Source: Phoronis australis
Taxonomy: Eukaryota > Animalia > Phoronida
Length of the DNA stretch: 64,000 bases
NCBI GenBank assembly: GCA_002633005.1
Contig: NMRA01000140.1
Span: 558,001-622,000 of the forward strand
Reading direction: 5' to 3'
Positions 1-64,000 of the stretch are shown piece by piece (position 1 is the first letter of the stretch; each line of letters begins with the position of its first letter). A program made the translations under genes and the position numbers. The notes under the pieces were generated by a model. The model was not told where the DNA came from and ran no database searches. It was given only the letters and a program-made list of their open reading frames with translations.

Positions 1-987
1 CGATAACATGCAACCTTCCCAAGAAATTATCGTTACCTTATTTAGCCAAACGTTTTTCTAAAAAGTTCAATCTGTCTCAAGAGGTTTGCTTGAGTGACTA
101 GTCTCGCTGGCATTCAGCAACTCACAATTAAAAACACAAATAATGACCATTGGGGGCGTGGTAATCGCTGAGGGGGCATTTAAATTGATCCAGTTTATTC
201 CCATAAGAAAACACTGTGGAAAAAATATCTTAATACTTGTAACACAAAAAATATGGTAATATTCATTACAAAAATCCATACAGATGTCAGTCAATGTATG
301 TTTCATTCAAAGAATCTGAAAGTGAAAAAATATTAGTTTACAACAACGGATGTCTGTGACTTTAGAAAGCCACAGACACTGAGTTTAGAAATACAATTTT
401 TAATTTCATATTAAATATGATATGCGTAAGAAATGAAGTAACAGCAACCATAAAAAGAACCAACAATTGTGGCAGTCTCATCATCACTTGACAAAGCTTA
501 ATGTCTGATATCAAAATTGAAAATGGTGCTACGTGTACGTTTCCATCTACCTTATTCCCATTTATGACAGCTCTACTGGTCTAATCGGCCTTTCCTTCAT
601 TAAGGGATCAGAAGCTACATTTTTTTGTAAAATGAGAACTATTAAGGCTACAGTCTACACCACCAACTGCAAAATCGGCTTGAACAAATCAATCATAATT
701 TTTCCACACAGTGAAACTAATGTTAGTTGCCAGGGAAAGCACACTCAAACCGCATAACACCTACACAATGTCATTCATTTTTGAAAATTTCGCTATTAAA
801 TGACAAGGATTATACATCAACTGTCAATTCCTCGTGATTTCCAGTTCCTGAAAATAATCCAAGAAGAATTTCACCCCTCCACAACATATGCAATTCACTA
901 GCATGTGATTAACAGTCAATTGTGAATATTCAGCCAGTGTTTGATCTGTCTCTCCTCGTCTCCCTTATCCTCTCTCACTCGCCCTAC

Positions 988-1095
988 CTGTAGTGGAGCC
1001 CTGAACTTCAGATCCTCAGCGTAGGCACACAGTATATCCCAGTGAGCAGACAGTTTGACGTAGTAGGTCATCTTCTTGTCACTCTGAACAATGTC
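988..1095 (-). CDS. Anoctamin (TMEM16, ANO7-like) internal exon, N-terminal cytoplasmic/dimerisation region; gene continues beyond the left edge of the window
   Basis: Minus-strand tacag| ... |gtaggg boundaries, phase 0-0; encodes DIVQSDKKMTYYVKLSAHWDILCAYAEDLKFRAPLQ, resembling the anoctamin motif (ANO7 ...SASWAVLCYYAEDLRLKLPLQ). Confidence 0.9.
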
Positions 1096-1165
1096 CTGTA
1101 ATACATACAATATTGCAGAGTAAACCTGAAGATACTGCCAGTGGCAAACGTGAAAAAAATAAAAT

Positions 1166-1181
1166 TGCCACTAGGTGGCAC
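1166..1181 (+). promoter_or_regulatory. CTCF-like motif in anoctamin intron
   Basis: TGCCACTAGGTGGCAC matches the CTCF core CC[AG]CNAG[AG]TGGC; motif match only. Confidence 0.4.
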
Positions 1182-2685
1182 ACATCACACAGGTTGTTGA
1201 ATCCATCCGAACATTCGGTTGTGTCGTCCCATCGATGATAGGAACATGTCTGCGAAATTTCATGACCACTGTTTCATGTACAGCAGCAGACAGACGGCAG
1301 CGACAGCAGAATGCATTCACATAATTAATTATGTAATATATGATATATAATGTGCATAAAAGACTTGACTGCGATGTTGGACACTGAGATTCTTCAGTTT
1401 CCGCCACTCTCTTCACTTACAGGTTTAGTTTTTGACCATAATTTAAGAACAATTAACGAAACAATGAAATGCAAAAAATAATGTTCATTGCTAACTTCAA
1501 TTTCAAAATTGAAACTTATCAGAAGTTGATTCTGTTTGATTAGGTGTGCCTCATTTTTATTCATCCATTTAATATACATAATGTGCATTTCGCAATTATG
1601 AATACAAGACCTACACATTTTTTTAAAAAAAGATTATTTCTGTCCTTTAACAGACTGATTTTTTAAAGAAAAAATAACAAAAGGTGATATTTCAATCAAA
1701 AAAAGAAGTATGGACAAGAATCAAACATGTTTACATTTCAGCACCAAGATCCTCATTTTCATAACTATCAAGTCATACCTGTTTTTGAAAAGTTACGACA
1801 GTGAACACCTAATTCTATAAATTAGAAAACAAACAGATGTTAAATACACTACTTGGGAATGTACAAAATTCTATCTATAGGTAGAACAAATTTTCCTGAA
1901 AAATTCCACGACTTTTCAGAAAAAATCAAAATTATTTCGACGTGGCACTATCTTATATTTCAGTCCCTGGCAACGTATCTTTTGAATGTTCAGGCCATCT
2001 GCAGGCATTACGAACCACTAGGCAGACATCCGCACTTATCAACAATATATTATTTAAATTGATGCACGTCTCAATAATTTCCCTGCTACTGATTAAGGTT
2101 AATGCGAGGTAGGACAGCCAAGCTAATATCAATTATCTCTACAAGAGCGCTATCTCATCATCAACTCAGAATATCAGGAAATAGCAGATTTTTGTTTCGT
2201 AACGTATTTAGAAATTCTGCATGCCAGGTAATTGATATGGAGAAAAATCGGGCACAACTGCATTTTGTAAAATGAGTCACGGACATAATGCAAAATGTCT
2301 GCTGGTATTGTGATTTCACCAATGGTAAAAATGACAAAATTCTGAAAAATGATAACCAACAACACCTACATGTTAACTCAATACAAGGTCAATGACCCTT
2401 AGTTCCATTTTGTACAATGACAAGCACACTGCAGAATACTCCATAATCTACTGCACTTGGATTAATTGCAGAAGGTTACAATGCTAAAAATTCATCATGC
2501 AACGACATTCCGTTTGTTATTTATAAAAACAACAGTTTTGTGTTCGATTGGTTTGCGCATAATGCTCTTAAATGACCTTCACAACCTGCTGGTAGAAATT
2601 TCTCCTCAAATCACTAAAATAATTACCAAAAATACCCCTTTTTCATTTTCAAGAGGTTCCAACGTTGTTGCGAATGCTCATTATT

Positions 2686-2800
2686 TTCAAAACATTATCT
2701 GGTGGTGGGTAGCGTACAAAACTTGATCATGGAAAATCACCTAATTTGGCGCTACACACATCACAAAAAACTTTCACATGCCACCATATTGTGGCCGAGA
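2686..2800. repeat. Dispersed repeat fragment, related copy at ~8240-8375
   Basis: Shared tttcaaaacatt(a/g)tctggt...aacttga(t/a)catg...ttt.acatg...ccatattgtggc blocks in the same order at both sites. Confidence 0.55.
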
Positions 2801-5082
2801 TTGGCGACATTTCATGGTACTCCACTTCCAGCTAACGAATTCACTTAGTTATTTTGATTTTAATGGGGGTTTCATGCTGGTGACCAGGAACATGTACCGC
2901 GCTTGAAGAGTTAGAACAACAGTAGGGGTAGCACAATAGGTCTTATCAAAGCATACACACACACACATGGCTTATTGATTTCACCGGTTCTGAGTTCATT
3001 AAAACCAATGACAGATGATGGATAGGGCTTACTGATTCTGCCACCAACAGACGCCCTGATGACAGCACTTAATAATATCACAATATCAAATTTTTCCAAC
3101 CAGCTCCCGTACATTTTTAGGGTATTTGAGCATTAGTCATTTAATACCAAGAATAATTTTCTACAAAACTACAAGTCAGCATTCTCAATTCCAACAATAT
3201 TACCAGTTTGAGGATGTTTGAACGTGTCAATACATGATATTCACAGCCAGCCGGCATAGTAGAAAAATTCAAAATGCCATAACTGACAAGTGAATAGCAT
3301 GCTAACACACATCAAATATCAGTTTGCAAGTTTTTCACATCTTTCCAGAATTTCTGTGCCAGTTGTTTTCAATTTCTTTCCTCTGTGTCCGATACAAGAT
3401 CCAGGAATAAATCTTAATTGTTGTGTGTTAGCGTGTCCATGCTTTCTTCCTTTTTACAAAGACTACGGGCTGCCAATACAAGAGTGCGTGACATTCTGAA
3501 CATGTGAGAGGACTCTGACGAAGTTAGAATGGGAAGAAGCCGTGACTGTAGTCTTCAGTAGCACATCTTACATTACAAAACACATATTAAGCAAGTATGA
3601 GGACATTTGATAGACTTATTTAATGCTCAAAACAATAACTGATTCCTTATTAGGTTTTTCTCTCTACTTTAAAAATGTACTATAAACAACTACGGTGAAA
3701 ACTGCCATGTCATAAATTGTATTTTCGAATGTATAGAGGTTCTGTGCTGCTATTGACCATCACAAATGCTTTCCGTTTGGAATTGTGACTGTCAGTATTC
3801 TAAATAAATACATTTTTTCCTGTAAGCATCTTGTATGTATATGAAATAGTTATCATTGGTCACCAGGCACTAGCGGTTTATACCTTTGTTGGTAACCAAA
3901 TCAGATTATACAAAGTATGCCAATTATTAAGAAATATGTACACACATGATAGTAGGCATCATTATATTCTTGTTTGTATGTACACACTTTCATATTCATT
4001 CTTTCATATTGTATATTTGTATTGTATATTTGTATCTGATTAAATAAGCTGTTCTCTCCCTCTCCTTCTCTCTCTCTCAACATTCATAACTCACTGGCAT
4101 ACATATTTACAGACAAATCAAATAGCACTCTAAGGACAATTGATTACGATAGCTCCTAGTCCTAAACATTCACTTGATGTCATGAGTTCTAATAGCAAGT
4201 TAACAGGAGCATTATAATTATTAGATGCCATCAATCAACACACGCATGTGACATAAGTTATTCTTTATCAACATTCATTTGCCATGGTTCATGCAGGCTC
4301 GGAATGACCAATGACGAAAAAAGAGAGGAAAACTTTCCAGGAGATGTATCATTACACAAACAGGCTTATATGACAGAAATGTTTTTGTGTTGTAAAATTT
4401 AACTGAGATAAACGTTTTTGTATGAATAATGTGAAAAATGATGAAAAAGAGACAAAAAAGAGAAAACTGGTCTATGTAAAAGGAAAACGAAACCAAAAAA
4501 GTGGAAATACTCTTAAAAGAGGAAAATTCCAATCCTGAAAGTCAATTCTAGTTTTGTGGACATTGGGTCAAAATTGGACAGGAACAATAATTATTTCAAT
4601 GGACATGGGTACTGAAAATGGCTAATGGAGAAAGACACAGTACCAAATCACACACAGATCTGCCAAACGGAACATTGAAGGGACTGCTTGCAATTTTTTA
4701 ACAATAAAAATGAAAATCAGAAAATAGAAAATTGTCATCTTGCCACAAGTAATGACTTCTTTATTACCTTGCCTTTGTGTGGTGAATGGCAAAATCTCAC
4801 CAATTTAGTTCAAAGTACGGTAGACAAGTGAAAATTAATTTTCTCATACGTAGCACCAAATGGAAGTTTTTCAATGTTCAAGCTGTTTCACAGCTCCAGA
4901 CAACATTAATTTGAGAATTTATGGGAACACGTGGCAATGCTAGAAGCCTTTGGAAAATGAAATGGCGATTAGTTTTGTCCGAATTTATTGAGGTTATACC
5001 TTAACTTGCAATAGGGCAACTGGCAGACTGAACTCAAACAATACCACAGGAACAGGTTTGCAGTTAGATAGTGCCAACTCAC

Positions 5083-5252
5083 CTCTTCAACATCTAGCCC
5101 GATTCTCTTCAAGTTGCGCATGTACTTTGTCCGCCATTTCTGAGTCTTCTCTTCCGACGTGAGCTCTGAGGTTGGCTTCGACTTTAGTTTGCCCCCCTCG
5201 GCTGTGGGAGACGGCTTCTTGTCTGTGCTCTCCTCATACACCAGAACAAAAT
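5083..5252 (-). CDS. Anoctamin exon (DFVLVY...WRTKYMRNLKRIGLDVEE)
   Basis: ctctag| acceptor (phase 1) and |gtgagt donor (phase 0); D-FVLVY and R..Y..NL...GL.VE are anoctamin N-terminal hallmarks; phases match both neighbouring exons. Confidence 0.9.
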
Positions 5253-5477
5253 CTAGAGAATAAGAACCGCGTACGTCATCAACAGAAGTTCAACAATCAT
5301 TCTATGATATCTCATAGTGAAATCAATTTCAGAGGAATAAATTTATACATTCAAAGAATACTGAAAAACAAGACAGTTAATCTAAAAATATATGAATCTT
5401 GAATTGGAGAGGAAATGTGTGTCCAAGGGCGAGATGCCCACTACGAAGTTTGATTGAACATCTGTATTCAATTGGTG

Positions 5478-5640
5478 GCCCCCAATGACTCAGTGGACTA
5501 GAGCGTCTTCATGGTTAGCACAAGGTCCGGGTTTGAAACCTGGTTGGGGGAGAAATCTTTCCAGAGGTTAGAGTAAGGTTGAACTTTAGTGTAAATAGTC
5601 CACTACATCATCACCTAAAAGTGGTTTTATGAAATTATTC
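5478..5640 (+). mobile_element. tRNA-derived SINE head or tRNA pseudogene with short tail
   Basis: 5478-5550 has box A (TGACTCAGTGG), box B (GGTTTGAAACC) at tRNA spacing and a CCCCCAA/TTGGGGG acceptor-like stem; the anticodon arm does not pair properly. The 3' end is approximate. Confidence 0.6.
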
Positions 5641-6203
5641 TTTTCAGTTAGAACATACTTGGACGTGTTTTTCTACTTTATCCAAGCCGTCTCGTACTTG
5701 AGCAATGTCTTCTTACATTTTATATCTCAATGGTTAAACTACCTAAATGTAAACAACTGCCAATATGGAATTTCTAATTCCAAGGCTTGCACTGACAAAA
5801 ACACTACTTGCCTACAAAGAATATACTGCCTACCATATACACGTAACATGCACATTAAGTTCCATATCAAAAATTCAATCCTAGTCAAAGTTTCACCTAA
5901 TTTTTTATATTCTCACCACAACTCGTCCATAGAATATATTTCTAAGGTTGTACGCACTTAGTTCCACAACAAGGATTCCATCTTAGTCACGTTTCACATG
6001 AATAACATTCTCATCACTGCTTCTCTGTACTAGGATACATTCCCAAGAGTACATAGTATAATTTCTAATAAAACATCACTGTCCCAAATTTTAGAGACCA
6101 TCCCAAATTGGAGATCGAATTTTTACATAACTATACCATGCACTTAGTTCCACAACAAGGATTCAATCCTCTTCACATTCATCATGATACAGAATATTCT
6201 TAC

Positions 6204-6297
6204 CCACTTTCTTTTTTCCATCATTAAAGTAGAGTGCTTTGTTGTCCACCATGTCGTAACGAACTTTACCATCATTGAGGCTAGGATAGGAGGGACT
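6204..6297 (-). CDS. Anoctamin exon (SPSYPSLNDGKVRYDMVDNKALYFNDGKKKV-D), not in the supplied ORF track
   Basis: tttcag| acceptor (phase 0), |gtaag donor (phase 1); splicing to 5252 creates YFNDGKKKVDFVLVY, the anoctamin 'F.DG.R.IDFVLVY' motif. Confidence 0.88.
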
Positions 6298-6994
6298 CTG
6301 AAATGATGACAACACTCACATCATACAACCGCCTACAGGCCACCAGGATTTAAATCTCAAATACAAATCTCTTTTTCTTTGATATTACTGTCACGTTAAT
6401 AGCAAATTATTAACCAATTGAACTTAAAATAATAGTTTTTCATTGATTGGTATCAAAACAACTAAACTCCCTAGTCCCTTCATGTATTGCTCTTAACAAA
6501 CCTTTTCTACGCTTAACACATCATCAGCTCATCTCAAATCCTCCATGAGAACAAAAAACGTAGACAAACCCAAAAAATATATGAATAAGAAATTAAAAGG
6601 ATACCAAACCGGGTTTTGAACTAGTAACAGATTAAAAATGACTTCTAGCCGATTATCCGATACAGAATAATGCTCTGTAACCCCCTACAACCCACAAGTT
6701 TGGAGGAAAATTTGAAAACTCCTTTCAAAGTCTGTTGAATGGGCAAGCGTGACCAACACTTTGACGAGTGAAGTACATGGCACCTGTGGCAAAAGAACAC
6801 CCACCAATAACAATGATATGCAATCTGTGACACAGGGAGATTCTTTAGTTGATTCTTACTTTCATACAAGACTGACACAGGTGACAGAACGAGAAGCGGT
6901 TCAAACCGGGTTTAGTATCCCGTTAAGCCTACCTAAACCATTAAGATGTAACATTTCACATTTATAAAGGTCAAGATATCGTCCACATCATTAC

Positions 6995-7483
6995 CACTTG
7001 ATCGTCTTCCCAAGTCACTTTCCGCCTAGTACCTCTCACTGGTTTAAGAAGAATCGTACGTTCATTGTATACACCTTCATACTGTGGCTCTCCTCTCCTA
7101 TTATAATCACTTCCATGATAACTCCGGCCAGGTAAAACACTGTTCGAATAACCGTAATCATAATTTTGACTGCTTTGACTAGATGACCTAGAGTCATAAC
7201 CGGAACTTGCACTTCGTTTGCCTGGACTTCGACTCTGTGAAAGACTCGAGTCAAAGCCAACACTCTGAATATGTCTATCATGCATTTTCTGTATTGTCTT
7301 GAAGTTTTGTCTGGCACGGAATTCATAGTCACTATACTGACGATGAAGTCCACCAAATGCACCAGGACTATCAACAGTTTCTCTAGTCTGGACAGAGTCA
7401 CGGCTTTTGCGACCATCCTCAGGACCAAACAACGGCTGCTGTTGGTGGTCAGACTTTAGACTTCGACCTTCCTTGGACTCCAT
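6995..7483 (-). CDS. Candidate proximal first coding exon of anoctamin (163 aa, Ser/Tyr-rich, probably disordered)
   Basis: ATG-initiated open frame ending GTG|gtaatg in phase 0, compatible with the acceptor at 6297; coding-like composition within AT-rich surroundings. Confidence 0.65.
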
Positions 7484-9189
7484 CTTTAGAGCAAACTTTC
7501 AAGTCTTGAATGCCAAGAGAATAGGCAAGGTAAGATACATGAGACCGAAGAACCTCCCAAGATAAATCAGTAACAGTAGAGGACAACCTTATTCAGCCAT
7601 TACTCTCCACAAACAAACACTGTGCAAACAGTAGGACCATGGGACAACTGTGTTGAGCAAACACAGTAAACATCTTGGTCTCACAAACTAAACAGAAGAA
7701 CTGTTCAGGTCACACAACAAAACAAAACAAAACAAACACTCTTGTGAAACACACCAGATCTTGACAACCTAATGAGTGTATAGGGCTTCCTACAAGCAGC
7801 TCAAAATATTGGCCAGGTACTCAAGGTAAACAAAGGTCCTGCCTATTACCTGAGATGGGTTGTTAAGAATGACATACAGTACGTAATTATTAAGCACGAT
7901 CTCTAAACTTGAGCAATTTTATGAGGCTCACCCCTAGCAGACCAGGATTCACCTTTTATTCAAACTCATTAAGTCAGAATTATGGATCAAGAACATGGCA
8001 TAAAGCTCAAGTTAGATAATTTGCAAGAAAATTCATCCATATTATCAGTACTTATAATTAGCTGCAAGCTTGAAACATGCATAGCAAGTCCACATATACT
8101 ATCATAATGCAACTTTTGAATTTGTCAACATCACTCTATTCTCATTTTCATCTTACTCAAAATACAGAAAATCTTATAAATAAAATTGCACTTTTCTGAG
8201 TATTAAAGGACGGCCAACAATGTTTTGAATGCCCATATCATTTCAAAACATTGTCTGGTAGTGGCGATAATACGGAACTTGAACATGAGAAAGCGTTAAT
8301 TCCTTACCGTCATCTTTCATGAAAAAATGAGAAAATAAAATTTTACATGTTATAGCCATATTGTGGCAGAATCCGCATGTAGCTCCGGGTAAAAGGTCAT
8401 CAGATCAAAGAACATGAATAAAAGCATGAGCAACCAGTTGAAAGGGTTGCTTATAAGGGTAGTTTATTAGTATTGCGCAATATAAGTACACTAATTGGAC
8501 CCTCATGATATCAAAGCTGAAAACTGAGTGGTGCTGCGGCATTCCAGTCATACACCTCTCAGTCGACGTCCATAAAAAATCCGCCATATTCACATTAATG
8601 AATCAACAAGTACAAAATTATTAATATTTAAGAAGCCCAAGAGAGGGAGCTACAGCAGTCCATTTGATCTTATTATCAACTGGTGCCAGTGCAACCCAAC
8701 CATGAGCAGTGTTGAGTTTCATCGTCAAACTCTGTTGTCAAACTGTTACAATAATTAACGGAAAACCAATATCTTGTGAAACACAAATGGCCAACAGGGG
8801 ATGCTACAGTAGACGAATCTTCCTGAAATAGCATAGCGCCAACACATGCCCATCATAAATCTTTGTGTCAATCTCCATCAAAATCAGCCAACCTGTTCTG
8901 ACAAATGAATGAACAAGTAATTAAAGTTCTGATAAAAACTACAAGAGTAGCGCAGAGCGTTGAAATGCGCCCATGAATGCACTGCAAATGGTGTGCTTCC
9001 AGGGTGTTTACTAGTATCATAAAAATGGCCAACGGATGGTGCAAAACGGATAAGTGCTACTGTTTTTTAACAGAAAGCTTTTTGCATATCATTAAAATCC
9101 ATCAAGGAACTTTAGAGAAACAAACCGAAACACTAGGGGGCAAAGCATTTGTCGGATCCGTACGAAAATTTCTGTCTTCCGTTGTCAAC

Positions 9190-9420
9190 TTCATATAAAT
9201 ACACTTACTAAATTTAATAAAGATCCTCCAGAGGGCTTAGGAGATACAGCTAAGGGCACAAAAAACTGACACTAAGAGGCGCCACAGTAACTGAAGTCGG
9301 AAAATCATCGACAACCGTCCTCTTCACACTGAGTTGAGTTTCTGCAAAACTTGTCAAGTTGTTTCAGCAAAACTCAACAACAGACAGAGGGACCAGATGC
9401 TGACTATGATATGTGAGGAT
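9190..9420. repeat. Interspersed repeat family member (related to 61060-61840)
   Basis: aaattt.ataaagatcctcca...taggagatacagc and gccacagta...gaaaatcatc blocks recur at 61390-61440 and 61730-61772. Confidence 0.55.
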
Positions 9421-12400
9421 ACTTTTTGTGGGCACATAAAACTGAGTCCACAATGTAACGCGAATACATCCCAATCTCAAAATGCAGCTTCTAACAAAGG
9501 TTTAGGTTAGGGCTAGTGGCACACTGCATTGATAGGTCTTGAATACAATATATTCACAAGATGTATGTCATTTTCATGCATCACAGTCCTTTCCACAGAA
9601 AACACTACACCTTTTCACATAATTATATGGTTACCTGTATAAACCCTTGGCTGGTGAGCAGATCATTTCAATAGATTTTTAGTATTTGGTAACAGGTGTG
9701 AACAAATGAACTGTCCCAGCATTTTGAACATCAACAGACAAGTACATGCACATGACATAGATCACAAGTAACATTGTACATAGCTACATGGCTAATTTTA
9801 GGATGCTGTATCTCAGAAATAGACGGATTAGTGGATTCATATCATGGACCTTTCTCGCGCTATATGCTTTGTGCCCTCAGCCTTACGGACCTCCATAAAC
9901 TATTAAGAAATCTTTTTGCAACAATTCACTTGAGCATGAGGGCAATCAAAATTATGATTTTTATGACAAATTCAAAATATGCATAAAACAAAAACATTTC
10001 ATGGAACCTTAACTGCGATTTTGAGATTTTATCTAAAACTTTTATATCAAAAGAAACTTGGTGATGTTATTCATGCTGTAACTGCTATCAATATTTTTTG
10101 ATAAAGTTATTAACAAGACATGGTCATATTGGCAGATTGGCAAAAACTAAAAAAATCATCAAATTTTCTACTTTCAGAAAATCTATACTTTTACCAAATT
10201 AAATTCTATAGTCTTCTAAATAGCTGGTTGAATGCATGGCAACATTAGTCAATAAGGTCCTCCATAACCTTAAACACAGTAATCTGTTCAAAATTAATAT
10301 CTACAGTAGTTGCAATACTTTTACAAGAAAATCAATAAGTCAGATTATTCATAATGTATGGTGCATCGACATTCCACAGTTCATTGAATATTTTTTTCTT
10401 AATAACAAATAATTTACAGTACACTATTCTGACCACAATCACACAATCACCCACTAACTTCTTTATAAAAACAGCAATTTTGATGATTGCTAATATTCAA
10501 CCTATAAGTACTGTACGAATGTCAGGTGTTTTTAATGCCATGAACATTATATTGTTGTGATGGACCCTTTGGGGGTTGGCAGGCGGGTAACTCTGGACAG
10601 TCAGAAAACCTCGCTCGATTACTCTTTATTGTATTTCAGAGGGAGTAAATATAAATAGGTAAATAAAACAACAAGAATGGATCAACTGTCAACAGAAACA
10701 GAAATAAAGTAAAATCAAACACTATATGACAATTGACATTTAAGATATGGTGCAATGAATATGATACATTTTTGCGCAAAATAATATTGGTCACTGGCCC
10801 TGGTCACTGGACCTTCAAATTAAGTTTAATGTAAACTGTTTTCCTCTGGTACTCCTTGTGGTGGGCGTGTAGGCTAAATGTCATAGTTTCAAAATAAAAG
10901 AGTTGAGCCACCTATACATAAACAAGATCATCACATCAGGCTTATGCTTTCTGTCACAACTTCCTTAGGGCATTTTCCCCATTTAGACAGAGACATGGTA
11001 TTGACAGTATCCATTAAACCAATAAACGGACATCACTGCTGTGAATTAAAAGTTATACAGAACCCCAGAAAAAATTGGCGAAATTCGGAACATCACACAG
11101 CTCAGATATAGCTTTGGGGATTCAATGAATCTTCAGATACTTTGTTTAATGCACTGTTCTCAACAGTGCTGTTATGAACTGTTTTTTTGCATGCGGTGTT
11201 ATCAAAACATAGGACTTTGTTATTTATACAAAATAAATCAAAAATTGCATAAAACGAAATAATTATGTATTTAGAAAAATGAAACAGCATTTTTGAGGTT
11301 TCATCTTCATGAGCACTCATACCTACACCTAATAAAATTTGGTCTAGTTAATACTGTTATGGTATCAATGAATGTACCTTTCTTCTTTGGTAAATTTTAC
11401 TAAATAAAACAAGTCATGTGACCCAATTGATGATAGATAGTTAAAAAGTCAAAAATTTTATCGGTCTTCTTTTAGAAAATACATACTTTTTACCTAAATA
11501 AAATATGTAGTTTGGCCAATATGTGGCTAAATACACAAACTTGTCGATAAGGTCCTTTATATACCGAGATATAAGGTCACATATCATAACAAATGATAAA
11601 TAATATAGATAAGAAGTAGCATACACTGATACCCCAGAGGAGACGTGAAATTGTAAAGGTGGGTGACAACCTGCTACAGATGCAGGAGATAGACTGCATC
11701 TGTTCAAACATGGAGTGCTTCTCAGTTACATAGCACATATAAATAACCTCAACAACTTCTGTGAACAATTAGGAGCTGCTGCCAGGATATCCCAACAGAG
11801 AGAACAAAATACTAAAGAAATTATTTCACACAACTTTTGTGTGTACCAAGAGAAACAAATGTCAGACAAAATCACTCTACACTACAACCAATAGCAGATG
11901 AAAACTGATGGTGCTTATGAACCAGAAAGGAAAGGATACGTTTGTAAGCCATTAGCCACAGCATATAACATGCAATGAATAATTCAATGTTTGGTCTTGT
12001 AACCGCACATAACTTGCACATAAGCATGCAACGTTGTAAGATATTAACTTCAAGTCTGTGATGTGTGCTCAGCCGCATAGGCAGTGCACATTTTCACTTC
12101 ATGCATGAAACACCTCCTGCATAGCTTAGTTTCCGTTTAGGTATCCTGTCACATTCATGGTTGTAGAACAGCAAGACATCTACACTTCCCTTGAGACAAT
12201 CTCCTCTTTGCGTGATCTCAAACAACGGCAGAGAGCACTAAAAACATGTCATTTCTGTAAGAGCGACTGCTTCATAAGGACGTCACCACCAACAAAACTA
12301 TTTATTAACAATATCTAATATGCCACTCATAAAAAAACCATCCTGTAGTCACCCAACAAAAAATCACCGAACCATTAGCTAAGAAAAATATACCTTATCT

Positions 12401-15400
12401 TTATCAAAACACCAAAATCTTTTTGAAAGTCCACGCGTGACAAGTTTTTTTTAAAGTAATGCGTTATCTGATGAGAGCGTAACAGGAAAAATTATCCCAT
12501 TTTCTTTTATCAGGTATTTTGCTTTTGATTAGCTGAACAAATAATGAATGCTGGGGCTACAGCTTAATTTCCATTCATGTTACATGGCTGACGAAATGCG
12601 ACACTCCCAACCAAAACCAGAAAACCGTTGAAAACAGTGAGTGTTCGTCTCATGGATCATGGCGCTTCATCAATGAATTTGTACAAAAACTGGGAGACGA
12701 CTATTATTACCCTCTGTATCACAAATACTGAGTATTTAATATGTGAATCGGAACAATTACTGCATTAGGGACTACTGCCAGGCAATAAAATATTGGTCCA
12801 CACAATTTAAACTGGTGATTTTCCAAAATTGTTTGGCTTCCGAAGTAGACTTCTTCGTGAAGAGTTGGTCCAATTTTTACCAGAAAAAATACTTTAAAAA
12901 TCGGTCATAAGTGATGGTTTTGTTTTGCTGATTACTGCTTTCAATTGGGACATCTCAACCTGTATGTTTTAATACGCATTTTCCTCTATCTCAAAATTCG
13001 ACGTCACCAAAAATTACACTTTTTCAACAAAATGAAAATATTGAACTTGTTACTCTATACACAATAATCTGTTTACAAAATGGAATATGCAGAATCGTTC
13101 AACCTCATGACTTCAACACTGTATGACAATTTTAGTGTAAAACAAAACAACATCTGCTCAAGTTGTATTTATCCAAACCAAGTTGCAGCAGAGGATATAT
13201 GGAGTCTAGGAGGCAGTCACTTGCACTATGTTGTGTGCTCACTGGTCATGTCTGTACTGTAAAATTGAATTCTTCATTTTCTCGTAGTGTGCTCTATACA
13301 CCTATCATAAACCACACGTACGGTAATATACATACCATGTCGCCATGTAATGAGTCAATGAAAAACTGAGCAGTTGTATTTTTCTAAATTATTTTAATGC
13401 ACATTGAAGATTTATAGAGTAGTTGCTAAAGGCTAACTCAGTACTTACATCACATGTTTCTGGTGTGCTAACATAACATAACACAGAAATGCATGAAAAA
13501 ATGGACAAAAGAACACGAAATAATGAAAAACAGCATTGCAATTTTAAATAAAACAGAATCTAAGAACTGAAGACTTGGAATCTTTTGAATATACCATTAG
13601 ATTGTGGAGTGTGAACAGTCATTATTCTCCATTAACTGCCATGCAAATGGACAAGCAGTTGAATCACATATATATTTAGTTTCAGGGCTCCATTGATTTT
13701 AAGATCTATTGCTCTCTGATGAGTGAATTTTGAGTAACCCAGCCTGACTGTTAATAATGCGCTGAATATTGACTCGATACTACACCATGTTGGTTGTGGA
13801 TATACAGAAATATGGTAAACATATTCAAGTGTAAGTCAACAGATGCATGTTAGCGATTGTTCTTAAAACATCAGACAGTCTATAAATACAACAGACCTGA
13901 AGACTTGAATTATGCAAAAAGAGAAAGCATGCAACCTCATCAGAATTTTACATATACATATAAAAAAATTTGCACACTCCACAGATGTCATGGTTCAATA
14001 AACAGCATCAATAGCAAACAACGTTTTATGGGTTTTACAATTCTTCCACTTGGTCTGTGTACTTGATGATGTCGAAAAAACTCCAAGGATGAAATTTAAA
14101 TGTTTTCGCATGATTTGTACACTACTGCCAAAATAGCATGGAATTTGTCATTCTGAGGTGGAAAAAAGTTTTACTGTTGCATTGTAGGTTGCATTGCATT
14201 TGTGTGAGGTGCCATGAAATAGTCTTCTTTCATTGAACTCAGAACTGTGTTAGTGGCCCCCCATTTTGGAAACTAAGTTAATCATATCATGCATTTTTCT
14301 ACCTCCACAAATAAAGACCAAAGAGTTTGAGATGCAGGAATTTGAGTCTCTCATATTTATTAAAAATCCAAGAATATTTCTGAAAGCTGGTGAGACAGTG
14401 GATTTTACAATAAGGGCATTACATTGTTGAATATCTTGCCTAAAGGGAAATTTCTGGTAACTGTTAATCAATAATTAATACCTTAGCTAGCAAATGCACA
14501 GATTACTATAACCTAATAGGACTTCAGACAGAAAATCAGGAGAAGCTTTGTTCAAAACAATATAATGACAGCGAAAAATAAAAAAGCTCCCAGAAACAAC
14601 TCTGCAAAATCCTACATGTTATTGAAAAATAAAACTCCGCCTTTGAAAACAACCCAATGGGCCTCAAACCAGATTTTTTTGGCAAAAATACATTAATTTG
14701 ATTTAGAAATGAATTCAACCGAACAAACGTTACATGATGAAAACATATATCATAGTAAGTCATTTTAAAGCCGTATTTCAATCTGCTCCAATGGTTAACA
14801 AACAAAAATTGACATGCATTTTACTCTTATAAAATCAGCCTCGTAACGTTCCTTACCATGGTGGGATTCTATTTCTATTATCAACAAGGGCAAGAGCATC
14901 AAAACTGTCAGTGATTCGAGAAAATTCTTCAACGTTTATTACAGTTTGTCAACTCTAAAATCGCGACTTCAAAAGTGGCACATGTACACTTGCCTGTGAC
15001 TCAAGTTATTATGAAACGGAATCCTATTAGGATAAGGAGCCTTATAAGATCGATTTTAGCAGAGCAAAAAGCCTAATTTAATATTTGTTTTTGGCCATTT
15101 AAAACTGGGTGAAATGCAGCTTTACAATTGGACAAGGACAGCCTCAGGGGGGGATGCAATGCAAGTCACAAATGTTCTCCTCCCTAAAACACACCTGCCA
15201 CCTTTCTCCATGATCCTTCAAGAAGTTTAGAAGGTATGAAGGCAGATAACAAAGGACAAAAAACAACACAGTGGGCGCAACATAGGTCAAATCCATCTCA
15301 AAAGGGCATGTGCTCTCATCTATGTCATAGTAACTTATCTGCCAAATCCATCAAGGAATTTGGTTGATATCAAGGCAAACGCAAAGAAAACAGAACTGGC

Positions 15401-16552
15401 ACCGAGTGACTCCAGGTCCGATTTGTCCCAAATCCAAGTCAGTTGTGCTATCCGCAATAGGAACAATGTCAAATTTCACGACGATCTATCATGGAACTTG
15501 AGCCACAGACAAAAAACAGAAGGCACCACAGTAATAAGACCTGTTCGAAAATTGCCAGACATGAACGTACCAAGTATGAACTACTATGCCAATTTAGGCC
15601 ATTAAAGAGACAGGAACAAAAACATGAGGATAATCAAAATAGAACTTTTATTATTTCTAAGAAAAAAATCAAAAGTGGTATCAAACGATAACAAAATCAT
15701 AATTTAATTATTAACAGTTTTTTTGAAATTTCCTTATGCACATGTATGTCACAAAAATTTGGTCACATGATCGATACTGTAGTTTTGCAAGGAATTCACC
15801 CTTCTTTTTTCATGGACCATGCTAAAAACACGTGTAGTGTGATCCAATTAATAGCAGTATAAAAAGAAAATATAAACCGTTACAGAGTTAAAAGCTAGAA
15901 GGTTGTAGGTAATCGACTAAATGCACCAACAAGCCAGTAAGGTCCTGCAGACTAATAGCTTATAGGGTTATTGGAGACACAACAGCGAAGTCTGCAGGAC
16001 ACCAAAAGGACGTGCAGATAGGGATGATGGCATAATGCACCCACAATGCACCTGTGGACAGATAAATGAGTGCGCATTCCACTCAGTTCGGGGTTAACCT
16101 TTATTGCAAACTGCAACATAATACGCAGTGTTTCAGATGATGTTTACGTTTCATCTTCCCTTCACAGTAATTTCAAACTCTAATAAGCTGTGAGCGGAAA
16201 TTGTGCCCGAGCATTTGCTGATTTCAATTTCTGCACTTTTTATAGTTCAATTAAAAAAACGGGGTACCAGCATCTTATTAATTAACCTGTAAACCTTGTG
16301 AAGTGAGTTCAGGGCCTCAGCAAAATTAGTGCATAAAAAGTGTTAACTCTTGAGGATTAACATCAATGTTGCCGCCAGGACAACTCCATTAATTGTGCCC
16401 GCCATGAGTGCATATGTCTGAACTATATAATGCACATTTAATTACGAAGTGGACAACTGCATGCACGGACGATATCACCACCAGGGCTTGAACCTCACAC
16501 ATATGACATGGAATGTCACAATTAAAACACAGACTAAGAGTTGAATTCTCAC

Positions 16553-16669
16553 CAGCTCATCTCCTTGAATAAATCTGTACTTCTCATCAGCTCTCATAGA
16601 TCCATAGTCTTCCATCGCCATGCCTGTGTCTCCATTTAAAGTATTGCGTTCGTATCCATAAGTGGCCAT
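16553..16669 (-). CDS. Candidate distal alternative first coding exon of anoctamin (MATYGYERN...IQGDEL)
   Basis: actATGG start context, 39 codons, CTG|gtgaga donor in phase 0 compatible with the acceptor at 6297. Confidence 0.55.
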
Positions 16670-18800
16670 AGTCCCTCTGACAGTAACTGTCACTGGCTAC
16701 TTCATGCTATAAGCACAGCTAAAATGAGGGTACAATCATCATTCTAAAGCCATCAATTATTAACAACCCACAGCCAGGATGTGCAATTTTAGCAAGGTTA
16801 CTGAATCTCAAGAGACACGCTATTAAAGTTTGATGGGAATTCAGCTTGCCACTAGAAAGAGGGAAATGGTCACATGCACACAGCTTAGGTCACACACATC
16901 TCATGATGGGTTAGACAATCCACAGTCCTAACTCTTGAAAGCCCCAAACCCCAACTGTCTGGCACTTATGCCTCTGGTGTTATTACATCATACTTCAGAG
17001 CTTACAATAAACCACACATAAGCAATCCCCTCCTATGGCCATTCATGAGGACTTGTCAAGCAAAACAAGGGTAACCCACTCACTCAGAGAGTATAATAGA
17101 CAAAGTTCACCACACTGACTCAGTTGTGTAATGACAAACTACAGAGGTGCTACATGTGTTGAAAAAGACTATGTAACCTCTGACTGACACAATTCTATTG
17201 TGAAAGCACAAACATTGCAGGATGTTTTTCAGCAAGAAAAAGTGACAAAAGTGTGACTTTGATTGTTCAGTGTAAATTGTAATGGAAATTAAGACATAAT
17301 TGATTTACTGACTGGTGATTTTCTTTCCACTTCATTAGTTTATAGGTATCTGAACATACAATGATTAGGCAGTGAAAACATGTGTAGACTTTCAGAATGT
17401 TTTGGAAGGGGAGGGGTGTGTGTGGAGGGGTAATGGGCTGACCTGTTGTTGTACCTCAGCCTTGGTAAGGGACAGTAAATCGCTCAAATAAAACGTGGAT
17501 CATATAGTGAGGGACTTTACATTCCTAACATCACCAGTTGTACTTTAAGACACCTCACCACGCTCTTACACAGATAAGCTGAAGTCTACAAATCCACTTA
17601 AAAGTCACTTATGAGGAGGGTACAGAGCATCAAAGGATTTAACCTGTTTACACACCTGAAAAATAGCTTACCTGTTGCTGTTACCGACGGTGATATGCAG
17701 ACGTCCAAGTGCAACAAATGTAAATGACATCTGCTGGTTAGCAGTTTCATATCAACCTTGGCTGAATCAATAAATTGCAGCATTGAGCTGCCGCGTCGTT
17801 TTTCTAAAATACTGTAATTCCCTGGCTCCCAGCAGAAAATTATTTTCTTCTTGCGCAATTGAATTACCTATTGATTTTTGTCTCTCACTGAATAGTCAAA
17901 GATGCGAAATGTAATACACAACATATGCTTGAACGGCATGGATAGGCTTGTACAGTACTATAACACAGCAAATTGCAAGCTATTGATTTTAACAAGTTGC
18001 ATCTCATTAGAATACAAAATGTTTCTATGCTCTGAATCGAATACAAGTCTGTTTACACAAGAAATTTTGAAATGTTATGGTATTCTCTGAAATGTTATGG
18101 TATCCTCTGAAAAAGTCAACAGCCTATTGACCTTGATAAATGGCAAGTTTTCAATAGCAAGCAAAACTAGTGTCTAAAACTTGTACTGACATTTTCAATT
18201 GGTTATTTTGGATGTCATTAAGTTAATAAAAAATTGCAAAGAAGAATTCTTTGTGTTTTAATAACATGTTTCTTCTGAGTGAAGTACAAAATAATGTTTA
18301 ATTAAATCGATGGACACAAAATTGGAATTTCACTGAAAAAGAATTCTCCCGACGCAGCACATTTGCCTTGGGTTCTGTTTCATAAAAGTGACTAAAGAAA
18401 GAAATTTGTTCTTTCGCTGCCCATTTTATAATTGACCTATCGCAACTCCATCCCCCTGCGAAAAGTCGACTAACAATAATTTTTACCAGACAATGTTTTG
18501 TTTGTTGGGTAAAATGGCGGCTTGGAAACGAAGGTTTGCTAAGAATGCTGCGTTCTAATTGGTCAGTTAAGCTGACTCAAAATAGGTTAATTGCTGAGTA
18601 AATGTTAAACCAAGTAATTATGACCATACCACAATCTAGAAAAAACTTAGCGATTATCTCGGAACCTCACGGTTAGGTGTATAATCTCAGAGACTTTGCA
18701 CCTTAGCTCACAAGTGAGACTTAGTTATTATTTTTTAGAAATTTTATTTTTTCGAAATAGTTGTGCAGAGCATAAGACCAAATTTCCGTCTTTTCAGTCT

Positions 18801-18969
18801 TACCGTAATCGTTCGGGTTAACGCCCATGTTCGGTTAACCGCCCATCCCCTACTTCAGGTGGATTTTCGATTTCAAGTTAACCGCCCACTGCTCGGTTAA
18901 CCGCCCTCCCCCGATTTTTTGAATTCGCCAATTTAACCGCCCAGGGCGTTAACCCGAACGATTACGGTA
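18801..18969. mobile_element. MITE of Tc1/mariner-pogo type with TA target duplication
   Basis: Perfect inverted ends TA-CCGTAATCGTTCGGGTTAACGCCC ... GGGCGTTAACCCGAACGATTACGG-TA; internal ttaaccgccc motif reiterated four times. Confidence 0.88.
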
Positions 18970-21065
18970 AGTATATGGTGAAACATACAACTGGCATTGA
19001 TGGCTGCCCGACTCCCACGGAAATTGTGCCGTCCTCTTTTGTTGATGTTTGCTAGACAACAACTCCAAGGACCTCTACTATGTGTCACATATGATATTGT
19101 CATTTTATAACATTTTGAATCACCAAATAAATGGGTGCGCTGACTAGTACTGAGAAAAAATCTTCAATTTGAGACATTAATTGCTAGAAATTGATTTTTT
19201 TATTTGTAAAAAGTTTATACCCCATTGTCGCAAATGATCATCAAAGTCAGTTGTGTCACGCAATCTCTGCTAACAATTAAGAACACCTTTAAACCTCATT
19301 TTTATCCATAAATCAGACCATAAAAAGTCTACCTGATACCTGTATTGTGTTGTATACTGAAGAATTTCCCCATAATTACAATGCATTATGGGAAGAAGCG
19401 TATAATACAGTACCAACATGACTACAGGGGCAACTTGAACACAACATAAAAACAGGAAGTACTGTCAAATCCATGTCGTACTTTTCAATTTCCATACCAT
19501 TAAGTCACCATCAAACATTATTGTGAAACAGTTTGGACTCTTACAAAAATGGCAAAAGCCCTACGGCAGTCCTGGCAATTACCTGTGTCTGAAATCGGTG
19601 AGACGTTACCCTCACATTTCACTGAAACAGTGTTACAAAACAAGTTGCCAAGTGCACTGAAATGGATCTATTCTCTGAAAAGATCAATAACAATTTTAGT
19701 CAACCAAAGTACTGAAAGAATTCGTTAATATAATCTTAGCACAATTTCGTAAAAATGATACTTTTTAAAGGATTCCAGGAACTTCACAAACCATATAATT
19801 CAAATGTGAACCGCCGTGACATCTCGTCAATATGCAATGGCAACGGTTTGTGATAAAAATATTCACAGTCTCTTGATTTACACAAAAGAATAACACGCAA
19901 TTTTTACAAGTGAACAAGTTTCAGTGGAAGTCAGTCAACTGGTAAACTAATTTCACGTCTCTACCTTACTGGGAAACTGCTCATGCTCCAACAAGTTTGT
20001 TGTGTATTTCTTGTCCCTTTGGCCTACTATTTTGTAGTGTGACCCTTTATTCAGTACCCTTCATATTCAACCACTGTTGCTCCTCACAGCAGTTTTCATT
20101 TGTTTCCTATTAGGGCATATAGAACAAAGAAGGGCTCTTTGGAGATGTCTTTGTAATGAAATAAAGGAGTAGATGCCTTTTGGAGTGACAACCAGACACC
20201 TTACAAAAGACTCATTTGTGAAAATTCAAAAAAGAAAATAAAACCACCACAAGTTGCAAAAATGGTCCATTTTGGGTATTTTCTATCCCAAAGAAAACTC
20301 CTTTGCAGTGAATTAAATTGGAAAAGGTTCCTTTTAGTGAGGAATTAGACCTTGAAAACCCCCACCTGAGCAGTACACTAATGCCTGTAGGCGCACCTTG
20401 TGTCTTGAGTACTCATGGCCTTATTGTGCACTCTGCTGTCTGTCAACAGGACTGAGTTATTACAAATCACTAAGGGAAAAACATGTCTGCCACCCACTGG
20501 AGACAGCTATAACCCGAAACAACTTGAACACAGGCACCATTTTGTTGATATAACTTCAGAAAAAATGGTGGTGGAACTGATCAAATGGAAATATCAACAA
20601 TCTGAACAAAGTCGCCATTTTGCAGAGATGTAACTTGTGCAAAAAATGTGGAGGAAGTGTCCACATGGATTAAGAGACTATAGAACTGCAAGGGGTCAAA
20701 AAATTTCAGCTGTCACTATGCAAAGTGGCTGGGATGTTATGGATTTCAGGGAATATAAACAGGGCATATTATTATGGGTGACTAGAGTAAGCTAATCCAC
20801 CAAAAGGGCGAAAAAGTGAGTACAAATGCCTCCATTCATTAATATTAATTCATTATTAAAAACCTTGATGATATAGAATCTTATGTGTAGATGTCTGTAC
20901 TCATGTGATAGCATTTTATATAAATAAGTGATTGCTTATTTTTTATGGAGATCGGTGAATTTTCTACAAGCAATTTTTTGTGCAAAAAAGCGGAAAAAAT
21001 TCCATTCCACATTTTCTATTCAGAAATTAAAATCTCGGCAAGACCAAAACAACAACTAAAAAATC

Positions 21066-21224
21066 AAAATTTATCACGCAAGGATGAATAATTTATCACG
21101 TCAAGACCAAAATTTAACACATCACTGACGTCAAGACCTAAAATCTATCGCACCACGACTGAAAATTTATAAGCCAGAACAGTCTAAATTTATCACGCAA
21201 GGAAAGAAAATTTTCAAGCCAGGA
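21066..21224. repeat. Degenerate minisatellite (~22 bp unit aaaatttatcacgcaaga)
   Basis: About six to seven imperfect tandem copies visible. Confidence 0.6.
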
Positions 21225-24200
21225 GACCACATGACCTTCCATGATGATAGTCTGCTGTGTCTCTACAACACTCACATGTATTCAAGTCTAATGTGTCCAA
21301 AATGCCAAGTGTACATTCAGTTAATTGACTTATGTCATTAGCAGGAAAGAGACAAGAAATTATTAATAAAACCTCATTGTCACCACTATATGGCTGTAGT
21401 CAGCAAGACATTGTTGAACACAACAAATCCCTCAGGAGGGGTCAATGCTTGTGGATGTTCATGTGCCGTGGTTTCCTGGCATGAAAATTTTCTGGCGTCG
21501 TGAATTTCGGTCCGATGTATTAAATTTTCAATCTTGGTGAGATTTCATGAAAAATTGTGACTTTCCATGGATTAAACTTTCCATGATTTTGTGCACCAAG
21601 CATGCAAATCCTGTTTTTATTCTAATAGTTGCAAAATGTGTCTGGCATTTTGTTTTAAAGCCTATTAGCCCAAAGGCTTGGCTGTCATAAATGGCTTTTT
21701 TCAAGGATTATTGATGTGTTCATTTTCAACAGTGGAGATCTCGAACAAACCGCGAAGGAAACTGCAGACACAGTTTTGTATGAAATTGAATAAAAAGCAG
21801 AAGTTTCATACAAAAAACTTGTTTGTACAGATCGTGTCGATCTCCTTGAAAAATCAATATTGTTAAGAAAAACACAATTACGTTTTTACAGACACCTGAG
21901 TATTAGTTTCGTAAACATGATGATACTGTGATGACCAAGGATTTTCAAAATACAGTTTTGTGCAGTTTGATCCTTGGCAACAATGGTAATCGATTTCTTT
22001 GACAACTGTAAGAAACCTAACATGAATATGGCAATCATTCACTAATATATCCCGCACACCTCATTTCGCATGTCCAAAATTATTTGAAAATAATAACCTG
22101 TTGTCCAGACTTATTTTGCATGAGGCAACTTGGTGGAAATTTCTTGCCTCAACTACTTCGCAGGGTCAGTTTTGCACTTCAGGGTGTCCAACCCAAAGTC
22201 TGCGGTGTTCGTCAATTCTAGTAATATACACCTCTTTAACCGTGTTGACCAGGCCTGAAAATCACATATTTACCATTTAATTCACCCATTTGAATAGCAG
22301 ATACCTCAAGCTAATGCAAATATGAGTAGAAAGGACACCTGGTGTCATATACTTAAAAATGTATTAGCATGCTCCTAACTAATGCTAATGTATAGCAGGA
22401 ACTAGACGATGGAACATCATCTATGCTAAACAAAGTACAGTTGTATTCATTGACAACTAGTAAACGGAAAAACAAAAAAAATCTGCAAATAAGAGACCTT
22501 TGCACTAATGACGAAACTTGAGAGCTCACATAACTTGTTATTTCCCAACACCAGGTCAGGATACTTACTAGACAGGGTTGATTGATTTACGGCAGCTAGA
22601 TTTTCCACATAAACTTGTTCTTAAAAACATTTGGCAATTTTCAATCTACTTCATATTCACATCCTCGCTATATGTCGAGTTTCTAATTAATTTGACCAAG
22701 CAGTCACAGATAAGGAATTAGCGAGAGACTTCCACTTTAAAAGGGTGTTTCACCAGAGATGGGGTAAAGTACTCTTATATGAGATAAAGTAATCTAACGA
22801 CATTTTAATTGGGTCGCTTTGGCAACACATACGGCAAATTTCCTTTAATTCCCACAGGGGAGTTGGCGATGCTTGATTTCGCACACCCCTCAACTACAAA
22901 GTATGTAATATTCAGATTTAATTTGGCACACTCTGACTGACACGAAAACATTAATTTATGTTGTGCTAAATAAGTCGAAAGTTACTGTATGATCACTTTG
23001 GGCACTTAATTTTGTCCGAAATTGATAACAGGCTTAGCATATTCAGAAAGACCATGCGAGCCAAAAATGAATCACAATTCTCAAAATGTATTTTTTGTAA
23101 ATTATGCCAAAATAAAGTTAAAGAGGTGAAGATTTACTATAGGTCACATAATCATTAACACATGGGTTTAAGATGAAGGACACAGCAGGACTGAATTACA
23201 TTAAACTTCAAAATTTATTGTTACAACATGATGTTGCCAAAAATGTCATTCAACAACACCAATGAATATGACCTACAATTGGCTGAGGTCACAGAAGTCA
23301 TGCATGCTAAAACTTTGAAGCATTGGAACAAGCTATAGTCTATAGACAGTGGGCCCACAGAACTCCCGAGTCATAGCCAACTGCTACAGCACAGGACAAA
23401 CGTAATCAGACAATACTGCTTCCCCACCATGGCCATGAATTCTTTGAACAGCAAAAATGAACAGTTATGACTATTATGGCTATGAAAATTTTAATTAAAG
23501 AATGCCATAGACCCCATGTTAGCTGTCGTGTTCATAGTATTTCCCCTTCATTTGCTACTCTGACGGTCAATTCTGCTTCTGCCCAGCTGCCATGACACGA
23601 AATTCTGGATGAATTTACAGAGTACTTTTGACATGTCCTGTAGATGGCACTGTTAGTGTAGCATCATATTTCCATCATGACACTCAGTCACATATTTCCT
23701 CAGTATCCACCCACTCTTATATGATCCAATGGTCTACCTGCATAGTTAGACATATGCTTTTGTAAAGCTGCCCGTGCCCATAACCAGAATTGGGTTCATG
23801 CAACATGCTTGAGGAAAAATCAACAATCGAGATGCCAGTGAAACTTTAACTTGGGTTGTCCAGAATGGTAGAACTTGACTGACAATAACTATTTGAATGA
23901 AAAGTAGAAAAATGGACAGTCAGAAAACAATCCCTAATACAAGGGACGACACCAAGTGCCTATAAGTAAAGCTTAGCAATATGCTTCTATTAGGCTGGGG
24001 GGGGGGGACATAGCTCAAGTCTTGTCATTTGGTGACCATTTTAGGGAGGCAACTTCATTTTTCCTGTGTAGACAGATATATCTTCGAGCATTTGGTATTA
24101 AAAAAATCCCCGCATTTTAAGTTGCGCATTTGTTGTAAATAGCAGTTATTTATAGTCTCATCAGTAACACAGAATTATTTAACAAGATTTGATGCTGTAA

Positions 24201-24443
24201 ACTGCTTCTTTAGCCAATCACAAACTCAGAAATTGAGAAAGTGGACAAGATCATAATCATTAACATGCGATAGTGGTATATTTTATATACATTAATAATT
24301 TCTAAAATATATAAATTATACCACTATCACAAACATACTGATGATAAAATGAAACTTGTACAAGGCGGAAATCTTTAATCACATTTATTTTTTGGTCAAA
24401 ACATGAGCACGAACTTTAAAATTAGCGCGTAAGTAAACGAAGA

Positions 24444-24670
24444 CATATTGACCAGATGTTTCGGTTTATTCGCTATAAACCATTTTCAAGGGAGAAGTTC
24501 ACATTATGCGGAACGCTATCTCAATAGAAACATTGCTTCATTTGAGCTCCGTTTCGATTTCTGATCTCTCTCATTTTGACGTGTACCTTAGTGTATAGTC
24601 TGTTCTACACCTGTGTAGCCTGATTGAATAAAGTGAACTTTTGCCTTGAGAACGGTTTATAGAGAAATCT
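24444..24670 (-). mobile_element. Possible Penelope-like element terminal-repeat remnant with degenerate hammerhead-like motif
   Basis: Minus strand reads TTGAAAA-t-ggtttat(agcga)ataaacc-GAAA-cat...atg-TC; partial inverted copy ccttgagaacggtttatag at ~24644-24662. Confidence 0.35.
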
Positions 24671-27600
24671 TTAACTTCTCAGTTCCATTGATATCCACTA
24701 CAAACAATGGCAACAACAGCAAATGTTTCAAAACAAACTTAAGTGTGCTACTTGTTGATGTATTCACAACAGAGATTTTTTGTGGCTTAAACGTGGGTCA
24801 AACTTTTTGCGATTGAATCAGTGACCTCTTTATGAAAGTGACTTGATGATATAGACATCACTTTTTTAATTCTGCACTTTAGAGTTTTTACAGTAATAAA
24901 AATAATTATCCTCAAAATCATCCTCACCATCGGTCATAATGCAATCCATTCCACACACTATTACATTTTTGTCACTAAAGTATCTTCCATTTTGAAACAT
25001 TTCCAGGATGTCAATTTAATCCTTCTTGAACATCCATGTTGACCTAAAGCTGGTCTGGATATGATTAAATGTTGTTATAAACAACTAGTCAAAAACATGT
25101 AAAATACAAAATGGTCAATTTTCTGTTCTATTCAGATATGTTTTTGTTATTAACCCCCTTTTGAGTTCATAGTGATATTTTTCGGAAAGAAGTATTGTCT
25201 TCAACCATACTGTCTTGTATTTAGTCAAAATTTGTAACCAACTTACCCAGATCAAAAAGAATATCTAGACATTGAAATTTCATGGCAGACCTCAAAAAGG
25301 CTTGAAAACTTGATATTAACAAAAATGGTTTCAACCACCCGGAAATAAGGTGTTCACTGCTGAATTCTGTAGATGATTTTAAAGAGGCACGGAACATGAA
25401 AATTTGTAAAAAATAGCTTTTAAACAAATAATTGTGAATCTACTTTTTGGGGATGCTAACAGGATAATAATTAACTTTGAATATTGCAAGAATTGCGGGA
25501 AAAATTTTTCAGATTCACTTTTTTGAAAAGCAAACGAAATATAAACTCTTTCATCCAAATATAGTTTCAAAGTCTCCACCCCTAATAATATCTATGCCTG
25601 ACTGCACTTATTCTTGTTTTAAATTATCATCTACTTTACATCAAAGGTGAAAGGTCACATTTTCCATGTAATAAAAGTGTGCTACGTCTATGTCCTGTCA
25701 TACCAATTTAGGAGGCGTGCTTTGTCGTGTGGGAGAAAAACCTAAGAAGTGACGAGCAACTGACGGATCATTTCTGAAATTCGAAACCAAAGCAAAAATG
25801 CTATTACCTCAGCAGAAATTCAAAATCTTCACAAACAAATGGTAAAAATACCTGGTAAACAGTTAGACTTCTATTTCAGTGGCAGAATAAGGCAATTTAG
25901 TCTCTTTTCATGTTGTATGCCATTAACATTGTGGAGTATTTTCAAACTCCCATTTACAGTGTTTTTAAATTATTTCCTTAGGCAAAAAACCCTTCTGATC
26001 AGTTAAAAACTGGCCATGAATTTCCCTCATTACTAAATTCTTTTTGTTTGTTTAGCTGTCAGAAACGAAATAAATTATTGGGAGACGTTTATGTTGACCA
26101 GAATGGTTTTAGTCTGGATGATTTATAAAAGAGAGCACAGTTCACAATTCATAACATCAGCTCAAGCTTACAGTGCGCCATGCAAAATTGTCGAGCTTAG
26201 ATTTTTTTAAATACAAAGAGGCTGCAAGCAAGGGTATCCCATCAAGATATGGTATAGTGTATGCCTAATTTATACACTGCTTTCTTGAAATATCTCAAGT
26301 AATTAGGAATCGTCAACCCATTAAAGTATATATTTTCTCAAACCACTGTAGAAGTTGAGACAGATCTATCAATGTTTTTGACAACACTGTGCCATTCTCG
26401 TCAAATGATCATGCGTTCTGAAGGTACATTGATAGGGAGAAAATCCTATCCCACCATTTATCAAATTTGTCGAAACTTGGATAAAATCAATGCACAAAAT
26501 CTTGGTCTGGGATTTTTCACAACTGATGTCGACAATTTATAATTGCACAAATAAGTTCTGTTATAAGTTCTGTTTTGCACCTTTCTAAGAATAATACGCC
26601 TCTTGATTTTACATAAAAGATAACCCTAACTAAAGCTCTAATGGAAATATGAGAAACTGTTTCCACATCAAGTAAAGACACTGTCAGTCAGAAAATCTGT
26701 GGACTATTTCTCGAGGTATCACATTTTGAAGTTTGGAATCATGCTCTAACAGCTATCGTTGAAAAATGGAATTTTGTTTGAAGAGTCCCACACTCACCAT
26801 TTTAAACTACTCTTTACGCTCGGGAGAGTCACTGCAATGTATTCAAGTTTCCTTCTTTAGTTTAGTTTTTTAAAATTAAAAGGACAGTGGAAAGAAGCAA
26901 TTGTTGTATTTTAACACTGAAACTTGAAGCGCGTCATCCAAAACCAATCGCACGATTCACAGTAGGTGGAGTTTAATTAAGGTCAGCAGGTCAACTACAA
27001 GTGAATCACAGACAATGACGAACTTATCACGGAATATACTGCATGAAAATACATACAGATATTCCACGAGAGTTGTGTGACGAAACATCAGAGCGTGGGT
27101 ATGATTAGACGTAGTTTTATGAAGTTTTGTTGGACTCGTGGTGGATTTTCCAATCCAGATGACCCCAACGCTTGGTCAGCGAACTTCAGATGCAAGCTTT
27201 CTGTCATTTCTGGCTCGAGTTTGCCTTCAACTGGAGCAGTAAACCAAGTCTCGACTAACACGGGAACTTCATCTTGCACACTGACAATCTTTTGTCACAC
27301 TCTAACTATGACGTGGTATAACAATGACTAAAAATGGTCATAACAGCAATATCCATACACATACACGCATATGTGAGTGCATAATGAATTATGATCAATT
27401 CATTTTGTTAACACAAAGAACTCAGTCTCCAAATATCTTGTTTGAAATTCTGCACACAGCATATTCCAGCCAAGGTAACAACAGGGAGGTATTCGTACCA
27501 GGTAACACCATACCAAACAATGAAATACATGGATTATATATAATAAAAAAATCTGTATTATGAATCGAAAATATCAGAAACATTTACGTATGTCGAGAAG

Positions 27601-28678
27601 AATCAACAAATTCACCAATTACTCGTGACATGTACAAAAGAAATACATGATCATGATCCAATGTACAGTTGGCAAAACAAACATCCAACCAGAATATGCC
27701 AGATCTTTCTCCAAATTCACGTCTGCTCAGACGGCTATCTGCCATCTGCTACACCAAGCCTAGGGTTGCAGTAGTTTGTTCTTGTCTCACCGCCAATAAC
27801 CATTCAAAATTTCAATCTCATCTTGCAACACCCTTTCTAATGCATGCAAGCATCTCAGCAACGAAACTTCCAACAAAATATAAACAACAAGCCTCAGAGT
27901 GTCTTCTTCAGGTCCGCATTTGAATGCTGAGAAAACGTCAAGTCCATTTCGCACTTCACGTCAGCCTCGGCGAGCTGGTCCCAATTTAGTCTCTCTCGAC
28001 ATTTCACCTCCAGCATTTTACTAGTACTGCCTCACTTCCTGTTATGTTAGCGTATCCTCGCTACGTATATATTCACCAACATCAGCCTGATGGAATACAA
28101 CTATTGTCATGGGGTCGGCGTGTCTACACTCTTGAGTTGACTTGGCAGCCGCCCCAAAACCCTGTAACACAAGACACCGGTAAAATTGTTTATACGAAGT
28201 TGGTCAAATTAAAAACTAAAGAAGACAGTGCAGGGTTCCTTGTGGGGAAAGCCTTCCACTTTGCCCGTTTTCCATAAGAAAGATGAAAAGAATGTTGAAC
28301 CTGAATGATAATCAATTGCCTTTAGGCAAGTTATGTATCCATTAAGTAGTTGATTGCGAAGCCTTTGATAGGCACGGTGAATTTGGTCTAGATGTTGAGG
28401 AGTCTCGGCTACCACGCAACACTTAAGACAACTGAGCAGGTCACGTGGCATGTGAGGTTTCAATGCCCAGCTAGATTGCAGCGTTCAGTAATAACCCGAA
28501 TCACTCGCTGGAAATAAAGCCTATCATAGCATAAGAGCCCCTAAGGACTTTTGGTTCAATTGAAATATTTGTTTTGTCTGCATATGGAGCAGTTCCTCCA
28601 CGCATGACTGCACCTTAAACACCCACTCCTTCATTGTGCTCTGCAGTATCCATAGGAGACAGGAATAAAGTGCTCTGC

Positions 28679-30538
28679 TACAAAACAATGTTTAGGTAGG
28701 TAACCACTTCTTGTAACAGGTGTTCAATGCCACAGTAATTCAATGGTGAAAAACTCCACACAAAAATTTAACAGGGTTTTCTGTAGATAAGCTTACGGGC
28801 ACATAAACGGAAAATGAAAAATTTTGAAAATTTTCACGCATTCCACTGATACAAAATAAACGCCTGGGTGTTTAGTCGAAGGGGGGGGGGGCGTGTAAAC
28901 GGAAAGTCATAGCCTCGGCTAATATGAAAATACCAGCCATTTTTGTGCAAAAAACTGTTTTTTAATTTTAAGTTAATATTAAATACATACTTCACCAACA
29001 CTTTGTTCGTTTATATAAATGATAAATACTCACAAAACTGAATTTGTGGCTAAAAGTTGATGCTAAGTGGCTTTTAAGAGGACATTTTCCACTATCTGGA
29101 CACTTGACAACAGAAGTTGCAAATAAATGCCCATGGGCATAATTTCCCAAATAAACGCGCACGGTCGTACCATTGGGTGGGCTTATCTACGCAAAATCCC
29201 CGTACATACAATCAGAGAGTAAGCTTTGTGACTTAGAGGAGCATGAAACAAGTCCAACAAGTAAACGAATTTTAGAGTTAGTAAAACAAACGCGATAAAA
29301 ATAATATGCAGGTCCATTACAGGATACATTAACCTACATTCTATTTCACACAAAAATTATTGTCAAAATATCAACTTTTACATAACATAGACCGCTAACG
29401 CTCCAATTTTTATTCCATAAATTTTTATTTTACGATAAATGCATAGTGTAAGCCATGTTGATAAGAAAAACATTTTTTTCACAACACTAACTTCTGTTGA
29501 GAAACTTGACACATTAAAATTTCACCAATACAACACTCTTGTGTGACAAACTGCAAAGCATTTATCATCGCATAAAACAAAATCAGGTGTTATACACATT
29601 AAGTATGAGCAATTAAAAAAAATTGAGACCTAGACATGCAATTTGGTATGCAAGCATTGTGTGTTATATATTGATGAAGCCGCACATACCAATGGGAGGT
29701 CACTCATAGAGTAGACAATAACACCCTGGTATTGCGTAGTGCCCTCAGTGATACGGCCCAAGCCCGACTTCATGACGTGGTGGCCATAGAGGAATTGTTG
29801 CTCAGCACTCGGCTTCAACCATACTTTATACTGAAAAAAATGAGCCATGTGGTCACATAGTTTCACACGTTACGTCACATTCACACACTTGTTCAATAGA
29901 GGAGTAATAGTTTTAACTTAAATTCACGTCAAAGTCCCAAGATGCAGGTAAGAAATGATGATGAACACGATTACTTTTTCATAATGAATTTCAGAAAATT
30001 TTCAAAGTTATGATTATTATAAATAAGTATGATTAATTTTATTCATATTAGAGCACAATACGGTGAAACATAATATCTGAACAACAAAATTTTCAATTAA
30101 CAGACGACTTTACTTAATTATTTGAACACTTTATACAGTGCCGCTATCATTAACAAACATGAATTTAGAACATTTTTGGCAATATAGTGAGCACTTCAAC
30201 ATGAAAAAGGAAAAATAGTTTTGCTCATTACTTTTGTTCAAATCATATGAAATTTTACTGTAAAGTCTATCGCTGCAATGGCATCACTGGCAAGCAAAAG
30301 TGGAAAACCAATAGCAAAGTCACGTTTCTCTACCTTGGCGTAAGGACTTAAGAAATCTAGAGCTGTGATGTGTAGACGGAACTTCCCAGATTTTGTGAAC
30401 TTTCCAAAACATGTTCCGAAGCTGAGGAGATTTTCACGTGACACATGGCAGGCTTTCTTCATCAAGTCCTCACTGAAAAGAAACGAGCAAACTGTTAATT
30501 TCAATAAGTACCGTGTTTTTCAAACATTCCTTGATGGC
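28679..30538 (+). repeat. Copy 1 of ~1.8 kb near-identical segment, ending exactly at the gap
   Basis: Collinear with 31496-33155 apart from substitutions and indels. Confidence 0.95.
28771..29204. mobile_element. Old MITE with imperfect terminal inverted repeats
   Basis: acagggttttctgtagataagc (left) versus gcttatctacgcaaaatccccgta (right); the right end is deleted in the second copy of the duplicated segment. Confidence 0.5.
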
Positions 30539-31495
30539 NNNNNNNNNNNNNNNNNNNNNNNNNNNNNNNNNNNNNNNNNNNNNNNNNNNNNNNNNNNNNN
30601 NNNNNNNNNNNNNNNNNNNNNNNNNNNNNNNNNNNNNNNNNNNNNNNNNNNNNNNNNNNNNNNNNNNNNNNNNNNNNNNNNNNNNNNNNNNNNNNNNNNN
30701 NNNNNNNNNNNNNNNNNNNNNNNNNNNNNNNNNNNNNNNNNNNNNNNNNNNNNNNNNNNNNNNNNNNNNNNNNNNNNNNNNNNNNNNNNNNNNNNNNNNN
30801 NNNNNNNNNNNNNNNNNNNNNNNNNNNNNNNNNNNNNNNNNNNNNNNNNNNNNNNNNNNNNNNNNNNNNNNNNNNNNNNNNNNNNNNNNNNNNNNNNNNN
30901 NNNNNNNNNNNNNNNNNNNNNNNNNNNNNNNNNNNNNNNNNNNNNNNNNNNNNNNNNNNNNNNNNNNNNNNNNNNNNNNNNNNNNNNNNNNNNNNNNNNN
31001 NNNNNNNNNNNNNNNNNNNNNNNNNNNNNNNNNNNNNNNNNNNNNNNNNNNNNNNNNNNNNNNNNNNNNNNNNNNNNNNNNNNNNNNNNNNNNNNNNNNN
31101 NNNNNNNNNNNNNNNNNNNNNNNNNNNNNNNNNNNNNNNNNNNNNNNNNNNNNNNNNNNNNNNNNNNNNNNNNNNNNNNNNNNNNNNNNNNNNNNNNNNN
31201 NNNNNNNNNNNNNNNNNNNNNNNNNNNNNNNNNNNNNNNNNNNNNNNNNNNNNNNNNNNNNNNNNNNNNNNNNNNNNNNNNNNNNNNNNNNNNNNNNNNN
31301 NNNNNNNNNNNNNNNNNNNNNNNNNNNNNNNNNNNNNNNNNNNNNNNNNNNNNNNNNNNNNNNNNNNNNNNNNNNNNNNNNNNNNNNNNNNNNNNNNNNN
31401 NNNNNNNNNNNNNNNNNNNNNNNNNNNNNNNNNNNNNNNNNNNNNNNNNNNNNNNNNNNNNNNNNNNNNNNNNNNNNNNNNNNNNNNNNNNNNNN
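30539..31495. other. Assembly gap (957 N)
   Basis: Run of n. Confidence 1.
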
Positions 31496-33155
31496 TACAA
31501 AACAATGTTTAGGTAGGTAACCACTTCTTGTAACAGGTGTTCAATGCCACAGTAATTCAATGGTGAAAAACTCCACACAAAAATTTAACAGGGTTTTCTG
31601 TAGATAAGCTTACGGGCACATATACGGAAAATGAAAAATTTTGAAAATTTTCACGCATTCCACTGATACAAAATAAACGCCTGGGTGTTTAGTCGAAGGG
31701 GGGGGGGCGTGTAAACGGAAAGTCATAGCCTCGGCTGATATGAAAATACCAGCCATTTTTGTGCTAAAACCTCTGTTTTTTAATTTTAAGTTAATAAATA
31801 CATACTGCACCAACACTTTGTTCGTTTATATAAATGATAAATGCTCACAAAACTGAATTTGTGGCTAAAAGTTGATGCTAAGTGGGCTTTTATGAGGACA
31901 TTTCCGAATACAGGCTACATTCTATTTCACACAAAAATTATTGTCAAAATATCAACTTTTCCATAACACAGACCGCTAATGCTCCAATTTTTATTCCATA
32001 AATTTATATTTTACGATAAATGCATAGTGTAAGCCATGTTGATAAGAAAAACAAATTTTTCACAACACTAACTTTTGTTGAGAAACTTGGCGTACTAAAA
32101 TTTCGCCCATACAACACTCTTGTGTGATAAACTGCAAGCATTTATCATACTCATTGCATAAAATAAAATAAAATCAGGCGTAACAATACCTTATACACAT
32201 TAAGTATGAGCAATTCAAAACAAAAAAAACCTGAGACCTAGACATGCAATTTGGTATGCAAGCATTGTGTGTTTTATATTGATGAAGCCGCACATACCAA
32301 TGGAAGGTCACTCATAGAGTAGACAATAACACCCTGGTATTGCGTAGTGCCCTCAGTGATACGGCCCAAGCCAGACTTCATGACGTGGTGGCCATAGAGG
32401 AATTGTTGCTCAGCACTCGGCTTCAACCACACTTTATACTGGAAAAAATGAGCATTGTGGTCACATAGTTTCACATGTTACGTCACATTCACACACTTCT
32501 TCAATAGACGAACAATAGCTTAACTTAAATTCACGTCAAAGTCCCAAGATGCAGGTAAGAAATGATGATGGAACACGATTACTTTTTCATAATGAATTTC
32601 AGAAAATTTTCAAAGTTAAGATTATTATAAATAAGTATGATAAATTTTACTCATATTAGAGCACAATACGGTGAAACATAAAATCTGAACAACACAATTT
32701 TCAAACTGACGACTTTACTTAATTATTTGAAAACTTTATGCAGTGCCGCTGTCATTAACAAACACGAATTTAGAACATTTTTGGCAATATAGCAAGCACT
32801 TCAACATGAAAAAGGAAAAATACAGTTTTGCTCATTACTTTTGTTCAAATTATATGAAATTTTACTGTAAAGTCTATCACTGCAATGGCATCACTGGCAA
32901 GCAAAAGTGGAAAACCAATAGCAAACAAAGATAAGCCACGTTTCTCTACCTTGGCGTAAGGACTTAAGAAATCTAGAGCTGTGATGTGTAGACGGAACTT
33001 CCCTGATTTTGTGAACTTTCCAAAACATGTTCCGAAGCTCAGGAGATTTTCACGTGACACGTGGCAGGCTTTCTTCATCAAGTCCTCACTAAAAAGAAAC
33101 GAGCAAACTGTTAATTTCAATAACTACCGTGTTTTTCAAAACATTCCTTGATGGC
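31496..33155 (+). repeat. Copy 2 of the duplicated segment, starting exactly at the gap
   Basis: Begins tacaaaacaatgtttaggtagg as at 28679 and matches through ...cattccttgatggc; lacks ~230 bp present in copy 1. Confidence 0.95.
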
Positions 33156-35064
33156 AACTATGGTACAGAACATGAAAGTAGCAAAGCATTTATTTTGTGC
33201 TGCATTAACTAATTTATGCAAAAAAATGATACAGAAGTAAAACTTCAATAGTCTCTCTCAATGTCCTAAGGTGTTAAAACTTTCTACATCACATGTATGT
33301 TATGTAAAAAGTTTTCTTTACACAAAAGCATCTTACTCGACTGCTTTGATGCATAAATACTCGAGAAGGCACCAAAATCTAAAATTTAGTACATTTCCCA
33401 CAATTCCATACTACTAGCAATACGAGCCGCACCTGACATAGTAAACTCTGTCGTTCTGTAACCGGAAGCAGTATGTCCCATCTGGCCTGTCAATCAGCAA
33501 CTTGATGTTTTCACCAATACTGTGAAGGCAGGAAATGTTGTCATAACCCACAATAATCAAATCTCAACCAGCCATGGTCAGCTCAATGTTAGAAACTACA
33601 TGAAAAGGAATATGCAAAATTTGACAAACAATTTTTGTCTGAAACTGAAAAAAAATTACGGCAGCAGACAAGGTCCCTCAGACAGGTTGAGCAAGATAAA
33701 GAACACCAACTACTAGACAGATAACTTCGGATCCATTTCAATGAATATTCCATCAATTAGCAAAAAACAACCAAAAAGGAATTACAATAAAAGGAAAAAT
33801 TAGCGTTAAAATGACTTTATACAAATATGCATCGCACCTAAGGGCAATGTCAGATTTATTTGAACAAATAGAGAATCATGCTTTTTATGGCCTCATAAAA
33901 CCAGACATGCTCGAGGGGTTGATCTGTATGCATTTCATTAAACGACAACTCATGCCTCTTTCCTCTCATTTCAGATCTACTAGACTGGCATATTTTTCCT
34001 ACTTTGATGAAGTTCTGCTGCCTGCTTGCTAACTTTGTTCAAAACTTGAGAATCATGGAATCTGCAGCAAGTGGTCAGGCCACGTATAGTGACATCTGTG
34101 TGAGGGTTTTATGATAAGTGGCATTCAGTGGCCACGCAGAAGTGATCACAGTTTTAGCAAATCAAAGGCCAATCAGAAGTCTTATAACAAATTGAATATA
34201 ACAACTAAGAATTTAAGCACTTACTATTTTGACAACTTCTCAAAAAATGTTTCCGTTTCTTCATCAGTTAAAGGCCGCATTCTGTAGTATGCTGTAAAAA
34301 AAGAGTCCCTATTAACACTAACTTCAGGCTACGACTTAAGCCACAGGGTAATTCTTCAACATTTCACACACAAAAATAATTATTTACATATATTCATTCA
34401 TAGACTTAGTACTACAACTGTGCTTGATGACAGCTAAACAGGAAACCTATGATACTACATATTTCTTAATGTTTATTTTGCCAAGATACTTAATAAAAAC
34501 ACAACTGCACGTATCCACCAAATTATGAGTGAAAAGGTGAAGAATTACCCATGTATTTCTACATTAGAATGTCTTCACTACAGTACACGTCAAAAGTACT
34601 CTCACAAGGCTTTCCGTTACGACTTCTGGGCAGAAGTCGAATTCACCCTCAGACTAGGCTTCCTCTATGACCGAAAATGAAGGGGAATTAAGAGGGAAGT
34701 AGGGTGGCTAAACCACTCTGGAATGAATTTTGCTGCCCTAACAGTTATTATCAGTTTTACTGTTAGCAAAATTAGCCTTCTGGAGTGGGGAAAACAGTAT
34801 AAATTTGTCCGACCACTTTTGTCTTGTACTGTAATGTTAAGAAAGGTAAGCTAATAACACTAACATAATTCACCCGTAAAACTGTCAAGAGCCAACATTT
34901 TAAAACAAATACTGGAACTGTATAGTCAGTGAGGTATGCAAGCATCTTGTATTGTGATAATGATTGTTTTAGAAGAAGTGTGAAGGAAGCTTTACGCAAG
35001 TGCATAGAATAGTTGTCATTGAATATATGGTATAGACTCCTTGCTGATTTGTTGCATCATCCAA

Positions 35065-35082
35065 GACGCCATCTATTGGCCA
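35065..35082 (-). promoter_or_regulatory. CTCF-like motif
   Basis: Reverse complement TGGCCAATAGATGGCGTC; motif match only. Confidence 0.4.
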
Positions 35083-35668
35083 GTGAAAGACAACAGTTCA
35101 AGCATTTGCTTTATTTTCTTTCAAGGTAAAGAAAAGTCTAACCAAAAACAAAATCATAATGTACAACATCCTCCAAGGTCATAAACGTAGCAGGACCTTG
35201 AGTAATGAACCATTTTGTATTTCATTAAGTGTGGAGTTGTTACATCCAGAAGAATCTTCTAAACAGTAAACACCAATGCTTATAATTCTCTACATTTATT
35301 TTACGGAAAAGAAAAGCTACAGTACAATGCGAGTGGTAACTTCACCTTGTGCCATAAAAAGAGAAAAAGCTGCACAGACAATTCTTGCAGAGTGAGAAGT
35401 GAAGACATAACATTAAGACTTCGGTATTAGGGGAATCATTTCAACATCAGAGTACTTTGATGAACATCTGCTTGGTTAGACAACACAACAACATGACAAA
35501 CTCTAAGGGCATACTGAATTTCTCTGCAGGAAGAAAGAAGACCACGGTCCGTAGATGGACAGACTTCCAACCTTAATTTTACATAGGAGGCTACTGATTC
35601 ACTTGTAAATGAAAGACCTTCAACCAATCAATCTTTAAACATGTCAATCTTAGATCTTGAATGTTAAC

Positions 35669-36252
35669 TGTTAGGGATGATCTTGATTTAGGTGAGTTTT
35701 TCTGACTGCCACTAGGGGCGCTGTGTTTTTATCTCTTCTGACCATGTGATTGGATTAGGGTATTTTGTCCGCATCTTTTAACACGGACAGAAATACCGTG
35801 CTGTTTACCAGATATGCTGTGTAAGTTCTTTACAACTTGTATCTATATGTGTGCAACTGAGCTGCTAAATATAAACAAAGATACTATGATGTAAATATAT
35901 TGTTGCTAACTTTGTAGTTTTGACATTTGTTACTAGTGATTTGTTAGCCAGTCTTCGTCATGTTTTGCAAGTCACATCTCATTTAATGGGCATGGCCACT
36001 TCGACCATTTTTGTGACCTTGAGAGTTGTATTTTGTTAAGTCAAGTAATTTATTTTAAGCTGTGTCTCACATGTCATGTGTTACTGTGGGCATTATTACG
36101 CTGCATTGTTTCCTTTTTAGGTGCTGAGTCCACTGAGCTTTGTATGAAATTCATTTGACTGTTTGCATCTGTGTCTATGGGCCATAATTGGGCCACGGAG
36201 CAAAAAAAACAGATCACAATTGCTGGACTATTTTTTCATTATCTCTGTAACA
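35669..36252. mobile_element. Solo LTR (584 bp) with 5-bp target-site duplication
   Basis: Starts TGTTA, ends TAACA, flanked on both sides by TTAAC (35664-35668 and 36253-36257); no coding content. Confidence 0.75.
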
Positions 36253-38513
36253 TTAACATCTCTGAAATCTAAATTTCAGGAGTTTGTTTCAATAGAAAAG
36301 GAGATGGCACCACCAGTCTTCTGCCAAGCCCTGCCTGGTGTCTCCATTTCAAGTGTCAATACGCTTACAGATCTAAAAGCATGAGGATGGACCATCTTTA
36401 GGAGACCAGAAAATGATAGATGTGGTTGGCAGCACGACGCCAGGTCAACGTGAGGTAGAGCACATCTGCAGCAAGATCAGTGTATATCTTTGCGCTCTTG
36501 AACGACTTGGGAAAAGGAGATATGAACCTCACTGTAGTGGATCCCAAATGGCTGTTTGGATGTAGGCTACATCGTCACTTCAAGAGTGCTGATGAATGTG
36601 AGGAACACTGGTACTTTAGTAATTCAGACATGTGGAAATGTTTTAGTGTCCTATCTACCTAGATGTTCAGAACTTGTGGAAGTTTCAAAGCCCTATGCGA
36701 TTCTGGTTTACAGACACGTCTTATTGAGTAGCCTAGCTGTGAAACACGTGTGTGGTTCTTGAAAGCATGATCGACAGCTCAGAGGAAAGAACTTGTGTCT
36801 ATGGAGCCAAAGGAAGTTGTTAAAGACCATCAATACAGACAATTGCCTACAGTTTATGAAAGAACTGTTATGATGACTCGAGCACGTCATGAATAATAAA
36901 TCAACACAAGAAGTGCACTACATTGGGGGCCAGTTTTTAAAAAAAATTAAGCATGTCACTCCTAGAAAGGGTTGAAATGGAGTCTGAACTCGCTATGATT
37001 AAGATTTAGTACGATATATTCCTTGACAATACCCAGTTTAGATCATTTATGGTTCTATTTACAACAAAAACATTGTTGTTGTATATTATCCTGCTCCATA
37101 TGAAGACAATAGATTTCCTATAGTCTAAACATATACTGGACACAGGGTGACAGTAAAAAAGTGCAGGTGGCTTGATGCCTTTTGCGGTACATCAGGCGTG
37201 TTTAGGCCACAAGGCCGGGCCCATTGCACTAATCACCTGATTATGACAGTACATCCCAATATTTACTGTTATTTGTTAATCTCCCTGCATATAATGTTAT
37301 TGGGTTGCGGGCAGTAATTGGATTACTTCCTGTTCAATTTCTTAAGATAACTAAAGAGTCAGTTATCTTAAATAAGGAAATTGCAAGAGCTTCTGTTATT
37401 CATCGGATTGCTCCACACCAGCTTCATGGAAACGTTTACGAAGTTTTGATCAGCGTCTTCAATTATTAATCGTGCTTCAAGATACACAGAAACAACAATT
37501 TCAAATTGGTTCACTTTCTTACGGCTGACCCATCTGATGCCTGAAATGTAGCACATGTCAATTAGCTGTCAAAAACAATCGCTTCAATGCTACGATTCGT
37601 TGAAAAATGCAATATAATCTGCCAGTCAGGGCTTGCACAGTACAGTAAAAACCACAAAGGTAGCTAATGACATCCCAAATCCAAAGCAGAAGCATGTCAA
37701 GTAGAACACTCACTGGATTTTCTCTCTTTGCCGACGGCATGCTTTTTATCATGTTCGACAAAGGATTACTATGGGAGGGAATGTGACTCTGCATTTTACT
37801 AATTATGATGGTTAATGTTATCAACTTAGAACAGCACCAAAATTTATTGTGTACCTGTTGGGATGTGATGGTAAAAGCTGCAGGAGTTGAGGACCTATGT
37901 GAGAGACAACCTTGTATTCACCTGTGTTGTGGTGGCAAAGGTAGTGTACTAAATGTCAACGTCCATCTCGGCTTGTGGGGTATCCATTTTGTTCACCCAT
38001 TTGGCCAGCAAGATGATGGGAAAAGTTCTTCTCCAGGTCGAAAGTCATTGTAGTTATTGTGTTTGCCTCCCATCTCCCAAACCCCAGTTGCCATTAAATT
38101 TGTATTTGGCCCCTTCTGTTGCAAACTTCAGGGTACGCCAATGGCAATGATCCGTAAAAATTCCGAGGTTCAATCACCGCCGCACGTAGATCACATGCTT
38201 CCAAGTTCTACTTACCATAGACTGAGGGGGTGGTATTCAGTGTATTTGCATGATTTTGCCCATCAGACATTCGTACCCCCAACTGCCTAAAGGAATCGGG
38301 GAGAATTTTAGGGGGGCCATGGCCCCTTGGCCCTTCTAAATCGATCCACCAGGTAATTTAGTTGTAACTGATAGGATCAGAAACTAAAGTTCCCACAGTT
38401 AAAAACCAAATAAAACTATGACCAAAGCATGGAGAGTGTAAGACATAGGATACTCATACAGCAACTAATGATACATTATTACAATTTGCCATTGCTACAC
38501 ACATGTTGGCAAG

Positions 38514-39028
38514 TTGAATGCTATCACTATTCTGATGATTTTGGATGATATCTTTGCATGGACTCATGATTATGCTTCAACGATTGTTCTACTTAGGCAC
38601 CATCAGATTATTTGTCACCAGCCTCCAAACTGCAACCAGTACTTTCGTCTAGAGACCGGGGAATCCATCTGGAGGTGCCCAAGCCACAAGCTGGTGAAGC
38701 TATCACTTCATGGTCTTTTTCGCTACCAGTCCACTTAGCGGCAATGATGCTTGATATAGACAGAACAACGGTGATGCAGTGGAATCCGTATTTCCGTGAC
38801 GTGTGTGGTCGCAAATCCAAGACAGGTAGGCAGTCCTGGCATTAGAGTACAAATCAATGAGTCTTCGATGACGTGCAGAAAGAATAACGTCGGCCACCCT
38901 GTACCAGCGCAGTGGATGTTTGGGGACTGTTACCCAACACAGGGTTTCAGATTTTTGGAACTGGTTCCTGATCAGTCCCACAGACACAGCTTCCAATCAT
39001 ACAGCATTACATAGCACTAGGGTCCATT
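38514..39028 (+). pseudogene. Merlin (IS1016/IS1595-like) DNA transposase relic, truncated by Gypsy sequence
   Basis: Across frameshifts: ...IWRCPSHK...WSFSLPVHLAAMMLDIDRTTVMQW.PYFRDVC...NPRQVGSPGIRVQINES..RKNNVGHPVPAQWMFG...FLELVPDQS...PIIQHYIALGSI, matching the Merlin 'GGPG..VQIDES...RKYN.G....QWVFG...VPDRS...PII...I.PGS' signature. Confidence 0.85.
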
Positions 39029-40820
39029 CAGTCTAATTCTGTCAAACGAGTAGGCTGTTCTGAATTTCCAAGAACGTCCTCCGGTGAGTTTTTTTACCTT
39101 GTAGTGAGCTTGATTATTGACCCTCGTTCTGAATATGATAAAGTTAAAGATCAAGGGCTGACTACTTTTAATGGTTCATATAGAGGGACGAGAGTTAAAG
39201 CAGGCTTGTAACTGGGTTGGGTAAAACCAATTGCTGATGATGTTGATAATGTAGTAGTGCAATCTACACTGGCAGGTGTCAATGCTATGTCCGAGAATGC
39301 TGATTCTTCGTCTGCCAGTCCCGATTCCTCTCAAGGGGGTAGTGCGGGGTTGTCAGCCGATGAGGATGGTTCCACCACTTTACCTCCAAAGCTGCTGTCA
39401 CTTATTGAAAACCTAAGACAGGCTTGTCTTCTAATGAGGCGTCAGTTCTTGAGAATCTCTTGTTAAGAGTATCAGGATGTGTTTGTGGCTGACGATTTAG
39501 ATCTGGGGAACTTTACAGCACTCGAACATGTCGTCGTCACCAGCTCTGAACTTCCTATCAAAAAACAGCTACGAGGCAAACTCGTTTGTCTGTTTTGATT
39601 CGTAAGTCCGATGGTTCGGTGAGTAACTGTATTGACTACAGTGCTCTCAATAAATTACTAAAAGGATGCGTGGCCCCTTCCCTTGATTGATGAGTGTATC
39701 GACCTTCCATCTACTCCCTACCGTCCCTCATCTGTTCAGGTGGCAAAAATTAATCGTATAGTGATGGATGCTGTGTGTTGTTGCATTTCCAATAGTCAGG
39801 ATGACTGGGATCCTTTTCTTGACGCAGATTGCATGTGCTATTATAAGGACTTCAGTTAATAGGCAGACAGGTTTCACTCCCAACATGGTTCTGCTGGGCC
39901 GTGAGATTAATCATCCGTTTACTCTCATGTACCCAGTGGCACGAGGGCAGGACCCTGTTTCCCCTACTGATTTTGTTGAAACGCTTCAAAAGAGAATTTC
40001 TAGTGCGCATGAAGTGGCCAGGAAGACCCTAGTCATTACGTAAGCCCATATGAACCGCGATTACGACCTTGGGGTACATCGTCGTGACGTTGTATATATC
40101 ATTGACATCCCGGTCATTAAAGGCAAATGTAAGAAACTAAGTCCACCTTGGAAAAGTCCTGGCATTGTTATTGATGATCTTACACCCTTTCTTTTCAGGA
40201 TCTGACTTGAGAATCCTGTTTCTACGGTTAATCATTACCGTTTAAAGATTTGTAATGATAAATTGGAAATGTTGCCTAATTGGATGTTAGCTGTGGGTAA
40301 TCCTACCAGTCCCCTTCTTGTTGTTAACGACCTGTACTGTATATGTCGCCACCCGGATGACAGAGGGTTCATGATCCAATGTGATTCGTGCGATGAATGG
40401 TATCATGGTAGCTGTGTCGGAATCAACAGTGAGGTGGCGGTAACCATCGAGAAATATTATTGCCCTCGGTGCAAGCCCACTAGTCGGTCTTATTTATCAT
40501 GATTACTTGTTTTTATTTATAGGTTCTCTTGTCAAGATGTACAGCTAAAAGAAAACCCCGATCTGCCAGTCTTCAAGGGCGATGCTAATGCCCCCCGTCA
40601 GGTAACAGTTGAAGCGGCCGTCGCCGTCGTGCCAGTATCCCAGGGAGGGTATGCCGGTGCCGGCGCCATCTTTAGGTAGTGTACCATTGACTTCTGTGGA
40701 AAGAGAAGGTCCAGTACCTCAGGAACCCTTCCGCATCCTTCTCTTCAGAGGCAAACCTGGACGATTCCATTTTGAATGATCCCCCGTCATCCGACCCTGT
40801 GGCTACAGAGTCTCGACCCT
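39029..40820 (+). mobile_element. Gypsy copy A (decayed): post-protease region, RT N-terminal fragment, integrase C-terminus, PHD finger, start of ORF3
   Basis: EYQDVF...DLGNF, CIDY.ALN, KDAWPLPLIDECID (~39662-39703); TGFTPNMVLLGREI; KLSPPWKSPG; YCICRHPDDRGFMIQCDSCDEWYHGSCV...YYCPRC; FSCQDVQLKENPDLP is homologous to the start of the 47434 ORF. Confidence 0.88.
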
Positions 40821-40871
40821 TGGACAAGGGTGAGTAGCACCGTCGAACCAATAGCCACAATCTACAACATT

Positions 40872-40885
40872 TGGGGTAGTTGCAG
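40872..40885 (+). other. Degenerate primer-binding site, tRNA-Ser-like
   Basis: TGGGGTAGTTGCAG lies two nt after the LTR end and resembles the tRNA-Ser complement TGGCGTAGTCGGCAG. Confidence 0.55.
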
Positions 40886-41157
40886 TCACTGCTTGTGGTG
40901 CTTTCCCCTTGTTTACTTTCACCAGAGGCGTGAAATTTAAAGTTCATAAAGTTAAGTTTCCGTCCTGGTACTACCCCATGGAGGGTGGTAACTGTTTCAG
41001 TTTTTCTTTAGGTGTTTTTGTACGGATGTACATATTTCCTTGTACATATTATCATTTTCTAGTTTCATTATTGTTTTTTTCCAGAAAGTTAATTATATAA
41101 TTTAGTATTTTTCAGTAATTGTCTTAATTCCTCAGTGCCTTTTGAGCACCAATCACC

Positions 41158-42270
41158 ATGGCATCTAAGATCCTAATCAATTCTTGTGATGCTACAACAC
41201 TGTTAGACCTTCCAGGCATGACTACTGATGTTGCTGCTGCAGTTATTGACTTCAGGGCAGTGTCAGCGATTACACTGGAGAATGTTACTAAGATACATTC
41301 CTCTTGGAAGCCGACCAAAATGATGCATAAACACATCGACTTCTCCATCCCATCTGGTCTGCCGGAAGATTTGGCTAAAGTTGCAGAGTTGGTCGACAAT
41401 TATGGTAAGGAAACACCATCGAAAATGGTTTCAGTTCCTGTTTCTTTTCCAAAATTGGCAACTAAATTTACCCCATCCAAGACCAATATTGCTACTGGTG
41501 GTGCTTAAAAAAAGACAACCTCATCTCCACATACTAGCATGTCATTTAAGCCGTCGGGGTCTTCAGCTAATTACCTACAACATGCTCCACGCAACCTAAC
41601 TTTCAGTGGTAAGCTAGGCACCTGGGAAGATTTTTTCTGGAAGTTTGAAAATGTTGCCAAAGATAACTGTTGGCCTAGCCAAAAGTGCCGTACTGAATTA
41701 GGTATGTGCTTAGAAGGAGATGCTTCTCGTTGGTTCGCAAACCGTATCAGAGCTTTAACAGATGCATCTTACAAACAGATCATCAAAGGTATGATATATC
41801 GCTTTGGTGCAGAAATCGAGTGTAACGAAGCACACCAGCTTAGATTTCAGTCAGCCAAACGAACTCCTGATGAGTCACTTGAGCAATGAGCTGACCGCTT
41901 AAACAGTTTATTTTTATTAGCTTTTCCAGATGCTAGGGACACTGACAAAGATCAGGCTGTCCTTCGTTTCTGCTTGGGTTTGAAGGACAGAGATGTTGCT
42001 CAATGGACAATAAATAGTAAACCGGAATCAGCCATGGAGGCTTTGAATGCCACACGATGGTTTTCAACCACCAAAGACCTTATGACACAGTCGAGACCAA
42101 CCAAGACCGTTTCTTTCTGTAGGGAAACCTTTTCAGAGGAAGAGGAGGAAGAAGTTTCGGTTCGTCAGTTAAGTAAGAAGCCCACTCTTAAGTTCATTCC
42201 TCGTGGCACTTTAGAGTCTCGTTAAGATGTCCTTGAGGGTAAGTGCAATGATTTGGATACATCGGTTTCA
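41158..42270 (+). pseudogene. gag of copy B with N-terminal helix-hairpin-helix-like segment and capsid-like region
   Basis: ORFs 41158, 41539 and 41974 are one frame broken by in-frame stops; TFSGK..WEDF..KFE..A....W.......LGMCLEGDA..WF and ESLEQ*ADRL..L...AFP are Gypsy gag-like motifs. Confidence 0.85.
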
Positions 42271-42307
42271 TTAGAACAAGTAGGGAACAAGGCATGGTCG
42301 GTCTCCC

Positions 42308-42830
42308 ATGATTCGTTTTCATGCTGGAGCACCGATGGAGCGAATACATATCAATTTTCTTGGTCCACTACCCTTATCTCCGCGTGGCAATCAACATTTG
42401 TTGATGATAGTTGATCAATTTGCTAAGTGGGTGGAATGTATTCCCCTACCTTCTCAAACTGCCGAAGTTAAAGCTACCGCAGCAGTAAATGATTTTTTCG
42501 TGCATTTTGGTTATCCTTTCCAAATTTTCTCTGATCAAGGGAGAAATTTCGAAAGCAATTTATTCCGTTCTGAGAGTGAGCTTTTGCACATCCATAAGGC
42601 ATGTGCAACTCCGTATAGACCCTCTGCAAATGGTCAAGTTGAGCGTTACAATAGAACCCTTATGGATGCTGTAAGATGCTACGTGAATAACTTTCAGACG
42701 GATTGGGATCTATACATTCCTCAAATGGCTAGCGTGATTCATTCGACATACAGTTTTAACACCGAATATGATGATGTTGGGTCATGAGGTCACTCAGCCA
42801 GTAGATCTCATGGTTCCTCTACCGTCCGGT
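42308..42830 (+). pseudogene. Integrase catalytic core fragment of copy B
   Basis: GAPMERIHINFLGPLP (first catalytic D>N), FSDQGRNFES, TPYRPSANGQVERYNRTL. Confidence 0.92.
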
Positions 42831-43212
42831 GTCTTATTTATCGAGGCTGTTAGTCCACTAACTGTCATTTAGGTAGGGAGGGTGGAGTAGTTATATTTTT
42901 TTTAGTTTTCTTTTTCACATTCACTCCTCATTAGTTTTTTTTCAATGAGTTTGTTAAGTCAATTTTAGGGAGGAAAGGAGTAGGTACTTGTTGTTGTGTC
43001 TTAATGTCGTCTGTCCTTGTTCGTCTGAGTGTTTATGGTGAACCGGATGTAGTTCATAGTTTATATCACGTGAATGGGGAAATGCTGGACCTGCTCGTGT
43101 CGTCCTTCCTGAGTGAAGGACGTGTATTCAGTGCCTATTTTAGTGTAAAGACAAGTCAAGAAATGGACATGGGTGAGTAGCACCGTCGAACCAATAGCCA
43201 CTAATTACAACA

Positions 43213-43400
43213 GTACCCATGGAGGTGGGAGATGAGGAGACACCCCAAAAAAACAAAAAAAAAATCTTCAAAAGGGGGTCCAGTAAAGTCTTCCACATGC
43301 CCTAAGGCTGGTCCAGACACTTTTTCTGCTCCTCCACAACAAAGCGACGTCTTTTCTTGCCCTCTTTGTGGTTTCCACGTTCCTGAAGACCACAGTGGTA
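43213..43400 (+). pseudogene. Continuation of copy A ORF3 after the copy B insertion
   Basis: SDVFSCPLCGFHVPED aligns with TDQYQCPLCPFTVSLGED of the intact ORF3, in the expected order after EANLDDSILNDPP (~40750-40785), which aligns with ESDIDESVLDDDP. Confidence 0.6.
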
Positions 43401-43500
43401 AGTGCGGGGCACACAACATACATTTAGATTGTAATTAATACTGTGGCGCCTCTATGTTTTTCTAAAATAGACTCCAATCTAGAGAAAATGCTGGGTTTAT

Positions 43501-43680
43501 TAGCCTCGGGCCGGACTCCCGTCCAGATCACCCGGTAATTCTCCACGAAGAGCCGGAGAGTGTTTCAATTGTGGGGAGACTGGTCATTTTAAATATTCGT
43601 GCCCCAATAAACCATCGGCCAATGTCACATTACCCTCAACGTCTCCAGATTGTTTAAACTGGAACGGACTGAAGGACTAG
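43501..43680 (+). pseudogene. gag C-terminus of copy C with CCHC zinc knuckle
   Basis: GECFNCGETGHFKYSCP (C-x2-C-x4-H-x4-C from 43561); stop TAG at 43678-43680. Confidence 0.88.
43653..43659 (+). other. -1 programmed ribosomal frameshift heptamer T TTA AAC (gag to pol)
   Basis: Heptamer is in the correct gag phase and the -1 frame is the protease ORF; a potential stem GG.CTGA...TCAG.CC follows. Confidence 0.8.
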
Positions 43681-46600
43681 ATTCCCAATCAGGCCTGCCC
43701 AAAGACTATTCAACTCTGATTGGTTTGGTGGGAGGGATCAAAAAGCAATTAAAACGTGCAAAAAAATCTAAGAAAACGATTCATTCCACTGGTGTGGAGA
43801 CTGATTCTGAAGATTCTTTCTCAGTAGCAGATTCCGACAGTGATTCTAATCCAGGTTCTCTTGCTAGTAAGGATACGTTGACTGTAGATCCACCTATCAA
43901 GTCAAATCTAGATCGAGCGACTCTGGACGTAGTACGGACCGACTCTGATTCAATAAAATCGTCGCCGGAGATAGTAAACATATGTAAACTATCTTCAGGT
44001 CGTACATATTATATTCCCATAGAGTTGAAGGGTTTGAGGATAAATAGTATCCTGGATAGTGGTGCCGACAGTACTGTAATTTCTACCAGGGTATCTAAAT
44101 TTCTCTCGGGTGTCCAAGCCGTGCACGATGTAAAGGTGACAACGGCCGCAGAAGGTCTGGCTCTTGGGGGGTTCAGGACCAATGACATTCCCATTATTAT
44201 TAATTCCAAAACATATCGAACCTCAGTGGTAGTTTCAGATATTCAGGACAATTGCCTCTTGGGGTTAGATATCATGAAACAATTGAGATGTGTTCTGAAC
44301 ATGAAAGAGGATAAACTGATTATTGAGGGGAAAACATTTCCAATGGAATACGGTATCCCATCCAGACATCTTCCTCCCGTGGTAGTGAACTCAAATGTTT
44401 TAATTCCTGCCAATACGGTGAAGAGGTTAAGTGGGATTGAATTTCCAAAGATTTCCCCCATGGTTATGTTTGATCCGTCTCAATCTTTAGATCCACTTAT
44501 TTCGATCCCCCGCTCAATACATGACCCCCAATCCTGTTCTTCCCTTTTTGTTTTCAATTCATCGGAACATGGGGTAAGATTAACAGGAGGGACTATCTTA
44601 GGTGTAGTGGAACCCGTGGAATCTGAAGGGGTAAAGGATACTCAGGTTTGGGAACAGTGCTCAGTTAAGGTAGCTAAGGCAAAGGAAACTCCTGGGGGTG
44701 TTGAGACACTGTCGGGGAGATTACCAGGGCGAACTCCTGGGAATGTTAATGCGCTGTCGGGAGATTTACCAGAAAAGCGTTCTTGCTCGTTTTCGGGAGT
44801 TTGGCCTGAGATTGAAACCCAGAAAGTGTGCCCTGTTCCAATAGAAAGTAAAATTTCAGGGTAGGACGGTGGGTCCGGAAGGGTTGGAGATGGGAAATGA
44901 CAACATTAAGAAAGTCCAAGAATGGCCTTTTCCCCACAGTAAGAAACAGTGTAAAAGTTTCTTGAGTTTCGCAAATTACCATAGGCTATTCATCAAAGAT
45001 TTTGCAAAATTAGCTGTACCTCTTTATGAGATTACAGGGTCGAAGAAAACCTTTCAGTGGGACGATGCACAACAGAATTCTTTCGATCAATTAAAGGTAG
45101 CTCTAACATCACCACCTGTTTTAGCCTTACCTAACAAAAATGACAAATTTATTCTTGATTATGACACCTCTGATAAGGCTATTGGCTGTTGTCTTTCCCA
45201 AGTTTAGAACAGGGTGGAGCGAGTTATCTCGTAGTCCAGCTTCGCTTTAGTGGACGAACAAAACCGTTATTGTACTACTCGAAAGGAGCTGTTGGCTGTT
45301 GTACGATTTACACACCAGTTCAGACATTACCTCTTGGGCAGGAAACTTAAAGTACGGACAGATCACAGTAGTTTGAGATGGCTGTTAAACTTTAAATCTC
45401 CTTCGGGACAATTAGTTCGTTAGATATTACAGTTACAGCAGTTTTCGGGTATGGATATAATATACCGTCCACGAGTTAAACATATCAATGCTGATGCTCT
45501 GTCACGTATTCCTTCATCCTCCTGCCCCGCTTACAAGCTAGGGGTAGAACTCAAAGACCTTCCTTGTGGCAGTTGTCCCACTTGCTGCAAATCTCATGAG
45601 GAATGGTATAATTTCGTACAGGAAGTTGACGACACTATTCCTCTTGCACAACGCCCCCGGGCAGCTAAGGTTGACAAAAGTACCAGTACCCGTGCGCGAT
45701 CTGTATATGTGTCTGATGCGTACAAAGACTCTCTGTTGGATAGTCAAAACGTCCCAGAAGAGTTTATCCCTGACAACTTAGGAGAGGAGGGGTTGGCATT
45801 AACTATACGTAATCTCGAGTTGACGGATGTCCCTTGTATGGATGACTGTTTTCTAATCTCCATAGCTAGGGATGATCGAAACCCTTGTTTTGCGAGAGCA
45901 TTGTTGATAGAGGACGAAACAGACTTTGACCGCAAGTAGAGGGAGGACACAAATCTGACTGTCATATTTGACTGGTTAGATAATGGTGTTGAACCTTTAC
46001 AATTCCGCTTATTTATCTCCAGCGCTACGGCCAAAAATTATTGGCTTAATAGGGAGCGGTTTGTTGTGTCGAATAATCTATTATATTGGAAGGCTCCAGA
46101 TGAGGAAGATACTCTAAAATTAGTAGTGCCCGAGTCCTGCAAGTCAGATATTATAAAGCATTGTCATGACTTACCCTCCGCATGTCACTAGGGAATTGAC
46201 CGTACCAAAGCGAAGTTGAAAGATAAGTATTATTGGCGTGGTATGGCCGCGAGTGTAAAATCTTATATTGAAACACGTGCTGGCTGTAATTTAAATAAGC
46301 AAGGTAGAGGTAAGTTTCCCTTAACTACATTCCATGCAGGGGTGCCCATGGAACGCGTCCATTTAGATTTCCTGGGTCCACTCCCTGTATCAGATCAGAG
46401 CAACGAATATATCCTCATGATGGTAGACCAGTTCGTCAAGTGGGTGGAATGTGTAGCCCTCCCGTCGCAGACGGCAGAGGTCACGGCGAACGCTGCAGTG
46501 GACCAGTTCTTTAGTAGATTTGGGTTCCCATTGCAGGTGTTTACCAATCAGGGATGAAATTTTGAAAGTCATTTGTTCTGTCATATTTGTTCCCTTTTAA

Positions 46601-47411
46601 AAATCCAGAAAACAAGAACGACTGCGTATGGGCCTTCTTCTAGCGGACAATGTGAGCGATTCAATCGTACCCTGATGGATGCAATAGTTGTTATGTCATT
46701 CGTTTCCAAACTGATTGGGATAGGTATTTACCCCAAATTGCGGGTGCTATCCGGTCTTGTGTTAATCGTCATACTGGCTTTACAGCTAATAAAATGATGC
46801 TGGGTCGGGAAATAATTCAGCCAGTAGACCTCATGTATCCACCGCCCTTACAGGATGCTGAGGACCCCATAGGGTATGTAAACCGGCTCAGTAAAGCGAT
46901 TACTCAAACTCACGAGATAGCTAGAGGAACATTGCAGACTACCCAAGCTGTTATGAAACGCGATTATGATGCGTCTATGGTCAAACGTTCATATAGTGTT
47001 GGAGATTTAGTCTATGTCCTTGATTCAGCTAGCGTTAAGGGGAAGTGTAAAAAACTATTACCCCCTTGGAAAGGGCCAGCCATTGTTCTCGAGGTCATTA
47101 CTCCCTATCTATTTCGAATTAGACACGGGAATTTTGTGTCGGTAGTCAATCATGACCGTTTGAAACTCTGTAAAGATAGGTTTCAAGACCTACCTATCTA
47201 GCTTAAGAGAATGATCCAGGTAAATTCCACAGTGAACCAGGATAGTCTAGCAGAAGACACCGAAGTATACTGTTTTTGTAGGAGACCTGATCATGGCGGG
47301 TTCATGATTGCTTGTGACGTATGTGATGAGTGGTATCATGGGGAATGTGTAAGCATTACCACTGATGACGCACTGCACACTGACCGGTACATCTGTCCTA
47401 GTTGTGAATAA
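43653..47411 (+). pseudogene. pol of copy C: aspartic protease, RT with core deleted, RNase H, integrase, PHD finger
   Basis: ILDSGADSTVIS (~44055); RT resumes only at VLARFREFGLRLKPRKC (~44780); RNase H YCTTRKELLAVV, VRTDHSSL, NADALSR; integrase HLDFLGPLP, QCERFNRTL, WKGP; PHD 47268-47408. In-frame stops at 44842, 45205, 45232, 45421, 45937, 46189, 46555 and 47199, plus a frameshift near 46690. Confidence 0.93.
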
Positions 47412-47433
47412 CATTGGCTTTGCAATATTTCAG

Positions 47434-49491
47434 ATGTTTCGATGTACAGATGTGAGGTTAAAGACTAATCCGGACTTACCTTGCATTACCGACGTCCCAA
47501 GTGAGCGGGAGGACTCTACGCAGCCACCGCCTCAACCAAGGGAGGAAGATCAATCCCCGGTGCAAGAGGTGTCCGTGATAGCAGCAAATACGGGGGAATC
47601 AGACATCGACGAGTCTGTCTTAGACGACGACCCGGTCGTAATGGTCTCACCCCCACGGCCTATTAATGTAAATGTGCCCCTGTCAACCCCCGCAGATTTT
47701 CTGACCAGTCCTTCGTCCCCTATGATGGTAGATTCTGCGGTAGTGTCAACAGGTTCCGCAACTACGCCGCTGGCTTCGCTTGGTGAGTCTATTTGGGCCC
47801 TTCCCGAATACTCCCAAGGAGTGCAGATGGCAGAAGCCTTGTTGCAACCCACTGATCAATATCAGTGTCCCCTGTGCCCCTTTACCGTTTCTCTCGGTGA
47901 AGATGAACTGTTGTGTAAACATATTTTCACATGTCATCTGCCACCCTTGTTTTCCACTAACCAGGCTGACGTGGTTGCCAGCCCTCAGCTTCATCGAGAG
48001 AGATACGACTCGTTAGCCTATCTTTTTTCATTGCTGGAGGGACGTAGCATGAAAGACTCGCTAGATCTTGTAGACAGGTGTAACCTGGTATGCCGAGGCT
48101 TGAGCCAGCTGCCACGGGTACTCCCCCTGGATCAAATGGCGATGTCCGTAATGTCTACTACATTTGGCTGGGACAGGGTGCCGAGTTTCACGTTAACACC
48201 TAGACTCAACTCGCCAGCCGCCTGCTTCCACTGGTATGTGATCACTCTTCTGCTCCAAAAATTACCAGAGAGTGACCGTGCCCGATGGTTTGTCAGTGCA
48301 CATAATGTGAGGCTCCCTCAGTCCTTCTTGGACTCCTCGTCCGGAGAGGTCGGGCCAACGTCCTTTATAACCCCCAGGCCTCAGACTTCTACTTCAGCCC
48401 CTTCACCCCCTAAACGACCACGGACGTATGCCCAGGTTGCTTCCTGTCCTGAGGCTCAGTCTGCACCGCTCCCTCCTGTACCATCCAAATCCCCAGTGGA
48501 GCGTAAACAGGATCGTCCAAAGCGGTCGGCGCCGGCAACCACCACCTCGGCGAAACGATCCGCTAAACTACCATCCTTGTACGGTCCACAGTCGACCGCT
48601 AATCTGCAGCCTGCTGCATCCGCCCCAAAGCCAGAGGCAGTCGATTCGCATTTCCACCTAGATCGGCTGACCTTCGCGTGCCAACGGTTTTCCCCCGAAT
48701 TGGCCGGCCGGCTACTTACCATCCCTGAGATCACGAATATGACGGCCATGCTCCCTTGCCCCTCAAAAAATCCCGTCCATTTAACAGGGGGCATAGCGGT
48801 ATTTTGTGATCCGATCCACTATAAGTTTGTGGAAAAATCTACTGAGGCGTTCCCTTCGGGTTGGAAGGCTGCCATAGGCATCCATCCGAAAAACGCCAAG
48901 TCGTACAATCCGGCCATGGAGAAGGAGATTTTCAGGCTCCTCCGGTTGCCCAACGTTGTTGCACTAGGTGAGTTGGGATTAGAAGAAGGCCACGGTAGCG
49001 CTGAAGTACAGCAGCGAGTAGTTGTGTCGCTGGTGCGCGGTCTTGCCCGCTTCCAGACGGTTCACGGCTCTCGTGTGCTTGTATTGCACCTTCGCGCCCG
49101 GGAGTCCACTTCGCCCTTTCACTCTGGTCATCAGTACATGAGACGGTTGCTGAGTGACGTCTTGCCCAGAGCCCAACCAATCCACCTCCATTGTTTTTCT
49201 AGTAATCCCCAGGAGGTGCGATCATGGATGAAGGCTTTCCCAAATGCCTATTTCGGCTTTGCTGCCACTGCTCGTCACTTTTCCTCTCCCCAAGCTAAAG
49301 CTTTGGCAGCCGTGCCCCTTAATCGGCTTCTTTTGGAGACCGATTCCCCCCATTTAGCGACGTCCTCTCGACCTATGGCCCCATATTTCATTGGGGAAGT
49401 GGCCTGGAAAATAGCACGCCTGCGTCACTGTAATGCTGACTATTTGTTGGAGCAAGCGGCCAAGAACGCACGTGTTTTATACCGACTGTAA
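47434..49491 (+). CDS. Retrotransposon ORF3: C2H2-like zinc finger, Pro/Ser-rich linker and TatD-family metal-dependent nuclease (685 aa from ATG 47434)
   Basis: TatD motifs VDSHFHL, IGIHP, ALGELGL, VLHLR, HLHCFS, YFGF and LLLETDSP in correct order (48634-49491); CPLC-x14-H-x4-H at 47866-47937; no introns, no stops; ATG directly follows a tttcag acceptor-like site. Confidence 0.92.
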   Translation: MFRCTDVRLKTNPDLPCITDVPSEREDSTQPPPQPREEDQSPVQEVSVIAANTGESDIDESVLDDDPVVMVSPPRPINVNVPLSTPADFLTSPSSPMMVDSAVVSTGSATTPLASLGESIWALPEYSQGVQMAEALLQPTDQYQCPLCPFTVSLGEDELLCKHIFTCHLPPLFSTNQADVVASPQLHRERYDSLAYLFSLLEGRSMKDSLDLVDRCNLVCRGLSQLPRVLPLDQMAMSVMSTTFGWDRVPSFTLTPRLNSPAACFHWYVITLLLQKLPESDRARWFVSAHNVRLPQSFLDSSSGEVGPTSFITPRPQTSTSAPSPPKRPRTYAQVASCPEAQSAPLPPVPSKSPVERKQDRPKRSAPATTTSAKRSAKLPSLYGPQSTANLQPAASAPKPEAVDSHFHLDRLTFACQRFSPELAGRLLTIPEITNMTAMLPCPSKNPVHLTGGIAVFCDPIHYKFVEKSTEAFPSGWKAAIGIHPKNAKSYNPAMEKEIFRLLRLPNVVALGELGLEEGHGSAEVQQRVVVSLVRGLARFQTVHGSRVLVLHLRARESTSPFHSGHQYMRRLLSDVLPRAQPIHLHCFSSNPQEVRSWMKAFPNAYFGFAATARHFSSPQAKALAAVPLNRLLLETDSPHLATSSRPMAPYFIGEVAWKIARLRHCNADYLLEQAAKNARVLYRL

Positions 49492-49817
49492 GTCCGGAGA
49501 GGGTCTCTAGTGAGTATTTCTACCACTAGGTGTCTGCTCTCCCGTCCATGGGGGATGGGTGGTTCCCCATAAGGGTGACTATTTATTATTTATTTCATGT
49601 GTTCAAGGGTGCTGGCTCTTTGAACTTCTATATTATTTGATGGTACTTCTGTTCTTAACCCATGTGTATTATGCTCTCATTCTAGGGGAACTGTCCTTGT
49701 GCTACTAACACCCTGAATTTTCTTCTTTTTTGGAGGGGGGAGGAGGATCAAAAATTTTCGGGCATTTTTTGATAAATTGGCAATGATGTTGTTTCCCGGG
49801 TGGGTCCCACGCTTTTT

Positions 49818-49831
49818 AGGGAGGAGGGGAA
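49818..49831 (+). other. Polypurine tract of copy C
   Basis: tttt-AGGGAGGAGGGGAA immediately before TGTTGTAAT. Confidence 0.8.
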
Positions 49832-50074
49832 TGTTGTAATCGGCAACATCATTGGCCCTTTGTTTTTCCTGTGGCGTCTTGTGATTGGTCTGTTTTTGTG
49901 TGTTCCCCCGTATGTCTCTTATATAAGTCGTTGGCGCCACTGTCGGACGGGTTTTTTCAAGAACCGGCAAAACGAGTCATCCATGGTTGCTCCACTTGGC
50001 GTCAACTGACTGGCTTATATCTTCATAAAAGTAAGTACTCTTGTGCCTAACTAGTGAACTGTAGGAATACAACA
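49832..50074 (+). mobile_element. 3' LTR of copy C with CCAAT and TATA boxes
   Basis: Begins TGTTGTA; ATTGG at 49851 and 49884; TATATAAG at 49920-49927; a TACAACA inverse end at 50068-50074. The end is uncertain because the last ~28 nt recur at 50315-50347. Confidence 0.65.
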
Positions 50075-50399
50075 CTACTTTAGTTTTTGACAATATTGAA
50101 CAAGACAACTAGTTCTTGTCTGTCAATCATCTAAGTTCTTAACAGGTCCTCCTGGAGGCAATTTGTTTGCAAGTATTGGATTTTATATTTTAACTTATTA
50201 AAAGTAATTAAAAAATTATGGGTCATGGGTTGGAGAAATAAATGAAATATATGGGCGGTGGGTACGAAATAAAAGTGCCTTCCCCCCTCCCATACAGATT
50301 TTGCTGGAACAGCCCTAACTAAGTAGTGAACCTGTAGGAATACAACAGGCCGAACCTGTTTGGCCGTGTCGGCAGTAGCCGACAAATAATACTATAATA

Positions 50400-50900
50400 C
50401 AGACTTCTGGACTAAAATGGCCGCAATATGCATCCACATTTGTACACATGGGCGCTTAAAAATCATAAGAAAGGGCAGGACTCACCAACAGCTAAACAAC
50501 AAAACCATCACATGTGCGCCGGAAGTAGTTTGATAACGCAAGCGACATCTTATGGCAACAGGTGCTTGTGGTCCACTTTATCCATTGGACTGTTTTTTCA
50601 GTTTCACTTTATCATTTTAACAATACTGATTACTGTTTGATCTTATATTATTTATGAATGTCATACTTGACAATTATTTTAAGACTTAATATTTTATCGC
50701 AAACATGTCTACGAGTATGAGCATGGCTAGTTTTCTCCCCTGTAAAACGTCACTTCCTTTTTGAAGTTGTTGTCATAGTGTATTGTCAACAACGGTGTTG
50801 AACGAAGAACGGTTCATTCAATGCAATGCCAGACCTCGAGATTTAAACCAAAGGCAATCATCATTATGACGTGTTACGAATTTTGCTCAATCTTTAAGTC
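50400..50900 (+). promoter_or_regulatory. Probable promoter of the SVBP-motif gene
   Basis: YY1-like AAAATGGCCGC (50414), ETS CCGGAAGT (50519), RFX half-site ATGGCAAC (~50552) and CGTCACTTCCT (50748), directly upstream of the first coding exon. Confidence 0.55.
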
Positions 50901-50966
50901 TCAGTTACGTCGAAAGAATGCAAGAATCACCCAAACGTGACAAACTAATATTATGACAAAGTCACT

Positions 50967-51561
50967 ATGAAGCACCTGTGTATTTCTAAAGCTGCTGATG
51001 TCGGGCTTCTGTCGGACGCTGTGAGACAGAGACTGGCTGCCAGAGCAGTCACTGTTACACATCCTCTTAGTTTGTTCGATTTTGGAATAGATGGTGGTAT
51101 TGCATATGGCCGGTTGCTGTCGCCATGTGTTGTAACTCCGGCGGTGTGTGCAAGTGGTCTTCCTAAAATCTCGGACAAAATTCAGTTGAATTCTTTTAAA
51201 ATGGAGAATCGAGTTGGGTCAGGTAGGACACTGCAGCGACCTGTTGGATCAGCAAGGACAATGCACCAACGACACACTCAAGGTTCTAGTCCACATAACC
51301 ACTCAACAAGAACTTTAGCTAAGAACGAGTTCAAGACAATTAACGAGATTCGAAATCTTCTTGCGGGGCACAATAAATTAGCTAGAACTGGTGTTGGCTC
51401 AAGCAAAAACGATGACAGTCAGTACACTGACAATCAGAAAATATCTTTACCATCGGACAATGTGTATAGCTTTAGCCTTCGATCTAATGACCAGACACTA
51501 CAGTCTACTATAGACCTGGATGGCTTAAAGAAGACTTTGACGGAGGTCTGTGAGGAATCAG
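50967..51561 (+). CDS. SVBP-motif protein exon 1 (true start may be ATG 51201)
   Basis: Open frame ending TCA G|gtatga, phase 1, matching the acceptor at 52702. Confidence 0.7.
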
Positions 51562-52701
51562 GTATGAACTTTTTTCCATTTTCTTATGCATGGAGTACAG
51601 TATTACTGGTAATATGCTATACCCAGGTTTACAGTATTATTACATAATATGGTACGTAAAGCGAGGGGTGAACTAGACTGAAATATTTCTGTGCCGGGAC
51701 TTCGTAACCCCGGCAAACAGAAGTTGATCCAAAAGAAAACACGGCATGCACCTCATACTTTGTCTATTTTAGATTCACGCAAGAATTGCTGTTATCATCA
51801 ATTCTTATTATCATGATCACTGATCTAAATTCTTTTTGTGTGGAGCACGACAATTACTACATTGGCCATGTCTTTACAGCGCTACCTCATTGACTGAAAT
51901 TAAATTACAATACTATTTACTGAAACTCAGGAACTAGATCCTATAGTTGAAACTAGTGTTTTTTACCATTTGGATTCTGAATTTGAATTTGTTGTGAAAA
52001 ACTATATTAGGTTGAATTTCCAAAATGTATATGTTACACATTATAGCCCATTGATGTTATTGTATTAGGTTAAGTAGACCAGTTTTTGTTTGGGATGGAT
52101 GTGTTCACCTTCATGTGTTCATCATGGTAGATAATTGGCATTAGAGTTTTGATGTGGGACAAAAGACGATGTGAGCTAGACTAGATTGATAAGTGAATTT
52201 GGAATCTACTGTTGTCTGGAGTTGAAACTGAACTTATGAGAAATATGTTATGACAGATTTGATTGTGACCTCATATCTTCCCAATTAGTCTGTAAATTGA
52301 ATCACTGGCCTGTGACTTAGTAATGAGTTCATGTAGATATATCTGTGTGTCGTTTCTAGGAAAACTCTGTAATTAAAAACATAAATTTTTGTTGATTGGA
52401 TTATAATATGTAAATAACGTATAGTACCTTGTAGCATATTTAAAGCACTGTGACATAATTTTGAGCACCTTGTTACTACTAGGTTTCACCATCACTTTTC
52501 TACCTTGAAAGTGTGATGTTGATTGGTAGTCTAGTCATGAAAATTCAACATCTGTGCGTACAGCTATTTATAGCTATTAAATTAGATTTAGTTTCACTAC
52601 AGCCCTCAAATGAAAATGATGGATGTTTTCTCAGCCACTCTGTTCAATGAAACTGTCAGCTCAGGTCTACAGATCTGATGAATATTTCTCTCTTTCTTCA
52701 G

Positions 52702-53166
52702 GAGTTGCTGACGAGACTGGAAGCCTGTCTAGGCCACACACCAGGAGAAGTCGTAAAAAGTCATCAAAAAGTCGCAGGACTGCAAAGGAAAAAATGCATC
52801 CAAAAAAATTTAAAGATGTTAAACCGAATGACATAAAATCAGGAACAGCAATGTCAGGATTTATGATAATTAACAGTGCTATGCCAACTGTGCCTGCCAA
52901 AAGTTCTCCAAACAACAAAGGTGCTAAGACTAAACCGATCACGATTTCTCAGCCAAACACTCCTAGAACTTCAACTATTACTGGCAATCCTTTGAAAAGT
53001 CCTTCCAGGTCTGGTTTGCGTTCTTCTCAAGAGGAAGCGAAGTTAAACACGACTAGTCCCATCAGAAGTAAGATCACCAAGGTATATTGTTCAGAGAAGC
53101 TGTCAGGGAGTGTTGTGTCTGATGGCATATTGATACCGTGTGCTCCGCCTGTCACACCTACATCAG
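52702..53166 (+). CDS. SVBP-motif protein exon 2 (basic, Ser/Pro-rich)
   Basis: ttctctctttcttcag| acceptor, CAG|gtaaag donor, phase 1-1, open. Confidence 0.8.
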
Positions 53167-53216
53167 GTAAAGAGATGCCTTGAGGTTCTCATGTTTTACT
53201 TTGCAATTTGACCTGG

Positions 53217-53470
53217 TTAGCTGGCCAAAAAAATCGAATTGGACAATCCCTCATGAAATTGGTCTCATATTATTTGTTACTATGGCAATAATCCATTTTT
53301 AGTGTTGTCAACTACCCAATTCACATCATAGTGGATGCACACGTGCCATTTTCGAATTAGCTACTGTAGGATTGTTGGCTTCAACGTTTTAGTTAATGAC
53401 GGAAAAAGAATATGTTAACGGCAAGGAAAAATGAGACTAAGAAGGCCCAATTCGATTTTTGTTGTAGCCA
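53217..53470. mobile_element. Intronic MITE-like element
   Basis: Inverted repeats aaaaatcgaattgg (~53229-53242) and ccaattcgattttt (53447-53460) with imperfect outward extension. Confidence 0.5.
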
Positions 53471-54407
53471 TGAGAAACAGGGCGATAGTATTAATTGTGC
53501 AGGTCTGCCATACTAGGAATGCTCATGAATTCATTACCTTAAAGTCAGCCCTTCATTAGCAATGAATTTTCTTTTTGGAAAATTTATTAATTTGCTTAAT
53601 TATTCTAAAAATTTATATAGTGGTCTGCACTATGACTCAGTTTGAAAGTTGTGTTCACTATGCTTTTAGGTAGTTAAATTGATGCAGATAGGCATTCTTT
53701 TCTTTAAAAAGAAATAGCGGCTGCCTACATGTACATGTTCAATTTCCTGCATGGTTTCACTCACAAGTGCCTGACTGCTCCGTGTCACAATATTGCTGGT
53801 CTCAGCTGATTTTTTTTAAAACGCGACCTACTAAATTAGTGCCTCACTGTTGCAGCAATTTTCATAACACCGAATGACCAGAACCAACATGAATTTTCTT
53901 TTTGAAGTTTAATTGGTCTGGTCTAGTTTAATTTCATTCATTTTGAAAATTTGCTATAGCACTCAATGTACTACTAGTAGCCGACATGATGTGTGAATCT
54001 GTTGGCATATTTTGCCACAAGCTTGTGGTCAAGCTAATGCCCATTATGGACTGACCACTTGAAATGCAACCTGTCATTGGATTAAAAAAATTCTGTGAAC
54101 TCCCCCAAGTACGTCTGTAAGGGAACGATAATTTTTGAAATGGGCATGTGAGCCTTTTGGATATTAAATTTAATGACAATAAGTGATCGACTAACTCTGT
54201 TTTGCTTAGAGGAAACGAGGGTTTATAACCACTTAAAAATATTTAGCGAGACTACATTGGTCTGGTTAAAACTCCCGCAGTCATGTTCAAATCATGTTGT
54301 CACACTTGATGGTTCAACTTTGTTATGCGTCTAAATAGTGCATGAACAATCATCCATTTTGCACCTGCCATTACGTGTAATGGCTTCACGATGCTGCTCT
54401 ATTTTAG

Positions 54408-54601
54408 ATATGCTTCGGAAGTACGAGTACGTTCCAAGCATGGGCGATGTAAAAGCACAGCGCCTATTACGGATTAAACTCCAGGCAATTGAAAAGAACT
54501 TTAAAAAGAAGCAGGATAAGATATTAAAGGATCGTGCAAAACAAGAGGAGCAGTTAGCAAAGGAGCGTGAAAAAATGAAGCGACATCGACAGCGTCAAGA
54601 G
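54408..54601 (+). CDS. SVBP-motif protein exon 3 (coiled coil)
   Basis: attttag| acceptor (phase 1), GAG|gtatgc donor (phase 0); ends KMKRHRQRQE. Confidence 0.85.
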
Positions 54602-55089
54602 GTATGCAATCCTAACACCTAAAATTTCAACTTTACAGTATTTGGCAGGAACCATCCCATTATTTACTAATATTAGACAACAATAGGTTAATTGACTGAT
54701 TAATGTGTGTGGTAAAATCTCATTAATTTTGGTCAAATTTACCCGTTTCTCATTTTCCAAAGACTATTAGCGTTGCGAATGCACTTAATTTTTCTAAACT
54801 GGGAAGAATCAAGTGCTCAGCATTACTGGAAACAACGTAGGTCAACAAGTTGCTTCATTGTGGTGGGATATTTTATGTGCCAAACACAACAATCTCAAGC
54901 ATTCACTTCCAGTACCAATGACTAAATTTCAAGTTTTTCCAAGCTCAGTTAACCATAAGCACTTCTCGTCTAGCTGGGTTCAATAAAAAAGTCGCGACCT
55001 TTATTGCAGTGGTGCAAGTCCTCAATCGAATTAGTTTCTCTCATGAAACACGGGTTTAGCGGCTTTCATTGGTTTTTACTCTATTCCAG

Positions 55090-55176
55090 ATCTACGCTCT
55101 TAATGCTGTGATGACCAAGTTAGAGAATGATCGGTTCATTTCTTATTGCAAAAGTAAAGGCATTCCTGTCAGCTGA
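55090..55176 (+). CDS. SVBP-motif protein last exon, not in the ORF track
   Basis: ttccag|ATC...TGA encodes IYALNAVMTKLENDRFISYCKSKGIPVS; joined to exon 3 it gives RQRQEIYALNAVMTKLE, versus human SVBP [17 protein letters not shown]. Confidence 0.88.
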   Translation: MYALNAVMTKLENDRFISYCKSKGIPVS

Positions 55177-56245
55177 TTCTACCTGTGCATCCAGGAGAGG
55201 AATTTTACCTTATCAGTATTATGTCAATCATGCATAAATGTTGTGACATAGTTGATTGAACCAATTTCGGTCATCCACATGTTCAATATTTGTTAAACAT
55301 GCGATGAATAAGGGTACGAGATAAGCGAAGTAGTTCATTGATACAAACTGATACAGTTAAAACTCATTACAGTGTACCTTGTTTTAAATTTTACATAAAT
55401 TGTAGGCAGCTTACACAAGTTTACTCTGGTTACAAGTTATCGTTTAACACACAAATGTTGAAGGTCTATTAGTGTATGACTAAACTGAAAATTTACAGTA
55501 ATTGAGATCGAAATTGTTGAGTTATTTTTATTAATTTATGCATAATTGTATAACATGCTCAGATATTTACATTTTTATACTCTTGCAGTAAAGAATAATT
55601 CTTGAAAGCGCTTTACATTGATAAGAATTTAAATGTAACTTTTCCTTAAAAGAAATCATGCTGTAGGATATTAGATGGATAGTTGTGATGTTGCTCATTT
55701 TTTTTTCTTTGCATATACCCGGACAGCTGATCCAGTGTCAACAATTACACTATCGTGTGATACTCAACAGATGTCAGTGTTTTAATGGCTCCTACACTCG
55801 ACATTTGTAATTTCACTCTTTTGCGTGGAAATGTTGCTTACATGCAAGCAAACAGTAAAACTTGATCCAAATGGAAGGATTTTATACAAGTTATGCGAAT
55901 TACGGCTTATCTGACGCGCTGAATGCACAAACTAGACCAACTGATCTTTGTTGGACTTGAGATGACTAAAAACCCGATTTAACTATTGTACGGTTCTTCT
56001 GGAAATGAAATAAAACAACTGATGTGCATGAAATATATTAAACATAAATGCCTTAAGTGCCCTATTTTATAGGACAAATATATGCATGAACTATTATTTA
56101 AATGAGATTTACACTTATTAAGCAACTTGTTTTTAAAAAGTTTGCAAATGTATTCCTTCCCAAAACAGCATTATAGCAAATTTTTGTACCAGAGCTAACA
56201 AACAAGTGCATTGCAGAATCTGGATTTCTTATTTTACAAGAAACG

Positions 56246-56402
56246 TAATAAATCCAAATTGTCTGTAACAAGCACCCAATACTGGCCGGTTATGGCCATT
56301 ATATGTTTTATCCGTTACTAATAAATGCAAATTGTCTGTAACAAGCACCCAATACTGGCCGGTTATGACCATTATATGTTTTATCAGTAACTAATAAATG
56401 CA
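56246..56402. repeat. 73-bp tandem duplication (~2.1 copies)
   Basis: taataaat.caaattgtctgtaacaagcacccaatactggccgg... starts at 56246 and 56319, with a partial third copy at 56392. Confidence 0.9.
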
Positions 56403-57845
56403 TACAAAAGTGTGTAATAATATCTCATTTGTGCCCAGTAACAGTTAGCTTACTTGCACATTGCATTTTTACGCAAATCTCAATTTTAAACTTTGATAGC
56501 GCATATTGTGGACAGACGCACCATAAATTCAGTTCAAAGATTCAAGACCAAGGAATACGCTGTACCAACAGAGTAGTTGTTTTTTTTTCTGAACATACTT
56601 GTACCATGGTCCGTACATAGATCAGATACTTTGGTATACATGGCATATGCTTGACCATAAATATTTGCCAGAAATCCCTACAGCTTTACACTTAAACACA
56701 GCTGAACTTTTTAAATGCACCTAAGAGAACCCGCAAAAGTGGAAATTATGCGCCTACATGAAAATACGAAGCTTTTCACTAATTTCCAATTGAACAAGTT
56801 TGCAAAGGAACAAAATCAATTGCATATTTTTCTTAAATGAAATACCTAGATGTTGGTAAGCTCTAAGTTACATTTAAATAATAAGCAATAAAATCTTCAT
56901 CCTATCATCATGCACACTACATCATAGCATTTGGTCCTCCAATCGCAACATTATCACAACAACCTAACAGAACAACTACTACACTCTACCATTCAGTCCT
57001 GTACCGGCAAGCCTAAATGTTCCATCAAATCAAGAGAATGCGTACAAGCTGACTAGAATCCCAGGATTTAACTCCCTGAGTTTTTGCTCAAGTTCAAAAA
57101 GTCACCAGCAAAATCAAACACGGAATACAACTGAAGACTGCTACAATTATACCCAAATAAAATTTTGATAAAGCAGCCATGACAACAGTGAAAATGCATA
57201 TTAGATTGTTTACAAATGCCGCTAACTTCCACGCTATTCTAAGCACAATACCATTCAGCTTGAAAAATCTCAATAGCAATGAGTCATAGAGAGAGAATCT
57301 ACGACCCAAGTCGGCGATAGTGTCCGTTCTGTCCTTATTTTTGGGTCCTTGTGGGTAGCAAGTACCCAAAATTTATTATCAAGCACTGATATTTTTTTTA
57401 CAGTTTTGTAAGTGTTTTGAGAAGTGATTATCACTAATTTCAAAACTATAACAAGAATCTGCAAACTCCAGTTACCACCAAGACTAACCTTATCAATCTT
57501 AGTTCTTTTTTATTTATTTGTCAAATAAATTTTAAATCAAAATCTTAGAATAAAGTATACCGGCTGGACACAAAGTAGGACATCAAGATAAAAATAAAGG
57601 TTATAGTCGTTTCATACAACAACTAAAAAACGTAAACATAAGACAAATAACTATATGTTTCTTACTTAACAACATCGCACTTGCAGCCATGCTTCACAGA
57701 TACGAATTCAATAGTTCAGTATTATCTATCGCTGCAGTTAAACTGCAGTTATTTCTTAACACTCACAAGTCAAAAGAAGAAACTAGAAGACCAAGATTGA
57801 AAAAGCAATAACCTATAAGGACCATTACTTATGACTGGACCATTC

Positions 57846-58162
57846 TTAATGTGGAGAAGGCATACACTTCAATCGCTCAAATGTTGCCTTTTCTAAATAC
57901 TCTCTGTGGTCAGGATGAGCTATTTTGATAAGTTCGTACGCTCGTTGTCTCAGATTCTTGCCAAAGAGGTATGCAATACCATATTCTGTTACAATGTAGT
58001 GCACATGAGCTCTTGTTGTGACAACACCGCCCCCCTCTTTGATGTACGGCACAATCTTGGTGTCGCCATTCTTCGTCGTGGAAGGCATGGCAAGGATGGG
58101 CTTTCCTAACCCGTCTGAGCTTTGAGCTGCACCGCGTAGGAAATCCACTTGACCTCCGACCC
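57846..58162 (-). CDS. Family I CoA-transferase / acetyl-CoA hydrolase, last exon
   Basis: GVGGQVDFLRGA...VVTTRAHVHYIVTEYGIAYLFGKNLRQRAYELIKIAHPDHRE; ttcttag| acceptor, TAA stop. Confidence 0.95.
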
Positions 58163-59142
58163 CTAAGAATACAAACAATGCTGACTGATGCTCCAATTGA
58201 AAAGTGATGGAAATAATTCATGAAAAATTAGTATGCAAATTGTCCATGAAGACCTTATCCAAAACAAAGATTGTACTCCCTGAAATAATACTCACTGAAA
58301 TAATTATCAATGTTTAGTAACTTTCTGATAGCGATAGCTTGAACTACAGATTAAATACACAAAATCATAGAAGACTTAACCAGAAATTTAAATAATACAA
58401 AATTGTCCCAAAAATTGAAATGAGATGCATTGTTCAGCTCAAGTACTGTATAATGTTAAACCGTCATCAGCGAAAAAGTTTTGCCTGCAACAAATGCCAT
58501 GTGTAACAATTACTAGGTTCAAATATGTCAAAATTACTTGCAACTTTATATTTCTTCACAAGGTTATGATATTGCTAAATGTTAGTCATCTCATGACATG
58601 ATGCAAGAGTTCAAGTTTGAATGCGTTTTTGCACAAAATACACAGAACACGTGTATCAATCCTGTGCAAAAATTTGTTTAAGCTTTTCTTGATGTCTCCC
58701 AGCTATGAAACCAAAAAAGAAGCCTTCCTGACTGCATTCTTCAGCGTACCGTTACTTGAAAGTCTCACAATTACACTCCTGTGGAGGCACTGAGCACTCA
58801 AGATTCTCATCAACCAACTTTGAACTCTATGGCTGTAGACAGTTTACTAACAAACTTAAGGTGACACATTATATCTTTCAGTTCGTGGCCCCTTTTAATC
58901 AAATGTCATACACATGGTCTTAGCTAAGACAGTCATATCTTGAATTTTTATTGGTAGACAAACCATTAACATGGTTTAAAGAAGTTGAACCTGAATGTGA
59001 GCAGCAATCACGCCGACACAGTAACAAGTTTAGCTCTTTCAAAAACTGTAACTTCGCTTTCGCAATAGAGCAGTACGTGTGATTGTCTTTTCAAGACAAG
59101 CGGACGTATGACCTTTGATAGACCAGGCCCATGAACACTGAC

Positions 59143-59280
59143 CTGAGTAGAGCCTGGTGCCGATGGAGTCAGACACAACCTGACCCGTAAGGTCAACCTC
59201 GATACAGGAGTTGATGGCAGTTACCTTGGGGTTCTGCATTATGATGGGAATACTGTTGACAAAGCCTATGTCATTCATCA
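59143..59280 (-). CDS. CoA-transferase exon
   Basis: NPKVTAINSCIEVDLTGQVVSDSIGTRLYSG; tttcag| and |gtcagt, phase 1-1. Confidence 0.95.
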
Positions 59281-60125
59281 CTGAAACAACAAGATTAAGA
59301 CTCACTACATTGTAATACAGTGAGCAACATTGCGTAACAGTCCATTCATCAAGCTGTAATCAATGCAAGACAACAACAATCTTCTTAAAAATAAAAATAA
59401 TCAACAAAGGTGCTGAGAAAGTCCTAAATCAACTGCTGCCAGTGACTCCACTATAACAGCTTGCGTAATTTTTCTCCAAGTTCTGTTATAAGGCCTGTGA
59501 AATAACAAGCAGACGAGCCAAAATGACAACAGAAAGATGGGAAGACAACTACGCAGGTGCGCCTACAAATTTTTTGTGAGTGCACAATAAATGTAAACAA
59601 AACTCCACATAAGATTTTCTTTACTTAGTTTGAAACGGACAAAAACATGATGGGAAAGTAGTTAGAAAATCATTTACTATAAAGTATAGCAGCATCACGA
59701 ACCAAAAACAGAAAATCAATCAAGGAATAACATGACATATGCCTATTAAGCTGAATCATTCATTTTTTACGCTAATATCAAGTCTGTTTTTAATGATGTT
59801 TTTAGCTTTATTTCTCAAAAAACAGACAGTATACAGTAAAATTTCCAAAAGCCGGATCCAACTAGACCAAGAGACTTTGTCCAAAGAAAGGCAAAATTAG
59901 ACTTGTTGTATAAAGGGTTCAGCACAAGAAATAAACACAACCTTGCTTGCCTACATTGAGCCAAGATTCGACTTTCGTCATCCAGACTTATGCTAGGCTT
60001 ACTGTTACTGCAATAACTTTTCTCAATTACAAAACTTAACGTGACTTGTTATAACGACGACTGTTTTAGAAAAACTTAGTACGAATAAAGAGTGCTTTCG
60101 CGAGGACCTCACACAAATACCTTAC

Positions 60126-60262
60126 CAATGAATGGATTGTTATCCATAAAGTCGTAAAGTTTCTTGGTTCCAACCGCAAATCCACCAACAATCTTGCCTG
60201 TGTGGATGGTCTTCTTAGCGTTGGTGATGACCCCTTTGTCCACCAAGTCAATAATCCCATCG
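60126..60262 (-). CDS. CoA-transferase exon
   Basis: DGIIDLVDKGVITNAKKTIHTGKIVGGFAVGTKKLYDFMDNNPFI; acacag| and |gtaag, phase 2-1. Confidence 0.93.
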
Positions 60263-61059
60263 CTGTGTAGTGATAGTGAATACGTACAGTCACAAAAATA
60301 CGTTATGTATGAGCTGTTATTAACGTCTCATTATTGACTTGATATTTTGAGTACTACTATTAAAATTACTGATCAAATTTTAATACGCTATATATATATA
60401 TCATGCATTTAATTTTAAATATTTTATATACTACGGTGTACTTCCATGACAAACCCACTGGAGCTCCCCCTAGGTGCAGTGAGCTGTGACTAGCTACTGA
60501 TAGCACTGAGGCCATCTCTTTACAGTCAGTCTTTTAAGAGTTAGCTAGCTGAATCAGGTCACTGAGTCTTGGACATTTCAAGGTAACAATTAGTGTCACC
60601 AGGCAATGCACGAGCTTGCTATTTCACTTACACTAATTGGCCATTGTGTTAGTTAATGCATACATACAATGTTTTGTCACTCCAATGACAGGATATTAAG
60701 CAATTTAAAACAAGAGCAACACAAAGCTGTGAAATGCACCCATGGTAACAAAAACCTATTTCCTTAATTTCATGAAAATCCAGCACGAAAATCCAAAGAT
60801 ACAGAGGCAAACAAAAAGTCATAAACATTATTGCCACTAGGAGACACGAGCAGCGATAGCTGGAGCTTCAGGAAAAAAGTCGTCACCTGTAGTTAAGTTT
60901 ATAGAAATACAATTGCCAAAATTGTCAAAGATGCTGTAAAGGTTTAAAGAGAGACAGCCGTAGATACAAAAAACAAAATTACAACCAGAGAGTGCCATTG
61001 CATTTGGGTTGATTTGAAAATCAACATTAGATGTGATCATCTCAACAGGAACACATCTT

Positions 61060-61840
61060 CATATTTCCATATACCGAGAGGATCGACAGATACAGGGGAA
61101 GACACCCAAAAAACAAGACTCGTAAATATTAAAAATGGCCCCTAGAAGTCGAAAAACATGTTGAACCAGTCCCAAAATAAAAATGCATAGTTGTCTCCTT
61201 AAAAAAATCCAAGTGCCAAATTTAATGAAAATCTAACAAGGAGCTCCAAAAATACAGACTGGCAAACATTACGAAAAAAATTGCCAATAGGGGATCCATC
61301 CAAAACACATCGTCATCTGTCATCAGCTTTATATAAACTAAAGACCTAACAAAGGGTTCAGGAGATACGGTTACGGATGCAAACAAAACAAAATTGCATT
61401 AGAGGGTGCCACAGTAGTTGGACCCGTCTGAAAATCATCAATTTTCAAAACGATTGTACAAGCATTTAAGCAGATAGAGAGGAGGGCGTCAAAAAATTTG
61501 AAAAGAATAAAAATAGCCACTAGGGGGTGCAGTCCCTGCTGAATCTGTTTGAAATTGGGAAGGTGTCGTTAACATTTCAATAAAAATGCTCCTGTCGAAT
61601 TTCGTGAAAATGTATCAAGGAGTTAAGCAGATATACAGACAAACTTAAAAAAACTAAAAGTTGTCACTAGGGGGCACATCAGTTGTAATGTCCATCTGAA
61701 AATTGCCCAGTTTCATAGGTAGCACATGCCAAATTTCATAAAGATCCTCCAAGCCGTTTAGGAGATACAGCAGTAGAGGCCAAATGCTCGGACACTGATG
61801 ACGGCACTATGAACCCCCATATGTACGTGGTCTCATAAAA
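61060..61840. repeat. Intronic interspersed repeat built of degenerate tandem subunits
   Basis: Recurrent ccaaattt.at.aa.atc...aagg...ggagatac/gcagata and cactagggg motifs; related to 9190-9420 and possibly ~15250-15500. Boundaries are approximate. Confidence 0.55.
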
Positions 61841-62242
61841 ACTGGATCCCAAGTCAAGTAACTGTGCTCAATACATCATGAATTTTGTACAGACATACAA
61901 CACAGCTTCAGAAGATTGCAAATGATAACATGTGTCACTATTCGGCTTTACTTGTAAGAATCAAATTTTAATAGGACTGTTGTTACCCCAATGGCAAAAA
62001 CATACCAATCATATAAAAGCAAAGCATTTTTAAATTAGCAATACCGCATAGCAATACAGACAAGAAATGTAACAATTACCAAAAAAGCTACAGTTTGGCA
62101 TGTATGGTAAAAGAGGATGATGTTTAATCTAAAATGCATTAAACCTGTAAGATGTGGTAACTATTGTGACGTAAACACATTAGTGGTTTGTGCTGTTCCC
62201 CAAGTTGGGTGATACTCAGTCAGAGTTAGCACAGCGTGTTAC

Positions 62243-62321
62243 CTAAACATCTCCGAGTGAATGCCCAGGTCTCTGTGGCTCCAAAGACTGGCAAGGACAG
62301 TGTCTGGGATGGTACCAATAC
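62243..62321 (-). CDS. CoA-transferase exon carrying the catalytic Glu motif
   Basis: GIGTIPDTVLASLWSHRDLGIHSEMFS; tgccag| and |gtaac, phase 1-2. Confidence 0.93.
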
Positions 62322-62850
62322 CTGGCAAAAAGAAGACTCAAGTCAGCACATATCACTTCAACACAGACACATTTATGAGAACAACAAAACCCTAAAGTTT
62401 GTTAAATTTAAAATCGTTTCTAAGGCATCTTTATGTCATGCTTTCAATTATCATTTAATAGACTCAAATGTAAATGCACCTAAAATCAAATAAAACTGGC
62501 CAGTTAATACTAAACATTTGACATACAATATTTTGTTTCAGTGACAGTACGAAAGCTATTTCATATCAACACAATCTCATTTTTTAATGGGCGTAATGTG
62601 ACAAAAGCCATTTTATGGATTATTCCAGTGTTGTTTTCTGGGCAAGTCAGTTTGGACCACCCAACCATAATGTTTTGAAACGACAATCAGTTGAAATCTG
62701 CTGTGTCCCCAGATGGTGACAGAGTGAAGTGTGCTATCTACTTTAATTGCGAACATGGCTATTACCAACGCCATGGAGACAACCATTTACTACAAGGTTG
62801 CAGAGTGCTATGAGCACCTTTATTCAAGATGTGAGGCACTTAACACTCAC

Positions 62851-63039
62851 CCATCTGTAAGGTAGAGCCATCTTGCACGAGATTGGTGGCAATTATTCGC
62901 CCAATCTGTTCCTCGACTTCCGTGGCTGGCGGTAGGTGGAGCTCCGGCAGAGGTATATCCCCTTCCACCAGGGCGTCTATATGGGACACGTGCAGGTTTC
63001 CATCACCAAACGTTCGCGGGCAGTTGGGGTTGACTTGAG
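62851..63039 (-). CDS. CoA-transferase exon
   Basis: AQVNPNCPRTFGDG...IGRIIATNLVQDGSTLQMG; gtttag| and |gtgagt, phase 1-1. Confidence 0.95.
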
Positions 63040-63540
63040 CTAAACGCGAAACAAGAGTCTTCTTACACACAGGTGAACTTTCTAAGCAACATATTTTACA
63101 ATATCAGTTATTCTTTAGTTTTGCAGACATGTGGCTAAATACACCAACAAGTCAATAACGCCCTCCACAATCTTAACTGACAAAAGCAATGACATGTAAA
63201 TACAGTTAGGCAGGTGTAAACATCTGAAATTTCATAGCCTAGAAAGCTACATGGGGATATACAGCACACATCACAAATTTGTGTTAGAAATTGGTCGACG
63301 ACCGGTTGTCGACTCATTGCCGACCAGTCGAACAAAAATTCAAAATGTGAGCTGTAGTATCAATTTAAAGTTAAGGCCAAACATAGATGGCTGAGTTGTG
63401 TATATATCCATGTTAGCATTTCAAAGACTGTTTATGACACAGGCTGTGGGCATCTGACTCTGAATGCAAAAACACTGCTACGCCATCTGTTGGCAATAGG
63501 GTCGAATGAGTCAACTATGACACAACTCAAACAAACCCAC

Positions 63541-63780
63541 CAATAATATGCTTGGCATTCTGAATGGCGGCCCTAGTACAATCCACGCTCGCTCCCAGTG
63601 AGCAGTAGCCATGTTTGTCCGGCGGAGACACCTGAATGAGCGCAGTGTCAATCTTGACAATGTTACGTCTAAACAAGTGCACAGTCTCACACAAGAAGAT
63701 AGGCACAAAATCACCCCTTCCTTCATTCACTGCTTTACGGGCATTTCCAGAAATGAAGAGATTCTGTGCACGGAAAATAC
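63541..63780 (-). CDS. CoA-transferase exon; the gene's 5' end lies beyond the right edge of the window
   Basis: LFISGNARKAVNEGRGDFVPIFL...IQVSPPDKHGYCSLGASVDCTRAA; tttacag| and |gtgggt, phase 1-1. Confidence 0.95.
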
Positions 63781-64000
63781 CTGTAAAAAGAAGACACCAT
63801 ATGAGTAAGGCAAATACTGGTGGAAGAGCTCCGGAATGGCTCAAAACTTTCAAAAAATTTCCAAATACGTATGTCAGTTCAATAATCTACTCATGGACAG
63901 AATTGGGACTGGATACAACACCTGAAATGTGAATGTCTACAGACTTGGTCTTTCACCAGAAACAACCTGTACCATAATTGCATAATAACACTTTCATAAG

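Follow-up and report, generated by a model that had tools for sequence, protein, structure and literature searches.

A dead Gypsy retrotransposon copy in the genome of Phoronis australis carries an unbroken third gene that encodes a TatD nuclease domain, in the position that in Gypsy elements is normally empty or occupied by env. We analyzed a 64,000-nt window of contig NMRA01000140.1 and conclude with high confidence that TatD is an element-borne lineage trait of an old Gypsy clade. The account as a whole, in which a dead copy retains a TatD third gene that was fixed in its lineage, would be expressed from its own message and would act as a hybrid-directed RNase, seems to us reasonably probable. 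Features are listed in Table 1.

Table 1. Features of copy B and of its decayed neighbors in the window
Feature	Position	Strand	Basis
Copy A: decayed integrase-PHD, acceptor-like site, ORF3 start motif (40524–40568)	39350–40820	+	tblastn, Pfam, pairwise alignment
Element C, third decayed relative	40821–43212	+	self-BLAST, tblastn of intact relatives
Copy A ORF3, probable continuation (zinc-finger piece)	43213–43435	+	weak match
Copy B gag 3′ remnant, CCHC knuckle at 43561–43602; 5′ LTR and most of gag missing	43440–43610	+	translation, self-BLAST, tblastn of intact relatives
Aspartic protease	44019–44297	+	Pfam RVP and Asp_protease
RT (last part) and RNase H; stops at 45205, 45232, 45421	44773–45500	+	Pfam, tblastn of intact relatives
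Integrase (H2C2 finger, core); stops at 46189, 46555, 47199; frame break near 46688	46100–47200	+	Pfam, tblastn of intact relatives
PHD finger, end of Pol	47271–47411	+	motif in translation
Predicted splice-acceptor-like site, ORF3 ATG directly after	47414–47436	+	sequence; RNA depth step
ORF3, 685 codons, unbroken	47434–49491	+	ATG at 47434, translation
Zinc-finger and helical domain, kept across family	47866–48330	+	family alignment; no database match
TatD nuclease domain, Group II (HxH), full metal-ligand set	48640–49488	+	Pfam, model, PDB matches, ligand alignment
Polypurine tract	49818–49831	+	sequence
3′ LTR, inferred from architecture; donor-like GTAAG at 50031	49832–50074	+	ends, length, depth

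The domain order of copy B (gag, protease, RT, RNase H, integrase) fits Ty3/Gypsy and is complete in relatives. Copy B itself is a decayed fragment that cannot transpose: it has no 5′ LTR, most of RT is deleted (∼230 residues, including the catalytic motif), and pol contains frame breaks and seven stops, one of them at 45937. A preliminary description of this DNA missed the inability of the copy to transpose, along with the apparent later selection on ORF3. The seven stops in 2565 nt of pol contrast with 2055 nt of stop-free ORF3 (P = 0.004), a post hoc test, as the ORF came to attention for being open. Primer site, polypurine tract and LTR are all present in relatives, while neither a 5′ LTR nor a primer-binding site was found for copy B. 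The same description took the sequence from 49832 onward as an LTR. In favor of this are the adjoining polypurine tract, the termini TGTTGTA...TACAACA, a length of 243 nt (245, 254, 332 and 340 nt in four relatives) and a rise in run X4 contig depth (92, versus 9–49 in other bins); self-comparison of the window found no partner for it, so the LTR is not proven as a pair.

The claim that a third ORF after the integrase encodes a zinc finger and a full TatD domain was borne out. The frame is open from stop to stop over 47353–49491 (712 codons in the ORF listing). The profile search that had been proposed as a check, Pfam TatD_DNase, matched ORF3 over positions 1–252 of 253 (E = 8e-29), and Pfam returned TatD alone, with no fusion glycoprotein, DEDDy exonuclease or GDSL esterase. 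H406, H408, E513, H552, H586 and D637 supply the complete set of metal ligands (HxH plus E, H, H and D) by the Group II definition given in excerpted text of PMC10085689; E635 is also present. A structure model of the domain has the TatD barrel (the TIM-barrel TatD fold; pLDDT 92.6), and the top matches in PDB searches with this model were all TatD proteins, the closest solved structures being bacterial TatDs; a TATDN2 structure was absent among the matches. ORF3 is predicted, with good confidence, to be an active nuclease.

The zinc-finger-like residues C145, C148, H163 and H168 are kept across the family, and the region around them gave no Pfam match. For the middle domain, searches of Pfam, ESM Atlas, Foldseek PDB and BFVD returned nothing, and the best VIA-align Z was only 3.8; this absence of matches does not show that the fold is new. 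Of 99 long family proteins, 75 have a further N-terminal domain of ∼100 residues. It has no counterpart in the window ORF3, and it was not found as an upstream exon in any of the six frames of the window.

Two other decayed relatives lie nearby. Copy A has a PHD finger (Pfam PHD, E = 8e-13), the same domain that ends copy B Pol, and had been described as carrying N-terminal parts of ORF3. The start motif at 40524 upholds this (11/15 residues match, pairwise E = 2e-6); the zinc-finger piece, within 43205–43435, matches weakly (8/15, E = 0.001). Copy A was also said to lack a TatD domain, and indeed no second TatD domain was found in the window. Element C has an LTR end at 40869 with primer-site-like sequence, gag from 41154, an integrase piece at 42284–42818 and another LTR end at 43212, and was probably inserted into copy A's ORF3.

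The wider family places TatD firmly with the element. We compiled 23 related TatD loci from three assemblies (20 from one), and 16 of them follow an integrase or its PHD on the same strand; several are complete gag-pol-ORF3 elements, and the layout gag-pol(PHD)-ORF3-LTR is present in many relatives. Of 71 scored loci, 11 have a Pol frame that ends in a PHD; every one of these carries TatD, and together with the window they form one branch in the Pol tree (SH-aLRT 100). For 13 elements, the Pol and TatD trees had 8 of 10 splits in common, compared to 0.4 in shuffled controls (maximum 5 in 5000), and distances were correlated (Mantel rho 0.70, p = 0.0002). These data agree with the earlier view that ORF3 is an old part of the family and not a neighboring host gene: the suggested check of Pol/TatD congruence was positive, and related full-length elements do carry TatD. 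None of the three outcomes that the description had named as refuting it came about, TATDN1 and TATDN3 being judged here by profile score. Thirteen Mya arenaria proteins are 96–100% identical and come from records of 11 different lengths, pointing to dispersed young copies. The six metal ligands are kept in 23/23 loci. In two close pairs of element copies dN/dS was 0.13 for the TatD domain, a codon-level measure that shows purifying selection between copies. TatD is fixed throughout a deep Pol clade and evolves under such selection, so it probably serves the element in some way.

Third ORFs of other kinds occur as well. Other Gypsy elements in the same assembly have zinc-finger or BTB ORF3s, and in the same data set an env-type ORF3 (Baculo_F) was readily detected at locus L250. 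Pattern scans based on a TatD alignment gave, among the matches listed for metagenome, genome and viral contigs, only prokaryote-type TatD (22–33% identity), and an integrase scan of the viral contigs gave no match.

Which host TatD family is closest to ORF3? In a large TatD tree, built with a quick version of the tree search, the window falls in an element branch of 43 rows (98) and TATDN2 is separate (99); a single clade of the window plus TATDN2 was rejected (p-AU = 0.005). Bivalves and sea urchins of the same genera also have true TATDN2 orthologues, which make up a branch of their own. By profile score TATDN2 is the nearest host family (155–199 bits, versus 91–136 for bacterial TatD), with TATDN1/3 far below it at 53–54 bits in a comparison by profile only, the tree being without them. 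TATDN1 lacks HxH, according to excerpted text of PMC10085689. A VFC-P motif and a longer first insert are common to TATDN2 and the element TatD; sequence identity between them is low. Metazoan TATDN2 resembles ORF3 in being a Group II HxH TatD that ends a long protein, and ORF3 has residues matching the TATDN2 essential residues E593, E705 and D707 (PMC10711561, in part). Unlike TATDN2, ORF3 is intronless, multi-copy and inside an element, with a zinc-finger/helical domain of its own, and the two are non-orthologous. Two candidates for the element type, P0218 and P0221, grouped with TATDN2; we rejected them and counted them as host genes. Public annotation labels some family members TATDN2 or tatD.

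In 13 of 14 loci, a splice acceptor and an ATG come after the pol stop, from which we infer that ORF3 is likely made from a separate message. The control for this pattern is loose, given a search span of 425 nt and a background of 33/306 windows of 75 nt, and in 4 of the 13 loci the frame that starts at this ATG stops short of the TatD domain. GTRAG occurs in the last 70 nt of 3/4 primer-site-marked LTRs and 3/3 window LTR ends (background, 179/2215 windows). The RNA runs were chosen by species label. In run X7, sense depth is 0.5 just upstream and 5.8–11.9 from bin 47398 onward. Among the joints listed for three RNA runs, no reads join any donor to 47434, and at 43173, the closest donor upstream, X7 depth is 0.14; hence the 5′ end of the transcript may come from another locus. 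In runs X5 and X6, reads in both directions cover pol as well. Some X7 reads in ORF3 have 9–11 other differences, so RNA is also made from at least one diverged paralogue. Many of the X7 and X6 reads show only 0–2 other differences from the window sequence.

Sequence variants suggest that copy B's ORF3 fared differently from its pol. Among the best supported variants (the best 40 of 660 and 40 of 577 rows), ORF3 had 18 silent and 8 replacing changes and pol had 1 and 11 (Fisher p = 0.001), the ORF3 rows being mainly RNA and the pol rows mainly DNA contigs; ten rows in the element C integrase piece, which is not copy B, were left out of the count. The open frame and the mostly silent variants make it fairly probable that ORF3 was under selection after pol died. 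Such selection would be the expected first sign of co-option. The strongest competing explanation, to which we assign a little less than an even chance, is that no co-option occurred: copy B's ORF3 would be intact through recent recombination, or through membership in a non-autonomous sub-family helped by other elements, and the RNA would come from such copies. The diverged transcribed paralogues fit this explanation, as do a variant without 46511–48314 (ORF3 start removed) in runs X4, X5 and X6, an internally deleted relative that retains ORF3 and LTR (L182), and the fact that no spliced read among those listed ties the RNA to the locus. However, the X7 and X6 reads at 0–2 differences and a single X4 contig of depth 10.7 spanning 48982–49629 point to low copy number, X4 contigs show differences of 2–7% in pol and of 1–2% in ORF3, one of them has its own frame-breaking deletions in the integrase, and copy B is without a 5′ LTR. 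That selection acted for the host, and not for a non-autonomous sub-family, is a tentative reading at best. Still more doubtful is the fuller scenario, in which a Gypsy clade of bivalves, sea urchins and this host bears a TATDN2-related nuclease and the host has domesticated a dead copy's gene as an extra enzyme that clears R-loops or restricts transposons.

What might the nuclease do for the element? TATDN2 prefers RNA and degrades the RNA strand of RNA:DNA hybrids (PMC10711561, in part), and host TATDN2 is needed in germ cells (PMC12709183, in part). By analogy, we propose, with some hesitation, that the main role of ORF3 is that of a hybrid or R-loop RNase. If a donor close to the end of the 5′ LTR were spliced to the acceptor that follows the pol stop, the resulting message would yield free TatD protein, apart from Gag-Pol. 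The free enzyme would degrade the RNA strand of hybrids, and could act in the nucleus by way of a basic PKRPR stretch, which we take to resemble a localization signal. The element would gain from the removal of R-loops where its own copies are transcribed in germ cells, and in this host selection on ORF3 may have continued after pol decayed.

An alternative is that ORF3 is a DNA 3′–5′ exonuclease or AP endonuclease used to trim cDNA ends, mend integration gaps or clear away aberrant cDNA. DNA exonuclease/AP endonuclease activities are described for TATDN1, TATDN3, E. coli TatD, YjjV and YcfH, and for other Group II TatDs, in excerpted text of PMC10085689, and the intact ligands and the bacterial TatDs among the top structural matches are in line with this idea. 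We consider it unlikely: profile and motif place ORF3 nearest to the RNA-preferring TATDN2 (PMC10711561, in part), and, with an acceptor and ATG of its own outside Gag-Pol, ORF3 is less likely to have roles within the particle such as cDNA end processing or proofreading, packaging not being expected without an extra interaction. Slightly less plausible again is an anti-silencing RNase, guided by the zinc-finger/helical domain to small RNAs or their precursors and shielding the element from piRNA silencing. A silencing role has been raised for rotifer DEDDy ORF3s (PMC5408684, in part), the middle domain is conserved and element-specific, and the zinc-finger and BTB ORF3s mentioned above occur in Gypsy elements of the same assembly, but the middle domain matched nothing in database or fold searches. 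Finally, ORF3 could be a host gene that happens to lie in an element, either a recent TATDN2 retrocopy or a neighbor; this would suit the TATDN2/tatD names in public annotation and TATDN2's standing as nearest host family, yet is highly improbable in view of the AU test, the position of ORF3 outside the TATDN2 clade, the separate branch of TATDN2 orthologues, the same slot in 16 other loci and the congruence with Pol.

Rotifer elements are known to have enzymes in the env position; we did not find TatD in that position, or any TatD-bearing retrotransposon, reported in the literature (supplements, Repbase, Dfam and GyDB lay outside the scope of the search), and TatD is not mentioned in the main text of PMC5408684, PMC13524379 or PMC6238403. 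The lineage accounts for dozens of multi-copy gene models annotated as TATDN2-like or uncharacterized in bivalves and sea urchins, and for some TatD entries filed under bacteria. With it one can ask directly how a free nuclease benefits a retrotransposon, for instance in handling germ-cell R-loops. If the copy B signal holds, the gene co-opted from the retrotransposon would be a nuclease gene distinct from gag, pol and env.

The env gene of errantiviruses is made from a spliced message. Env-bearing errantiviruses share with the window element a third ORF between the integrase and the 3′ LTR, preceded by an acceptor-like site (PMC13524379, in part); unlike them, the window ORF3 encodes no detectable fusion glycoprotein, only TatD. 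Juno and Vesta of bdelloid rotifers are likewise Gypsy-type elements, with an enzyme in the env position, including a 3′–5′ exonuclease. Their ORF3 is also a separate unit with intact catalytic residues, and in both cases its function is putative (PMC5408684, in part). The enzymes themselves differ, DEDDy exonuclease or GDSL esterase in Juno/Vesta versus a TatD barrel here, and so do their histories. In the rotifers, DEDDy was gained at least twice independently and shows no clear departure from neutrality (PMC5408684, in part), whereas TatD is fixed in one Pol clade, shares 8 of 10 splits with Pol and has a dN/dS of 0.13.

Copy B, a decayed Gypsy element, carries an open frame of 712 codons that, from the ATG at 47434, encodes a protein of 685 residues (ORF3). 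ORF3 contains a full-length TatD_DNase domain (Pfam, E 8e-29), with metal-ligand residues H406, H408, E513, H552, H586, E635 and D637. This domain is confidently predicted to form a barrel (pLDDT 92.6), and the solved structures closest to the model are TatD proteins without exception. The complete TatD domain claimed in the preliminary description, which had proposed the HMM search, is thus borne out. The zinc-finger/helical domain of ORF3 also has a confident predicted fold (pLDDT 81.9), and no match to it was found in Foldseek PDB, BFVD or VIA-align searches.

Features of the window in and around copy B
Feature	Position	Remarks
Anoctamin and acetyl-CoA hydrolase/transferase host exons	4969-5286 and 57849-63886	minus strand; mark the host as an animal
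Duplication of ~2.6-2.8 kb	28679-33140	flanks N gap (30539-31495); identity 94-100%; might stem from misassembly
Element C	40821-43212	appears to be inserted into ORF3 of copy A
gag start with helix-hairpin-helix-like motif	41154-41260	Pfam HHH_3 E 0.0017, below cut-off
Part of element C's integrase piece overlapped by RNA reads	42367-42493	
Copy B	43440-50074	
Protease, RT end, RNase H, integrase, PHD finger		copy B, upstream of ORF3
Deletion variant, 1804 nt	46511-48314	joins integrase to mid-ORF3
ORF3 open frame	47353-49491	no stop
Polypurine tract	49818-49831	downstream of ORF3
LTR-like end, 243 nt	from 49832	follows tract; bounded by TGTTGTA and TACAACA
Very high-copy repeat	50075-50324	directly after LTR end
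Final 23 nt of LTR, repeated	about 50325-50347	resembles target duplication

Copy B is dead: it lacks a 5' LTR and most of gag, its RT has a deletion of about 230 residues, and its pol contains 7 stops plus frame breaks. The 3' LTR claimed for it is a likely but unpaired one, with no second copy of the 243-nt end found within the window. The call is well supported because the tract-to-primer-site spans of four relatives are 245, 254, 332 and 340 nt and contig depth goes up at this end. Two further decayed relatives, copy A and element C, adjoin copy B. The N-terminal parts of ORF3 attributed to copy A are recovered for the start motif (11/15 residues match), while the piece beyond element C is a weak match to the zinc finger. 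Gag starts similar in appearance to that in the window occur at three loci on other contigs (L195, L196 and L200). RNA reads over the integrase piece of element C carry 7-11 differences, mostly at third codon positions, and so point to a transcribed relative elsewhere.

Among cluster representatives, the ORF3 search recovered 102 proteins with E of at most 1e-30. The looser limit of 1e-10 raises this to 890, a number that will take in ordinary TatDs too. The named members belong to bivalves (Mya, Dreissena, Pinctada, Saccostrea, Crassostrea, Mytilus, Pecten, Argopecten and Ruditapes) and sea urchins (Diadema, Lytechinus and Strongylocentrotus), mostly under the names uncharacterised, tatD or TATDN2; some are entered in public records as bacterial TatD. 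One Mya cluster holds 13 members that are 96-100% identical, from records of 11 different lengths, as expected for a mobile gene. In two Mytilus gene models named tatD (P0182 and P0220) the family TatD is joined to a retroviral protease; these models probably span pol and ORF3. Three prokaryote genome bins gave strong matches (2/301 in one search, 3/380 in another); the matching contigs are Gypsy elements, which we interpret as misbinned animal DNA. Bins G182, G208 and G329 hold many animal retrotransposon contigs, with 122 integrase matches in G182.

We examined the gene context of all 23 TatD loci from these bins with E below 1e-40. Integrase or its PHD lies upstream on the same strand in 16, and an RT fragment in one (L182); in four the contig starts inside the ORF or within 131 nt of it, and in two with a second TatD type (L199, L202) the 402 and 922 nt upstream have no pol match. 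Gag and ORF3 occur together with an open Pol (1425-1924 codons) in seven (L185, L188, L189, L195, L197, L198 and L200), and L192 is a permuted form. These contexts uphold the earlier view of ORF3 as an old part of the element family. Six ligands are intact in 23/23 loci, and dN/dS over the TatD domain is 0.13 in two close pairs. L182 is an internally deleted relative, its RT fragment directly preceding ORF3, that retains tract, LTR and primer site. The divergent TatD type of L199-L202, which in L200 follows a PHD-less Pol, could reflect either an early split or a further capture event. We then added 60 integrase-bearing contigs from 144 matches, mostly picked for long open frames. TatD accompanied 11/11 PHD-ending Pol frames versus 1/60 others (71 loci scored); among TatD-free rows of the Pol tree, absence applies to the 16/55 with at least 1.5 kb downstream. 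Other third ORFs in Gypsy elements of the same bin include a baculovirus-F env (L250), BTB/POZ (L239) and C2H2 zinc fingers; the loci concerned are L250, L239, L209, L213, L238 and L203.

A Pol tree of 68 rows, for which stops in the window frame were coded as X, unites the window with the 11 PHD elements in a single branch (SH-aLRT 100); L200 falls in the neighbouring lineage. A quick, unrooted TatD tree (101 rows) places the window within a 43-row element branch (support 98), separate from 27 TATDN2 orthologues (support 99) that include the same bivalve and urchin genera; 26 bacterial proteins form a third group. Placing ORF3 inside the host TATDN2 clade was rejected (p-AU 0.005), so a recent TATDN2 retrocopy, the alternative raised at the outset, did not hold. 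The congruence comparison suggested earlier, run here with Pol on the 13 elements that have both Pol and TatD, found 8/10 splits in common (shuffles 0.4, maximum 5) and correlated distances (rho 0.70, p 0.0002). Judged by profile scores (TATDN2 155-199 bits, bacteria 91-136, TATDN1/3 53-54), the VFC-P motif and a longer first insert, both shared, TATDN2 is the nearest host family. The simplest reading is that a TATDN2-like gene was captured long ago, a direction for which the unrooted tree is no proof.

After the pol stop, 13/14 loci and the window have a pyrimidine-rich acceptor with an ATG behind it. GTRAG is present within the last 70 nt of 3/4 primer-site-marked LTRs and 3/3 window LTR ends (background 8%). 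We aligned 18-19% of each of three RNA runs whose species label matches that of the best DNA run. In X7, reads in the orientation usually meaning sense RNA cover pol at a depth of 0-2.2 and the pre-acceptor bin at 0.5, against 5.8-11.9 from acceptor to LTR; this step is weaker in X6 and slight in X5, and both of these have numerous opposite-orientation reads across pol. Among the joints listed for these portions of the runs none leads to 47434, and the nearest upstream donor is almost devoid of X7 reads; hence splicing to the ORF3 acceptor is a prediction, and its first exon may be located at another place.

At the stop rate of pol (7 in 2565 nt), 5.6 stops would be expected in ORF3, and none is observed (P 0.004). 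Silent/replacing variants number 18/8 in ORF3 versus 1/11 in pol (Fisher p 0.001) among the best-supported 80 of 1237 rows, taken from two overlapping sets, with ORF3 rows mostly from RNA. Relative to the window, contigs from the DNA run X4 show 2-7% divergence in pol and 1-2% in ORF3; in one of them, integrase has separate deletions that break the frame. Counted against selection are this choice of rows, their RNA bias, reads over ORF3 that partly come from diverged paralogues, and the deletion variant, present in X4, X5 and X6. On balance we lean towards ORF3 of copy B having been under selection after the death of pol. Its co-option by the host is possible but rather doubtful.

In R-loops, the RNA strand is degraded by human TATDN2, an enzyme that favours RNA over DNA and requires E593 and E705 (PMC10711561); medaka tatdn2 shields primordial germ cells from R-loops (PMC12709183). 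The ORF3 counterparts, matched by motif, are E513 and E635. By analogy, we tentatively suggest that ORF3 would yield a separately translated element protein acting in germ cells on RNA:DNA hybrids where element copies are transcribed, its zinc-finger/helical domain aiming the nuclease at targets. A role in DNA-end processing is a less likely alternative, and one in anti-silencing slightly less likely still.

A search of the main text of open-access literature for TatD with retrotransposons returned nothing relevant, and TatD is absent from the first quarter of the text presenting an accessory-domain list (PMC6338049). The nearest precedents are rotifer Juno and Vesta, whose ORF3 is instead a DEDDy exonuclease (PMC5408684). 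The TatD-bearing Gypsy element is a real observation, and a variant of the enzyme-ORF3 kind precedented by Juno and Vesta.

Follow-up and report, generated by a model that had tools for sequence, protein, structure and literature searches.

To our knowledge, insertion-site choice by LTR elements is understood in few cases, and the elements that favour active chromatin borrow host readers. In the RAG2 PHD, MLV integrase-BET and HIV integrase-LEDGF systems, a histone-mark reader brings a DDE recombinase or integrase to active chromatin, and this reader is a partner protein or a host cofactor. Chromoviruses carry a histone-mark reader at the integrase end of a Ty3/Gypsy domain order, where it is a proposed insertion guide (accessible portions of PMC6673714 and PMC12440569), and in these features they resemble the elements described here. 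A further likeness is offered by CopiaMBD of arthropods, in which a host-type chromatin reader was captured by LTR retrotransposons and an insertion bias is proposed; the chromovirus analogy for captured readers is already drawn there (available excerpts of PMC6673714). PHD fingers are reported in CR1, REM1, Chlamys and Rehavkus, and those of CR1 LINEs, REM1 and Chlamys belong to published PHD accessory domains of retroelements, which are called widespread (excerpts of PMC6673714 and PMC8557442). Ginger1-9_HM of Hydra has a PHD finger C-terminal to a Gypsy-type integrase (partial text of PMC2836005), and the LTR retrotransposons Juno and Vesta of bdelloid rotifers have a nuclease gene in the env position (partial text of PMC5408684).

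We compared with these systems a stretch of 64,000 nt of Phoronis australis DNA (the window), in which copy B of an LTR retrotransposon bears a PHD finger behind its integrase and lies beside two further copies, A and C, and a host gene. The features are as follows.

39374..40820, + strand: copy A, another family, with an RT fragment, the integrase C-terminal part, a PHD finger at 40335-40472 and the start of an ORF3-like stretch (Pfam, sequence comparison)
40821..43212, + strand: copy C, a third family, with an LTR end, a primer-binding-like site, gag (41158-42111), an integrase core fragment (42275-42830) and a second LTR end (43164-43212)
41158..41346, + strand: helix-hairpin-helix (HHH_3, DNA-binding-type) gag start (Pfam), found also in the relatives L001, L005, L009, L028, L040 and L071
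43510..43659, + strand: end of copy B gag, with CCHC knuckle (tblastn with the gag of L024 and L010)
43611..44864, + strand: start of copy B pol, with aspartyl protease (Pfam Asp_protease, E 5e-6), behind which most of RT is missing
44773..46686, + strand: pol remnant, with the end of RT, RNase H, and integrase zinc finger and core (Pfam RT_RNaseH, Integrase_H2C2, rve); seven stops, and a frameshift at its end
46689..47198, + strand: integrase C-terminal part (end of core, WKGP motif, tail; tblastn with the intact pol P0007, 51% identity)
47199..47201, + strand: in-frame stop between integrase and finger of copy B (sequence); copy A and 38 of 50 related loci read through here
47202..47267, + strand: variable linker from integrase tail to finger (pN 0.54 against 0.30-0.32 on both sides, 30 loci)
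47268..47408, + strand: PHD finger (Cys4-His-Cys3) of copy B (Pfam PF00628, E 1.4e-12)
47353..49491, + strand: ORF3, uninterrupted, with a C-terminal TatD DNase domain at 48640-49482 (Pfam PF01026, E 8e-29; PDB TatD, E 1e-10)
49818..49831, + strand: polypurine tract (sequence; the same tract stands ahead of the LTR in relatives)
49832..50074, + strand: 3' LTR with TGTTGTA...TACAACA ends and 7-bp inverted termini (sequence)
50075..50347, no strand assigned: high-copy repeat fragment (50075-50318), then the terminal 28 nt of the LTR once more (blastn of 50047-50074 against 50319-50347, 93%)
50803..51561, + strand: first exon of a spliced host gene, apparent 5' end 50803 (RNA reads, GT..AG joints)

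The sequence-only reading of this DNA had placed the finger in frame with the integrase past a single TAG and had ascribed the same finger to a second copy, A. The frame relation holds in copy B, where the integrase part (46689-47198), the stop and the finger frame (47202-47408, ended by the stop at 47409-47411) follow one another, and the finger scores 47.8 bits against a PF00628 cut-off of 24 and retains all eight zinc ligands. Copy A likewise carries a finger (PF00628, E 8e-13), and its DNA is stop-free from 40206 to 40499, the integrase tail running into the finger; as a fellow carrier it stands, but it is a separate family and not a duplicate (49% protein identity over 230 residues). There is indeed one stop between integrase and finger, but this is far from the only lesion, since pol of copy B has eight stops, one frameshift and a deletion of most of RT, with P0007 residues 290-541 finding no match by tblastn. 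Copy B is dead and yields no fused protein, and the argument for a fusion rests on relatives that read through. A TTTAAAC heptamer at 43653, in the gag-pol overlap of copy B, is a likely frameshift site by its sequence, and no 5' LTR of copy B lies within the 64-kb window. In copy C, gag has a helix-hairpin-helix start (HHH_3, E 1e-3), the integrase core matches rve (E 6e-9), and the LTR ends form a 49-nt repeat (92%); its DNA is 66% identical to that of copy B, and aligned DNA among the three copies is 66-77% identical. Copies A, B and C represent three families of the same clade, in one orientation within 11 kb, and copies A and C may be nested in earlier copies. Elsewhere in the window, the N gap at 30539-31495 is surrounded by a duplicated stretch of about 2.6-2.8 kb (28679-33140), which may be an overlap in the assembly, and exons of a host acetyl-CoA hydrolase/transferase gene occupy 57849-63886 on the - strand (Pfam, E 1e-36).

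A search with the integrase tail plus finger as query gave 175 matches among 499 candidates, of which 120 were listed. Among these listed matches, PF00628 occurred together with integrase domains in 80 of 120, and 42 of these 80 PHD-bearing proteins also span RT and RNase H; the finger ends at most 28 residues from the C-terminus in 74 of 77 measured. At the DNA level, 50 of 80 metagenome loci carry the finger. The sequence-only reading had named intact copies with a stop between integrase and finger as a sign against its proposal; the frame from tail to finger is open in 38 of these 50 loci, the remainder being broken in the finger or ahead of it, and the genome-collection loci have a fused ORF in 13 of 17. 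Named relatives come from bivalves, gastropods and sea urchins. Several 90% clusters, on long contigs, have 30-151 members and point to recent multi-copy families. The PHD fusion is a family trait and not an accident. The long loci of relatives are mostly collapsed one-LTR circles, and none of the loci retains both ends together with the host flanks in which a target-site duplication of 4-6 bp would be read. None of 26 pattern matches in viral contigs was a relative. The representative of one cluster (P0077, 34 members) lacks the last two zinc ligands of the finger. Some of the element proteins (P0071, P0086) are publicly annotated under the host names 'COMPASS component SPP1' or 'BPTF', so that host gene counts are inflated. 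Sixteen of the 17 matches in the prokaryote genome collection (L081-L095 and L097) belong to this animal retrotransposon and most likely entered the bacterial or archaeal-collection bins as contaminating host DNA; the seventeenth, L096 (9278-10903), is a CFP1-like gene with PHD and CXXC, and its 2.8-Mb contig bears the title of a bacterial bin and is probably eukaryotic.

The element class follows the Ty3/Gypsy pattern. The pol order is protease-RT-RNase H-integrase in the intact relatives P0007, P0026, P0047, L082 and L084 and is the same in the remnants of the window; circular contigs of relatives run from polypurine tract through LTR to primer-binding-like site, with LTRs of about 190-340 nt, and the LTR ends are TG...CA, as in Ty3/Gypsy. 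Gag matches PNMA or Retrotrans_gag in six of the eight scanned by Pfam and has a CCHC-type knuckle in seven; its start matches HHH_3 in six, two of them above the Pfam cut-off. Pfam found no chromodomain in the element proteins, which have the PHD instead. Where 2 kb or more of DNA is available downstream, pol is followed by a TatD ORF in 22 of 24 loci with a PHD and in 12 of 13 without one, and the metal-binding His/His/Glu/His/His/Glu/Asp columns of TatD are invariant in all 16 aligned. Since TatD occurs on PHD-bearing and PHD-less branches, it would predate the finger in the lineage; it is a clade marker and no evidence on targeting. A search with full-length ORF3 gave two matches among 7992 scored candidates, and an Atlas search for TatD relatives returned sub-threshold leads only (0.76 and 0.75). 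Three other assignments were considered and rejected: Troyka and Kuafuorterviruses, defined by CG...CG termini and the RT motif [ILV]ADD (accessible parts of PMC12440569 and PMC11673190), are excluded by TG...CA termini and the RT motif FLDD; Errantivirus is excluded because the third ORF is TatD and not env in 14 of 14 loci scanned and in the window; and a Ginger1 DNA transposon is excluded by the RT, RNase H and LTRs of the element.

ORF3 of copy B is stop-free over 685 codons, against a pol with eight stops, a frameshift and a deletion (p about 0.02-0.04 by near-stop codon count). In three RNA runs of the same species label (X1, X2 and X3, about 18-19% of each used), sense depth in X2 and X3 was mostly 5-10 for ORF3, against 0-3 for integrase and finger, and the reads differ from the window at fixed sites; this ORF3-only RNA comes from another copy or allele. 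Splice-donor-like GTAAG or GTGAG sites stand shortly ahead of the primer-binding site in the LTRs of L009, L020, L024, L028, L068, L083, L084 and L089 and at 50032-50040 in the window, a placement that suggests an env-style spliced ORF3 message; no splice joint from an LTR donor to ORF3 appeared at the reporting threshold in the three runs.

To assess constraint, pN was calculated over all pairs of 30 uninterrupted loci and was 0.30 for the finger, 0.32 for the integrase C-terminal part and 0.54 for the linker, whose length in relatives is 17-40 residues; pS in the same comparison was saturated (0.78-0.89). In the unsaturated pair L014/L019, the finger had synonymous changes at 10 of 24 sites and non-synonymous changes at 2 of 114. 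The finger is under purifying selection, with a constraint equal to that on the integrase. Trees were built with FastTree and midpoint-rooted without an outgroup, and PHD and PHD-less labels were assigned from Pfam and tblastn. The integrase tree excluded linker and finger and comprised 179 rows, in which proteins and loci are partly redundant; six truncated loci and short-match rows were left out, the copies of the window among them. All 118 PHD rows fell on one branch (support 0.998), which they share with eight rows that are truncated or ambiguous and with L074, the one PHD-less locus there, for which the match ends ahead of the tail. In the RT/RNase H tree (65 rows), a single branch (support 0.984) unites all 42 PHD rows and includes no PHD-less one. 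The finger has a single origin within the TatD-carrying clade, presumably by gain and not by loss, as read from trees without an outgroup.

Among the matches listed, a basic tail of the R..P.YL.DY type ends 27 of 40 PHD-less relatives and none of the 80 PHD-bearing proteins, and the finger occupies the place of this short basic tail of the sister elements. We take the tail of the PHD-less sisters (C-termini of P0090-P0121) to resemble nucleosome-binding arginine-anchor motifs. That finger and basic tail are mutually exclusive at one position suggests a targeting or chromatin-contact slot, and since the PHD-less sisters are numerous and intact, the finger is dispensable for transposition.

By what we take to be the cage numbering of solved PHD proteins, the predicted cage residues of the copy B finger are Tyr 47268, Met 47304 and Trp 47331, and the H3R2-pocket column is Asp 47316. 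We assume the cage of an H3K4me3 reader to consist of a Tyr preceding Cys1, a Met (in BPTF a Tyr) preceding Cys3 and a Trp preceding the His ligand, together with an acid at the R2 pocket. In a set of 38 fingers (the two of the window plus 36 fetched loci, tblastn matches without a stop), every one has the eight zinc ligands, the Met and the Trp, the residue before Cys1 is Tyr or Phe in 35, and the R2-pocket column is Asp or Glu in 35; in the alignments, these cage columns are identical to those of solved reader chains and conserved family-wide. Compared with solved structures, the copy B finger alone ranked BPTF, Cfp1, DIDO1, PHF8 and PHF2 at the top, and the profile of the 38 fingers gave PHF2, Cfp1, DIDO1, PHF8 and BPTF (E 7e-20 to 2e-17), whereas no ING finger passed 1e-6 against that profile. 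The predicted model of the isolated finger (pLDDT 93.6) matched crystal structures of BPTF, DIDO, PHF2 and PHF8 by Foldseek with TM 0.84-0.91, and many of the matched structures were solved with H3K4me3 according to their PDB titles. Loop length equals that of CFP1/Spp1 and DIDO and is one residue shorter than in BPTF and PHF2, and among rows in which a host domain is recognised, the CFP1/Spp1-like P0370 and P0401 score best against the element profile (36 of 150 matches annotated); a domain of 50 residues is too short to fix the donor host gene. The sequence-only reading had matched the cage to PHF2/PHF8, DIDO1, BPTF and ING types: the reader class stands by sequence and fold, but ING lies far lower, and the nearest by spacing are CFP1/Spp1 or DIDO. 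Judged by sequence and predicted fold, the finger belongs to the H3K4me3-reader class of CFP1/Spp1, DIDO, PHF2/8 and BPTF.

The fourth cage position is less uniform, being Asp in 43 and Trp or Tyr in 25 of 79 fingers, a set picked by a pattern requiring Trp, so that Trp conservation is taken from the 38-finger set; this variation may mean that specificity differs between families. Asp at this position may shift preference towards me2, as judged from the PDB title of a BPTF Y17E mutant; Cfp1 shares this Asp in the alignment, and Drosophila Cfp1 was solved with H3K4me3 (PDB title). PHF2, the closest solved finger, was also solved with a non-histone peptide, VRK1 (PDB title). The CFP1 finger prefers H3K4me3, with a Kd of 1.3 μM against 9.1, 64 and 373 μM (accessible text of PMC5603731). 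By homology, the element finger probably reads H3K4me3, or me2/me3, through a Tyr-Met-Trp cage like that of CFP1/Spp1.

With regard to insertion, the RNA runs place a host gene close to copy B. Sense coverage starts in the bin 50704-50874, sense reads are zero in 50362-50703, and in X1 eight molecules end at 50803 (depth beside it 34). Runs X1 and X2 show GT..AG joints of this gene to 52.7, 54.4 and 55.1 kb, and in X3 the gene is silent; a Pfam scan of one exon of the gene (50803-55200) gave no match. The 3' LTR end of copy B lies 729 nt upstream of the apparent start, or 456 nt if the LTR duplicate at 50319-50347 is the true border, and copies A and C lie 7-11 kb from it. Promoter-type motifs beside copy B numbered three, a count reached by 3 of 107 background tiles, and six other LTR-host junctions, with 30-1000 nt of unannotated flank, had at most one promoter-type motif in five and speak neither for nor against promoter proximity. 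The position of copy B, as one locus considered post hoc beside a 5' end taken from ordinary RNA-seq, fits promoter-proximal insertion. The intervening repeat fragment (50075-50318) is itself transcribed, with read depth above 100 on both strands and loose ends at both borders, and low antisense coverage over the element cluster was observed in X1 and X2 only.

We propose that in intact relatives the finger, fused to the integrase end of Pol, would bind methylated H3K4 as predicted, would by analogy with chromoviruses tether the integration complex to promoter nucleosomes, and would in this way bias new insertions towards active promoters. By that analogy, we regard the chances that H3K4 binding by the finger steers integration towards active promoters as evenly balanced. 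Somewhat more tentatively, an old and successful Gypsy lineage of molluscs and echinoderms may have swapped its basic tail for a CFP1-type H3K4me3 reader and may insert beside active promoters without a host cofactor, the PHD-less TatD sisters of related hosts serving as an inbuilt control. Surviving old copies reflect selection besides targeting.

Among the alternatives, the one that survives best holds that the finger reads methylated H3K4 for general chromatin capture, or at non-promoter H3K4-methyl domains such as broad germ-line domains, the element's own LTRs or small-RNA clusters, with a weak promoter bias. Homology to H3K4me3 readers serves this account equally, three families in one orientation within 11 kb fit insertion into earlier copies as well as promoter targeting, and promoter insertions should be costly, yet families reach 151 members per 90% cluster. 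We nevertheless consider it unlikely, as the outermost copy abuts a host transcription start and H3K4me3 marks mainly promoters in the animals studied. It is improbable that the finger serves the integrase as a protein adaptor by binding H3K4me2, or a host or element protein that mimics the histone tail: the 43 of 79 fingers with Asp as fourth cage residue would suit such a ligand, as would the PHF2 structure with a VRK1 peptide and that of BPTF Y17E with H3K4me2 (PDB titles), but Tyr/Phe, Met, Trp and the R2-pocket acid are all conserved, and the same column is Asp in Drosophila Cfp1, which was solved with H3K4me3. Slightly less probable again is a role apart from integration, in which the finger is released by the protease or acts on the chromatin of the element's own promoter (expression, silencing resistance). 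An analogous alternative has been raised for the captured MBD (available part of PMC6673714), and the variable, poorly conserved linker agrees with it; against this, the finger sits at the targeting-domain position of chromoviruses, replacing a conserved integrase tail, and the linker columns show no conserved cleavage-like motif by eye. The stop at 47199 in copy B could be read to mean that the finger stands next to the integrase by chance, as an exon captured from the host or as an independent small ORF with a genuine stop in front of it. This reading is refuted by copy A, 38 of 50 loci and 80 database proteins among the matches listed, in all of which the junction is open, and also by purifying selection and the single clade.

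Against the literature, the reader-tipped integrase is a real and conserved design, and the clade that bears it was not found described. A search of the full-text literature, covering few subscription journals and with Repbase outside it, gave no description of any clade of animal Gypsy elements that has a PHD fused to the integrase or TatD as ORF3. The accessible portions of a mollusc survey (PMC6238403) and an errantivirus survey (PMC13524379) do not contain the term 'PHD', nor does the available main text of PMC5890265; the accessible parts of the Troyka and Kuafuorterviruses papers mention neither an integrase PHD nor a TatD ORF3, and those of PMC3286476 and bioRxiv 10.1101/447870 have no bearing on a PHD-bearing Gypsy clade. 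Three motifs were absent from five supplementary files of PMC6238403, and the PHD clade may be one of the MolGy mollusc Gypsy clades of that survey. Because PHD-bearing and PHD-less TatD sisters share the rest of their layout, their insertion maps are comparable in existing bivalve and urchin assemblies, and if the proposed targeting is true, the elements would be a source of promoter-proximal variation in shellfish.

The differences from the known systems are as follows. CopiaMBD is a Copia element whose reader recognises methylated DNA with demonstrated binding (accessible text of PMC6673714), whereas ours is a Gypsy element with a predicted histone-mark reader. Ginger1-9_HM is a DNA transposon with terminal inverted repeats and no RT, its finger stands behind a Ulp1 domain, and it is one of 16 families in the table concerned (partial text of PMC2836005). 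The fingers of CR1 LINEs, REM1 and Chlamys apparently belong to other element classes or other finger positions, as far as the available portions of their sources go. The nuclease of Juno and Vesta is a DEDDy exonuclease and not of the TatD fold, and no chromodomain was found in these elements, with no integrase PHD mentioned in the accessible part of PMC5408684. The fingers of CFP1/Spp1, DIDO, PHF2/PHF8 and BPTF share fold and cage columns with the element finger and differ in being parts of host chromatin proteins. In contrast to the RAG2, MLV-BET and HIV-LEDGF tethers, the reader is here encoded within the integrase itself. Compared by architecture, chromoviruses combine a chromodomain with heterochromatin, whereas the present elements combine a PHD finger and a predicted active mark with a TatD third gene and a helix-hairpin-helix Gag. 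If true, an integrase with its own H3K4me3 reader would be a new solution to site choice and the active-chromatin mirror of chromoviruses.
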